From Mobula hypostoma (taxonomy: Eukaryota): a stretch of DNA of 64,000 bases. The stretch is taken from contig NC_086108.1 in assembly GCF_963921235.1 (NCBI RefSeq), positions 17,918,001 to 17,982,000 on the forward strand, given 5' to 3'. Below the pieces are notes generated by a model. It was not told the origin of the DNA. It did not search any database and was given only the letters and a program-made list of their open reading frames with translations. Position numbers and translations under genes: made by a program. Below, piece after piece: positions 1 through 64,000 of this stretch; position 1 is the first letter of the stretch; each line of letters opens with the position of its first letter.

Positions 1-1179
1 GATTGTGTCAGGACTTTTGCTGGAGTTCTGTCCATGGCTCTGAGAGAAATCCTCAGCAATAGAAATAAATAGTTACACAAATTCCTCAGTACTGTGCAAT
101 ACAACTGCTGTAACAACTGGGGCATTAGTTAATGTATGTATATGCCTGCTGAGTCATTCACTGTGTCTTCTGTAGAGGACGATGTAGGATATATGTATTG
201 ATTAATAATGTACATATAGGGGAAGCACACACAGGCAGGGATGATATGACAACAGCAGGTTCAGCGTCTTGGCTGTCTGTATTTATTACTTCTGTTACTG
301 TCCACATGTGACCTGTGCTCACGTAGGCTGTAGTCTCTGCTCAGTCTATACATAGACTGCGTCTGGATAAAGCGTGTAAGTTTGATATCTTGTCACATGT
401 TTATTATTGTCACATGTGGTTCGAAACTTTGTTTTGGATGCCATCCATGCAGATAATTTCAAACCGCAAGTACATCGGGGTGGTATCAATTGAAAATCAA
501 CAACAGAATGCAGAGATACAGTTGCAGAGAAAGTGCAGTGTAGATGGGCAATAATGTGCAAGAGTCATGGTGACATAGAACCACACATGGGCTGCTGATT
601 ATTTGAAAACTATGTCTGTGGGGTCAATGAAGCCACATGCCCATTTGTCAACAGTGTTCTCTAGATCAGAACTCAGTTGTGATGTGAATTCAGAACGTCA
701 GTAAGTTTCACAACAGTGACCTCATGTGAAAACTGGAACAGTAATGTGTTCGCAAGTGAGCTGGACTCGCAGTGGGCTGGAACTCTGCACAGGTCACACC
801 GGAGATGGAGCTCAGTACCAATCTCGATCATTCACTGATGAACTGAAAGAGAAGCCCAGTGGCTGTCTTTGCTTCCTGTAGACTAACATTACTCACAGGC
901 TCCTGAACTGATTCGGTTTGTCCTCACTCTGTAAACTGGCATCACGGCTAGTGCTTTGGAAGGAGTTATTTTACAGTAAGTGATCCAGTATTTCTGATAG
1001 TTTTAAAGCATGCATAATATTACAGTAATCACACATTAATAATGTAGGGTACTATAAAAGCTGACCCATATTACTAATGTATAGTATATTGTTGATGTAT
1101 TCGATTGCGATGTCTGACTCAGTATGATCAGGATGTTTCATGCTTAAATATCTCACCTAATATAATTAATACACCATAG

Positions 1180-1500
1180 GACATAAGGCAATAAGACATA
1201 GGAGCAGAATGAGGATATTCAGCCCAATGAATCTACCCCATTATTTAATTAAGGCTGATGTTTTTCAAACCCCATTTTCATGTCTTCTCCCTGTAACACG
1301 CTTTACCAATCAAGTACCGGTCAATCTGCCTTAAATACACCCAATAACTTGGCCTCCACAACCATCTGTGCTAACGCATTCCACAGATTCACCAACCTTT
1401 GGCTGAAGAAATTCCTCTTCATCTCTGTACTAAAGGGATGTCCCTCTATTCTGAGGCTATGCCCTTGGATCTTAGACTCTCCCTCTAATGGAAATGTTCT
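1180..1500 (-). mobile_element. CR1-type LINE 3' fragment (decayed; boundaries approximate)
   Basis: Minus ORF 1321-1518 contains GHSLRIEG..RNFFSQRLVNLWNAL, the typical CR1 ORF2 C-terminus. Confidence 0.8.
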
Positions 1501-1740
1501 CTGCATGACTTTTTGCATATCACTGATACAGCCTATGAAAGGTGTGTTACTTTATAGTAACTGGTCCAATGTTGCTGTGTTGTTAAAATAATTTAATGAA
1601 TAAATAGTTAGCAATTAAGTGGCTCATACTATTACTATTGTGTATTTGAGAATTGCATTTACTTGCCCACTGTTAATAGCAACTAGTATAATAAAAATGG
1701 TAGCAATGACATACCTCATGTTACTTGGAACTTCTCCACA

Positions 1741-2045
1741 GCAGGGTAGCAGTTAGTGTGAGGCTATTACAGCTCAAGGCGTTTTGGACTTCAGAGTTCA
1801 ATTCTGGCACCATTCTGTAAAGAGTCTCTTTAGGTTCTCCCCGTGAAAAGTGTGGGCTTTCCCTTGGTACTCCAGTTTCCTCCCACAGTCCAAAGACAGA
1901 CTAGGTAGGTTAATTGGTCATTGTAAATTGTCCCATGATTGGATTAGGGTAAAATCAGGGTTCTGGGGTTGCTCAGATGATATAGCTTGAAGGGCATACT
2001 CTGTGCTGTATTGCTAAATAAATGAAACAAACAAATAAATAATTA
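1741..2045 (+). mobile_element. tRNA-derived V-SINE (HE1-like)
   Basis: B-box-like gagttcaattct; central domain ggtactccagtttcctcccacagtccaaagac...ggttaattgg; A-rich tail. Confidence 0.75.
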
Positions 2046-2848
2046 ATTAAAAGCTAAGCCGTTAATTGTGAGTGATTGAAAGCAAGGAATAGGTAGCAGG
2101 GTAGTCAGGATCTGCTGGTGAAGTAGCTCTCTGTCTGTGCTGACCTCTAAATAGACCTGATGCAGGTTAATGAAGGACTGAAGTTATCCTGGAGCAGTAA
2201 TAGTGAGGCCCTGGGGATTATTTCTAAAGGGTGATCTTTGTGCATTATTGCACATGCCTGAGTGTCCATTGCACACATGGGAATGGGTCTGTGGTTTCTG
2301 GTTGATCAACTTGGATGGGAGGATTGTCTGGGCTGCTCTTGCACCCATTTGAGATGCTGTAACTTGGTCTTCTGCTTTGTTTTCTAGTGCAGAGAGATCA
2401 TCAGTACAATGCATGTTACACTCAAAGGGTGGAAATGTGGTAGATGGAATAACTGGTTTATTGGTTTGACCCTTACCAGATCAAGCTTCATCCACATTCA
2501 CACCTGGGATTTCTCTGTGTTACATCAGTTAGAGAAATGCAAGCTGGTTTTGGCAATGCTGGATGCATGAAGGGAAGGGAGGGGGTTCATCAATCCAATG
2601 TGAATACTTTGGAAACTCCAGGATAGGAGGTGAAGGTGTAGGGGTAAGGAGAGGTCAACGGTGAGGGTGTGTGTGGGGGGGCTGAGGGATCAGGGGATGT
2701 TATGAGAAGACTTCTCTGAGTATTTGGTTTAATATTTTACTTCAGTTGGAAAGTCACTGAACCCAATGAGTATCCTTCCCAGGGTTCTTCTTACCTGGTG
2801 GCAATACTGGGAGAGTCCCAAAGCAAGTCTCACCATTTTTCCTGGTGG

Positions 2849-2849
<1 letters not shown>

Positions 2850-2901
<52 letters not shown>
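2850..2901. repeat. (TG)n microsatellite
   Basis: Perfect TG run of about 50 bp. Confidence 0.98.
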
Positions 2902-2903
<2 letters not shown>

Positions 2904-4029
2904 CTTCAACACCATTGCAGGCCCTGGAGGGATTCTTTGGGCCCTTGCAGTTGAATTCGCAATCCATTCAGCTCTACTGGTCTGAGTTGATGCAAATGTT
3001 TCCCAATAGCTCCTACTGCTCAGTGAGGGACGGAATAGGCTTGCATCCCATTACCATCATAGTGAGAGCTGGGGCTTTGCTTGGGGTGGGGCTGAGGGAG
3101 TGTGTGAAGCTCCCATGTTGACCAAGTTTTAAGGGTTATATCTGGGATCTGTTTGGTCAGGGAATTGGATTGTGATTAAAGATTATCAACTTGAGTTACT
3201 TTCCCACTCCATCTGTTGAGTGATCAGGCTGAGGAATAACATTATCTGGGGCTTCAGAGTGACTTTGCCTTCTGTCCTTTAAATTCTTGTGATGCTCACA
3301 CCTGTGAGAGCCCATTGGTGGTGTTCCAAATTATGTACTCAGACCCATGGGTATGCACAGGTAGCCTAGAGCAGGGGGTGACGGTTGTGTGCATGAAAAG
3401 GTCAAGGATTGTTCTGCATTTCAGAGGTTACTTGTCCTTAAAGCAGAAAGTATGAAGTGAAAATGTTTGACTTTGAGGCTCAGCAAGCTGCAGTTGAGTA
3501 AATGTTACTGAAAGTCTCCAGAGCGCGAGATGAGCCAACCAACAAATATCAGGCTGGGTTTAATAAAACTCTACAAAAATTCCAGCCTGTGGGAAAGTGG
3601 TCAGTTGGCAAATATTGACAGGTACCTCTGGGGAGGTGAGGGTGTTCCTTGAATACATCATTAGAGTACTGTGAAGATAGCCGGCACTTTCCTATTTGCA
3701 GGGAGGTAAAGCCCCCATTCATGTTTCAGGGGTCACTGGTCTCTCACTCATCTGAGTGCACAGATCAAAGCGGGGGGGGGGGTGCAGATTCACATTTCCC
3801 TTGAGCTATGATGATCAAAGTGGGAGGGGGGAGAGATACGCATTGTCCCTCCAGGGATGGGCTATGATGATCAAAGGGTGGGCCCTTGGCAATGATGAGT
3901 AAAGGACTGGATCAGTGCGAGATTTCAGTCAAATATCAGATAAAAGTGAATGATTTACTAAGCAGGACACTCTGGTGTGAAAGTTTAACTGCTGTGCTGT
4001 GTGGCATTGAATTATCTGTCTATGACTGT

Positions 4030-4862
4030 TGTTACGAGAATACACATAAAATTAAGATGTTTGCTGGCCTGGGCTAGCATCAGTGGCATCAGCAGTTGGT
4101 CTGCCACCTGCCCTCAGGGGAAGGAGAGATAAGGAACAATGGAGCAGCGTCTGGAGATGTGTAATGAAGGGATGTGGGAGGAAGAGCTGTCTGGAGCGGC
4201 TCCCCCCTTTGAACCCTGAACTGTTTGAAGTGATGGACAGGCGATACCCCAGCAGGGGGATAAAAAGGGACAGGTTCGCTAAGACAGACACACACGCCAC
4301 CCAAGGTAACGAGACCCTGGAAGCGGTACGCTTCTCATGAGTGGGTGGAAAGGTACGATCAGCGGGAACCCGGTGTGTGTCCGCCCTTGCCTGGGTGCCG
4401 GGTTCACTGCAGAGGATCGACCGCATCTGGAGGAGGGGTCACAGTCGGTGACCTCAGGTGACATCACCAAGGACCCGCCCAAATGCTGTTTGTGAGCCAT
4501 CTCGCTGGTCTGTGAGTGAAGCTGTGCTGAATGATGAGTTGTTCCTATTCTATGTCTCTCTTCCCCCACCTTGTCCATCGCCATGGCAACGATTACTGCG
4601 AACTGAACTACAAACTGAAATGAACTTTGAGTCATTTTGAAATTGGTCATTTACCCCTAGACAACGATAGAGCTTGATTGATGCTGTTATCTTAATTCTG
4701 TGCACATGTGTGGTTATCATTGTTGAATTGTTGCATTTATTATCCTTTCGATTACTGTGTTGCTTGTTTCTTTAATAAAACTTTCTTAGTTCTAGTACTC
4801 CAGACTCCAACTGAGTGATCCATTTCTGCTGGTTTGGCAACCCAGTTACGGGGTACGTAACA
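4030..4862 (+). repeat. 5' LTR (833 bp)
   Basis: Direct repeat of 8061-8889; AATAAA at 4774-4779; TATA-like gataaaaa near 4259. Confidence 0.97.
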
Positions 4863-4866
4863 TAAG

Positions 4867-4884
4867 TGGGGGCTCGTCCGGGAT
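4867..4884 (+). promoter_or_regulatory. Primer binding site complementary to tRNA-Pro 3' end
   Basis: TGGGGGCTCGTCCGGGAT, the 18-nt Pro PBS known from MLV, starting 4 nt after the LTR. Confidence 0.95.
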
Positions 4885-4960
4885 TTTGAACGCTAAATTT
4901 GGGACGGAGTAAATTGATTGGGTTAAAATTCCCGAAAGAAAGAAAAGACAAACAGCAGAA

Positions 4961-7888
4961 ATGGAGGTTGAGGAATTTATAAAGGCGCCGACCTTGGAGG
5001 CATTAGAGGATGCCAGGAAATCGGAATTGATAGCTGTGGCCAAACGGGTGAATCTTGCTAAGGTGAAGTCGACAATGAGGAGAGAGGAGATACACAGAGC
5101 TATTGTAGAGCACTATGTATCTAAAGGTGTGTTTCCCCAAGGTGAGCTGGGGGTGGTGTCTATTGAAAAACCTGCTGGAGACGCGGTACAGGTACAGCTT
5201 GAAAAACTGAGACTCGAGCACGAGTTCCGGGTACGGCAGTTAGAACACGAAGAGAAGCAGTTAGAAAGGCAGGAGAAAGAGAGAGAGTTAGAAAGGCAGG
5301 AGAAAGAGAGAGAGTTAGAAAGGCAGGAGAGAGAGAGAGAGTTAGAAAGGCGGGAGAAAGAGAGAGAGTTAGAAAGGCGGGAGAGAGAGAAAGAGGTAGA
5401 AAGGCAAGAGAGAGAAAGACAGTTGGAGAGAGAGGAGAAACAGAGGGAAAGGGAATTTGAGCTGGAGAAGTTAAAGATAAGGGCCGAGCAGGGGCTCGTG
5501 CCGAACCAAGGTGGAGGGTTCCGGGCGACCCAGGAGGTTAGGCTGGTTCCCCCATTTGACGATACCGATGTGGATCGGTACTTTCTCCACTTCGAAAAGG
5601 TGGCTATAAGTCAGGAATGGCCGAGGGATAAGTGGGTTGTCTTACTTCAGAGTGTACTGAAAGGGAAGGCCCAACAAGCTTACTCCGCTTTATCCGCGGA
5701 AGATGCCCAGAAGTATGAGGTGGTGAAGGAGGCCATCCTCAGGATTTATGAGTTGGTCCCGGAGGCATACCGGCAGAGGTTCCGGAATGCGAGGAAGCAG
5801 TGGGACCGCACGTATTTGGAGTTTGCTCGCGAGATGCAAACATATTGTGAGCGTTGGTGCGCCTCGAAGGGGGTAGAGGGGGATTATGACAGACTGCTGC
5901 AGCTGATTCTGATTGAGCAGTTTAAAGGTTGTGTCCCTGAGGGTATGAGACCCTACCTCGATGAGAAAGAGGCAGCCACGTTAGCCGTAACTGCTAAGTT
6001 AGCGGATGAGTATGCGTTGACACATAAAATGAAGGTTGCCCCGAGTAAAGGCTACCAGAAGGGTAGTCAGGACGGCGGGGAGAGTCCACTGGAAAAGTCA
6101 GAAAGTAAGCCGGGGACTAGTGAAAAGGATAAGGTAGACCGGGAGCAGTCTGGTAGGAAGTCTCCTGGGGTCGTCTGTTATAATTGTGGGAAAGTCGGAC
6201 ACTTTGCGTCCAGGTGCTTTGCCCCAAGAAAGGAGACGGGGAAAGGAAAAGCGGAAATTTTGAATGGCTGTATTGAGCTGTTAAGCGAACTGCTAGGGAA
6301 GGACAGGTCTGAAAAAGTCCAGGAAGGGCGCGAGAGGTTTATCTCGGCCGGACTGGTGTCAGTGAAAAAGAGGTTAAAACCAGTTCCAGTGCGGATCTGG
6401 AGAGACACGGGAGCGTGTCAGTCACTAATACTGAAGAGTGTATTAGAGTTTAGCTCAGAGACCCAGACTGGAGAGGTAGAGGTCAAAGGTGTTGGGGAAG
6501 GGACAGAGTCAGTCCCTTTGCACCAGATACATTTACAGAGCAACCTGGTCTCTGGACTAGTCACGATCGGGGTGAGGTCCGAAATACCGATGAAAGACGT
6601 GGAAGTCTTGCTCGGTAATGACATCGCCGGAGGAATCGTGTTCCCAGTCGTGAGATTGACGGGTCAGCCTGCCAGCATGGAGGCCCCGCCCGCGATGGTG
6701 AATTTGGCTGAAACATTTCTGCCAACCTTGTATGAGACAGGGTGTAGTGAGATAAGAGGTAGTGAGGGAGCTGGGACGGACGTAGCAGTAGCCAGGAAAG
6801 AATTTGTGCAGACGCAGGAGCGAGACGAGGGGCTGATGGTTTTTGCCGAGACCGCTCTCTCTGACACAGCCTTGACAAGGGAACTAGTAGGCTATTGTGC
6901 GGATGAGGAAGTGCTAAGGAAGAAAGGGAAATCAAGGACAGTATCCGCAGATGAGGAGTGGGGGGTGGTGCAAAAGAGTTATGGGGATGAGGTTTTTAAC
7001 ATGGCCCACGATGTACCCCCCGGTGGACATTTTGCGGTGCTGGAGGAAACAGTTGGTGGAATCATGAAAGAGAGTTACCGGCTGCCCAGGGGGAAAAATG
7101 TTATTGATCATGACCGACGCGAACTGAGACGGTCACCGGCTTTTGATATGCTAACAAACCTAGTCGGTGTTAGCGTGGAAATCAATGAAGCTAGGGGCCC
7201 CTTGATAAGAGAAAAAAACCATTTTGAAAAGATTAGGATGGGATCGGTCAGATGGGAGAAGGCTATTGTTTTGGCCAGATCTACTGATAAGGTCTCTCCT
7301 TTAATCCCCGAAGGAGTAATTAAACGACTCGCACCCATGTGTTTGATTGTCCCGAGGAAATGCAAAGAACTGGGACGTTGGGTGATTGTGGTTACAATAG
7401 GGCGGCCAAGTAAACAACACCCATATTTTTTGAGTAATTCAGTGACTAAAGGGCTGATGAACACAGAGGTGTGTATTGGCAATTTAACACGGCTGTCTGA
7501 AGCCAGCTTGATAGTGAACCTTGAAAAAAATGAATTCGGCCACACGAAGGTCACTTACCTGGGAATTGTGGTGACACAGGGGCAGCTGGCAGTGATGCAA
7601 GCTACAGTGCAGGCTATCGCTGACCTCCCAACCCCGACAGACAAGAGGGCCCTCAGAAGGCTTTTGGAGATGGTGGGGTACCGCAGGAAGTTTTGCAATA
7701 ACTCTGCGGTCAATACCCGTCCCCCTCCTACTAAGCCCTTGCGAGAGAAAATTGAGTCGGAATGGGACGACCCTTGTTGTTGTGGTCCGGGACAAAACCA
7801 AATGAGAGGTTACATTGGTCGCAATTCATCAGTGTTTTTGGCCACTATGAAGTTTGCTGAGTTGGAGCCTGGTCTAAGGGATTATTAA
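4961..7888 (+). CDS. Gag (coiled coil, SCAN-like capsid, CCHC knuckle)-aspartic protease fused to degenerate IN/RT/RH remnants, 975 aa
   Basis: PEAYRQRFR...LILIEQF (SCAN-like, ~5759-6012); CYNCGKVGHFASRC (6176-6217); RDTGA (6404); AHDVPPGGH integrase HH remnant (7007-7030); RT C-terminal part VNLEKNEFG..VTYLG..LRRLLEMVGYRRKFC. Confidence 0.9.
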   Translation: MEVEEFIKAPTLEALEDARKSELIAVAKRVNLAKVKSTMRREEIHRAIVEHYVSKGVFPQGELGVVSIEKPAGDAVQVQLEKLRLEHEFRVRQLEHEEKQLERQEKERELERQEKERELERQERERELERREKERELERREREKEVERQERERQLEREEKQREREFELEKLKIRAEQGLVPNQGGGFRATQEVRLVPPFDDTDVDRYFLHFEKVAISQEWPRDKWVVLLQSVLKGKAQQAYSALSAEDAQKYEVVKEAILRIYELVPEAYRQRFRNARKQWDRTYLEFAREMQTYCERWCASKGVEGDYDRLLQLILIEQFKGCVPEGMRPYLDEKEAATLAVTAKLADEYALTHKMKVAPSKGYQKGSQDGGESPLEKSESKPGTSEKDKVDREQSGRKSPGVVCYNCGKVGHFASRCFAPRKETGKGKAEILNGCIELLSELLGKDRSEKVQEGRERFISAGLVSVKKRLKPVPVRIWRDTGACQSLILKSVLEFSSETQTGEVEVKGVGEGTESVPLHQIHLQSNLVSGLVTIGVRSEIPMKDVEVLLGNDIAGGIVFPVVRLTGQPASMEAPPAMVNLAETFLPTLYETGCSEIRGSEGAGTDVAVARKEFVQTQERDEGLMVFAETALSDTALTRELVGYCADEEVLRKKGKSRTVSADEEWGVVQKSYGDEVFNMAHDVPPGGHFAVLEETVGGIMKESYRLPRGKNVIDHDRRELRRSPAFDMLTNLVGVSVEINEARGPLIREKNHFEKIRMGSVRWEKAIVLARSTDKVSPLIPEGVIKRLAPMCLIVPRKCKELGRWVIVVTIGRPSKQHPYFLSNSVTKGLMNTEVCIGNLTRLSEASLIVNLEKNEFGHTKVTYLGIVVTQGQLAVMQATVQAIADLPTPTDKRALRRLLEMVGYRRKFCNNSAVNTRPPPTKPLREKIESEWDDPCCCGPGQNQMRGYIGRNSSVFLATMKFAELEPGLRDY
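5258..5420 (+). repeat. 27-nt coding tandem repeat (ELERQEKER), about 6 copies, within gag
   Basis: gagttagaaaggcaggagaaagagaga units with minor variation. Confidence 0.9.
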
Positions 7889-8048
7889 TAACACGTGTAA
7901 AAGGAACAGAAAATGTGATGACTGTCTGTCAAGGTGTTGACAGCTTCAAATTCTCTGTATTAGCTAAATAACTGTTAAAGATGTATATTGTGTATGTATC
8001 AGATAATGTAGTCATGTTTGTAATTTTTACCTCCCGGTAAAAATCCTT

Positions 8049-8060
8049 AAAGGGGGGAAG
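8049..8060 (+). promoter_or_regulatory. Polypurine tract
   Basis: aaaggggggaag directly abutting the 3' LTR. Confidence 0.92.
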
Positions 8061-8889
8061 TGTTACGAGAATACACATAAAATTAAGATGTTTGCTGGCC
8101 TGGGCTAGCATCAGTGGCATCAGCAGTTGGTCTGCCACCTGCCCTCAGGGGAAGGAGAGATAAGGAACAATGGAGCAGCGTCTGGAGATGTGTAATGAAG
8201 GGATGTGGGAGGAAGAGCTGTCTGGAGCGGCTCCCCCCTTTGAACCCTGAACTGTTTGAAGTGATGGACAGGCGATACCCCAGCAGGGGGATAAAAAGGG
8301 ACAGGTTCGCTAAGACAGACACACACGCCACCCGAGGTAACGAGACCCTGGAAGCGGTACGCTTCTCACGAGTGGGTGGAAAGGTACGATCAGCGGGAAC
8401 CCGGTGTGTGTCCGCCCTTGCCTGGGTGCCGGGTTCACTGCAGAGGATCGACCGCATCTGGAGGAGGGGTCACAGTCGGTGACCTCAGGTGACATCACCA
8501 AGGACCCGCCCAAATGCTGTTTGTGAGCCATCTCGCTGGTCTGTGAGTGAAGCTGTGCTGAATGATGAGTTGTTCCTATTCTATGTCTCTCTTCCCCCAC
8601 CTTGTCCATCGCCATGGCAACGATTACTGCGAACTGAACTACAAACTGAAATGAACTTTGAGTCATTTTGAAATTGGTCATTTACCCCTAGACAACGATA
8701 GAGCTTGATTGATGCTGTTATCTTAATTCTGTGCACATGTGTGGTTATCATTGTTGAATTGTTGCATTTATTATCCTTTCGATTACTGTGTTGCTTGTTT
8801 CTTTAATAAAACTTTCTTAGTTCTAGTACTCCAGACTCCAACTGAGTGATCCATTTCTGCTGGTTTTGGCAGTTACGGGGTACGTAACA
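8061..8889 (+). repeat. 3' LTR (829 bp)
   Basis: Matches the 5' LTR except for two substitutions and a small indel cluster near the 3' end. Confidence 0.97.
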
Positions 8890-9561
8890 GTGTGCCCTGC
8901 TTAGCTCCACTGTACATCTTTTGTACATGTTCAGTGCACATCTTTTCTTCGTTGGTTGTAAGGTTCTTAGATGTTCTGGACAAACTGCATTTGTGTGGGA
9001 ATTTTAACATGGCCCTGTGGCACTTCACAAGAGTATCATCATCCAGAAATGGATGCATAAAATGCTAGCAGTATTGTCACAAACTGTAGGTCATAGAGTG
9101 GCCATCTTGGTTAGCTTGGAAGTAGGCCCTTCAGCGATGCTAAACAAGATTGCTACCTAAGCTAGTCCTATTCGACCACATTTGGAGACCCCTCTGCCTT
9201 TCTTATCTGTGTATCTGTCCAAGTAGGTTTTACAAGAGTGTAACACCTGTGTAGCACCGATCTTATTATGTGTGACTACTCACCGCACTTTGAGAAAATC
9301 AAATTACACTAAGTGCTAGTAAGTCATCAGAGGTTTCTGGTTTCGGAAAGAGGCAGTAAATTCAAACTACACACTTCCAGGGATAATGTTTGTTTTAAAA
9401 AAAAATGCACGGGACTTCCGGCGTCGAGTATGGAGTGAGTTGGTGCGTGTGAGTGTGGCTCCCGATTTTTATTGAAAATCTACCTGTTTATCTTTGCCGT
9501 ATGCTCGAGATAACTGGATACTTACCATTGTGAACAACGCGGGACATAGCTGGACATTGAA

Positions 9562-10470
9562 ATGGCAAGTAGAATGTACCTTCGAAGTAAAGCTGGGGAA
9601 AAAGATAGCGAAGCCTCGAGCAAGCAGACTGATGTTACAGAAATGGCGCCGTTGCACGCTGCTGGAGCTGGTCCCGGACCTGCCCTACCCGATGACTTGG
9701 AGAGGCTTCGTTTAGTGCTTATTACTGACATGACGCAAGCGGTGCATTCTGCCCTAAAAAGGGAACTTGAAGATGCTTTATCACCAGTGACTGCTACCAT
9801 GGAACAAATTATGTCTGCTTACGAGACACACGACGAACGCATTCGTGAGGTTGAAGACGGCCTGAATGATTACAGTGACCGACTGGTGAGCGCCAAAGCC
9901 GCCATTGCAGCGTTGCAGAGCGAAAACGCAGTTCTGAAGGGAAAGCTAGATGACCTCGAAAATCGGTCGCGGAGATCTAATTTGAGAGTGGTCGGCATTC
10001 CTGAAAATTTGGAAGGTTCGGACCCTGTTAAATTTATGACCGAGTTTTTTGACGAAGTGCTGGGGGCAGATTTTTTCCCAAGTCCTCTCGTACTTTCGCG
10101 TGCTCACCGAGTCGGACGTAAACCATCCGGTGTCTCTGGAGCCAAGCAAACGAGACCAAGAATGTTCCTGGTTTGCTTTCACTCCTTTCAAGATAAGCAA
10201 CGCATCATCAACAGACGGAAGCAGGAGCTGTATTTCCGCGGACACCGCGTGCTTTTTTATGAAGATTTTAGTGCGGAGCTGGGTAAAAAACGAGCAGCTT
10301 TCAAGGAGGTGAAATCCCTGCTTTACGGGAAAGGGGTCAGGTTCGGCCTCTTGTATCCTGCCCAGCTCCGGGTCATGCATGAAGGTAAAAAGCATTATTT
10401 TGATACACCAGAGGCGGCCAAAGAGTTTTACCATTCACGCTGGGGAGAACAAGAACGAGAAGAGCAATGA
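9562..10470 (+). CDS. L1 ORF1p (coiled coil, RRM, CTD), 302 aa
   Basis: LDDLENRSRRSNLRVVGIPE, RAHRV, FYEDFSAEL..KRAAF, FGLLYPAQLRV. Confidence 0.93.
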   Translation: MASRMYLRSKAGEKDSEASSKQTDVTEMAPLHAAGAGPGPALPDDLERLRLVLITDMTQAVHSALKRELEDALSPVTATMEQIMSAYETHDERIREVEDGLNDYSDRLVSAKAAIAALQSENAVLKGKLDDLENRSRRSNLRVVGIPENLEGSDPVKFMTEFFDEVLGADFFPSPLVLSRAHRVGRKPSGVSGAKQTRPRMFLVCFHSFQDKQRIINRRKQELYFRGHRVLFYEDFSAELGKKRAAFKEVKSLLYGKGVRFGLLYPAQLRVMHEGKKHYFDTPEAAKEFYHSRWGEQEREEQ

Positions 10471-11078
10471 CTTTTTTTTTAGGTTATTCGTGCAGCATTG
10501 AAGGGGCCTCATGCCGAAGCAAACTGTTAATTTTCACAATTCACTTCTTTGTTCATTTTTTCCAGTTTAATTTGTGGAACGCGATCGAGTCGAACTGCTA
10601 TGCTGCCGAAACTGATTAACAAAAACTTTCAACCAGCAAAATGTAAATATTTGGGATTTATATCTCGGGTGTTTAAGTTGCCCAGTGTGTTTTTTTATGT
10701 TTTTAATGCTTAGCTTGACCTGTGTTATCTTTAGCCTATATGTTATATTAAAGGTAGTATAAGTGATAGGATAAATTTTAGGGAGGGGAGCCACCCTAGA
10801 TTAGATTGAAAATTGGGTTGTATGGGGGACGCCTTGGAAGTTTTTTGTTGGGTACTGCCTGCGATCATCCTCAATTGGGGAGGTAGATCTAGACTTCGGG
10901 GGTTAATTGGGTTTTTTTGTTTGTGTAAAGGGGTGGGGGGAGTGTTTTGGGGGATTACCATGGCAGTTTATTCTTTTGTGTGTTACGGATTGATCAGACT
11001 TTCTTTTTATTGTGCGTTATTGTGTGCAACTTATACCCTCACACTGTTTTGGATTGTAGGCCCTGTGTGTCTTTTGAT

Positions 11079-14000
11079 ATGGTTAACATGAGTGCAGCTG
11101 ATGGAGGCCACCCTGTTAGGTTTATTTCTTGGAATGTAAAGGGGCTTAATGGTCCGGTTAAAAGAGCTAAAGTTTTCTCACATCTGAAACAATTAAAAGC
11201 TGATATACTATTTCTACAAGAGACACATTTAAGAGTGGAGGACCATAATAGACTTCGTAAAGCATGGATTAGTCAGGTTTTTCATTCCAGATTTAATAGT
11301 AGGTCCAGGGGGGTGGCAATATTAATCACCAAAAGAATGCAGTTCACACCATCTGATGTAATCAGTGACCCTAATGGTCGCTTTATTATAGTCTCTGGCT
11401 CTCTCTTTCAGATACCTGTTATTTTGGTAAATGTTTATGCTCCTAATTGGGACGATGTCCAATTTGCAAATAGGGTTTTGTCATTAATACCTAACCTGAA
11501 TACACATAAGCTAATCTTTTCCGGAGATTTGAACTGTGCTATTGACCCACTGCTTGATAGGTCTTGCCCTAGGGGAACATTTTCTGGTATGGCAAAGGCC
11601 TTCTCGATGTTTATGCAACAAAATGGCTATATGGATCCTTGGAGATTTTTGAATCCATCAGTTAGGCAATTCTCTTTCTTCTCTCATGTTCACCACTCCT
11701 ATTCCAGGCTATACTATTTCTTTATAGATAATTCCTTGATACCTATGATTAGACAAATTGAATACACTGCTATAGTTATATCTGATCACTCGCCCGTGAA
11801 ACTGGACCTATGTTTTCCTTTAAACGTTAGAGAACGGCCTCTGTGGAGACTTAACCCCCTTTTGCTTTCTAATGAGAAATTTTGTAGTTATATATCGGCT
11901 AACATTGACACATTCTTCGAGACTAACAAAACTGAGTCGGTATCGTACTCTTTACTTTGGGAAACTTTAAAAGCTTACTTGAGGGGTCAAATAATATCTT
12001 ATACTTCACATGCCAATAAAGAGCGTAGGAAGGAAATGCAAGTGTTATTGAAATCTATTTGGGACCTGGATAGAAAATACTCTGAGGCACCCACTGCGGA
12101 ATTATATAAAAGCCGGGTTGATTTGCAAGCGAAGTTTAATCTCCTATCTACAAACCTATCAGAACAATTAATTCTTAAGACACGTGGCCTCTATTATGAA
12201 TATGGTGACAAGGCGAGCCGGCTTATGGCTCATCAGTTGAAACGTCAAGCTGCATCACGACTTATTCCTCAGGTAAGAGACATGCACCAGAACTTGACAA
12301 GCAATCCAAAAGAGATTAATAACATCTTTGCAACTTTTTATTCCTCTCTGTATGCCTCAGAGTTCCCCTCAGATAAAACAAATATGGAACGTTTTTTAGA
12401 TAATTTGGAAATACCAACTCTTGAACCAGAGGAAGTGGAGAACCTAGATCGGGCTCTTGGGCAGGAAGAGATTAATAATGCCATTATGGCTATGCAGAGT
12501 GGTAAGTCCCCAGGTCCTGATGGTTATCCAATAGAATTTTATAAGAAATTTAAGGATAAGCTCACACCGGTCCTTCTAGAAGTGTTTCAGGAATCTTTGG
12601 AGAATGGCTCCTTACCCCCTTCTCTTTCACAGGCAGCTATTTCACTACTTCTTAAAAAGGACAAGGACCTGACCCAATGTGGATCATATCGCCCCATTTC
12701 ACTTTTGAATGTAGATGTGAAAATTTTGGCTAAAGTGCTTGCATGTCGTTTAGAACATCCCCTTCCCAAGATAATTTCAGATGATCAAACAGGTTTTATT
12801 AAAAATCGCTATTCTTTTTTTAATATCCGTCGACTGGCTGATGTGGTTTATTCACTGAGTGATTCTCCAAGTCCAGAGGTTGTTATCGCCTTGGACGCAG
12901 AGAAGGCATTTGATAGAGTGGAATGGGTATATTTATTTAGTGTTTTGGAGAAATTTGGATTTGGCAGAATATTTATAGCTTGGGTTAAGCTATTATACCA
13001 CTCGCCTTCAGCGTGTATACAGACAAATTATTTTCGATCTGGCTATTTCCCATTAAAACGTGGCACTCGCCAAGGCTGCCCACTGTCCCCTCTTCTTTTT
13101 GCAATTGCAATTGAGCCTCTTTCTATTGCAATTAAGTCAACTACATTATTTCAAGGTGTTATAAGAGGGGACATGGAACACCGTGTTTCCCTATATGCTG
13201 ATGACCTCTTACTTTATGTTAGCGACCCTATAGGTAGTAGTCCTGCTATTGTGTCATTATTAGGTCAATTTGGAGCCTTCTCTGGCTATAAACTGAACTT
13301 TCAAAAAAGCAAATGCTTTCCCATTAATAACTTGGCCCTACAGATCCGACAGGAATCCTTGCCCTTTCCTTTATCTCAAGATGGTTTTGTATACCTAGGA
13401 ATACATATTACTCGCTCTTTTACATCTCTGTTTGAAGCTAACTACAGGCCTCAGGTTAGCCAAATGAAGGCTGATTTCGAGAGATGGCGCAGTTTACCCC
13501 TTACTATAGCTGGGAGAATTCAGTCAGTGAAAATGACTATACTTCCTAGATTTCTCTATTTGTTTCAGTGTTTGCCAGTTTTCTTATCTAAGTTATTTTT
13601 TAAATCAGTTGATCAAGCTATAACCTCCTTTATTTGGGAAAATAAGGTCCCAAGGGTTAATAAGTGCATTCTTCAAAGAGGTCGTGACATAGGTGGAATG
13701 GGTCTTCCCAGCTTTATTCATTATTACTGGGCATCGAACATTCAAAAAGTATTATTTTGGCTTCACCGGCCAGATATAATCTGGTGCCTGCTTGAGTCAC
13801 GATCTTGCCACTCCTCGTCTCTCCCAGCTTTGGTGTATTCTTCCTTACCATTGAAATCCTCTCAATTCACATCTAACCCGGTCGTGCTCTCTACCCTCAA
13901 AATTTTTAATCAATTTCGCTGCCACTATAAGTTCCTATCAGCTTCAGTTTTGGGCCCCATTCATAAAAACCATTTATTTCCTCCCTCCACATTCGATTCA

Positions 14001-14882
14001 GCTTTTAGACAATGGGGTTTGAATGGTCTTATGCGCATTAAGGATTTGTATACTGATAACATATTTGATAGTTTTGATAACCTGCGCGGTAAGTATGGCC
14101 TTCCGCATAATCATTTTTTTAAATACCTGCAGATTCGCCACTTTGCCAAGGAAAAATTTCCCTCTTTTCCTGTTCTACCACCTGCTATGTTATGGGAAAA
14201 ATTCACTCTTAGCTTTAACAATAAGGGGCTGATTTCTGAACTATACTCTCAGCTGATGTCTTTGGGAGTTCAAGATCTAAACAAAACTAAGAGTAGGTGG
14301 GAGGACGACCTCGGTATGGACCTTGCGGAAGAATATTGGGCAAAAGTATTGAATAGGGTTCATTTCTCATCATCATGTGCTAGACTGGGGCTCATACAAT
14401 TCAAAGTTTTACACAGGGTACATTTAAGTAAAGCCAGACTGGCAGACATATACCCTGGGACAGACGCTGGCTGTGACAGGTGTTCCTTCTCTCCGGCTGG
14501 TTTAATACATGCATTTTGGTCATGCCCTCGGCTTGATGACTATTGGGCACTGGTTTTTAAAATTATCAGTGAGGTTTTGGGGGTGACACTGAGACCTTGC
14601 CCACTTATAGCTGTATTTGGTGTGGCAGATGATGATTTGGGTTTAAATGCAAGCCAGTCGGATATCATTGCATTTACATCGCTATTGGCCCGTAGGAAAA
14701 TTGTGCTGGTTTGGAAATCGGCCACTCCCCCAACTGCTGCTGCTTGGTTAGAAGATGTAATGTTTTTTCTGAAATTAGAAAAGATTAAATTCACTTTGAG
14801 GGGGTCTGTGAAAAAGTTCTATTCAAAATGGGGACCTTTCTTATCATATTTTGGGAGTCTTAAGGAATTACCTACTAGTTGA
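11079..14882 (+). CDS. L1 ORF2p (APE endonuclease, RT, C-terminal CCHC), about 1267 aa from the first ATG
   Basis: SWNVKGLN, LQETH, NVYAPN, GDLN, SDHSPV; QGCPLSP, YADD; CDRC..H..C. Open frame begins at 10947, first in-frame ATG at 11079. Confidence 0.95.
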   Translation: MVNMSAADGGHPVRFISWNVKGLNGPVKRAKVFSHLKQLKADILFLQETHLRVEDHNRLRKAWISQVFHSRFNSRSRGVAILITKRMQFTPSDVISDPNGRFIIVSGSLFQIPVILVNVYAPNWDDVQFANRVLSLIPNLNTHKLIFSGDLNCAIDPLLDRSCPRGTFSGMAKAFSMFMQQNGYMDPWRFLNPSVRQFSFFSHVHHSYSRLYYFFIDNSLIPMIRQIEYTAIVISDHSPVKLDLCFPLNVRERPLWRLNPLLLSNEKFCSYISANIDTFFETNKTESVSYSLLWETLKAYLRGQIISYTSHANKERRKEMQVLLKSIWDLDRKYSEAPTAELYKSRVDLQAKFNLLSTNLSEQLILKTRGLYYEYGDKASRLMAHQLKRQAASRLIPQVRDMHQNLTSNPKEINNIFATFYSSLYASEFPSDKTNMERFLDNLEIPTLEPEEVENLDRALGQEEINNAIMAMQSGKSPGPDGYPIEFYKKFKDKLTPVLLEVFQESLENGSLPPSLSQAAISLLLKKDKDLTQCGSYRPISLLNVDVKILAKVLACRLEHPLPKIISDDQTGFIKNRYSFFNIRRLADVVYSLSDSPSPEVVIALDAEKAFDRVEWVYLFSVLEKFGFGRIFIAWVKLLYHSPSACIQTNYFRSGYFPLKRGTRQGCPLSPLLFAIAIEPLSIAIKSTTLFQGVIRGDMEHRVSLYADDLLLYVSDPIGSSPAIVSLLGQFGAFSGYKLNFQKSKCFPINNLALQIRQESLPFPLSQDGFVYLGIHITRSFTSLFEANYRPQVSQMKADFERWRSLPLTIAGRIQSVKMTILPRFLYLFQCLPVFLSKLFFKSVDQAITSFIWENKVPRVNKCILQRGRDIGGMGLPSFIHYYWASNIQKVLFWLHRPDIIWCLLESRSCHSSSLPALVYSSLPLKSSQFTSNPVVLSTLKIFNQFRCHYKFLSASVLGPIHKNHLFPPSTFDSAFRQWGLNGLMRIKDLYTDNIFDSFDNLRGKYGLPHNHFFKYLQIRHFAKEKFPSFPVLPPAMLWEKFTLSFNNKGLISELYSQLMSLGVQDLNKTKSRWEDDLGMDLAEEYWAKVLNRVHFSSSCARLGLIQFKVLHRVHLSKARLADIYPGTDAGCDRCSFSPAGLIHAFWSCPRLDDYWALVFKIISEVLGVTLRPCPLIAVFGVADDDLGLNASQSDIIAFTSLLARRKIVLVWKSATPPTAAAWLEDVMFFLKLEKIKFTLRGSVKKFYSKWGPFLSYFGSLKELPTS

Positions 14883-15110
14883 GGGCATTTGATTGTACTT
14901 AGGAAGTTGCCTCCCATTTAACACACTTATAATTTACCTCACAGGGTGGTTGATGAATTGTAAATATGAGTGTATTTTGGATCATCTGACATGTTGCAGA
15001 TGTGTATGAGCTGTCGTATTGAAGTAGTGTGGGGGTACGGTTGTGAAATGTCCATACTTGTATTTGTGAATTGTTGTGTTGTAGATATATTAGCTGCCAT
15101 GATATGTTCA

Positions 15111-15139
15111 GGGAGGGTGGGTGGGGGGTGGGGGGGAGG
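15111..15139 (+). other. G-rich tract in L1 3' UTR, potential G-quadruplex
   Basis: gggagggtgggtggggggtgggggggagg has at least 4 runs of 3 or more G. Confidence 0.7.
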
Positions 15140-17136
15140 TTTGTTTTGGGGGTACGATACTAAAGCAAAATGGAGGAAAATGTAATCCATTATATATTCT
15201 GTATTGTGTCATTCCTTCAATAAAAATAAATATATTTTAAAAAAAAATGCACAAAATAGTTACATGAGCAAGAACAATTCAAAATGCCAACATTCTGTTC
15301 AATTTCTAAATCTTTGATATCAAACCAAAGCAAATTCCTTTTTAATTAGAATCAGTGAGATTCTTTTATTACTCTAATCTTTCTACCTCATTAGATCTAG
15401 TGTTATTCTCTATTTAAAATTTTACAAACTAAACTTTCCTTTTTACTTACCCCAGTTAGTTAAAAAAACAAATATTCTCAAGTATTATAGTTAACTTCAG
15501 TTTCAGTTCCAGTCAGCATATGTACAAGTTTAAATTCAAATTCAAAAATTATATATACTCATTATATACTCCTTTTATGACAATTCTCCAACAGCACAAC
15601 ACTTAAACAAAGTAAATCTCATTCAGTTACTTAGCAAAGTCTTTGCAAAAATAATTCGTTTTTGCAGAAAATCAAATTCAGATTCTTCGAATGAAAATAA
15701 CTTATACATCCAATAGTATTAAATCCTCTGCTTCATTACACATTTCGTTCCCGCGCTGGTTCTTCATCTTGGGTGGCTATCTCTATCGTCTCTCCTCCAG
15801 GGGTTTCACCCTGAGGTTTTCAAGTTAGTAGGATAAAGATACTCACTAGTAATTCCACTTTTAACAGTTCATGTTTTCAGATTCTAATCGTTGCAGTGTT
15901 TCTCTCCTTGTCTGACCTGCATAGCTATGCCCTCGCATAGCGTTTTTTTTCAAATTCTCTTTTTTTAAAATTGGTAAACCTCATTTTCATCCCTCCACAG
16001 GTGGAACTTTCTAACATTACATCTTTGGGTTTAATTAAGCTGGGTTACAAGAAGGTAATGTAGAAGGACAGGTGGAGAACCATGGAGGAGATAGTTGAGG
16101 TCAGGAAGGGCGAGTCAGTAAAAATGAGTATTGAGAAGCTGATTTGAGAGCAACAAACAGTCTGCTGGAAGAACTCCATGAGTTGAGAGCATCTGTGGAA
16201 GGAAAGGCATGGTTGACGTTTTTCGTTGAAACCCTGCAGCGGGACAATGAGGGGTTGGTCAGGACTAGGTGAGGAAAGGAGTCCAAGTTTGTGGAGAGTG
16301 AAGGATGAGAATGACTTTCTGAATGAGAAGGTCACTCTCCATTTTCAAATCCTCTGTAGTTTGTAATTAGCTCGATGGAAGGCACACTGATCATCTTGTT
16401 CTTCCTTAGTATTTTTCACCCTTTTTCATTCCCACCCTCCCTGTTGCAGCGACCATTGTCAGCACTGAGTAGAAAGTAGCTCACACAGAACAAGCCCAGG
16501 CTCTCTTGAAGACAACTGTGTGTCTGTGTGATTTCTGGGAAACTTCAAGCATTGTTGGTCAGAGAGAAATCATTTTTATCTATCCCTCCCACAGTATGGA
16601 AGACATCTATCGAGCACTTCAAACATTTCAGCAGGGGTTAACCATCACAATTTTTAACATTGTTGTGAGCTCTATGCTATTGGAACTTTGTACAAGTACA
16701 TAAAACACACAGTCTAATTGAATGGGATTCAAGGCTTTCAGTTTCCTTGCCAAACATCTTATTATTTCAAGCAGAAAGCATTCAATGAGAACTGCCCAAT
16801 TAATCCTGAAGAAAGAAAGTTGTACTTTTGCCTAAAATTCTCTGAAATGGGATTTTACTAATGGAATCTCATTAGATTATTCAAATAATCTGGGTGGGGA
16901 ATTGGTTGGACTTCCCAAGTGGATCCCTCACATCCTAGAAACCATAGAAACCATAGAAAAAGTACAGCACAGAAACAGGCCTTTTGGCCCTTCTTGGCTG
17001 TGCCGAACCATTTTCTGCCTAGTCCTACTGACCTGCACACGGACCGTATCCCTCCATACAACTCCCATCCATGTATCTGTCCAATTTATTCTGAAATGTT
17101 AAAAAAGAACCCGCATTTACCACCTCATCTGGCAGC

Positions 17137-19219
17137 TCATTCCATACTCCCACCACTCTGTGTGTGAAGAAGCCCCCCCCTAATGTTCCCTTTAAACTTT
17201 TCCCCCCTCACCCTCAACCCATGTCCTCTGGTTTTTTTCTCCCCTTGCCTCAGTGGAAAAAGCCTGCTTGCATTCACTCTATCTATACCCATCATAATTT
17301 TATATACCTCTATCAAATCTCCCCTCATTCTTCTACGCTCCAGGGAATAAAGTCCTAACCTATTCAGCCTTTCTCTGTAACTGAGTTTCTCAAGTCCCGG
17401 CAACATCCTTGTAAACCTTCTCTGCACTCTTTCAACCTTATTTATATCCTTCCTGTAATTTGGTGACCAAAACTGAACACAATACTCTAGATTTGGCCTC
17501 ACCAATGCCTTATACAACTGTAGATTCTGTCTCTTAGTACTCCCTCCAATAACTTACCAACTACCGACGTTAAACTTACCAGCCTATAATTTCCCGGGTT
17601 ACTTTTCGATCCTTTTTTAAACAACGGAACAACATGAGCCACTCTCCAATCCTCTGGCACGTCGCCCATAGACAGCGACATTTTAAATATTTCTGCCAGG
17701 GCCCCCGCAATTTCAACACTAGTCTCCTTCAAGGTCCGAGGGAACACCCTGTCAGGTCCTGGGGATTTATCCACTTTAATTTTCCTCAAGACAGCAAGCA
17801 CCTCCTCCTTTTCAATCTGTACAGTTTCCATGATCTCACTACTTGATTCCCTTAATTCCATAGACTTCATGCCAGTTTCCTTAGTAAATACAGATGCAAA
17901 AAACCTATTTAAGATCTCCCCCATTTCCTTTGGTTCCGCACATAGCTGACCACTCTGATCTTCAAGAGGACCAATTTTATCCCTTACAATCCTTTTGCTC
18001 TTAATATACCTGTAAAAGCTCTGTGGATTATCCTTCACTTTGACTGCCAAGACAACCTCATGTCTTCTTTTAGCCCTCCTGATTTCTTTCTTAAGTATTT
18101 TCTTGCACTTCTTATACTCCTCAAGCACCTGATTTACTCCCTGTTTCCTATACATTTCATACAACTCCCTCTTCTTCTTTATCAGAGTTGCAATATTCCT
18201 TGAGAACCAAGGTTCCTTATTCCTATTCACTTTGCCTTTAATCCTGACAGGAACATACAAACTCTGCATTCTCAAAATTTCTCCTTTGAAGTCTTCCCGC
18301 CTACTTGAAGGCTTCCCACCTACCAATCACATCTTTGCCAGAGAACAACCTGTCCCAATCCACGCTTTTTAGATCCTTTCTCATTTCTTCAAATTTGGCC
18401 TTCTTCCAGTTCAGAAACTCAGCCCTAGGACCAGATCTATCCTTGTCCATGATCAAGTTGAAACTAATGGTGTTATGATCACTGGAACCAAAGTGCCCCC
18501 CTACACAGACTTCCGTCACTTGTCCTAACTCGTTTCCTAACAGGAGATCCAATATTGCATCCCCTCTAGTTGGTCCCTCTATATATTGATTTAGAAAACT
18601 TTCCTGAACACATTTTACAAACTCTAAACCATCTAGACCCCTAACAGTATGGGAGTCCCAATCAATATATGGAAAATTAAAATCCCCTACCACCACAACT
18701 TTATGTTTCCTGCAGTTGCCTGCTATCTCTCTGCAGATTTGCACTTCCAAGTTTCGTTGACTATTGGGTGGTCTGTAATACCATCCCACTAATGTGGCCA
18801 TACCTTTCCTGTTTCTCAGCTCCACCCATAAGGACTCAACAGACAAGCCCTCTAATCTGTCCTGCCTGATATGCTGTAATATTTTTCCTAACAAGCAATG
18901 CTACTCCCCCACCTTTCATTCCTCTGCCTTGATAACATCTGAAACATCGGAACCCTGGAATATTAAGCTGCCAGTCCTGCCCCTCCTGTAGCCAAGTTTC
19001 ACTAATTGCTATAACGTCATAATTCCACGTGTCAATCCACACCCTCAACTCATCCGCCTTCCCCGTAATACTCCTAGCATTGAAATATATACACCTCAGA
19101 AGATTTTTACCACCACTCACAACCTTTCTATTAGCGGATTTGCTTGAACTTTTAACATCATTTATTTTCACCCCAGCCCCACTGTCAGCTCTGGCACTCT
19201 GGTTCCCATCCCCCTGCAA
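17137..19219 (-). pseudogene. Disrupted CR1 ORF2 (APE endonuclease plus partial RT)
   Basis: YFNARSI, ISETWL, YYRPPN, VGDFN, SSDH, KSPGPD. Frameshifts present, and about 733 bp including the FADD motif are missing at 17518/17519 relative to the neighbouring copy. Confidence 0.9.
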
Positions 19220-19221
19220 AT

Positions 19222-20176
19222 CTAGTTTAAAGCCTCCCCAACAGCACTAACAAACCTCCCTGAAAGCATATTGGTCCCCCTGTAGTTCAAGTGTAACCCG
19301 TCTCTCTTGTACAGGTCCCACCTGCCCCAGAAGAGGTCCCAATGATCCTGAAATCTGAAACCCTGCCCCCTACACCCGTTCCTCAGCCATTTGTTCATCC
19401 TCCAGAGCATCCTATTCCTACCCTCACTGGCACGTAGCACAGGTAGCAATCCTGAGATTACCACCCTTGAGGTCCTGCTTTTCAACTTCCTACCAAGCTC
19501 TCTATACTCACTCTCCAGGACCTCCTCACTCTTCCTTGCAATGTCACTGGTACCAATGTGCACCACGACATTTGGCTGGTCACCCTCCCACTTCAGAATG
19601 TCATGCAAGTGATCAGAGACATCCTTGACCCTGGCACCCAGGAGGCAACAAACCATCCTGGATTCTCTGTCACGACCACAGAACCTCCTATCTGCACCTC
19701 TAACTATCGAGTCCCCTATCACTACCGCTCTCCTCTTTTTCCACCCTCCCTTCTGCACTGCAGAGCCAGACTCAGTGCCCGAGATCTGGCTACTGCAGCT
19801 TGTCCCAGGTAAGTCATCCCCCCCAACAGTATCCAATGCAGTATACTTGTTGTTGAGGGGAATGGCCACAGGGGAACCCTGCTCTACCTGCCCTTTCCTC
19901 TTCCCTCGCCTGACAGTGACCCAATTTCCTGTCCTCTGCACCTCTGGCGTAACTACCTCCCTGTAGCTACTATCTATCATTCTCCCGAATGATCCGCAGC
20001 TCATCCAGCTCCTGCTCCAGTTCCCTAACGCAGTTTGTCAGGAGCTGCAGCTGGATGCACTTCCTGCAGGTGTCGTTGTCAGGGACACCAGAGGGCTCCC
20101 TGACTTCCCACATCCTGCAAGAGGAGCATTCCAACATCCTGCCTGGCATTCTCTCTACTCTAAAGAATCTGAACAA
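19222..20176 (-). pseudogene. CR1 ORF1 (Cys-rich finger plus SGNH esterase), frameshifted near 19980
   Basis: CSSC...CRKC; VVIGDSIVRG, HIGTSD, DGLHLN. Confidence 0.88.
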
Positions 20177-20292
20177 AAAACTTACCGGAACCTACCCTGG
20201 CCTCTGCCTGTTCTCGCCGAAGCCTGTTGAGCCAAAGCCATCCCACTCTGACTCAGTCCACTCCGACGATGGCCGCTGTATATGGTGTTCTG

Positions 20293-20574
20293 CTTTTTAA
20301 ACCTTGGTGTGCTACATCACGTGCCTGCGCAGTGCAGACCCTTCTCCCCGAGCAGTGTTTAAAAAAACCTGACTTTTTCTACCCGATTTCTTCACTCCCT
20401 TCTTCTCAGCTGCTTGCTTCAACTGAAACAAGAACCATTGAAAATTTCTCTTTTTAAACCTTGGCGCGCTGTGTCACGCGCCTGCGCAGTGCAGACCCTT
20501 CTCCCCAAGCAGTGTTTAAAAAAAACAACTTTTTCTACCCGATTTCTGTACTCCCTTCTTCTCAGCTGCTTGCT
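20293..20574 (-). repeat. Two ~125-bp monomers (period 157) in the CR1 5' UTR
   Basis: 20293-20418 and 20450-20574 align closely. Confidence 0.9.
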
Positions 20575-20607
20575 TTGTTTTCATTTCATTATGCCATCAG
20601 AGAAATG

Positions 20608-22148
20608 ATAGAAACCATAGAAACCATAGAAAAAGTACAACACAGAAACAGGCCTTTTGGCCCTTCTTGGCTGTGCCGAACCATTTTCTGCCTAGTCCCA
20701 CTGACCTGCACACGGACCATATCCCTCCATACACCTCCCATCCATGTATCTGTCCAATTTATTCTTAAGTGTTAAAAAAGAAACTGCATTTACCACCTCG
20801 TCTGGCAGCTCATTCCACATTCCCACCACTCTCTGTGTGAAGAAGCCCCACCTAATGTTCCCTTTAAACTTTTCCCCCTTCACCCTTAACCCACATCCTC
20901 TGGTTTTTTCCTCTCCTTGCCTCAGTGGAAAAAGCCTGCTTGCATTCACTCTATCTATACCCATCATAATTTTATATACCTCTATCAAATCTCCCCTCAT
21001 TCTTCTACGCTCCAGGGAATAAAGTCCTAACCTATTCAACCTTTCTCTGTAACTGAGTTTCTCAAGTCCCAGCAACATCCTTGTAAACCTTCTCTGCACT
21101 CTTTCAACTTTATTTATACTCTTCCTGTAATTTGGTGACCAAAACTGTACACAATACTCCAGATTCGGCCTCACCAATGCCTTATACAACCTCATCATAA
21201 CATTCCAGCTCTTATACTGAATACTTTGATTAATAAAGGCCAATGTACCAAAAGCTCTCTTTACGACCCTATCTACCTGTGATGCCACTTTTAGGGAATT
21301 TTGTATCTGTATTCCCAGATCCCTCTGTTCCACTGCACTCCTCAGTGCCTTACCATTAACCCTGTATGTTCGATCTTGGTTTGTCCTTCCAATGTGCAAT
21401 ACCTCACACTTGTCTGTATTAAATTCCATCTGCCATTTTTCCAGCTGGTCCAAGTCCCTCTGCAGGCTCCGAAAACCTTCCTCACTGAGTACTACACCTC
21501 CAATCTTTGTATCATCAGCAAATTTGCTGATCCAATTTACCACATTATCATCCAGATCATTGATATAGATGACAAATAACAATGGACCAAGCACTGATCC
21601 CTGTGGCACACCACTAGTCACAGGCCTCCACTCGGAGAAGCAATTCTCTACTACCACTCTTTGGCTTCTTCCATTAAGCCAACGTCTAATCCAATTTACC
21701 ACCTCTCCATGTATACCTAGTGACTGAATTTTCCTAACTAACCTCCCATGTGGGACCTTGTCAAAGGCCTTACTGAAGTCCATGTAGACAATATCCACTG
21801 CCTTCCCTTCATCCACTTTCCTGGTAACCTCCTCGAAAAACTCCAATAGATTGGTCAAACATGACCTATCACGCACAAAGCCATGTTGACTCTCCCTAAT
21901 AAGTCCCTGTCTATCCAAATGCTTGTAGATTCTGTCTCTTAGTACTCCCTCCAATAACTTACCAACTACTGATGTTAAACTTACCGGCCTATAATTTCCC
22001 GGGTTACTTTTCGATCCTTTTTTAAACCACGGAACAACATGAGCCACTCTCCAATCCTCCGGCACCTCACCTGTAGACAGCGACATTTTAAATATTTCTG
22101 CCAGGGCCCATGCAATTTCAACACTAGTCTCCTTCAAGGTCCGAGGGA
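20608..22148 (-). mobile_element. 5'-truncated CR1 of the same family; RT frame open (20692-22137)
   Basis: Same tail and 3' UTR as the 16936 copy; YMDFSKAFD, GVPQGSVLGP, KFADD. Confidence 0.95.
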
Positions 22149-22384
22149 TCTAAATGGGGTTAGAGGATACAATTTGATATTTACAGTGCTGGTGGAATGA
22201 ATTGTGATGGTCTCACCGTGACTGAATATTATGGGAGATACATATGCCATCAATGCAGTGGGCCAAAACACGATAAAATAATTCTGAACCAACAGCTCAA
22301 CTCCTTTACTTGCACTTTCAGTTGCAAGTTGAGTCGTTGTTTAGGAAGACGGATGCAATTTTACCATTCATTTCAAGATGATTA

Positions 22385-22900
22385 GAATATAAGAGGAAGG
22401 ATGCAATGCTGAGGCTTTATAAGGCAGATGGCACTTGGATTATTGTGAGGAATTTTGGGCCCTTTTCCTAAGAAAGGACGCATTGGCACTGGAGGGGGTC
22501 CAGAGCAGGTTCACGAGAATGAAAGGTATGAGGTAAGTTAACATTTGATGGCTCTGGGCCTGAAGGGATCTCATTCAAACCTATCGAATATTGCAAGGCC
22601 TGGATGGAATGGACGTGGAGAGGATGTTTCCTATAGTGGGGGTGTCTAGGACCAGAGGACAGAGACTCGAAATACAAGGACATCCCTTTAGAACAGAGGT
22701 GAGGAGGAATTTCTTTAGCCAGAAAGTGGTGATGAAGCAGAGGTTGATAGGTTCTTGATTAATCAGAGCGTCAAAGGTTACAGGGAGAAGGCAGGAGTTG
22801 GATTTGAGAGGAATAAGAATTCTGTCATGCTGGAAAGATGGAGCAAACTTGACGGACCGAATTGCCCAATTCTGCTTCTATGTCTTAAGATATTATGGTC
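22385..22900 (+). mobile_element. Decayed CR1 3' fragment
   Basis: gaggctttataaggca, gaggaggaatttctttagccaga and other CR1 3' signatures. Confidence 0.7.
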
Positions 22901-23618
22901 TAAACCTAAAAAAAACAGATTTGCCAGATTTGATTTCCCTTTTATAAATTCATGTTGATTCTGCCTATTCCTTCATTTGCTGCTTTTTAAAACGTATCTC
23001 CAATAATAATTGAAAATTAGAGTGAGAGACAAAAATTGAAGTTTAATTTTCAGTACAGGAGAGGTTACATGATAGTAATTAAAGCCTCAAGAGCCAATTT
23101 AAACAGAAAACTGAAATGAATAAGCCTTGACCTTCAGTAATGAGCTGGGTGTATAACTATTCTGGAAGTACAGTGAATTCTCACTGTTCATTATAGATGA
23201 ATGGGGAGCCAGAGAATGAAGCAGTACTTTCACACAGCTTATAGAGCAACAAGCCATCTCAGACATGGTACTTTTGGTGTCTGTGCTTATGTATGCATTT
23301 GCTCCCAGCTGAAGTTGTTGTCCACCTTGTGTAAAGAAAGGAAATTCTGATGAAAGGGGAAGGTATGCATTTAAAAGCCAAACACCAGCCATAGGTTAAG
23401 ATGTACATAAGCATCTTGGGGTTCACAGCTCACTGAGAGTGGCCAAACAAATAGACAATGTGGAAAATGGAAAATGGCAGCTTGCCTTCAATGGTTGGGG
23501 CATTGGATATAAGAGTCAAGAAGTCATGTTGCCTTATAAAGCCTCAGCATTACATCCTTGTGTTTATATTCTCATCCTCTCAAAATGAATGCTAACAGGT
23601 TTAATTAGCAGATTGGAG

Positions 23619-23698
23619 CAGTGTTTCCCAACCTGGGGTCCATAGACCCCTTGGTTAATGGTAGGGGTCCATGGCATAAAAAAGGTTGTGAACCCGTG
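23619..23698. mobile_element. ~80-bp hAT-type MITE
   Basis: TIR cagtgtttcccaacct / aggttgtgaacccgtg; flanks gattggag/gattaggg match 6 of 8. Confidence 0.75.
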
Positions 23699-24059
23699 GA
23701 TTAGGGGAAAATAATAGATATGATCCTGAAACAGAGTTTCAACCCAAAATGTCAACAATTCCTTCCCTCCCACAAACACTACTCAACTTACTGAGTTCCT
23801 CCCGAAGGTCATTTTGTGCTCCAGATTCTAGCATCTGCTGTCCCTTGTGTTTCCAGATCTGCTTGAACTTAAAGAAGACTTTGGATAAGATGCCACAAAA
23901 GAAGCTATTTATCAAAATTAAGGAATGCAGTATTGGCAGGGAACATTGAAGATAAAGGCAAAGGTTAGCTTTATTTGTTACATGTACATCAAAATGTTAA
24001 AACTTAAGGTGAAATGTGTTGTTTTGCGTCACCAACCGACACAGTCTAAGGAGTGTGCA

Positions 24060-24180
24060 AGTGTCAGTGCACTTCCAGCGCCAACATAGCATGCCCATAA
24101 CTCACTAACCCTAAACCTAACTGTACGTCTTTGGAATGTGGGAGCAAATCAAAGCACCCAAAGGAAACCCATGCAAGCTC
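24060..24180 (-). mobile_element. V-SINE-like fragment
   Basis: Reverse complement of the V-domain (cgtctttggaatgtgggag...ggaaacccatgc). Confidence 0.6.
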
Positions 24181-24329
24181 CTTAGGGGATCTAACCCCAA
24201 TTGGTGATTCCTAGCTCCATAATGTGATTGGGAAAACTACCATGCTTTCATGCAACCCAATATAATTATATTCATTGCAGTCCGTGGAACAGAAGAGAGT
24301 AGGAAGGAATAGATTATATTCTGTTTGGA

Positions 24330-24910
24330 AAACTATGACTGTAGTCCCTTCAGTTCACCATTGATGATTTGGATGAAGGGACTGTGTAATATGTCCAAGT
24401 TTGCTGATGACCCAATGCTGGTGAAAGTTTAGGTTGGAATGACGTTGCACAAAAGCTTCAGGAGGATATAGACAGGACATAAATAGGCAAAGGCACGGCG
24501 GGTGGAAACTTGTGAGGTGGGAAAAAAATAGAACAGGAGGAACATTGTGTAAATAGCGAGATAATGAAAGGTGTTGGTGTTCAGAGGGATCCAGACATCC
24601 TTATACACCAGTCATTGAATGATAACATTCAGATACAACAATAAGCAATGGGGCCAAAAGTATATTGCCCTATATCAGTGAAGAGTCTGATTACCAGTTA
24701 GAGACTTCTTGGAAGAGATGGGCAACAAGGTCAGCATGGACTTGATGGGCTGAAGAGCTTATTTCTGTAGTTTACAGCTCCATAACTGTATGAATATGTA
24801 CGCAGGCCACACCTGGAACATTGTGATGTACCGACAAGAGTGGGAACGCAGCGAAAGTTCACCTCATTGATATCTATTTTGGCTGGTTATCATATTAAGA
24901 TTGGGTCAAT
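24330..24910 (+). mobile_element. Highly decayed CR1 RT fragments
   Basis: gatgatttggatga...tccaagtttgctgatgac (DDLD..SKFADD). Confidence 0.65.
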
Positions 24911-24972
24911 CTGCTTCAGGGTTCAGAAATGGGACAGGTAATTTCATAGGGAAAAAAAGACTCTTTCAGAAT

Positions 24973-25957
24973 ATCAAAGTTGCTGGTGAACACAGCAGCC
25001 CAGGCAGCATCTCCAGGAAGAGGTACAGTCGAGGTTTCGGGCCGAGACCCCTCGTCAGGACTAACTGAAAGAAGAGCTATAAGAGATTTGAAAGTGGGAG
25101 GGGGAGGGGGAGATCCAAAATGATAGGAGAAGACAGGAGGAGGAGGAATGGAGACAAGAGCTGGACAGTTGATTGGCAAAAGGGATATGAAAGGATCATG
25201 GGACAGGTGGCCCAGGGAGAAAGAAAAGGGGGGGGAACCCAGAGGATGGGCAAGGGGTATAGTGAGAAGGACAGAGAGAGAAAAAGGAGAGAGAGAAAAA
25301 GAATGTGTGTATATAAATAAATAACCGATGGGGTACGGGGAGAGGTGGGGCAGTAGCGGAAGTTTCTGAAGTCAATGTTCATGCCATCAGGTTGGAGGCT
25401 ACCCAGATGGAATATAAGGTGTTGTTTCATGCCACCTTTCTGTCTCTATCTCTGGAGACAGCTTATCTACTGATGTCTACTATAAGCCTACTGACTCTCA
25501 CAGCTATCTGGACTATTCCTCTTCTCATCCTGTCTCTTGCAAAAATGCCATCCCCTTCTCGCAATTCCTCCATCTCCGCCGCATCTGTTCTCAGTGTGAG
25601 GCTTTTCATTCCAGGACGAGGGAGATGTCCTTTTTTAAAGAAAGAGGCTTCCCTTCCTCCACCATCAACTCTGCTCTCAAACGCATCTCCCCCATTTCAT
25701 GCACATCTGCCCTCACTCCATCCTCCCGCCGCCCCACTAGGAATAGGGTTCCCCTTGTCCTCACCTACCACCCCACCAGCTTCTGGGTCCAACATATAAT
25801 TCTCCGTAACTTCCGCCACCTCCAACGGGATCCCACCACTAAGCACATCTATCCCTCCCCCCCCCCCGCTTTCCGCAGTGATCGCTCCCTACGCGACTCC
25901 CTTGTCCATTCATCCCCCCCCATCCCTCCCCACCGATCTCCCTCCTGGCACTTATCC
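24973..25957. mobile_element. Penelope-like element fragment with inversion (minus part ~24973-25428, plus part ~25436-25957)
   Basis: Both parts align to the 33147-36145 element, in opposite orientations. Confidence 0.88.
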
Positions 25958-26514
25958 TTTATTACAGGAAAGGGCATACCAGCGTTCCTTGCATGAAAGC
26001 CGGTTATTCCAATAATCTTCCTCTCATTGGGGTTGCAGAGCAGGGCTGTGCTTTGCTTGTTCACTCTACCAGAACTCTGAGTGGCTCAGTGAGTGAGTGA
26101 GTAGTCTGCTCTCAGTTGGAGGGCTTAGACTTGGGTGAAATATGAGCTGCCATGCAGGCAGTGCAATGATAAATGGGAGACATTTCTTTCTACGTGATAA
26201 TGCATTCACACTTCATCAGGCACTCCTGCAGCCTCCTTTAATGGCAGCGCACTCAGTTAGCATTTACCAGACGGGACTGGTAGTGTGCATGTGTGGCGTG
26301 CATGTGTGTGACATAGAAAGAGAGAGAGAGAGATAGACGGAGGAAAAGAAATCCAAATCAGTCACCTTCTGTTGCTGCTCCTTCAGCTTTTGCTTTTCCC
26401 GGGAAAATCTTCCCACATCTGACTCTTCTGTGCTTTGTAGTGAACTAAGTTCTCTGCTCTGAGTCAGGAGGTCTAGCGTTAAATGCCTAGTCCTGACACC
26501 GTTGTTGAGTTGGA

Positions 26515-26820
26515 ACAGTACAGCGTAGAAACAGGCCCTTTGGCCCACCACATCGGTGCCAACCATTATGCCTATCTATACGAATCCACTTGCCTGCATC
26601 AATTCCATATTCCTCTCTGCCTCGCTCATTTAAGTACCTATCCAGATGCCTCTTAAATGCTGTTACTGTTCCTGCCTGTGCCACCTCCTTCGTCTGCTCA
26701 TTCCAAATACCACTACTCTTTGTGTGAAAATTTTTTCTCTCGAATTCCTTTTAAACTTCTTTGCTCCACTTTAAACTACATTCCCTTGTTTTATACACCA
26801 CACCAAGAAAAACAGACTGT
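26515..26820 (-). mobile_element. CR1 3' fragment
   Basis: AFKRHLDRYLN followed by CR1-type 3' UTR. Confidence 0.75.
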
Positions 26821-26839
26821 ATGTCCCACTGCTTTAACA

Positions 26840-27470
26840 GTGATAAACTTTCCTCTTGTTATTACTTACCACCCCACGAGCCTCCGCATCCAACACCTCT
26901 GCAATTTCCGCCATCTCCAAAGGGATCCGAACACCAAACATATCTTTACCTCCCCCCTCGCTCCACTTTTGGCAGGGATTGCTCCCTCTGTAATTCCTTT
27001 GTCCATTCGCCCCTCCCCATCTCCCTCCTGGCACTTATCCCCGCAAGTGGCCAAAATGCTACATTTTGTACCAAATGCTACATGAGGGAATTCACCTCTT
27101 CCCTCACCTCCATTCAGGGCCCCAAACAGTCCTTCCAGGTGAAGCAACACTTCGCCTGTGAATTCTCTGGGATCGTCTTTGTCTCCTGTGCTTCTGATGT
27201 GTCTTCCTCTACATTAATGAGACTGGTTGTAAATAGGGAGACTGTTTCATCGAGCACCTCCACTCCATCTGCCAGAAGTGGAATTTCCTGGTGGCCAAGC
27301 ATTTTAATTCCCATTCTGACATGTCCCATGGGCTCCTCGTGCCAAGGTAAAGGTGGAGGAGCAGCACCTCATATTCTGTCTGGGTAGCCTCCAACCTGAC
27401 AGTATGAATATCGATTTCTCCTTCTGGTTTAAAAAAAAAATTCCCTGCCCCTCCCATCTATTCCCCACTC
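26840..27470 (+). mobile_element. Older Penelope-like GIY-YIG region fragment
   Basis: PLVITYHPTSLRIQH, IQGPKQSFQVKQHF, LGSLQPDSMNIDFS. Confidence 0.8.
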
Positions 27471-27472
27471 TC

Positions 27473-27910
27473 ACACGAGGAATTCTGCAGATGCTGGAAA
27501 TTCAAGCAACACACATCAAAGTTGCTGGTGAACGCAGCAGGCCAGGCAGCATCTCTAGGAAGAGGTACAGTCTACGTTTCAGGCCGAGACCCTTTGTCAG
27601 GACTAACTGAAGGAAGAGCTAGTAAGAGATTTGAAAGTGGGAGGGGGAGGGGGAGGGGGAGATCCAAAATGTTAGGAGAAGACAGGAGGGGGAGGGATGG
27701 AGCCAAGAGCTGGACAGGTGATTGGCAAAAGGGATATGAGAGGATCATGGGACAGGAGGCCCAGGGAGAAGGGAAAGGAGAAGGGAAAGGGGGAGGGGAG
27801 GAAAAGCCAGAGGATGAGCAAGGGACAGAGGGAGAAAAAGGAGAGTGAGAAAAGAATGCGTGTATATAAATAACGGATGGGGTACGAGGGGGAGGTGGGG
27901 CATTAGGGAA
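27473..27910 (-). mobile_element. Penelope-derived 3' terminal fragment; hammerhead core mutated
   Basis: Reverse match to 35710-36145; core reads CTGACAA. Confidence 0.88.
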
Positions 27911-28833
27911 GAAAAACATATTGATTCAGTAAAAATTAAGTAAGTATTTTATCAATGGATTTCTACCAGTTTATACTTTCCACTATTATCTCTTGACCTT
28001 TAACATCAACCTTCCAACATGACCTCTTTCCATAAGCTCACTGCATCTTCCCTGCACCAAGACACTAAACTCTCCCACTGACTTGAAAGACCAGTGTTTC
28101 TCGGTTGTATTTCTCTGCAGGCAGGCAGCAGAGGTGTCTCACTTAAACTGTTACCGACACACCTCTGTATTGCCTGGCCCTGCTAATCCAGGCAGACGAG
28201 ATGGGCAAATATATTTGCCATAACACAAAATAAAGACCCCCCAGTAAATTAATGACATCAGTCAATGGTCTGCTGGGGCAGCTTTGCAAATACTGGCTCT
28301 AGCTCAGCCTAAGATACCGTCTAGAATTCAGACCCTCAATGACATGGAAGCAATCCACAATTCTCTTCACAACACCACCACACTCCTGACCTCCACCCCA
28401 CTGCCTCGAGCTCCCACCCTCACCCTGATGAGCTTTTGTTTTGGTTCCATGTTTTTCTGTATTAAGACCTGGTGAAAGGTGGTGTAATATTCTGCACAGG
28501 TAGTATTTTATGTAGTAACAGCCAATAATCTAAATGTTCTGAAAAAAACTGTCAAAGCAGCAGGCTCATTTTCAGTCACTCACCATCTTTCTGCAACTTA
28601 CCGCTCACGCTCACTGCTCACACCCAAGCCCTTCAAATCCACGTATCCAAGCTCATCCCTGGAGATGAGTTGTTTAACCAATGATCCATTGTCCCTTGAT
28701 AGTCATCAGCCAGTTTCATCCCAGACTGTATAAAATTTGTCTTTTTTTCCACAGGGAATTAATTCTATAACGTCTTTGTAAACACCAATATTTCAGTTCA
28801 CATCAGTGGCTGTCTTGAGTCTCAGACGAATCT

Positions 28834-29056
28834 TCACCATTTTACTGGGGCTACATGGCCGACTCCTGTGTTATGACCATTCGACCGGGAGCGCACATGT
28901 TTCTTGGTTCTAGGTGAAGCAAATCCTTCAGGAGTTCCGACCACAGAGCTTTTATTAAACTGTCTTCTTCTTTTTGGCAGTTTCTTCTTTTTGGCAGAAT
29001 CAGGCATGTTGCTGACGTACTTAAACAATTCCCTCAGGGCATCCTCGGTCCGCTGC
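28834..29056 (-). pseudogene. ARHGAP19: Fragment resembling the C-terminal region of Rho GTPase-activating protein 19
   Basis: QRTEDALRELFKYVSNMPDSAKKKKL(PKRR)RQFNKS...KKHVRSRS resembles the remembered vertebrate ARHGAP19 segment HTEEALRELFQHVHDMPESAKKKQLIRQFNKQ...RARSRS; recognised from memory, not searched. Confidence 0.72.
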
Positions 29057-29080
29057 TATGTATGAAATAAACTATGAAAT

Positions 29081-29162
29081 AACTATGAAATAAGCTACCA
29101 GTTAAGGATAAAATTATATGCTAAACTTTGACTGGAAAACTTAACTAAATTATAGGAAGAAA
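29081..29162 (+). repeat. 82-bp direct repeat, copy 1
   Basis: 81/82 identical to 31346-31427. Confidence 0.95.
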
Positions 29163-29665
29163 GCAGAAGTTGGAGAAGTCAATGTTCATGCCATCAGGTT
29201 GGAGGCTACCCAGACGGAATATAAGGTGTTGTTCCTCCAACCTGAGTGTGGCTTCATCTTTACAGTAGAGGAGGCCGTGGATATACATGTCAGAAAGGGA
29301 ATGGGATGTGGAATTAAAATGTGTGGCCACTGGGAGATCCTAAATATTCCCCACTCTGGCCTTTTACCTCTTCTCACCTGCCTAATATCTCCTCCTGGGT
29401 CCCCTCCTCCTTCCCTTTATCCTATGGTACACTGATCTCTCCTATCAGATTCCTTCCTCTCCAGCCCTTTGCCTTTCCTACCCACATATCACGTATCACC
29501 ATTTTGCTATCCTCCTTCCCGTCCCCTCCACCTTTTTATTCTGGTGTCTTTCCCCTTCCTTTCCAGTCCTGAAGAAGCGTCTCAGCTGACTGGAAATGTC
29601 GACTGTTTATTCATTTCCATCGATGCTGCCTGACCTGCAGAGTTCCTCCAGCATTTTGTGTGTGT
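29163..29665. mobile_element. Penelope-like fragments (minus ~29163-29340, plus ~29345-29665)
   Basis: ATHFNSTSHS..LGSLQPDGMNIDFSNF on minus; decayed 3' terminal repeat on plus. Confidence 0.8.
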
Positions 29666-29669
29666 TTGT

Positions 29670-30320
29670 CTATCTACCCTACTTATGACTGTCATAATTT
29701 TATATACCTCTATCATGTCACCTCTCAGTCTCCTTCACTCCAAGGAAAACAGACCCTGGCTGTGTAATCTCTCCTTGTAAATCAAGCCTTCAAATCCAGG
29801 CAATGTTCTTGTGAAACTTTTCTGCAAGCTCTCTAGTTTAACCAAGCTTAACTGAGTGTGCAGATCAGAACTATACACAGTACTTCAAGTGTAGCCTAAC
29901 TCATTGTTCATGCAACTGCAACATAATGTTCCAATTCTTTACTCAGTGCCTCGACTGATGAAAGCTAATATGTCAAACACTTTCATCACTTTTCTGTCTA
30001 TTTGTGTTGACATTTTTGAGGAACTAAGCACATGTACCCGTGGGCTCTCTGTTCAACAACACTCCCCAGGGCTCTGTCTTTCAATGTGTATGTTGTGAAC
30101 TGGCTTATCTTACCAAAATGTATCATGTTGCACTTGCCTGAGTTTAATTCCATCAGCCATTCAGACCACTTTCCCATTTGATCTAGATTCTGTTGTAACC
30201 TAAGACAAAGTTCTTTATTGTCCTCTGTGCTACCAGTTTTAGTGTCATTCAAACTTACTAATCATGTCAGTATAGATGAGCAGCTTGACAGGCATGGACT
30301 TATTGGGCTGAAGGGTCTGA
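29670..30320 (-). mobile_element. Decayed CR1 RT fragments
   Basis: LQQNLDQMGKW...KCNMIHFG...ALGSVVEQR. Confidence 0.7.
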
Positions 30321-30733
30321 TTCCATGGTGTATCGTTCGACAACTCTGTGACATGTGAAGCAGATAGTGAGTTTGTAAATCTGGAGGGAGCAAAGGATGC
30401 TAGCAATGGTGAGGGTGGAGCACTGTGGGAGCGGTGTGTGATAGGTGGCAGAGAAGGAATGCTGGGGTGGAGTTGTTGCATATGCAGACACATCTAGCCC
30501 TGAGACACCAGGCAAGGTAAGGCTGATTCCAAGCAATTGGTTTACTGATCATTACAATATGGTTCTTCCCACTCCCTGCCCTTTCCCCAACCATGATACA
30601 ACTCACCCTGCCCCCTTCCCACTCTCAATCCCAATAGAGCCCCATGTCAGAATCAGGTCTAGCATCTCTCACATATGCCATGAAATTTGTTTATTTTTAC
30701 TGCAGCAGGACGGTGGAATACATAAAATTACTG

Positions 30734-31021
30734 TAGTACTGTGCAAAAGTGTTAGGCACCCTAGCTCTATATTGAATGAGTTTCCAGTAGAAGTGGCAGA
30801 AGCAGGCTCGATATTGTCATTTGAAGTAAAATTAGATAGCTATATGGACAGGAAAGGAATGAAGGGTTATGGGCTGAGTGCAGGTCAGTGGGACTAGGTG
30901 AGAGTAAGCATTTGGCATGGACTAGAAGGGCCAGGATCGCCTGTTTCTGTGCTGTAATTGTTATATGGTTATTATATGGTTTTATATATATATATACCTA
31001 AGACTTTTGCACAATATTGTA
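30734..31021. mobile_element. Tc1-type palindromic MITE split by a CR1 3' end (~30772-30981, plus)
   Basis: agtactgtgcaaaagtgttagg ... cctaagacttttgcacaatattgta inverted repeats around a TA-rich centre; insert encodes FEVKLDSYMD...GQWD. Confidence 0.7.
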
Positions 31022-31109
31022 AGCTGAAGTTTATTATTCTAGTTTTGATATCCTGTTTAAAATACTCCAGAATTTTACCCCAGTTAATCAGTGACGTTTT
31101 ACTGCTACT

Positions 31110-31305
31110 GCATGTAAGGAATTTGTATGCTGTCCCTGTGACCACACCTGTTTCCTCCAGATGCTCCGCTTTCCTCCCACAGTCCAAAGATTTACTGTGT
31201 CATGATTATGTTAAGGTTAAATTGAGGGTTGCTGGGCGGAGCGGAGAAAGGGCCTACTCCACACTGTATCTCAAGAAATATAAATAAACAGATAAATAAA
31301 TAAAT
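31110..31305 (+). mobile_element. V-SINE fragment
   Basis: tttcctcccacagtccaaaga domain and (taaa)n tail. Confidence 0.7.
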
Positions 31306-31345
31306 GGATTGACCAATGTAAGCAGGCTGTTTACCGCTGACTAAC

Positions 31346-31427
31346 AACTATGAAATAAGCTACCAGTTAAGGATAAAATTATATGCTAAACTTTGACTGG
31401 AAAATTTAACTAAATTATAGGAAGAAA
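31346..31427 (+). repeat. 82-bp direct repeat, copy 2
   Basis: 81/82 identical to 29081-29162. Confidence 0.95.
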
Positions 31428-32194
31428 TCAACCCTTAAATTCTAGCACTTATGCAAATCCTTCATTAATATTCTGTTTAAGTAGTAATCTATGGAAATCT
31501 GCTGCTAAAAGGAGGAGGGGTTAGATGGAATAACTGATGTGTAGCATTGGCTGGAAAACACTCTGAGGGTTAGTGTTTAGATAGCTGCAAGTTACTGGCA
31601 GCTTGGATTGATGGGAATGTCATGTCAGACGGTTCTATAAAACCCGAATCCTACAACACTGCAGATCTCCTCCTGAACTACCATGGATTTGTATCTAATT
31701 TTGATTTTTACTCTAAAGCCTTGTTTTGCAGTCTTTTTTTTACTATCTTGTATAATTTATGTACAGTTTACGAATAATTTATATTTCGTATGTTGTCTGA
31801 ATCTCTGTGCCTGCGATGCTGCTGCAAGCAAGTCTTTCATTGTACCTGTCGTTCATTGTCCTTGTGAACGTGACAATTGACTTGACCTTGAGGAGGTGAG
31901 ATGGAGCATTGCACAAGGTGTGTGGATCTTAATAAGATACTTGTCAAGGTTTAGCATGTTCGGGACAATTAAAGCCCTTGGATTCCAGTGAAAGGTGATG
32001 AATTGGTCCAATGGTTGAAAGAAAAAGGTTGTCAATGACTTGAGAGCTGAGTACAGATGGATGGTGCAGGAGTTGACAGTAGAATGGAGACTGCAGAAGC
32101 TGGAATCTGAAGCAACAAATAACATGTGGAAACAAAATCAGATCAGAATCTGTTTTAGTAACACTGGCATATGCAGTCTTCAGTCTCTACCTAT

Positions 32195-32480
32195 ACGTTG
32201 GGAGCTGAAGTACAGCCAGGTGATCAAACTTTCCAAAAGTGTAGGCATGGGATGGCACAGTAAGTGCTCTTAATAGTGGTAGAGCAGTGATGAGATGTGT
32301 TGCCTCCTCTCGTCCACAGTTAAATTGTTGGTGGTAGTCGTTCAGAGACTTCTTCAAACTGGCCTGGTTGAAACCCCCTGCAATAATCAGGAGGTCATCA
32401 GGGTGTGCTGTTTTGTGCCTGCTGATTACACTTCTCACTTCGTCCAGTGCCTGCCTGAAGTTGGCCTGAGGTGAAATGTC
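32195..32480 (-). mobile_element. Rex1-type LINE endonuclease fragment
   Basis: IIAGGFNQASLK...FGKFDHLAVLQLPTYR. Confidence 0.7.
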
Positions 32481-33147
32481 TGAGGTCTGAGGATGTGCTG
32501 GGGGCAACCCACAAGTGTCACCATGCTTCTGGTGCCAACATAGGATACCAACAGCTTACTAACCCTTGCTAACCAGTACGTCTTTGGACAGTGGGAGGAA
32601 ACCTACACAGTCACGGGGAGAATGTACAAATTCTTTATAGGCAGTGTTGGGAATCGAATGCTGATATCTGTCATCGTAAAGTGTTACGCAAACCTCTATG
32701 CAACTGTGCCATGTAATGTACTGTGCTAACTACTATGCTACCGTAGTAGATGGACAAGTATTGGTGGTTATTGGATCAGGTGGGAATCGATCTGTGATCC
32801 AGGAGCAGATGAGTGAAAGAAAGTAACCCGATTTAAAATAAGACAGGTTGGTCCCTCTTTCCTGCCCACCATCCACACCCCCACTCCACTGAGCCCAACC
32901 ATCTACTAAGCAAGTCATGTTTCATTAAAAACATTCCCGTTTGAAATTCATTTCAATTTAAAAACTCAGTAGGGGTTTCTATCTGTTCCATTTCTCCCAC
33001 TTGATTCCAAATGCTGGCTCTGTCTCCTCTTGCATAACAGGCATGAAACAGTTCCCCTTGCTCTCTTAAACCTGCACTCTTGTGTATTTTTTTCAGTTGA
33101 ATTAATCGATAGCAGGTAGCTGAGACGAGACACAGCATACATTTTGT

Positions 33148-33518
33148 GTCTCCCCTTCCCCCACCACCACTCCGCAGCCCTGTCTTCCTCAGATCCCACC
33201 GTCAACTCCTGGGCCCTCAGTGGCTCCATCTTCCTCTCACCCCAACCCTCCCCTCTCCACTGACACCCCCAGCCTCCCCCCTCCCCCCTCTGATCCCAGC
33301 TCTCAAGACTCCAGCCTTGAACTCCAGGCCGGGTCTTTATGTACTGCTGTTGTGACTCCCGTCTCCCCTTCCCCCACCAATACTCTGCAATCCCGTCTCC
33401 CTCAGATCCCACCGTCAGCTCCTGGGCCCTCAGAGGCTCCATTTTCCTCTCACCCCAACCCTCCCCTCTCCATTGACACACCCAGCCTCCCCCCTCCCCC
33501 CTCTGATCCCAGCTCTCA
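33148..33518 (+). repeat. Two ~158-bp C-rich repeats (period 213) at the PLE 5' end
   Basis: 33148-33305 aligns with 33361-33518. Confidence 0.88.
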
Positions 33519-35716
33519 TCCGTGCCGGGTCTTTACCATCCCCTCCGACCTTCAACTGTCGGAGGCAGAACGCTCTGTTCTCAGTAAGGGCCTCACGTTT
33601 GTCCCCCTTCGCCCACACCTCAGCGAGTTCTGTGTTCGCCATGATGCGGAACTTTTCTTCTGCCGTCTCCGTCTCCGAGCCTACTTCTTTGGCAAGGACT
33701 CTTCCACCCCCACCGATGACCCCTTCTTCCGTCTTCAACCCTCCTCTTCTTCATGGACACCCCGCTCTGGTCTTCTGCCTGCTCTGGTTCTCTTTATTGC
33801 TAACTGCTGACGGGACATCAACCGTCTCGACTTCACCGCACCTTGTCCCCATTCCAACCTCACTCCTTCGGAACGCTCTGCTCTCCACTCCCTCTGCACT
33901 AATCCTAACCTTATTATTAAACCCGCTGATAAGGGGGGTGCTGTTGTATTCTGGCGTACTGACCTCTACCTTGCCGAGGCGCAGCGACAACTCGCGGATA
34001 CCTCCTCTTATTTACCCCTCGATCGTGACCCCACTAAGGAGCACCAGGCCATTGTCTCCCACACTATCACCGACTTTATCCGCTCAGGGGATCTCCCATC
34101 CACTGCTACCAACCTTTTAGTTCCCACACCCCGCACTTCCCGTTTCTACCTCCTACCCAAGATCCACAAACCTGCCTGTCCTGGCCGACCTATTGTCTCA
34201 GCTTGCTTCTGCTCCACCGAACTCGTTTCTGCATACCTCGACACTGTTTTATCACCCCTTGTTCAATCCCTTCCAACCTATGTTCGTGACACTTCTCCCG
34301 CTCTTAAACTTTTCGATGACTTTAAGTTCCCTGGCCCCCACCGCTTTATTTTCACCATGGATGTCCAGTCCTTATATACTTCCATCCCCCATCAGGAAGG
34401 TCTCAAAGCTCTACGCTTCTTTTTGGATTCCAGACCTAATCAGTTCCCCTCTACCACCACTCTGCTCCGTCTAGCGGAATTAGTCCTTACTCTTAATAAT
34501 TTCTCCTTTTGCTCCTCCCATTTCCTCCAAACTAAAGGTGTAGCTATGGGCACCCATATGGGTCCTAGCTATGCCTGCCTTTTTGTTGGGTTTGTGGAAC
34601 AATCTATGTTCCGTGCCTATTCTGGTATCTGTCCCCCACTTTTCCTTCGCTACATCGACGACTGCATTGGCGCTGCTTCCTGCACGCATGCAGAACTCGT
34701 TGACTTTATTAACTTTGCCTCCAACTTTCACCCTGCCCTCAAGTTTACCTGGTCCATTTCCGACACCTCCCTCCCCTTTCTAGATCTTTCTGTCTCTGTC
34801 TCTGGAGACAGCTTATCCACTGATGTCTACTATAAGCCTACTGACTCTCACAGCTTTCTGGACTATTCCTCTTCTCACCCTGTCTCTTGCAAAAACGCCA
34901 TCCCCTTCTCGCAATTCCTCCGTCTCCGCCGCATCTGCTCTCAGGATGAGGCTTTTCATTCTAGGACGAGGGAGATGTCTTCATTTTTTAAAGAAAGGGG
35001 CTTCCCTTCCTCCACTATCAACTCTGCTCTTAAACTCATCTCCCCCATTTCACGTACATCTGCTCTCACTCCATCCTCCCACCACCCCACTAGGAATAGG
35101 GTTCCCCTGGTCCTCACCTACCACCCCACCAGCCTCCGGGTCCAACATATTATTCTCCGTAACTTCCGCCACCTCCAACGGGATTCCACCACTAAGCACA
35201 TCTTTCCTCCCCCCCCTCTCTGCATTCCGCAGGGATCGCTCCCTACACAACTCCCTTGTCCATTCGTCCCCCCCATCCCTCCCCACTGATCTCCCTCCTG
35301 GCACTTATCCGTGTAAGCGGAACAAGTGCTACACATGCCCTTACACTTCCTCCCTTACCACCATTCAGGGCCCCAAACAGTCCTTCCAGGTGAAGCATCA
35401 CTTCACCTGTGAGTCGACTGGGGTGATATACTGCGTCCGGTGCTCCCGATGTGGCCTTTTATATATTGGTGAGACCCGACGCAGACTGGGAGACCGCTTT
35501 GCTGAACATCTATGCTCTGTCCGCCAGAGAAAGCAGGATCTCCCAGTGGCCACACATTTTAATTCCACATCCCATTCCCATTCTGACATGTCTATCCACG
35601 GCCTCCTCTACTGTAAAGATGAAGCCACACTCAGGTTGGAGGAACCACACCTTATATTCCGTCTGGGTAGCCTCCAACCTGATGGCATGAACATCGACTT
35701 CTCTAACTTCCGCTAA
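33220..35716 (+). pseudogene. PLE RT/GIY-YIG ORF with one nonsense codon (33808-33810) and one frameshift (poly-C near 35210)
   Basis: KPADKGGAVV, FYLLPKIHK, RPIVS, MDVQSLYT, GVAMG, LRYIDD, FLDL; CKRNKCYTC; GVIYCVRC..LYIGETRRRLGDRFAEH. Confidence 0.92.
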
Positions 35717-36013
35717 GGCCCCACCTCCCCCTCGTACCCCATCTGTTACTCATTTTTATGTACACATTCTTTCTCTCACTTTCCTTTTTCTCCCTCTGTC
35801 CCTCTGAATATACCTCTTGCCCATCCTCTGGGTCACTCCCCCCCCCCCGTCTTTCTTCCCGGACCTCCTGTTCCATGATCCTCTCGTATCCCCTTTTGCC
35901 TATCACCTGTCCAGCTCTCGGCTCTATCCCTCCCCCTCCTGTCTTCTCCTATCATTTTGCATCTCCCCCTCCCCCTCCAGCTTTCAAAGCCCTTACTCAC
36001 TCTTCCTTCAGTT

Positions 36014-36049
36014 AGTCCTGACGAAGGGTCTCGGCCTGAAACCTCGACT
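36014..36049 (+). ncRNA. Minimal type I hammerhead ribozyme motif
   Basis: AGTC-CTGACGA-A-GGGT/CTCG/GCCT-GAAA-CCTC-GACT; stem I AGTC/GACT; stem III position altered (CCTC versus CGTC). Confidence 0.75.
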
Positions 36050-36574
36050 GCGCCTCTTCCTATAGATGCTGCTTGGCCTGCTGCGTTCACCAGCAACTTT
36101 GATGTATGTTGCTTGAATTTCCAGCATCTGCAGAATTCCTGTTGTATACATTTTGATATTGTCGATTACACTGTGTAAAGACAAAAGGAATGTGGCCATT
36201 GATTGAAATCAAATATCGACACCAGCAGCTCGTGGTTCAAATTTATTGCTGCTTTGATTATCTGGTATATCCTAAGTATATTACTCTTATAAGTGGTTGC
36301 TTATGGGAAAAGCAATCAATCCCCATTTACGGATCACCTACTTCTCTCTACCAGGAGTAACGCCTTGGGCTGTTTCATCTGCACTCCTTGCGTCAAAGGC
36401 ATTACTGAAACTCTAAATGGATACAGAGAATATGACCACATTATCCTGTAGGTCTGTCACACTGTGTGTTGCAATGTACCTGCAGGCTGATTTAGTCACA
36501 GTGTTGACAAAAGACAGTGTATTGTCCCTTGATGTTTTTTGGTGGGAACTCTGCACTTGCCAACTTAAAAACGC

Positions 36575-37210
36575 AAACACGATGAAATCTGCAGATGCTG
36601 GAATTTCACGCAACACACATAAAAATTGCTGGCGAACGCAGCAGGCCAGGTAGCATCTATGGGAAGAGGTACAGATGACGTTTCGGACCGAGACCTTTCA
36701 TGAGGACTAACTGAAAGAAGAGGTAGTAAGAGATTTGAAAGTAGGAGGGAGAGGGGGAGATCCGAAATGATAGAGGAAGACAGGAGGGGGAAGAGATGGA
36801 GCTAAGAGCTGGAAAGTTGATTGACAAAAGGGATATGAAAGGATCATGGGACAGACGGGAGGCCTAGGGAGAAAGATAGGGGAAGGGGGGAAGCCCAGAG
36901 GATGGGCAAGGAGTATAGTGAGAGGGACAGAGGGAGAAAAAGGAAAGAGAGAAAAGAAATTATATAATAATAAAAGATAAATAAATAAGGGATGGGGTAT
37001 GAAGGGGTGGAGGGGCATTAACGGAAGTTAGAGAAGTCAATGTTCATGCCATCAGGTTGGAGGCTACCCAGACGGAATATAAGGTGTTGTTCCTCCAACC
37101 TGAGTGTGGCTTCATCTTGACAGTAGAGGAGGCCGTGGATAGACATATCAGAATGGGAATGGGACGTGGAATTAAAATGTGTGGCCACTGGGAGATCCTG
37201 CTTTCTGGGA
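36575..37210 (-). mobile_element. Penelope-like 3' fragment
   Basis: Reverse match to ~35530-36145; hammerhead core mutated (CTCATGA). Confidence 0.88.
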
Positions 37211-38276
37211 GATTTCTTGACATTGGAGTTGAGAGAACTGGGGATCTGGCGCAGACAGTGTGGATCAGAGCAGTAGTTGCTTCAGAAAACTCACAGTCCA
37301 CCTACCATCTCTATAGCTTGGAGGAGTCTGTGTGTTATGGCTACACAGTATGTGAGAGATTGTAGCCTCTGCTTGAGGGCTCCTCAAGACCAAACAAATG
37401 TTTGCTGTTCAATTTCTGGGAGCCTGGTGTAGAAGGAGGTGAGTCATTTGTGGGTTGAGGGGGGGGGGACTTCATCATTGGTCTGTTCCTGAGCCTGGGG
37501 CATTCCACCCCGATACTCCTCTGAACACTGGCTCACTGGAGGCTTCTGAGGCAGGTGAGTGCCAGGGGGGTGAGAGTATGTCCTGGACAAGGATGGTGGT
37601 GTTATAATTTGAGAATTTGTTAAATATTCTGATGAAAGTAATGCAAATAAGTAAATACACTTCCTTTTATACGAAACATGTTTTTGCACAGGAATGAAGT
37701 AGAGTGAAGGATGTGGCCTGTCACCCAAATTTAATGAAAGCAATTCTTTGCTTGGTCTGTAGATGAGTGTTGGATCACGGATACTTTGAGAACAGGCATC
37801 CCAAGACATGATGTGTCGTGCAGAGGACTGCAAAAGAATGGGCTTAGAGACAAGGTGCATTGGCAGAGAGAGGGTGTTTTGATAGTCAAGGAGGGGATTC
37901 GGTCTTTTATTCTTCCCTGTTCCTGCCCCAAAATGACATATGTGAGTGATGATAAACCTGATTCTGATATGGGTCTCTGTTGCTCAATGAGAGAGGAAAG
38001 GGGGCAAGGAGAGGGGAATCAAGGATGAGAAAAGGGAAGGGAGCAGGAAGCACCAGAGAGACATTCTGTAGTGATAAGTAAACCAATTGTTTGGAATCAA
38101 ATTACCTTGCCTGGTGTCTCAGGTATGGGTATGTCTGCACTTAAACCACCTCCTGCCCCGGCACTCCCTCTCTGCCACCTGTCCCGCACCCCTCCCACAG
38201 CATTCCATCCTCACATTCCCCACATCCTTTGTACTGCCAGATTTACAAACTTGCTCTCCATTCCAGGTTGGCAAAT

Positions 38277-38343
38277 ACAGTAATATGCACAGATTTTAGG
38301 CACCTTAGGTATACATGTGTCTAAGACTGTTGCACAGTATGTA
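38277..38343. mobile_element. Tc1-type palindromic MITE, decayed
   Basis: tacagtaatatgcacagattttagg ... ctaagactgttgcacagtatgta. Confidence 0.6.
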
Positions 38344-39852
38344 GGTACAATAACAATATATTTTTAAATTGGATAGGTATGTGGCTAGGAAAGATTTAGA
38401 GGGAAATGAACATGGAAGAGATGGGCTGAAGGGCTGTTTTAATGGTGCATTATTCTCTGACACCCCCCACTGATTTTCTTCTCTTTTCTGCCCTCCTGGT
38501 TCCTTTTCTGCCCTTTTTTTCATCTCCCCTCTTTCCCTTTTCTCCCTCTTTCCTCCACACTCTCTCTTCCTTTCTCTCTCACAGGGAGTCCCATTTGTGC
38601 TTTTGGTGTATGACAGAGTGAACTCTGCCTTTAATTACAGAATGTCTGTGGCATTTCCACCTTTAAGGAATATGATAGGTTCTTTCTGCACTTGATCAGT
38701 TGAAACAGATGACAACACAAGGAATCGTTAGGTTTGAGATCTATTAGTGTCCCTTAGGACTGTAAACCCTGCAGGGGTGTTAATGAGCAAGACTGTTTAT
38801 CAAAGAAATGAAAACCATTTAGTTTAATTGCCGCATATTGTTAAATAGGCTGTTGGGGAATCAGAGCTGGATTATAGCCAGAGACGGCTTTTCCTCAGCC
38901 TTGAAAATTCAGTCCACATTTCATAATACATTTTATTTTGTGAAGGATGATTTGCTTTTATGTAAAATGATTGCTACGTTCTCTCCACCACAAGTACCAG
39001 GACAGTTCTGCTATTAACCCAAGGAGACTTGACCACCTTCTACATCAGACAGGAACACCAACACTGGGTGGATAGTTCTCTGGAGCATCTGACATGGTCC
39101 TGTGTCTGCCTGCCGCTTTCCTGCCATTGATGTCCAGCATGTTAATTTTCCTGCTCCCGGGGCTCCCCACCTGGAATCATAGAGTAACGCAGCTTAGAAA
39201 TAGACCGCCGTGCAGTGGATTCAGCACAATCGATCATGGGCACTTCCCTCCCCACCATCTGTTGTATCGTAAGAAGGTGCTGCTTCCAGAAAGTGAAGTC
39301 TGTCTTCTAAAATCCCCACCATCCGGGCCATGCCATCTTCTTGCAGGTGCCATTGAGCAGGAGGTACAGAAGCCTGAAGTCCCACACTACTGGGTGCAGG
39401 AACAGCTACTATTCAGTTCTTAAAACAACTCACAAAACCCTAATCACTGCCTCAGTATAGCAATAGTATGACCTCTTTGACCACTTCACACTACGATGGA
39501 CTTTATTTTGTGTTCTTTCTTGTATAATTTATTTGTAATTTATGTTTTTCTTGTGATTGTTGTGTATCTGATGCTAGGTGGCTGTGATAATGCTGCAAAT
39601 AAGTTTTAATTGCAACTTTGCAAACATGTGCTCCTATGAGACTTGACATTGCCTTTGACTTTCAGCTGAACTAGTCCAAGACGACCCAGGCGGCCATCTA
39701 AGCTAGTCCATCTTCTTGCAGCTGTACCACTATAGGAACTCAGTGGGTCGAGCAACATTGCAGGAAGAAAGGAAGAGTCAATGTTTCAATTCCAAACCCT
39801 ACCTCAGGACACCATTCCCATGTTCCCACATTTGGCACACATCCCTCTGAAC

Positions 39853-39932
39853 CAGAGGTTCCTAACCTGTGGTCCACAGATCCCTCAGATAAAGTTAAGA
39901 CTTCATGGCATAAAAAATATTGGGAATCCCTG
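39853..39932. mobile_element. 80-bp hAT-type MITE
   Basis: TIRs; TSD ctctgaac/ctctaaac matches 7 of 8. Confidence 0.85.
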
Positions 39933-40087
39933 CTCTAAACTTTTTCTATCCAAGTACCTGTCCAAATATCTTCTAAATGTTTTCAACATACTTGCTCTGG
40001 CAGCTCACACCATGTATCCACCACCCTCTGGATGAAGAAGCAGCCCCTCAGGTCCTTTCAAAGTCTTGTCCCTCTCACCCTAAATTA

Positions 40088-40645
40088 GGTGTTGCGGTTA
40101 GTGCAATGCTATTACAACTCTGGGCATCAGAGTTCAGTTCAGGCATGCTCTGTCAGGAGTCTCAGTACGTTCTCCCCATGGGTTTTCCCCGGTTACTCCA
40201 GTGTCCTCCCACAGTCCAAAAACATTGTGGGTAGGTCAATTGGTTATTGTAAATTGTCCTGTGTTAAGGTTAGGGTTAAATCTGGTGTCAGGGGCTGCTG
40301 CAGCAACGCAGCTTGAAGGTCCAGAAAGGTTTATTCCACTTGTAACTCTAAATAAAATAAAAATAATTTCTGCACTCTGGTATCAGAAAGGTTCACAGTA
40401 GCATAGTGGTTAGCCCAATGTTTTACAGCACCAGTGACCCAGGTGTAATTCCCACTGCTGTCTGTAAGGAGGTTGACTGTGTTGGATTCCGCTGGGTGCT
40501 CTGGTTTCCTCTCATAGTCCAAAGACGTACTGGTTGGTAGGTTAATTGGTCATTGTAAATTGTCCTGTGATTAGGCTAGGGTTAAATCGGGAGTTGCTGG
40601 GTGGTGCTAGAAGGACCTGTTCTGGGATATATCTCAATAAAAATA
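40088..40645 (+). mobile_element. Two tandem V-SINE copies (~40088-40360, ~40392-40645)
   Basis: Each has a tRNA-like head, cagtccaaa/tagtccaaag..attggt(c/t)attgtaaattgtcc and an A-rich end. Confidence 0.75.
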
Positions 40646-42494
40646 TGAGCTGGATGACTCTCAACTACTGACCATAGCCATTGCTTCCATGATTAAAATC
40701 ATCAAAAAAATCTGTGTCAAATAAAAATGCTTTTTTCCTGCAAGGTCTTGGTGATAGATTTAGAACTTAATTCCCAAAGGATAGGCAGCCCTGTGCCCGG
40801 CACTTCTCATTGTTTATGACAATAAGCTGTTGTGCAATGACTTTTTCCTTCAATAAGCAGGTTAATTTGCCAAAGGAGTTCTAATTGAGCTCATGACTTG
40901 TTAATTGGCTGTGACACGTGCATAACATAATGTGGAGGGTGCCAAGGATTATATTCACTCCCTAGTGTAATGGGAGCTGGCAAAGCCTGCCAGGTACAGG
41001 GCAGTGGGTTGGCATAGTGTAGGGAGATAGGAGAGGTGGAGAGGGAATTAGATAAATAATTATCCCTAATTATGTAATTAATGCTAATAAAGAAAATAAA
41101 GAGTACTGGTGCATAGTAATTTTGGAACTAAATCTTTTCGTGTAAAATGGTTTTGTCATGTTTTGCCTACTAGTCAGGCAGTAATATTAACATCCATCTG
41201 TTTTTGGTCATCTTATCCTTTTGTATTCTAGTCACTTCTCACTGCTTTGTCCCACAGATTTTGTGCAAAGTCGGTCACTCTTGCTAAGCAGTCAAATATT
41301 CCGCCAGTGGGCGCAGTGATGGTGGAATGAGCAGTGGGGGAGGGGAGGTAAACATTGTGACTGAGTCTGTTTATATTGGGTTGGGTGGTTGGGGGAGGCA
41401 ACGGGAGAAGCTGGCCTCCTCTCTGTGGAGGAGCACATTACAGAAGAAAAAAGACCCAAATTGCTTGAGGCAGAATAATAAGGTTGAAATCTGACAAGAG
41501 GAATGGGATGGAATGCACTGTGGAGGTTACACTGCTGCTTAATGACGAGGACCACTTAATTGCTGTGGTGTCTTCCACATCATTCTGTTCCTTTTGTGTA
41601 GCATATCTCACAATTTACATAAAGCATTTGGTGATTTCAGCTCCTGTTAACTCAGCAGGACCAGAGAGGGAGGGAGGGAGAGGGGGAGGGGGGGAGGGGG
41701 ATGGAGGAAAACAGAGAAAGACAGAGAAAGAGAAGGGGGTGGGGAGGGAGTATCTTTTGCTCTCTAAGAAAGCAAGTAAATATACCAGACAAGGGAAATA
41801 AAATAGAGAGAGTCTGAAGAGAACAAAGAAAAGAAAGGATAGTGTTCGAGATAGAGAAAATGAGTGATAAAGAGTTTGGTTAAACAGCATTAGAGTTCCG
41901 TAACATGAGAAATTTTGCAGATGCTGGAAATCCAGAGCAACCCACACAAAATGCTTGAGGAACTTAGCAGATCAGGTAGCATCTATGGAAATGAATAAAC
42001 AGTCAATGTTTTGGACCAAGACTCTTGAGGTTTGGGAGAATTTTGGAGAACAGTTTGGGAAGCTCTGAGATCAGAGCCAGAACCAGAGGGAAAAGACTAA
42101 AGAAATATTCTGTGACTTGGATTCTGTGCTGGGGGAAAGCCACATAAAACCAGCCTGATCGTTCCAAACTGTTAAAATCACTGGGGTACAATTCAAGTGC
42201 GTAACTGCCTGTAATGCTGCTGCTGTAGATCAGCAGCCCATTGTAGAATCTGCCTGAGTTCATTTGCCATCCCACAGAGAAGTTCTGAATATTCTTCCTG
42301 GCTACAACATTGAATTTAACCGTTCAGCTCCCAAGCAAGTCTGGCAGGTAAGTGTTCTCACAGCTGATCTCTGAGTGAGAGATTCTGGAGTTTCCAAATT
42401 GTACACTGACCACAAAAAAAGTGGAGTCAACAAAAAAAATCGCTAACGGGCTATGGCAGTTTTAACTGATAATGGCCATAACATCACAAACACG

Positions 42495-42530
42495 AGTCCT
42501 GACGAAGGGTCTCGGCCTGAAACGTTGACT
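42495..42530 (+). ncRNA. Isolated hammerhead motif in a short PLE-derived fragment (42495-42556)
   Basis: AGTC-CTGACGA-AGGGTCTCGGCCT-GAAA-CGTT-GACT. Confidence 0.75.
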
Positions 42531-43045
42531 GTACCTCCTCCTAGAGATGCTGCCTCTAGGGGGCAGGGGGTCAGGCATCTGTGGAAGGAAGTAGAGATTC
42601 AACATTACAAAACTGTGTACTGAAGCAGCAGAGGGAAGCTAATCATGTGTGAATCCATAGATCAGCCAGAGTTATGCTGTCCAAAAAGTCAGTGCTACTT
42701 CAGGTTTGTCAATGGCAACAAGAGTCTCTGCCAGCGCTCCCCACACGCCAATCAAAACCCCCAAGTAGGCTAGTCCCAATTGGCTGCATAATCCTTCTAA
42801 TCCTTTTCTATCCACTTACCTGTGCAAGTCCCTTTTGAATGTTGTGAATGTACCTGCCTCAACCACTTACCCTGGCAGCTCAATCAACATACTGACCATT
42901 ATCTGGGTGAAAATGTTGCTGCAAGTTCCAACTAAATCTCCCCTCCCCTTCCTTAAACCTAAGCCTCTAGTTTTTGTTTCCCCAACCTAGGGAAAAAGAC
43001 CTGTGTATTCACCCTCTATCTATGCCCCTCATGCACACTTGTTTG

Positions 43046-43924
43046 CAAGGGTTCCCAACCTGGGGTCCATGGGACCCTCAGTTAATGGTAATGTAACAAC
43101 CTGGTTAAGGTTTTCACTACTATGTTATTTCATTTAAGGTACTTAATTTTAGCTGTTATGTAAGAGCAGTCTGTTCTACTTTCATTCTGTTTGGGTTTGA
43201 GCTAAGATAAGGGGCTTTATTGTTCAACTTAGGAATGTTGTGTCAGGCAAATAGGATGGTGGAATTAGAAGGTTCCAGAAAATACTGGGTGAAGAGGTTT
43301 TTGTGACGGACACTGGCGGAAGCTGGGACAACACAGCAGGGTGCTGAAGATGCCATCCCTGTTGCACTAAGGGGTTTGTGCAGATGAATGGCTATAAGGA
43401 GGAAGGACAAATATAGTGGCGGCAGCCCATTTGTTCAGGATGAATTTTGAGCAACATTCAGAAGATGATGTATGTTTTCACGCAGACCAAAGGTCCAGCG
43501 CATGAGTTAAAGACCACTTCAAGATGAGCGCCAACTTATGTGTACATTTATTTATGATGGGCATTTTTGTTTATTTCTTTCTTTTCTTTAATAATTGTTT
43601 AAGTTAACATTCATAAATATACTTTGTAATTGTATGCAGTTTACGGTCTGTTATTTCTTGCCGATGGACAATTGCATAGGAGCAGTAGTTACACAGTATT
43701 CACACAGATTGGGGTTCACATTGGCAAGATGTCCCAACCCCCCCCAGGTTTGGTGGGACCCAGGTCGTATTGACCCTAGACATACGGAGTCTGAGAAAGG
43801 TGTTTTTCTCACCGCTAAGTCCGATGGCTGTTAGTGAGGGGCTAACAAGCTGTATCTCTAGAGATGCCCGGTAAACAGGGGTTTCAGTAAGGTTCCATGG
43901 CATATAAAAGGTTATGAACCCCTG
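43046..43924. mobile_element. hAT MITE split into 43046-43091 and 43891-43924
   Basis: The two halves rejoin into the same ~80-bp consensus as 23619-23698. Confidence 0.85.
43092..43886. mobile_element. Solo LTR (795 bp)
   Basis: TGTAAC...GTTTCA termini; perfect 4-bp TSD GTAA (43088-43091, 43887-43890). Confidence 0.85.
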
Positions 43925-45049
43925 CTCTATAGTATCACCCTTCATTCTTTTTTGCTCCAATTAAGAAAATCCCAGCCTCTTCAACCTCTCTTCATAAGTC
44001 AGCTCCAAAAACATCTTCATAAATCTTCTTTGCACCCTTTTCAGCTAAACAGCAGGGTGACCAAACTGTAAATGCAACCTCACCAACATTGTACGCAATT
44101 GCAATATAGGTTTTTTGTTGGTGTGTTGATGGTTACGAAACAAAACAGGCAGATAAAGATAAGGTATGGAGCACCAATCATGTAGCTAATGGTAGTTCAG
44201 GCTCAAAGGGCTGAATGGTCTCCTCTTGTACCCTTGCTGCTCCCTTTATTGCTTTTTCTTGGCAGTACAATGTTTATATTTTAGAATTTGATGCGACAGA
44301 TATTAGGAACACCTCCTGAGCAAGCTGACCTGAACAGAACCACACTCCGAGTCGTAACAAGCCTTTCAGAAATAGACTTACCAGAGATGACATAAATTAA
44401 TATCCACTACTTAAACCAGGCTGTGATTAATGGCCTGGCTTCACAGAAGCTTAGTCCAACTGTCAGTTGTCAGGTACCAGTTGCACAAAGTAACAATAAT
44501 CGACATTCATTCTCCTGTAGCTGCCAGCTCTATGGAGCAGGAGGAATGGGCTGTGCCTTGACACACACTTCAGTCTTCATCCTGTCTTTCCATACATCAC
44601 CGAGCTCAGCAATGCTCCTGTTTTATGAACTGCATGTATTTTACTTTCAAGGTACATTAGATTACATGATGGATCTTCTCATTCAATTTACATCTATTTT
44701 TCTTAATCTTTTGTATTTGGAGGGAGCTCACTGTGTTTGTGCTGCACCACTGACCATTGTACAGCTCGGTCTTTAGTTTGTGTGTGTGTTTGTGTGGGTG
44801 TGTGCGTATGTTGGTGGGGCGTCTGGTGTGTTTTGTCTATGTGGTGCTAATCGGTGTGTGTGTCCATGTGTAGGTTCCTATGTGGGTTTATGGGTGTGCA
44901 TGCACACATGTATGTTTGTGCACATGTATATGATCTGTACGGGCACATCAGTATAATGTGTTTTGTGTGACTGCATACATGTTGAGTGTTTGTGTATGCA
45001 CAATGTCTGTGTCTACTAACCGTGTGGGCTCATTGTATCTATACAAATG

Positions 45050-45135
45050 GAAAACGTGCAAGGAACAAGCTGGATTCGAGCTCGGGACCATTTGCCTCAA
45101 AGTCCGGAGCAGATGCTACTACACCACTGGCCGGC
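45050..45135 (-). mobile_element. tRNA-derived SINE head
   Basis: Minus strand reads agccggccagtggtgtagtagc...cccgagctcgaatccagc, with A-box-like and B-box-like motifs. Confidence 0.6.
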
Positions 45136-45395
45136 TGTGTAGTGGTTAGTGCAACACTATTACAGCTTGGGGCATCGGCGTTCAGAGTTCAATTCTGGTG
45201 TCCGCTGTAAGCAAGTTTGTACATTCCTTATGTGTGCACGTGGGTTTCCTTTGGGTACTCTGCTTTCCTCCCACAGTCCAAGGATGTATCATTAGTGGGT
45301 TAATTGGTCAATGTAAATGGCCCTGGGATTAATCAGTAGGTTGAGCGGCTTGAAGAGCCAGAACGGCCCATTCTACACCGAATCTCTAAATAAAA
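45136..45395 (+). mobile_element. V-SINE
   Basis: gagttcaattctgg; ggtactctgctttcctcccacagtccaagg; taaataaaa tail. Confidence 0.75.
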
Positions 45396-45643
45396 TCCAC
45401 AGTAAGTACAAAGTACATTGATTGAATGGAAAAGATTTAATGGAATCTGTTGGCTTGAATAGAATCTAATAGATTATATTAAATCTATTCCTTTAATAGA
45501 ATCAGTGAATAAAACACAGAAGACAGACAAATAACCAATGTGCAATAGAAACAGACTGTGCAAATACAGAAAGAAAAAAAAAACAAACAAAATAATAATA
45601 AATAACAGCAATAAATATTGAGGACTTGAGATGAAGTGTAGCA

Positions 45644-45657
45644 ATGTGTGTGTGTGT

Positions 45658-45688
<31 letters not shown>
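45644..45688. repeat. (TG)n microsatellite, one interruption
   Basis: Seen directly. Confidence 0.95.
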
Positions 45689-45694
<6 letters not shown>

Positions 45695-46449
45695 TGTTAT
45701 TTCTATCCATGTTGATATACATTTGTCAACTAACATGCCTATTGGCAGAGGATGACTCCACACCATCGGTTGGGTAACCCACATCAAAATCTATTAACCC
45801 TTTCCTGACTGATCAATGGACTCCACACCAGAGGGGATGGCAATGCTGATGTCACTGTGTCTGAAGTCCCCCCCCAATGATGGTGGAGACGTACAGCAAG
45901 GATTGTCTGTGAGAGCTCCGTAGTCCCAGGTGCTGAGCATCATACTGAGGGCTGGAAGGTCAGGAGGGAGGCAATGGAATGGATTTACCCCAGTAGAGTG
46001 TGAAAAGCCTGAAATGGGAGAGAATGGTGTGTGAGGAGGGAATGAAACAATAAACAAGGGACTTTTGAGTGGTAGGGATAGGCTGTGAGGGATGGAGGTG
46101 TTAAAGAACAAAAAGATGTTTACCACATAATCTGCTGGAAGATCTCAGTGGGTTGAAGAGTATCGGTGGGAAAATAGAAACTGTTGATGCTTTGGGTTCA
46201 AACCCTTCAGCAGCACTAGCCCTGTCCTCTTCCTCTTGCTGATGATGTGTGGAGCATGGTTTTGTTATAATCAACACCCTGTTTAGTCAGTGGTACAAAA
46301 CCTGATGTCCATACCCCAGCTTATGCCTGAATTTAGATTATATTTTTGTCTAGGCAATGTCACACAGGGTGCCAGGTACCTGAGACTGCTGCTCTGACGG
46401 CTGTCTAATGCACTTTTCTATCTCCATCAGCTTGCTCTGGCTAGAGGAA

Positions 46450-47050
46450 CACAATGCCAAGGAAATCAGGATATGAATTTGGAATATATGAACAATTTTT
46501 GGACTGTATCTGCTGAAGAATATTCTGGACCTTTGAGGAGGTTCAGAAGAATAATCCTGGGAATGAAAGTTTGAATGCTTGAAGAGTGTTTGATGATCAG
46601 GGCATGTACTCAATGCGTTTCAGAAGGATAACAGAGGAATCTCATTGAAACCTACCGCATGCTGAAAGGCCTGGATAGAGTGGACGTGGAGAGGATGTTT
46701 CTAGGAGAGTCTAGGACCAGATGACACAACTGGAGAATACGCAGGTGTCCCTTTAGAATTCAGAATCAGAATCAGGTTTATTATCACCAGCATGTGTTGT
46801 GAAATCATGAGATGAGGAGCAATTTCTTCAGCAAGAGGGTGGAGAATCTGTGGAATTCATTGCCATTGTGGGCTCTGGAGGCCATATCATTCTGTGTATT
46901 TAAGACTGGAATTGATAGCTTCTTGACTGGTAAGAGGGGTGTTAACCGTTACAGGGAGAATGGGGTTGATTTGAAACAAAACAACCAGTCATGATTGAAT
47001 GGTAGAGCAAATTTGTTAGGCTGAATGGCCTAATTCTGCTCCTGTATCTG
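46450..47050 (+). mobile_element. Decayed CR1 3' fragment
   Basis: MRSNFFSKRVENLWNSLP. Confidence 0.75.
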
Positions 47051-47889
47051 AACGTCTAACTCCCATAATGCCACCTGCAGTGGATACTTCAGTGGGCTGT
47101 GTCTGCGTGACCCAAGGAAATCAGAGTGGTATGCCAAGGCAATGGTAACTTCAATGGCACCCCCACCACCTAGGGCGTGCTCTCTTCTCACTACTGCCGT
47201 AAGAAAGAATCTATAGGAGCCTCAGGCCACACACTACCGCATTCAAGTTATTACCACTCAGCCCTTTGGCTCCTGAACCAAAGGGGATAACTTCACTTAA
47301 CCTCGCTTTCCACATTATTGAACTATTCCCACAACCTATGGACTCACTTTCAAGGACTCTTCATCTCATGTTCTCAATATTTATAGCTCTTTTATTTACT
47401 ATTATTATTATTTCTTTTTGCACATTGAGTTGTCTTTTAGATGTACCCCAACAACTCTCCTTTAAGATGCTTCTCAAAATTTTCCTTAAAAATAAATCTT
47501 GGTTGGCTGGTTTGTTGGTAATGATATTCTCTTCCTTTGGCCTGCTGTCAAAACTCAGTTTGAAAATTTTTAACTAACTTTAATTAAATCCAATTGTTAT
47601 GTTTCAACTTGTATACACAAATACACAAGTATATGAGTGTGTGTGTTTTATATCTGTGTTTTGGTGCTACTTTATTTGGGCCCCTTTATATTGCTATGAT
47701 CAGTGTGTTAATGCATACCAGTATTATTCTTCATGAAGCTCTGCCATGTCAAGAATCTGTCTTATTGTTCAATAGTCTTATAGCATGATAGAAGCTTGAA
47801 GCTTTTGCATCCTGCCTGTTGGTTGGGAGGATAAGAGAGAATGTCGGGGTTAGGTGTTTTACTGAGGCAATAAGAAGAATAGGCAGAGT

Positions 47890-48220
47890 CCATAAGACCA
47901 TCAGATGTAGGAGCAGAATTAGGTTATTCAGCCCATCGAGACTGCTCTGCCATTCCATCTTAGCTGATTCTCCACCATTCTCTAGTTTTCTCCCTGTACC
48001 TTTGACACCTTTACTGATCAAAAACCTATCAAACTCTGCTTTAAGTATGCTCAATGACTTTGCCTCCTATGGCATCTGTGGCAACAAAATCCACAGATTC
48101 ATCACCACCTGGTTATAGAAATTCCTCTTCATCTCTGTTCTAAATGGATGTCTCTCAGTTCTGAGGCTGTGCCCTCTGGTCATAGATATGCCCACTACAG
48201 GAAACATCATCTCCATATCC
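47890..48220 (-). mobile_element. CR1 3' fragment
   Basis: ILKAEFDRFLISKGVKG followed by CR1-type 3' UTR. Confidence 0.75.
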
Positions 48221-49208
48221 AGCCCTCATTTCTCTTCTTCCCCCCTCCCCCCCCCACCGACACTCCATCTGCCATCACTCACACACTCCTCCAACTGGTG
48301 ACCTTCCCCCTTCCCTCCCTTAATTTCATGCTCCTCCTTCCTGTCCAATCACATTCCACCATCTGTTGCCCTTTGTCACCTCCACCTAGCACCTTCCAGC
48401 CTCTGTCACTGTTTCCACTCCCCCTCCTCCATCTGCTTATCACCACATCCCCTCACCTGGATTCATCAATGATCTGCTAGCTCTTAACATACCCTTTTCC
48501 CTCTCTATACTGGCTTCTTTCCTCTCAGCCCAGATTATTACCCTGCCCCACCCCCATTTCCCCCCACATATGCTTCCTGACCTACCAGAGTCCTCCAGCA
48601 TTGTTCCTCCACTACCTCTATACTAACTGGGAATATCTGTTTAGAGTAAGTGAAAATTCTGACCAAGGAGTGAGTACCACCACTGAGGCAATCCAGCAAT
48701 TCACTTATGTTTCTGTTAGTGAATGTACATTTCCCTGAAGGCAAGTAAAAGGTTAAGAAGCATTAAGGACTCTGCAAAAAATCTTTGCTGTCAGATCGGG
48801 CCACATTAGCGGCTGTGCACACTAGTCACCCAAATCCTCCATGATGGTTAATGGAATCTCATTTGCATATCTGATCCTTGTGATGATTGATGAAGATTAA
48901 TGTCGTGCAGGTCCCTCCCGCAGTGGTGGCTTTTCTCTCTGCTGAAGGTTACAGCAACATTGCAGAGTGCTCTGAGGTGTGGGTGGCCTGCAGGGCTAGC
49001 AGAGAGAATGCAGGAGAGATTGCAATCAATCACAGCACCAAAGCAATGCTTTCTCAATCAATCAACCCTTAATATTCTATTTTCAGGAAACGCTATTCCC
49101 CAATCTAGCAAACCAGTTGTTTTTTTGGGCTTGATGACCTGTCAGATGGTAACTTGTATTTGTAGAGAACTTAAATGTTTATCTTGAATCAGTCTTTCTT
49201 TTGAGTCA

Positions 49209-49760
49209 GGGCAGCACAGTGGTACAGTTGGTAGTGCCGTGGCCTCACAGCCAGGGTGACCTGAGTTCAATCCTGACCTTTGGTACTGTTTGTTTGGGGG
49301 TCTACATTATTCTCCCCCTGATGTTTCTTCGAGTGCTCCTGTTTCCTCTCGCTTCCCAAAGATTAGAATAGGTTAACTGGTCACTGTAAGTTAGATGTGG
49401 GTGAGTGGTAGAATCTTTGGGGGGTGGAGATGAGGAAGGGTAATGGGGAAGGTGATGGGCTCTTGAATGAGTTTGGATTACAGGGAAATAAATGGGAGAA
49501 TGGGAATTATATGAGGGCCATTGTGGACAAGGGGCTGAATGGTCTCCTGCCATGGGGGCAGCATGGTAGTGTAGCAGTTAGCACAATCACCTTACAGCAT
49601 CATAGATAAGCCTTTAGAGTCTGATTCCCACCACTGTCTGTAAGGAGTTTGTATGTTCTCCCTGTGACCGCATGGCTTTCCTTTGGGGGCTCCAGTTTCC
49701 TCACAAGTTCCAAAGATGTAGGGTGAGTTGTGGGCATGCTATGTTGGCAGCAGAAGTGGG
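49209..49760 (+). mobile_element. Two SINE copies (~49209-49420, ~49555-49760)
   Basis: gggcagcacagtggtacagttggtag...gagttcaatcc head; V-domain remnants. Confidence 0.65.
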
Positions 49761-52509
49761 GTACACTTGCAGATCATCCTGGAGAGACTGGACTACCAGC
49801 AGTAATAGTGATTCTACTGTTACAAACAAATTCTGATTAGCCCTATTATTGTCTGCTGCTCCTGTGGACTCTTAAAGCTCCAATATGTGCTGTACTCCTT
49901 ACTGATTAACCACATGCTCGGTACTTCGAGAGCTCTCTGGAAATGAGAAGCCTCAAAATCAGTTGCAGTTTGCAGCATTACAACTAGGGGTGAGGGGTGT
50001 AATGTACTTAATATTTTAGTAATATCTGAGCAATATTGTATCTATATTGCTTAAGCATTCTTTGTTGGTTTACATAATCCATTATGGATTATATGTAAAA
50101 TTATGTGAATGGCATACGTCATTATGCCACCATGTCATATGTGAGCACCTAAGTAGAAACTAAGTGGATGAATGTCCCACTCCTGTGTTTTTCTTTCAGT
50201 TAGTTTCTGGAGTTACAAAACATAACAGTAGTGACGAGGAAGTTTTAAAACAAACTCAAGATGACTACTTATCTGTTGAAACACAGCATGTTTTTTCTTT
50301 GGAAGGGGAAAGAGAGGGACATTTGAGTTTTAGAAAAAGCACGGCATGCATTTCTTCTGAAGGAGGGGGAGACAGTTAAGTTAAAAGAAAAGGCCAAAAA
50401 ATGGACAAAGTTAACAAGTAGTTTATAAACAGTGAGCACTGGGTGATAATAATAAATTAAAAAAAGCAGAAATGGTTAACTACATCAAAAAGATAGGCAC
50501 GTTTGAGTACATAACAGATAACTGGATGATGCATACTGAATGAATTGAGTAAACAAATGGAATAGCTAATAAGAAACAAGTGCCAGGGTTGTTGAGTGTA
50601 ATAGATGGAAAATCATACAGTTTGCTGAAAAGTTTGACTGCTCCAACCAAACCAGCTGAACTGAACTTTGCTGATATTATGAACGTCATGCAAGATCATT
50701 TAAAACTGAAACTATTGTTGATTGTTGAAAGGTTCAGATTCATAAGCAGAACCAAAAGGACAAGGAGTCAGCTTACATTGCTAAATTGACAACATTGTCT
50801 GAGCATTGACAGTTTAGTAATGAGCTTAATGAGGCACTGAGAGGTTGGTTCATTTTTGGAATCTTACAAAAAAAGTTTTCAAAAATGGCTTCTAACTGAA
50901 GCACTGCTCACTTTTAAAAGAGAAGTTGAAATCACTGTATCAATAGAAAAAGAAGCCAGAGACTCAATTGAGTTGCAATCAGAAATGGAAGAAAGTGTGA
51001 ACAAAATTGCAATGTCTAAACAGAAACCTGCCTGGCTGAGCAGGTTGTGTTACTGTTGTGGCAAGGGCTCACATACACCAGACCAAGGCAGGTTTAAAGG
51101 CAAAACTTGCAGAACATGCAACAAAGTAGGACATATAAAAAAAGAATATGCTGGGCAACAAAAATAAATGACAAAAACAGGGAAGACAAAACAGATTTAA
51201 AAAAAGTCAAATTGTAGTTTCAAAAAAATGCACTAATCTGCACACTGTTAATGAAAAATCTGATAATGATGAGAGTGACACAGGACTGAGTTGTCTTGAG
51301 ATTTACAAAGGGAAAACTAACAATAGACAAGCAATATGGTTTATAGGAGAAGTGACTTTCAAATTAACTGAAATGAAATTGGACACTGGCTCATCTGTTT
51401 CAGTCATTCCATAAAATGAGTTTGAACAGCATGTCAAATATACCAAACTTAAGCCTGCAGATATCCAACTAAGAACTTATACTGGAAAAACGATAACTGT
51501 TGTAAGGATGACATTGTGTCAGTGAAATCCAATAACCAATAAGCTACATTGGGCTTGTACATGGTTTAAAAAAAAGTAGGGCCAGCAATGTGGGGCTGTG
51601 ATTGGCTGAGATAACTGCTACTTGATTGTAGATCCATCTACTTTTTGCATGCCATGTCCCCTGCAAAAGAGTTAACTGAAAGTAAATTAAGAAAGGTATT
51701 GGATGATGCTACAGCAGTGTTCAAGGATGGCACTGGAAAACAAACATCTTAAATTAAAACAAACATGTTAAATGAGTGTTAAATGAAAATTCTACACCCA
51801 AACTTTACAAAGCCTGTTGAGTTCCTTATACCATCCATAATAAAGTAGGCAGTGAGCTAGATTGCATGAACGCCAAAAGAATTCTTTCCAAGTTTGAATG
51901 GAGCCCATTGGCAATGCCAGTAGCCCTAGTAGCCAAGAAGGATGCATCTGTCAGGATCTGTGGTGAGTTTAAGGTCACCACCAACCCAGTATTGAAAGAG
52001 GATCAATATCTGTTGCCCAGGATAGAGAAGATCTTTGCAAACCTTTCTGGAGAAAAACACTTCAGCAACGTTGATTTAGCTGAGGCCTACCTACAGGTGG
52101 AGGTGGAAGAAAAGTCCAAAATGTTTCTCAGTATAATCACCCACAAATGGCTTTTTCACTATAATCGGCTTAATTTTGGAGTAGCATCTGCACCTGCACT
52201 CTGGCCGAAAGCTATGGACCAGGTGCTGCAAGAGGGCTCAGGCCCTCAATGTTACCTGGATGATATCATTGTTACTGATGAGGATGACAAGGAACATCTC
52301 CAAAATCCTCAAAACAGTGTGATAAATATTAGAAGATTATGGGCTCAGAGCACAATGCAACAAGTGTGAATTCTTTCAACCAAGCATCACTTACTGTAGT
52401 CACGACATTGACGCACAAGTGTGCTTACAAATTTCAAGCAGTGGTGGATGTCCCAAGGCCACTGGATGTATCATAGTTGTGGTCATTTTTAGGATTTGTC
52501 GATTACTAT

Positions 52510-53851
52510 GCTTTATACTTTATACTTTATTGTCGCCAAACAACTGGCACTAGAACGTACAATCATCACAGCGATATTTGATTCTGCACTTCACACTCCC
52601 TGGACTACAAATATTAAATATTAAAAATATTAAAAATAGTTAAAATTAGTAAATATTAAGAATTTAAATTATAAATCATAAATAGAAAATAGAAAAATGG
52701 GAAGTAAGTTATTGCAAAAAAACCGAGAGGCAGGTCCGGATATTTGGAGGGCATGGCCCAGATCTGGGTCAGGATCCGTTCACCAGTCTTATCACAGTTG
52801 GAAAGAAGCTGTTCCCAAATCTGGCTGTACGTGTCTTCAAGCTCCTGAACCTTCTCCCGGAGGGAAGAGGGCAAAAAGTCTGTTGGCTGGGTGGGTCGTC
52901 TCCTTGATTATCCTGGCAGCACTGCTCTGACAGCGTGCGGTGTAAAGTGAGTCCATGGACGGAAGATTGGTTTGTGTGATGTGCTGCACTGTGTTCATGA
53001 TTTTCTGCAGCTTCTTTTGGTCTTGGACAGGACAACTTCCATACCAGGTTGTGACGCACCCTAGAAGAATGCTTTCTACGGTACATCTATAAAAATTAGT
53101 GAGAGTTTTAAGGGACAGGCCAAATTTCTTTAGTTTTCTCAGGAAGTAAAGGTGCTGGTGGGCCTTCTTGGCAGTGAATTCTGCTTGGTTGGACCAAGTT
53201 AGGTCATTTGTGATATTGACCCCGAGGAATTTGAAGCTTTTGACCTGTTCCACTTGAGCACCACCAATGTAAATTGGGTCTACTCCTTCTGAAGTCAACA
53301 ACCAATTCTTTCGTCTTGCTGATGTTGAGGGATAGGTTATTGTCTTCGTACCATGCCACCAGGTTCTTAATTTCCTCTCTGTACTTAAACTCATCATTAC
53401 CCGAGATATGGCCTACAATTGTTGTGTCATCAGCAAACTTATATATTGAGTTTGATGGAAACTTGGCTACATAATCATGGGTGTACAGTGAGTACAGCAG
53501 GGGCCTGAGTACACAGCCTTGTGGGGCACCGGTGCTCAGAGTGATTGTAGAGGAGAGCTTGTCCCCTATTTTTACAGCCTGGGTCCTGTCTGTGAGGAAG
53601 TTGAAGATCCAGCTGCAGATCTGAGTGCTAAGGCCCAGGTTCTGGAGCTTAGGAATCAGTTTATTTGGAATGATGGTATTAAAGGCAGAGCTGTAGTCAA
53701 TGAAAAGGAGCCTTACGTATGCATTTTTATTCTCCAGGTGTTCTAAGGAGGAATGTAGGGCCAGAGAGATGGCATCTGTCGTTGACCTGTTGCTCCGGTA
53801 GGTGAATTGCAAAGCTTCGAGGTTGACCAGTAGGCTGTGGTTGATGTGTGC
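52510..53851 (-). mobile_element. Rex1/Babar-type LINE, 5'-truncated
   Basis: [27 protein letters not shown]; (GTATAAA)n tail; host pol reads GFVDYY|NRFLANL across it. Confidence 0.9.
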
Positions 53852-54172
53852 ATAACAGGTTTCTGGCAAATCTGGCTACTGTGCTCCACCCCTTGAACTC
53901 ATTCTTCCCATACATAGGAAGAAGTGGCAATGGATAAAACAGTGTGAGGTGGCTTTCAAAAAGTTTAGGAAAGTGGTGACATCAGACAGTGTACTCACAC
54001 ATTATGATCCATATCATCCAGTGAAACTCGCCTGTGATGCCTTGTTTCATGGTAAAGGTGCAGTCTTGTTTTATGTTATGAGTGAAAGAAGTGGAAAGCC
54101 CATAAACTTTGCATCACATTCCCTTATCTCTGTAGAGAATAATTACACAAAGACTGACAAAAAGGCCTTGGA

Positions 54173-54377
54173 AACAACAGGAATTCTGCAGATGCTGGAA
54201 ATTCAAGCAACACACATCAAAGTTGCTAGTGAATGCAGCAGGCCAGGCAGCATCTCTAGGAAGAGGTACAGTTGACGTTTCAGGCCGAGACCCTTCGTCT
54301 TGATGAAGGGTCTCGGCCTGAAACGTCGACTGTACCTCTTCCTAGAGATGCTGCCTGGCCTACTGCGTTCACCAGCA
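54173..54377. mobile_element. PLE-derived fold-back insertion
   Basis: 16-bp TSD ACAAAAAGGCCTTGGA (54157-54172, 54378-54393); 78-bp inverted arms. Confidence 0.92.
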
Positions 54378-55291
54378 ACAAAAAGGCCTTGGATCTGGTT
54401 TGGGGTGTAAAAGGTTTCAACTGATATGTGTATGGGAGAGAATTTACCCTCATTACTTATCATCAACCACTAGTATCCATTTTCAATCCACAAACACCAG
54501 CAGCACATATAAAGAGAGGGGTTTGTTTCTTGGAGGACACAACTACAAGACTGAATCATGGAAATGCTGATGGATTGTCCTGTTTACCCTTGGAAAAGGA
54601 GATACCTGAAAAAAATTTACAAAAGAGGACTTTCTCCAGAATGCATATTGGAAGTCTCCCTATTATGGCAAGATGGTCCAAAGGTAATCCAGAAAAGACC
54701 CCACACTGCCTCAGGTCTACATGGAAAAACAAAATGTCTAATTTGCAGCAGATATTCTAGTTCCCTCATTTATACCAGTGCCGTAATGAACCTTCCCTTG
54801 ACAGTCATTGCCTTAACTGAGAGTTGTTGTACTATCCAAGCGGACAGCTAAAGTGTTGGAGAGGCTATAGGCCAGTCATCCAGGCATGGTCAAAATGAAA
54901 GCATGGGCTTGCAGTTTTGTCTGGAGGACTAAGATAGATCAGCAGATTGAGCAGCTTGCCACGCATTGGTTGGGATGCGAATATGTTCAGAGCAATGCCT
55001 CTCTATCCCTGGGCAGAGGATTGTCCTGCATTGTCCTGGCAGAGGACTCATGTGGATTTGCTGAACCATTCATGGGTACAAGTTTCTTGGTAGTAGTGGA
55101 TACAGATACAAAGTGGCCAGAAGTGTTCCCAATAGTTTCCACTTCAGCCTTGCACACAGCTGATATGTTGTACAACCTCTTCTCAAGGATTGGTGTTCTA
55201 GAACAATGTGGACAATGTGGAACAACTGTGGAAAATGGACCACAGTTTGTTGTGGAACAGTTTAAGTCAATCCTGAAAATGAATGGAATAA

Positions 55292-55402
55292 CAAGCAACA
55301 CACATCAAAGTTGCTGGTGAACGCAGCAGGCCAGGCAGCATCTCCAGGAAGAGGTACAGTCGACGTTTCAGGCTGACCAGCATCTGCAGAATTCCTGTTG
55401 TT
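55292..55402. mobile_element. PLE-derived short insertion with 5' inversion
   Basis: TSD aatgaatggaataa/aatgaatagaataa matches 13 of 14. Confidence 0.88.
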
Positions 55403-55605
55403 AATGAATAGAATAAGACATGTTACATCCACACCGTGCCACCCAGCTACAAATGGATGTGCAGAAAGGTTGGTCCAGAGTCTGGAGAATGTATTGCAAA
55501 CAATGTCAGTAGAACCATTACACTGACATTGAATCAGAAGCTCACCACTTTCCTCTTTACATTTTGCAATGCAGCACACTTCACAACCAACATCTCACCA
55601 GCTAT

Positions 55606-56815
55606 CAACACAACATCAGTTCAGCATTTAACACAATCATTCCTCAGAAACTGATTGGAAAGCTGAGCCTACTGGGCCTGAGCACCACCCTCTGCAACCG
55701 GATCCTAGACTTCCTGACTGGGAGGCCTCAGTCAGTCCGGATCAGAAGCAGCATCTCCAACACCATCACACTCAGTACCGGGGCACCCAAGGGCTGTGTG
55801 CTCAGTCCACGACGGTGCACTCTGCTGACCCACGACTGTGCTGTAACACACAGCTCGAACCACATCATCAAGTTTGCCGATGACACGACCGTGGTGGGTC
55901 TCATCAGCAAGAACAATGAGTCAGCATACAGAGAGGAGGTGCAGCAGCTAACGGACTGGTGCAGAGCCAACAACCTGGCTCTGAATGTGAACAAAACAAA
56001 AGAGATGGTTGTTGACTTCAGGAGGACGTGGAACAACCACCCTCCGCTGAACATCAATGATTCCTCCGTAGAGATCATTAACAACACCAAATTTCTTGGT
56101 GATCACCTGGCGGAGAATCTCACCTGGTCCCTCAACACCAGCTCCATAGCAAAGAAAGCCCTGCAGCATCTCTACTTTCTGTGAAGGCTGAGAAAAGTCT
56201 GTCTCCCACCCCCGATTCTCACCAAATTCTACAGAGGTTGTATTGAGAGCATCCTGATCAGCTGCATCACTGCCTGTTTCAGAAATTGCACCACCTCGGA
56301 TCGCAAGACCCTGCAGCGGATAGTGAAGTCAGCTGAGAAGATCATCGGGGTCTCTCTTCCCGCCATTACAGACATTTACACCACATGCTGCATCCATAAA
56401 GCAAACAGCATTATGAAGGACCCCACGCATCCCTCATACAATCTCTTCTCCCTCCTGCCATCTGGCAAAACGCACCAAAGTATTTGGGCTCTCACGACCA
56501 GACTATGTAACAGTTTCTTCCCCCAAGCCATCGGACTCCTCAATACCCAGAGCCTGGACTGACACCAACCTACTGCCTTCTACTGTGCCTATTGTCTTGT
56601 TTATTATTTATTGTAATGCCTGCACCGTTTTGTGTGCTTTATGCAGTCCTGGGTAGATCTGTAGTCTAGTGTAGTTTTTTGTTATTTTACGTAGTTCAGT
56701 GTAGTTTTTGTATTGTTCATGTAGCACCATGGTCCTGAAAAATGTCGTCTCATTTTTACTGTGTACTGTACCAGCAGTTGTGTTCGAAATGACAATAAAA
56801 AGTGACTTGCCTTGA
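55606..56815 (+). mobile_element. Rex1/Babar-type LINE, 5'-truncated
   Basis: [31 protein letters not shown] then gacttg-type tail; CTAT duplicated at both flanks. Confidence 0.9.
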
Positions 56816-56926
56816 CTATGCTGGTTGCCCCTTGCACTCAGTCTTGCTCAAGGCCAATCTCAGAAGGAGTATGTAGGGCAAACAGCTGAGACAAAAAGCT
56901 CCTCAAACAAAGAGGTTTGATGTTTC

Positions 56927-58304
56927 TGTCGCATGGTGGGCTTTGATGGTGTACCCAAATGCAAGACACAGACACTGAAGTACTAGGAACAGGACTAGGT
57001 TTATCACAATAGCAAGGTGAAAAACGACGCTGGACATTGACACAGGCCCTGGACAAGACTAGGATTCAGGGCCTGGGCTAGGACTTGGGCCAGAAGCACA
57101 GGACCTGGATGTGGAACTAGGAACAAGGAGCCTGGACTAGGAACTCAGAACTCCGGAACCAGAGTCCGGACAAGGACCCGGAACCTGGGTCTTGGTTGGG
57201 ACTCGGAATCTGGGTCTTGACTCGGAACCGGAACCCGGGTCTAGGCTAGGACTCGGGACTAGGATCTTGGCAAGGACTCGGGACTAAGATCTTGGCAAGC
57301 GCAGAACGTGGCTACAGGACAGGATGAGGTACTCCAGCACAGGATGAGGTACCCCAGGACAGGACGAGGAATCTCCAGCACTGTGCTGGGTGAGGAACTT
57401 GGCTGGGCGAGGAACTGGAACTAGATGAGGAAACGAAACTCAGATTTGGACAGGGCTGGAACACGGCGCTTGGACTTCGTCTTGGAACACAGAGCCTTGG
57501 ACATGGGCTGGACGAGGTACTCCAGGGTAGGGCGAAGCTCTTGGACTCAGCTTAGTTAGGCTCTTGGGTACGGAGCCGAGACTCTTCCTTGGAGCGCAGG
57601 GCCAGGACCCTTTCTAGGACGCAGGTCCAGGATGACTGCCGAGGTAAACTGCAGAGGATTCAGATGGGGACAAGGAGTCTCCAGCACTGGGGTGGGAGAG
57701 GTACTCCTGTGCTGGCCAAGGCACATGGACTGAAAGAGGACACAAAGCTCTGACTTGGACAGAGCTGGAACATGGCCCCTGGTCTTGGTCTTGGAACACC
57801 GGAACGCAGAGCCTTGGACTTGAGCACAGGAACACAGAACAGAGCCAGGACCCCTCCTTGGGGACAGGACCTAGGGCCAGGACTCTTCTTTGACACAGAC
57901 ACTAAATACAGGAAAACAAAGAGACAGTTCTAAACTCAACAATAGATAGTTCCTTATCTTGGCATGGCAAGGCTCCAGTCTCACTCCAGCAGTTGAATTA
58001 AACGGCAATACAGACAGGGACACAAGCAAGGTAGCAGGCGAAGGTAACAGACGAAGGTTAGTGCCAAAGTAACTGTTGAGATAAACTGCCAAATTAACTG
58101 CCAGGGATTCAGATGGGGAGAGGAAGGTAACAGTCCAGCAGGGAATCCTTGATTTGAGAGGTATTTATGTGCCAGCCCAAAACGAGAATCAGGTGCCTCA
58201 ATTAAGGCACCTAATGGAACAAGGGAAAACAGGAAAACCCGGAATAAGGATCGACGGACTGGACCATGAACCGGAATGCAGACTTCACAGACCAGACCAT
58301 GACA
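56927..58304 (-). mobile_element. Solo LTR-like element (1378 bp) with internal degenerate tandem repeats
   Basis: TGTC...GACA termini; perfect 5-bp TSD GTTTC; host sequence resumes across it; minus-strand TATA-like ataaata near 58165. Confidence 0.85.
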
Positions 58305-60519
58305 GTTTCACTCCTGGACAAGCAAACCTGGCAAGGAACTACAGAGGTAATCAAAAGTGGATACTTGGAAAGTTTAAGGACAGAACCGGACCATCCTTCT
58401 ACACAGCGGAGATTGTACCTGATGTTATCTGTAGATGACACATCGATCTGTTGAGAAGGGAAGAATCAATTGTTTGAAAAGGTGTACAGTACTGTCAGAA
58501 TCTCTTGCTGAAGTCCCCAAGTCAACTCCTACGACCACCACTGAGGAGGCCCCAGAACCTGAGATCGTTTCACAGCCACAAATCGTTCGCCAAGCAGAGT
58601 GAACCCCACTGAGAGAAAAGATGTTATCCCACAAGAATATGAAATACTCCGCTGTGATTAAATCTTTAGGCCTGAATGGGACCATTTAAAATTTACAAAG
58701 TTGTGGATATCTGTATAGTAGTTGTATTATATAGTAAAGTGTATATAGTGTATAGTTAAGATGACTAGAGAGTGATACATTACGTATTTGAGTTGAGATG
58801 AATTCTATACTCATGGAGTGTATAGCTAAGCAGGGAGGAGTGTAGAGTATTTAGTATTTCTGTAATATTTGAGTAATATTGTAAATAGTTTGATTAAGCA
58901 TTTTTTGTTTGTTTACATAATTCATTATGTGTTTTATGTAAAAAGTACGTGAATGGCATACGTCATACGCCACCACGTCATATGTGAGCAGCGTACTCAA
59001 GAGAAACTAAGTAGATGAACATCCCGCTCCTTGTTTTTTAAAATTAATTTCTGGGGTTACAAAACATAACAAGGGAGTGGCTGATAGGGAAAAGGCGACA
59101 GCAGGTAGTTTGGCTCCTGTGGCACCATGAAATCCCTCAGCATGCATTCCAATGTATTAACATTCCAAAATCAATAAGTTCAATAGGTTCAATTTAATGT
59201 CAGAGAAATGTATACAATATACATCCTGAAATTCTTTCTCTTCGCAAACATCCACGAAAACAGAGGAGTGCCCCAAGAATGAATGACAGTTAATTTTTGG
59301 AACCCCAAACCCCACCCCCCCAGCTCCTCCTCCCACACACAAGCAGCAGCAAAGCGATGATCCCCCTCCTCACCAGCAAAAAGCATCTGCACCCTCCACC
59401 GAGCACTCAAGCGTGCAACAAAGCATCAATAAAGACACAGACTTGCAGTACTTCATAGATGACTCATTCACCCAAAATTTGACATACCACAGGCTTGCTC
59501 TCTCTCTCCCTAATAAGGGAAAAAGAGGTGTCCCCATTTCACAGTGAGAGGGTAGACTAACAAAACAACTCTCTGATTTATGGTGTTAAAAATCTGTTGT
59601 GTTGCCTTTTCGGAGCTCTGTGCCTTAAGATCTCGGGTCTCTGGGCACACAGCCAGTCACCAGCTTGCTGCTTGTGATCTTCCAACTCCCACGACATACC
59701 AGTTTTCTGTGGCGGCACCAACCTTGAACCTGCCCGCCTCCAGAGCCACGAAAATCTGGCACCCTGAAAGCGCGCTAGTCTTCTAAGCCAGTTGTGTGGT
59801 CCTGAGAGCAGGTCCCATTCCCACAAAGAACCGAAGTCAGCGTTTGGAGGCCAGGCTGATCATCTTATGCTTATAACCCTTGTTCCTGATGCCCTCAGAG
59901 GAAGAAATATCTCTACATTTACCCTTCCCAGGGTCATGTTAAAGCCCCCTCTCTGATTGCCTCAGACAAAGCTCATTTCCTGTGGCTACAGGGAAATAGC
60001 CTGAAACCGATCTTTCAACACCCCCTAAAAAGTTGAGCATTGATTAAATACTTTTGAAGGAAAGTTCCTGATTGATTTATTTGAACACAGTACCTGTATG
60101 GAGCATGGGAAGATCCCATTAGGAAAGGAAAATTAACGATAAAGCTTCTGAGGGCAGAACTCAGGATGATGGCAAATTGCTTTCAGCGATGGAAGGTAAA
60201 GTAAAACAGTAGAGATGTGTAAGTACAGGGGGAAGAAGGAGGTCTATACTCATAGGGCGAGGTAAAGAAATTGGGAGTTGGAGACCAAGTACCAGTATGG
60301 ATCAGTCAGGCTGAATGGCTTGTGTCTATATTGGTAAACCACGTGCTATTTTGAGCAGGAGTAACAGAGGTGCTTTACCTTGTGGTGGTGGGACAGTGAT
60401 ACAGTTGATGGGCTGGCCCTGGGATTTAGAGCAGGAACCAAGATCCATTTAAGCACTATAAGAATAGAAGAGTTGGGACATTATATTGCAACTTCACTCT
60501 ACTTTAATTACGCTGCACT

Positions 60520-61130
60520 TAGGGTGTTATGTACACTTCTCTTCACCACACTACAGGAAGTGTATGCTTGTACTGGAGAGAGTGCACAGGAGTTTCACCA
60601 GAATGTTGCCTGCATTGGAGGATTTTGTTTATGGGGAGAGATTTAACAGGTTCAGCCTGATTTTCTGGAACAAGGGAGGCTGACAGATGACCTGGAGAGA
60701 TAAATAAAATTTTAAGTGGCATGGATAGAGTACTCAGAATCTCTTGCAGAATTTCTGGAGGGGTATCAAAAACAAGAAGGCATAGGTGTAAGCTGAGAAA
60801 AGGGGTGTTAAAGGGGGTCTGAACATAAAGTGTTTTACACAGGGAATTGTTAATATCTGGAACATGCTGCCTGAGGAGATGGAAAACTTAATCATTGCAT
60901 TTAAGGGGCTTTTAAACAGACAACTCAATAGACAAGGCAAAGGACGATATATTCCTCATGTAGTCAAATGGGGTTTGTAGATCGGGGGTTCCCAACCTTT
61001 TTAATGCTATGAACCAATACCATTAAGCAAGGGGCCTGTGGACCCGAATTGGGAACTCCTGATGTAGATGGATGAAAAGGCCAGCTTGGATGTTGTGAGC
61101 ATAAGGGCCTGTCTCAGCTCTACGACTCTA
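60520..61130 (+). mobile_element. Decayed CR1 3' fragment
   Basis: LERVHRSFTRMLP. Confidence 0.75.
60983..61061. mobile_element. 79-bp hAT-type MITE
   Basis: TIRs; TSD ttgtagat/atgtagat matches 7 of 8. Confidence 0.85.
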
Positions 61131-61489
61131 GGAGTCAATGATAATGAGACCTCACTTCACTTGGGTGCAACAGATCATCATGAGTCAGAGATAACTTTGC
61201 TGTGCACTGGCTACCCATCTCTGTGAAACATATATAATCAGCCTTTAGACTATTACTTTACATATTAAGACCACACAGCCACCTGTTTCAGGGCTCCCAA
61301 CAATTGGGGCTGAAGGTAACACTTATGCATCAGTGCTGATCAGCCTATTTTCTTATGATGACCATTTCACCAGAATGTACACATTCACATGCCAATTCCT
61401 GTCCTGTGATATTCACTCATAGACATAAGTTTAGGCATTCCATCAACCAGTGAAACAATTATATGTGCAATGTAATTATGTTACACAGA

Positions 61490-62110
61490 ATATAGAATGT
61501 ATATTACAGTACAGGAATAGGCCCTTTGGCCCACAGTGTTGTGTGGAAGTAATGGCACCCAATTCCTTCTGCCTGCACATTGCCCCTACCCTTCCATTCT
61601 CTACATATTCATATGCCGATATAAGAGCTTCTTAAGTGCCTCCATCTATCATATCTGCCTCCACCACCATCCCTGGCAGTGCATTCCAAGCACCCACTGC
61701 TCTCTGTGTAAAAAGAATTTGAACAGGACCTCTCCTTTGAACTATCTCCCTCTCTCCTTAAATGCATGTCCTCTAGGATTAGATATTTCTATCCTGAGGA
61801 AAAATATACCAGCTGTCTACTTTATCTACATCCTTTTATAATTTTACAAACTTCTATCAGATCTCCCCTCAGCCTTCGTTTTTCGATAGAAAGCAACCCA
61901 AATTTGTCCAACCTCTGCTTGTAGCACATACCCTCTAATCCTGGCAGCATCCTGATTTAACCTTACATGTATCTTTTCCAAAACCTCCATATCCTTCCCA
62001 TAGAATTGAATGCAATATTCCAGATGAGGCCTAACCAGTGTTTTATAAAGTTGCACCATAACTTCTAGACTCTAGAACTCAATGCCTTGACTATTAAAGC
62101 AAGCAAGCCT
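61490..62110 (-). mobile_element. CR1 3' fragment
   Basis: LYKTLVRPHLEYCIQF followed by CR1-type 3' UTR. Confidence 0.8.
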
Positions 62111-63143
62111 TATCTTCTCAAGAAAGGTTTCCACCAAAGAAAATGAAGGGTTTATCTCATAGACTGTGGTCTGTGGTATTGTGATGTTAAAGGGGGGCCT
62201 GAAGGTATGGTGCTCTCTGCAATGTTTTTGGTTCGAGAATATCTGCCTGAATAGGTGTTCACTGTCAAGACAGGCTCTGGGAACCCACTCCTAACTAATC
62301 CCTCAGCCCCCACAGCCTATGTCAGGTAAATTCTCAACTCCCCGTCCTGCCACACTGGTGCGCCCCAAGCTAGTCGCAAGACCAAACCCTTTGCTAGTAA
62401 CCAGTCACAATGCTGGTGCACTGTATGACACAACAACCAAATAGCCTACTCCTGCATCTGATTATCCTGTAACCTCACCCCCCCCACAGGGTTAACTTAT
62501 CATGTTGAAGGTTTTTCTTCACAGATACTGGCTAACCTGCTGAGTCTTTCCAACATTAAAAATAATCTTTATTCCAATTACATATTTATAGGGCAGCACT
62601 GGGAAACTACTTTAACTGGTTTGGAAATACCATTAGCTCTTCTGAATGAGCAGTAACCTTGCAAAGTGAACAATCCAGATTCCAGGAGGTAAAATTGATC
62701 TTGCCATTGCTCTGTGAATGACTCTTACTCTGCTGACTGGTGTGTGTAGTTACAGTATTGCATTGCTGTGCTATTATGCAGTATGTAAGTCTTACTTTAT
62801 TGACTACTGGCAGTGGATCTGCACTGTTCTATAGTGGGTAACCTTACCCTGTTTAATAACTGCTCTTTATTTCCACCTGGTTCTGCAGAGCGAGTGTGCA
62901 GGCATCATGTTGTCTGCAAATGACATGTAGAAATAATGAGCTGTGAAAATTTCAAGATGCTTGTTATCTCCCTCCCAGCCCAAGTATTTTGGTGACAGGC
63001 CTCTCGCTGTGCCTTTTTTCTGCATTCCACATTATTGAACATGATGGGTAGCCTCTCCCACTGAGATTCCCTGCTTTCCAATTAGCATCAAATCCACATT
63101 TGACAGTCAGATTTGCAGTTAATTAAGCTGCCCAGTAATTGAC

Positions 63144-63284
63144 ATGCAGATCATCGAGAGATGGATACCAGAGACGCAGATTATCGGGAGGTGGATACTA
63201 GAGATGCAGATCGTCGAGAGATCGATACTGGAAATGAGGATCATCGTGATCTGATACACAGATCATTGACAGATGGAGACCAGA
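63144..63284 (+). repeat. Degenerate 30-bp tandem repeat, about 4.5 copies
   Basis: atgcagatcatcgagagatggataccagag-like units. Confidence 0.85.
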
Positions 63285-63541
63285 GCTTCTGGAGCCTAGA
63301 AAACTGACTGAAGTTGTTTAACTCCTCAGTAAGATTGAAGCCTCCCTGCTTGAATCACTTCCACACATTAAGGAGGGTGCAATAATCTGCCTTCCTCCCT
63401 CAGTCATTAGAACAGTCACCCATTGTTAACCCTTAAAAGCATCAAATCAGGGAGCATTCTGATTAATGCAATAATTTAAATTGAATCACCAACTCAGAAC
63501 AGATGCAAGGTGCCTCAACTGTCCATCTTAAACCTCTAAAG

Positions 63542-63618
63542 CAAGTCTTCCCAACCTGGGATCCGCTGACACCTTGCTTCATGGTGTCTATGACCTAACG
63601 AAACGTTGGGAACCCCTG
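63542..63618. mobile_element. 77-bp hAT-type MITE
   Basis: Perfect 8-bp TSD CTCTAAAG (63534-63541, 63619-63626). Confidence 0.9.
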
Positions 63619-63698
63619 CTCTAAAGCCTTTGATCTTCTTTGTGGATAATACGACTGTTGGCTACTCTTGAGTACCTGAAGAGGTGTCCATTTTCTCT

Positions 63699-63990
63699 GC
63701 AACACACATCAAAGTTGCTGGTGAACGCAGCAGGCCAGGCAGCATCTCTAGGAAGAGGTACAGTCGACGTTTCAGGCCGAGACCCTTCGTCAGGACTAAC
63801 TGAAGGAAGACTTAGTAAGAGATTTGAAAGTGGGAGGGGGAGGGGGAGATCCAAAATGATAGGAGAAGACAGGAGGGGGAAGGATGGAGCCAAGAGCTGG
63901 ACAGGTGAATGGCAAAGGGGATATGAGAGGATCATGGGACAGGAGGTCCGGGGAGAAAGACAAGGGGGGGTGGGGAACCAGAGGATGGGC
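63699..63990 (-). mobile_element. PLE-derived 3' terminal fragment
   Basis: Reverse match to ~35820-36112. Confidence 0.9.
63762..63797 (-). ncRNA. Minimal hammerhead ribozyme motif with intact core and GUC triplet
   Basis: Minus strand AGTC-CTGACGA-AGGGTCTCGGCCT-GAAA-CGTC-GACT. Confidence 0.8.
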
Positions 63991-64000
63991 TTTATCCCCT

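What the first reader, a model, noticed from the sequence alone, without database searches (positions are those of the whole stretch)
4030..8889. Young streamlined Gmr1-type element: intact SCAN-Gag plus protease fused in frame to a catalytically dead mini-Pol
Seen: only 3.2 kb lies between two near-identical LTRs, and one 975-codon ORF fills most of it with no stop. Gag, the CCHC knuckle and the DTG protease look intact. Integrase keeps only the HH half of its zinc finger (7007-7030), with no recognisable DDE core. The RT YxDD position reads CIGN (TGT ATT GGC AAT, 7472-7483). RNase H survives only as out-of-frame scraps (LLSWSLV, RVKGTENV, DCLSRC* ending at 7940) just before the PPT. Established: IN-before-RT order and a SCAN-like capsid define Gmr1-like Gypsy elements, the proposed source of the tetrapod SCAN domain. 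Inference: the heavy pol decay predates this recent insertion, and several deletions left the frame open for about 400 codons. This points to a non-autonomous lineage that makes and processes its own capsid but borrows RT and IN. The dead Pol tail may be kept for a function (recruiting or interfering with helper Pol, or RNA stability).
Basis: partly seen in the sequence, partly recalled or inferred. Interest (0 to 1): 0.75.

Follow-up and report, generated by a model that had tools for sequence, protein, structure and literature searches.

The report
Parasitic retrotransposon keeps junk frame open
This is one of about 1,400 young copies of a crippled jumping gene in a ray genome that keeps its shell and protease genes, likely borrows its copying enzymes from a rare intact relative, and keeps a 400-codon dead tail free of stop codons while its amino acids drift, most likely to protect its RNA from decay.

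Summary
Observation confirmed; interpretation largely supported. The element is a young copy of a deleted Gmr1-type Gypsy family: 1,413 exact matches to its deletion junction against 17 for the young full-length relative. LTR and gag are 91-100% identical to that relative and interleave with it in trees; protease and pol remnant are an older cassette (64-88%). Old and young deleted subfamilies share three pol deletions (867, 384, 258 nt). Capsid and protease are under purifying selection (dN/dS about 0.2). The pol remnant drifts near neutrally (0.79-0.84, intervals reach 1) yet keeps its frame: 12 of 12 indels are in frame and no stop was fixed where about 9-12 were expected. So the frame is selected, probably not the protein; avoidance of nonsense-mediated decay is the likeliest reason (inferred, untested). 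Gag-keeping non-autonomous elements are known (mouse IAP 1Δ1, wheat Sabrina_SA, TR-GAG). The scan noted a pol-collapsed Gmr1 family, probably this one, on other DNA of this genome (e1-8032323). New variant of a known kind.

The parts
4026..4029 (+). 5' target-site duplication (4 bp; one mismatch to the 3' copy)
   Evidence: perfect 4-bp duplications in 35 of 37 sister copies and 20 of 20
4030..4862 (+). 5' LTR, TG...CA, 833 nt; 93-99% identical (aligned bases) to the young full-length helper's LTR
4863..4880 (+). Primer-binding-site position; starts with the same 9 nt as in the helper copies; primer tRNA not identified
4961..7888 (+). Single 975-codon ORF: Gag - protease - pol remnant
5223..5475 (+). 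27-nt tandem repeats coding an E/R-rich stretch of Gag; length differs between copies and helpers
5759..6028 (+). SCAN-like capsid C-terminal domain
   Evidence: Pfam PF02023 E 1.1e-12
6176..6217 (+). CCHC zinc knuckle; identity to the young helper drops just downstream (~6280)
6323..6658 (+). Aspartic protease (DTG at 6404-6412); diverged from the helper's (dS 0.26) under purifying selection (dN/dS 0.21)
6659..7114 (+). Protease-integrase linker and integrase N-terminal remnant (HH at 7007-7030); in-frame indels of 63, 21, 15 and +3 nt; ends at the 867-nt deletion of the integrase core
7115..7426 (+). End of integrase, linker and RT N-terminus; in-frame indels 21, 18, +3; ends at the 384-nt deletion in RT
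7427..7776 (+). RT 3' half: YIDD position reads CIGN (7472-7483), then a 54-nt deletion and +3; ends at the 258-nt RNase H deletion
7777..7940 (+). RNase H C-terminal remnant: in frame to ~7848, then frame-breaking indels (14, 8, 4 nt); ORF stop 7886-7888; helper-equivalent stop ends at 7940
8049..8060 (+). Polypurine tract; region from 7930 onward is again 93-100% identical to the young helper
8061..8889 (+). 3' LTR, 829 nt; AATAAA at 8805
8890..8893 (+). 3' target-site duplication

Best explanation
This is a young copy of a high-copy deleted Gmr1-type LTR retrotransposon that encodes Gag and protease, lacks working integrase and reverse transcriptase, likely borrows them from a rare full-length relative with the same LTR, and keeps its dead 400-codon pol tail in frame, most likely so that translation stops near the RNA's 3' end and the RNA escapes nonsense-mediated decay. 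Shown: shared deletions, copy excess, helper-like LTR and gag, purifying selection on capsid and protease, near-neutral amino-acid change in the tail, selection against stops and frameshifts in the tail up to its last ~130 nt. Inferred: trans-mobilisation by the helper (about 0.95); LTR and gag exchange by template switching in co-packaged RNAs (about 0.85); frame rather than protein is what is kept (about 0.8); RNA decay is the reason (about 0.55). A stop right after protease would lengthen the 3' UTR from about 0.9 kb to about 2.1 kb.
For: Copies: 1,413 exact matches to the deletion junction against 17 for the young full-length form. Of 40 copies taken in list order, 37 gave an LTR pair (median 99.66% identical) and 35 of those 37 a perfect 4-bp TSD. 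Helper: 4 of 7 young full-length copies fetched have an uninterrupted frame of 1,551-1,580 codons; one was scanned and has SCAN, CCHC, H2C2, rve, RVT_1, RNase H in that order. Mosaic: 91-100% to the helper over 4030-6279 and from 7930 on, 64-88% between; deleted and full-length copies interleave in the capsid and LTR trees, while all 27 deleted copies group apart from 9 full-length ones in the tail tree. Selection (kappa 3): capsid 0.18 (0.06-0.41), protease 0.21 (0.09-0.41), tail 0.79 (0.59-1.06) and 0.84 (0.64-1.15), same codons between helpers 0.24 (0.13-0.38). In 60 young copies, tail variants shared between copies have the same replacement:silent ratio as private ones (68:32 vs 110:52, p=1), unlike gag-protease (39:56 vs 113:60, p=0.0002). 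Frame: 12 of 12 tail indels against the helper are multiples of three, the 3 beyond ~7848 are not; no stop fixed on a 0.25 substitutions/site branch, about 9-12 expected (P(0)<=1.5e-4); 5 of 5 tail stops in young copies are private; in 40 old copies shared indels are 15 in frame to 2 not, private ones 17 to 17 (p=0.013), and 2 to 5 in the last 130 nt. A second deleted Gmr1 family with another LTR and no detectable SCAN or knuckle also has a ~1,000-codon frame ending 140-260 nt before the 3' LTR in 2 of 4 copies. Precedent: premature stops destabilise unspliced RSV RNA through Upf1 (PMC2925335, Background section read).
Against: No RNA measurement supports decay. Tail dN/dS point estimates are below 1, and at kappa 2 one interval excludes 1 (0.53-0.96), so weak protein constraint is not excluded. 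In old copies five tail positions carry a stop in 2-4 of 40 copies; the four-copy one is at a CGA codon and includes copies on different branches, so recurrence is likely, but propagation is not excluded. Three shared frameshifts exist (one in 2 young copies, two in 2-3 old copies). Two of the three large deletions lie at in-frame microhomologies, which could favour in-frame joins. Twenty of the 40 old copies, and the copies of the second family, were picked for long frames. The normal 3' UTR is already ~0.9 kb, and wheat non-autonomous Angela elements spread with fully broken frames (PMC9744471, passages). Only 14 of 36 young copies still have the whole frame.
Confidence: 0.55

Rival explanations
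1. Translation-coupled cis effect, as in mouse IAP 1Δ1: ribosomes must run through the tail, or the long fusion must be made, for the RNA to be delivered to or packaged in the particle; decay is not the issue.
For: Explains frame selection with neutral amino acids as well as the best reading. The IAP 1Δ1 gag-pol fusion is reported to act in cis and its copies dominate new insertions (PMC6466679, passages); here deleted copies outnumber helpers about 80 to 1.
Against: A Gag-protease ending at an early stop should give the same cis delivery (inference). The frame constraint ends ~130 nt before the ancestral stop, which points to stop position. The second family keeps its frame with no detectable capsid domain.
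Confidence: 0.2
2. The tail has a sequence-tolerant protein role: spacer, degron, control of protease timing, or a residual RT-thumb surface that binds or interferes with helper Pol.
For: dN/dS point estimates 0.71-0.97 across kappa values, one interval below 1. The RT 3' half is the best-kept piece (85% DNA identity to the helper; 40-50% to distant Pol). The young lineage lost the conserved protease-integrase junction motif, so the tail may stay attached.
Against: The RT piece itself has dN/dS about 1.1 between deleted subfamilies (kappa 4). Shared and private variants have the same replacement:silent ratio. The tail keeps shrinking in steps.
Confidence: 0.18
3. No selection on the frame: in-frame joins come from microhomology bias in template switching plus chance survival.
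For: The 867- and 384-nt deletions sit at 5-7 nt in-frame microhomologies. Some sampling favoured long frames.
Against: Microhomology cannot explain zero fixed stops where 9-12 are expected, nor frameshifts crowding into the last 130 nt, nor 10 private frameshifts and 5 private stops against no widely shared one in young copies.
Confidence: 0.05

Closest known systems
Gmr1-like Ty3/Gypsy LTR retrotransposons
   Same: SCAN-like capsid followed by PR, IN, RT-RH (bioRxiv 10.1101/2025.03.03.638093, passages read); the full-length relative has this order and the remnants keep it.
   Different: Integrase core, RT N-terminal half and most of RNase H are deleted; catalytic YIDD reads CIGN; deleted copies outnumber full-length ones about 80 to 1.
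Mouse IAP 1Δ1 subtype
   Same: One internal deletion fuses gag and pol in frame; needs helper proteins; outruns the helper; fusion reported to act in cis (PMC6466679, passages; the primary paper was not held).
   Different: IAP is an endogenous retrovirus with part of gag removed. Here gag and protease are whole and selected, the tail has 12 in-frame indels from several steps, and its amino acids drift near neutrally.
Wheat RLG_Sabrina_SA / WHAM (semi-autonomous Gag-Pro) and Angela autonomous/non-autonomous pairs
   Same: Gag-protease kept, RT and IN lost, mobilised by a partner; LTR tree differs from internal tree (PMC9744471, passages).
   Different: Plant elements; the passages read describe no open pol tail, and non-autonomous Angela frames are broken. 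Here the swap covers gag as well as the LTR.
TR-GAG elements of plants
   Same: Short non-autonomous LTR elements with one Gag ORF, still mobile (PMC4350172, abstract only).
   Different: Plant; Gag only per the abstract; here protease and a 400-codon pol remnant follow in frame.
RSV unspliced RNA and its stability element
   Same: Premature stops in an unspliced LTR-element RNA trigger Upf1-dependent decay (PMC2925335, abstract and Background).
   Different: RSV shields an early natural stop with an RNA element; this family would avoid the problem by having no early stop. Analogy only.

Membership tests
Gmr1-like Gypsy | SCAN-like capsid C-terminal domain in Gag | tested here: met
   PF02023 E 1.1e-12
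Gmr1-like Gypsy | Order PR - IN - RT - RNase H | tested here: met
   Full-length relative: H2C2 689-745, rve 766-861, RVT_1 1178-1335, RNase H 1399-1530; remnants collinear
Gmr1-like Gypsy | RT phylogeny with the named Gmr1 element | not tested
   No named Gmr1 sequence was fetched; relatives with the same domain order were used
Autonomous LTR retrotransposon | Intact integrase core and RT catalytic motifs | tested here: not met
   No rve or RVT_1; 867- and 384-nt deletions, CIGN for YIDD
Non-autonomous, Gag-protease-keeping LTR element | Two LTRs, PBS, PPT, target duplications and many dispersed young copies without RT/IN | tested here: met
Non-autonomous, Gag-protease-keeping LTR element | Gag and protease under purifying selection | tested here: met
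   dN/dS 0.18 and 0.21
Non-autonomous, Gag-protease-keeping LTR element | A contemporary autonomous partner with shared cis sequences | tested here: met
Non-autonomous, Gag-protease-keeping LTR element | Mobilisation in trans shown by experiment | not testable with these tools
   Inferred from anatomy and trees
IAP 1Δ1 (works like, not a member) | In-frame gag-pol fusion by internal deletion | tested here: met
   deletions lie in pol only
IAP 1Δ1 (works like, not a member) | Retroviral IAP descent with part of gag deleted | tested here: not met
   Gypsy-type IN-before-RT order and whole gag
IAP 1Δ1 (works like, not a member) | Fusion protein or its translation acts in cis | not testable with these tools
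   needs experiment
Domesticated host SCAN gene | Single fixed locus, usually with zinc-finger array, no LTR mobility | tested here: not met
   1,413 dispersed copies with LTRs and TSDs; no C2H2 array

The most novel reading that the evidence does not exclude
Single-ORF Gmr1 elements of rays can shed any protein function but not the open frame: their deleted parasites keep up to 1,000 junk codons stop-free as a shield against exon-junction-independent nonsense-mediated decay. Two families with different LTRs in this genome show the pattern, one without a detectable capsid. The ~1,400 young copies, many with a private stop at a different place, would be a natural allelic series for measuring how stop position sets RNA stability and transposition success in a vertebrate.
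Probability: 0.45. Interest if true: 0.62.

Novelty: new variant of a known kind. Interest (0 to 1): 0.45.

Why it matters
The life-style (Gag-protease kept, enzymes borrowed) is known. What this case adds is a measured split between frame and protein: about 400 codons stay free of stops and frameshifts through many steps while their amino acids drift. If RNA decay is the cause, long open frames in retroelements and in 'uncharacterized' gene models are not by themselves evidence of protein function, and host RNA surveillance shapes how parasitic elements can shrink. The family also shows a parasite that renews its LTR and gag from its helper while carrying an older protease-plus-tail cassette, and that outnumbers the helper about 80 to 1. 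Copies are annotated as host proteins in public gene sets.

Tried and rejected
Single decayed copy with private deletions: rejected. Intact RT or integrase missed by eye: rejected. Domesticated SCAN gene: rejected (copy number, LTRs, TSDs). Expression: no RNA holder listed (eight runs only guessed to be RNA); four runs laid as contigs cover the element but say nothing on transcription. Structure: a single-sequence model of protease plus tail had mean pLDDT 30 and was not used. Primer tRNA: no tRNA gene in the window; not identified. Stingray proteins with Gag-protease followed by a degenerate second gag/protease-like stretch were first read as an independent open tail; the matching loci here turned out to be degenerate gag of other deleted families, so that reading was dropped. 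The window row in the pairwise alignment split the 867-nt deletion into pieces; the multiple alignment was used for it. L146 (5'-truncated) gave spurious gag-region differences; these inflate the private gag counts. Literature: searches listed no paper on this family or on frame-only selection in a non-autonomous LTR element; a mobulid genome preprint (10.64898/2026.10.27.761883, passages) gives only class-level repeat totals, and its supplements could not be seen. Most subscription papers and Repbase/Dfam were not searched, so the family may be catalogued there.

Full report
Observation. The element spans 4030-8889 with LTRs of 833 and 829 nt (99.0% with gaps) around 3,198 nt. One ORF, 4961-7888, has 975 codons. 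Pfam finds SCAN and a CCHC knuckle and no pol family. About 22 codons of RNase H are still in frame, and this copy's 4-bp target duplication has one mismatch. The nearest named proteins are from Mobula hypostoma (up to 95% over the tail) and M. birostris, so the host is likely a mobulid ray.

A family, not an accident. A 1-kb tail query gave 2,493 first-look candidates; all 40 scored matched full length at 99-100%, the window's own copy among them. A 23-nt pattern across the integrase deletion has 1,413 exact matches, the reversed control none. I fetched 20 of the best hits: 20 of 20 have two LTRs, a perfect 4-bp TSD and the same layout, 14 of 20 the whole frame. I fetched 40 of the first 41 listed pattern matches (one was already held): 37 gave an LTR pair (median 99.66%, range 96.9-100), 35 of 37 a perfect TSD, 14 of 36 measurable the whole frame. 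Contigs from runs of two coded organisms bridge the junction (X1, X5), so the family is not confined to this assembly.

The helper. An integrase query found 136 scored matches, several in frames above 1,400 codons. Of 20 fetched, 7 have LTRs 90-96% identical (with gaps) to the window's, with the same PBS start and PPT; 4 of these 7 have uninterrupted frames of 1,551-1,580 codons. The one scanned has SCAN, CCHC, H2C2, rve, SH3, RVT_1 and RNase H in Gmr1 order, the order described for Gmr1-like elements (bioRxiv 10.1101/2025.03.03.638093, passages). The matching undeleted pattern has 17 exact matches. For older forms the counts are 184 deleted (degenerate pattern) and 64 full-length; exact counts are lower bounds and the patterns are not equally strict.

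Anatomy of the loss. A M. birostris protein shares the collapsed tail at 53% identity and led to 103 matches of older deleted subfamilies here. Old and young forms share deletions of 867 nt (integrase core and most of its C-terminal domain), 384 nt (RT N-terminal half) and 258 nt (RNase H); 36, 41 and 39 of 41 rows scored them at exactly these sizes in pairwise alignments. The motif decays YIDD, YIGD, CIGN. In the tail tree all 27 deleted copies group apart from the 9 full-length ones (FastTree support 1.0; no formal clade test), and the young family sits on a 0.25 substitutions/site branch: one origin, long before this insertion.

A mosaic. In 150-nt windows the element is 91-100% identical to two young helpers from 4030 to 6279 and 93-100% from 7930 on, but 64-88% between. 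In the capsid and LTR trees young deleted and young full-length copies interleave, and older deleted copies branch near older helpers. The likely cause is template switching between co-packaged RNAs (inference; PMC6894440, passages; PMC9744471, passages).

Selection. I used net divergence between groups of natural copies, with codon bootstrap (6 young deleted, 4 and 5 old deleted, 4 young and 2 older helpers). At kappa 3 (fourfold sites gave 2.5-3.5 for the relevant pairs): capsid 0.18 (0.06-0.41); protease against the helper's 0.21 (0.09-0.41) at dS 0.26, so the element's own protease is kept in working order; tail 0.79 (0.59-1.06) and 0.84 (0.64-1.15); the same codons between helpers 0.24 (0.13-0.38). 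At kappa 2 one tail interval is 0.53-0.96. In 60 young copies, shared and private tail variants have equal replacement:silent ratios (68:32, 110:52), unlike gag-protease (39:56, 113:60; p=0.0002; private counts include noise from one truncated copy).

The frame. Against the helper the window copy has 12 tail indels before ~7848 (63, 21, 15, +3, 867, 21, 18, +3, 384, 54, +3, 258), all multiples of three, and three after it (14, 8, 4), none; with an in-frame chance of 1/3 to 1/2 each, 12 of 12 has probability 2e-6 to 2e-4. About 3-4% of point changes would make a stop, so 9-12 were expected on the young family's stem and none was fixed. In young copies 5 of 5 tail stops and 10 frameshifts are private; 5 of 6 shared indels are in frame, the sixth a 1-nt gain in a C run in two copies. 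In 40 old copies (20 picked for long frames, 20 others of the best-ranked hits) shared indels are 15 in frame to 2 not, private ones 17 to 17 after dropping four rows that were the 867-nt deletion split in two copies (p=0.013); in the last 130 nt shared ones are 2 to 5. Against this: five positions have a stop in 2-4 old copies, and two large deletions lie at in-frame microhomologies.

How it likely works. The RNA is translated into Gag-protease-tail; Gag and protease build and mature particles; RT and integrase come from the helper's polyprotein in mixed particles (inferred). The tail's sequence matters little, its openness does. The stop lies 172 nt before the 3' LTR (helper about 120), and the constraint ends about 130 nt before the ancestral stop. 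A stop after protease would add about 1.2 kb of 3' UTR. Premature stops destabilise unspliced RSV RNA through Upf1 (PMC2925335, Background), so decay avoidance is my lead (0.55); a cis effect of translation as in IAP 1Δ1 (PMC6466679, passages) gets 0.2, a sequence-tolerant protein role 0.18, chance 0.05. A second deleted family with another LTR has no detectable SCAN or knuckle, yet 2 of 4 copies have frames of 995 and 1,065 codons ending 140-260 nt before the LTR, and its shared pol deletions against two full-length relatives are multiples of three where the alignment is clear (21, 513, 51, 207, 24, 112+17). These copies were picked for long frames and the gag part aligned poorly, so this is supporting, not decisive.

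Known and new. Gag-keeping non-autonomous LTR elements are known: IAP 1Δ1, Sabrina_SA, TR-GAG (PMC4350172, abstract). Searches listed nothing on this family or on frame-only selection, within an open-access library. Verdict: real; new variant of a known kind; interest 0.45.

Noticed in passing
L163 (G000:C45:69240300-69248300, -), L164 (G000:C9:110590300-110598300, -), L165, L166: A second deleted Gmr1-type family with another LTR: gag eroded beyond Pfam detection, integrase core and RT N-terminus deleted, RT 3' part and RNase H kept, frames of 1,065 and 995 codons in 2 of 4 copies.
   Followed up: partly
L151 (G000:C64:5811000-5817500, -): Mini LTR element, 1.75 kb inside, with a 478-codon degenerate gag/protease frame ending about 260 nt before the 3' LTR.
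   Followed up: no
window 6690-6692: The conserved protease-integrase junction motif is lost stepwise in the young family: some copies have 27 or 45 nt more than the window copy at this place. The tail may therefore stay uncut (speculative).
   Followed up: partly
L138 (G000:C1:80365600-80371200): A young-family copy that lacks the 63-nt deletion and has 780 nt more near window 7223; possibly a recombinant or an insertion.
   Followed up: no
L060/L061 (G000:C80:24468000-24483000): Full-length copies in tandem that share an LTR.
   Followed up: no
P0002, P0276: Public gene models built on this element carry host names (MACC1 isoform in M. hypostoma, UBE2G2 isoform in M. birostris): mis-annotation or exonisation.
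   Followed up: no
P0010, P0012, P0014, P0017, P0018, P0023, P0026: Stingray proteins with SCAN-Gag and protease followed in frame by a degenerate second gag/protease-like stretch; origin not resolved.
   Followed up: partly
window 9550-14882 (+): Two-ORF non-LTR element right beside the finding: 306-codon ORF and an uninterrupted 1,317-codon endonuclease-RT ORF; L1-like by recall.
   Followed up: no
window 17499-22149 (-): Non-LTR element with an esterase-like (GDSL) ORF and an RT ORF; CR1/L2-like by recall.
   Followed up: no
window 33124-35716 (+): RT followed by a weak GIY-YIG match in another frame; Penelope-like by recall.
   Followed up: no
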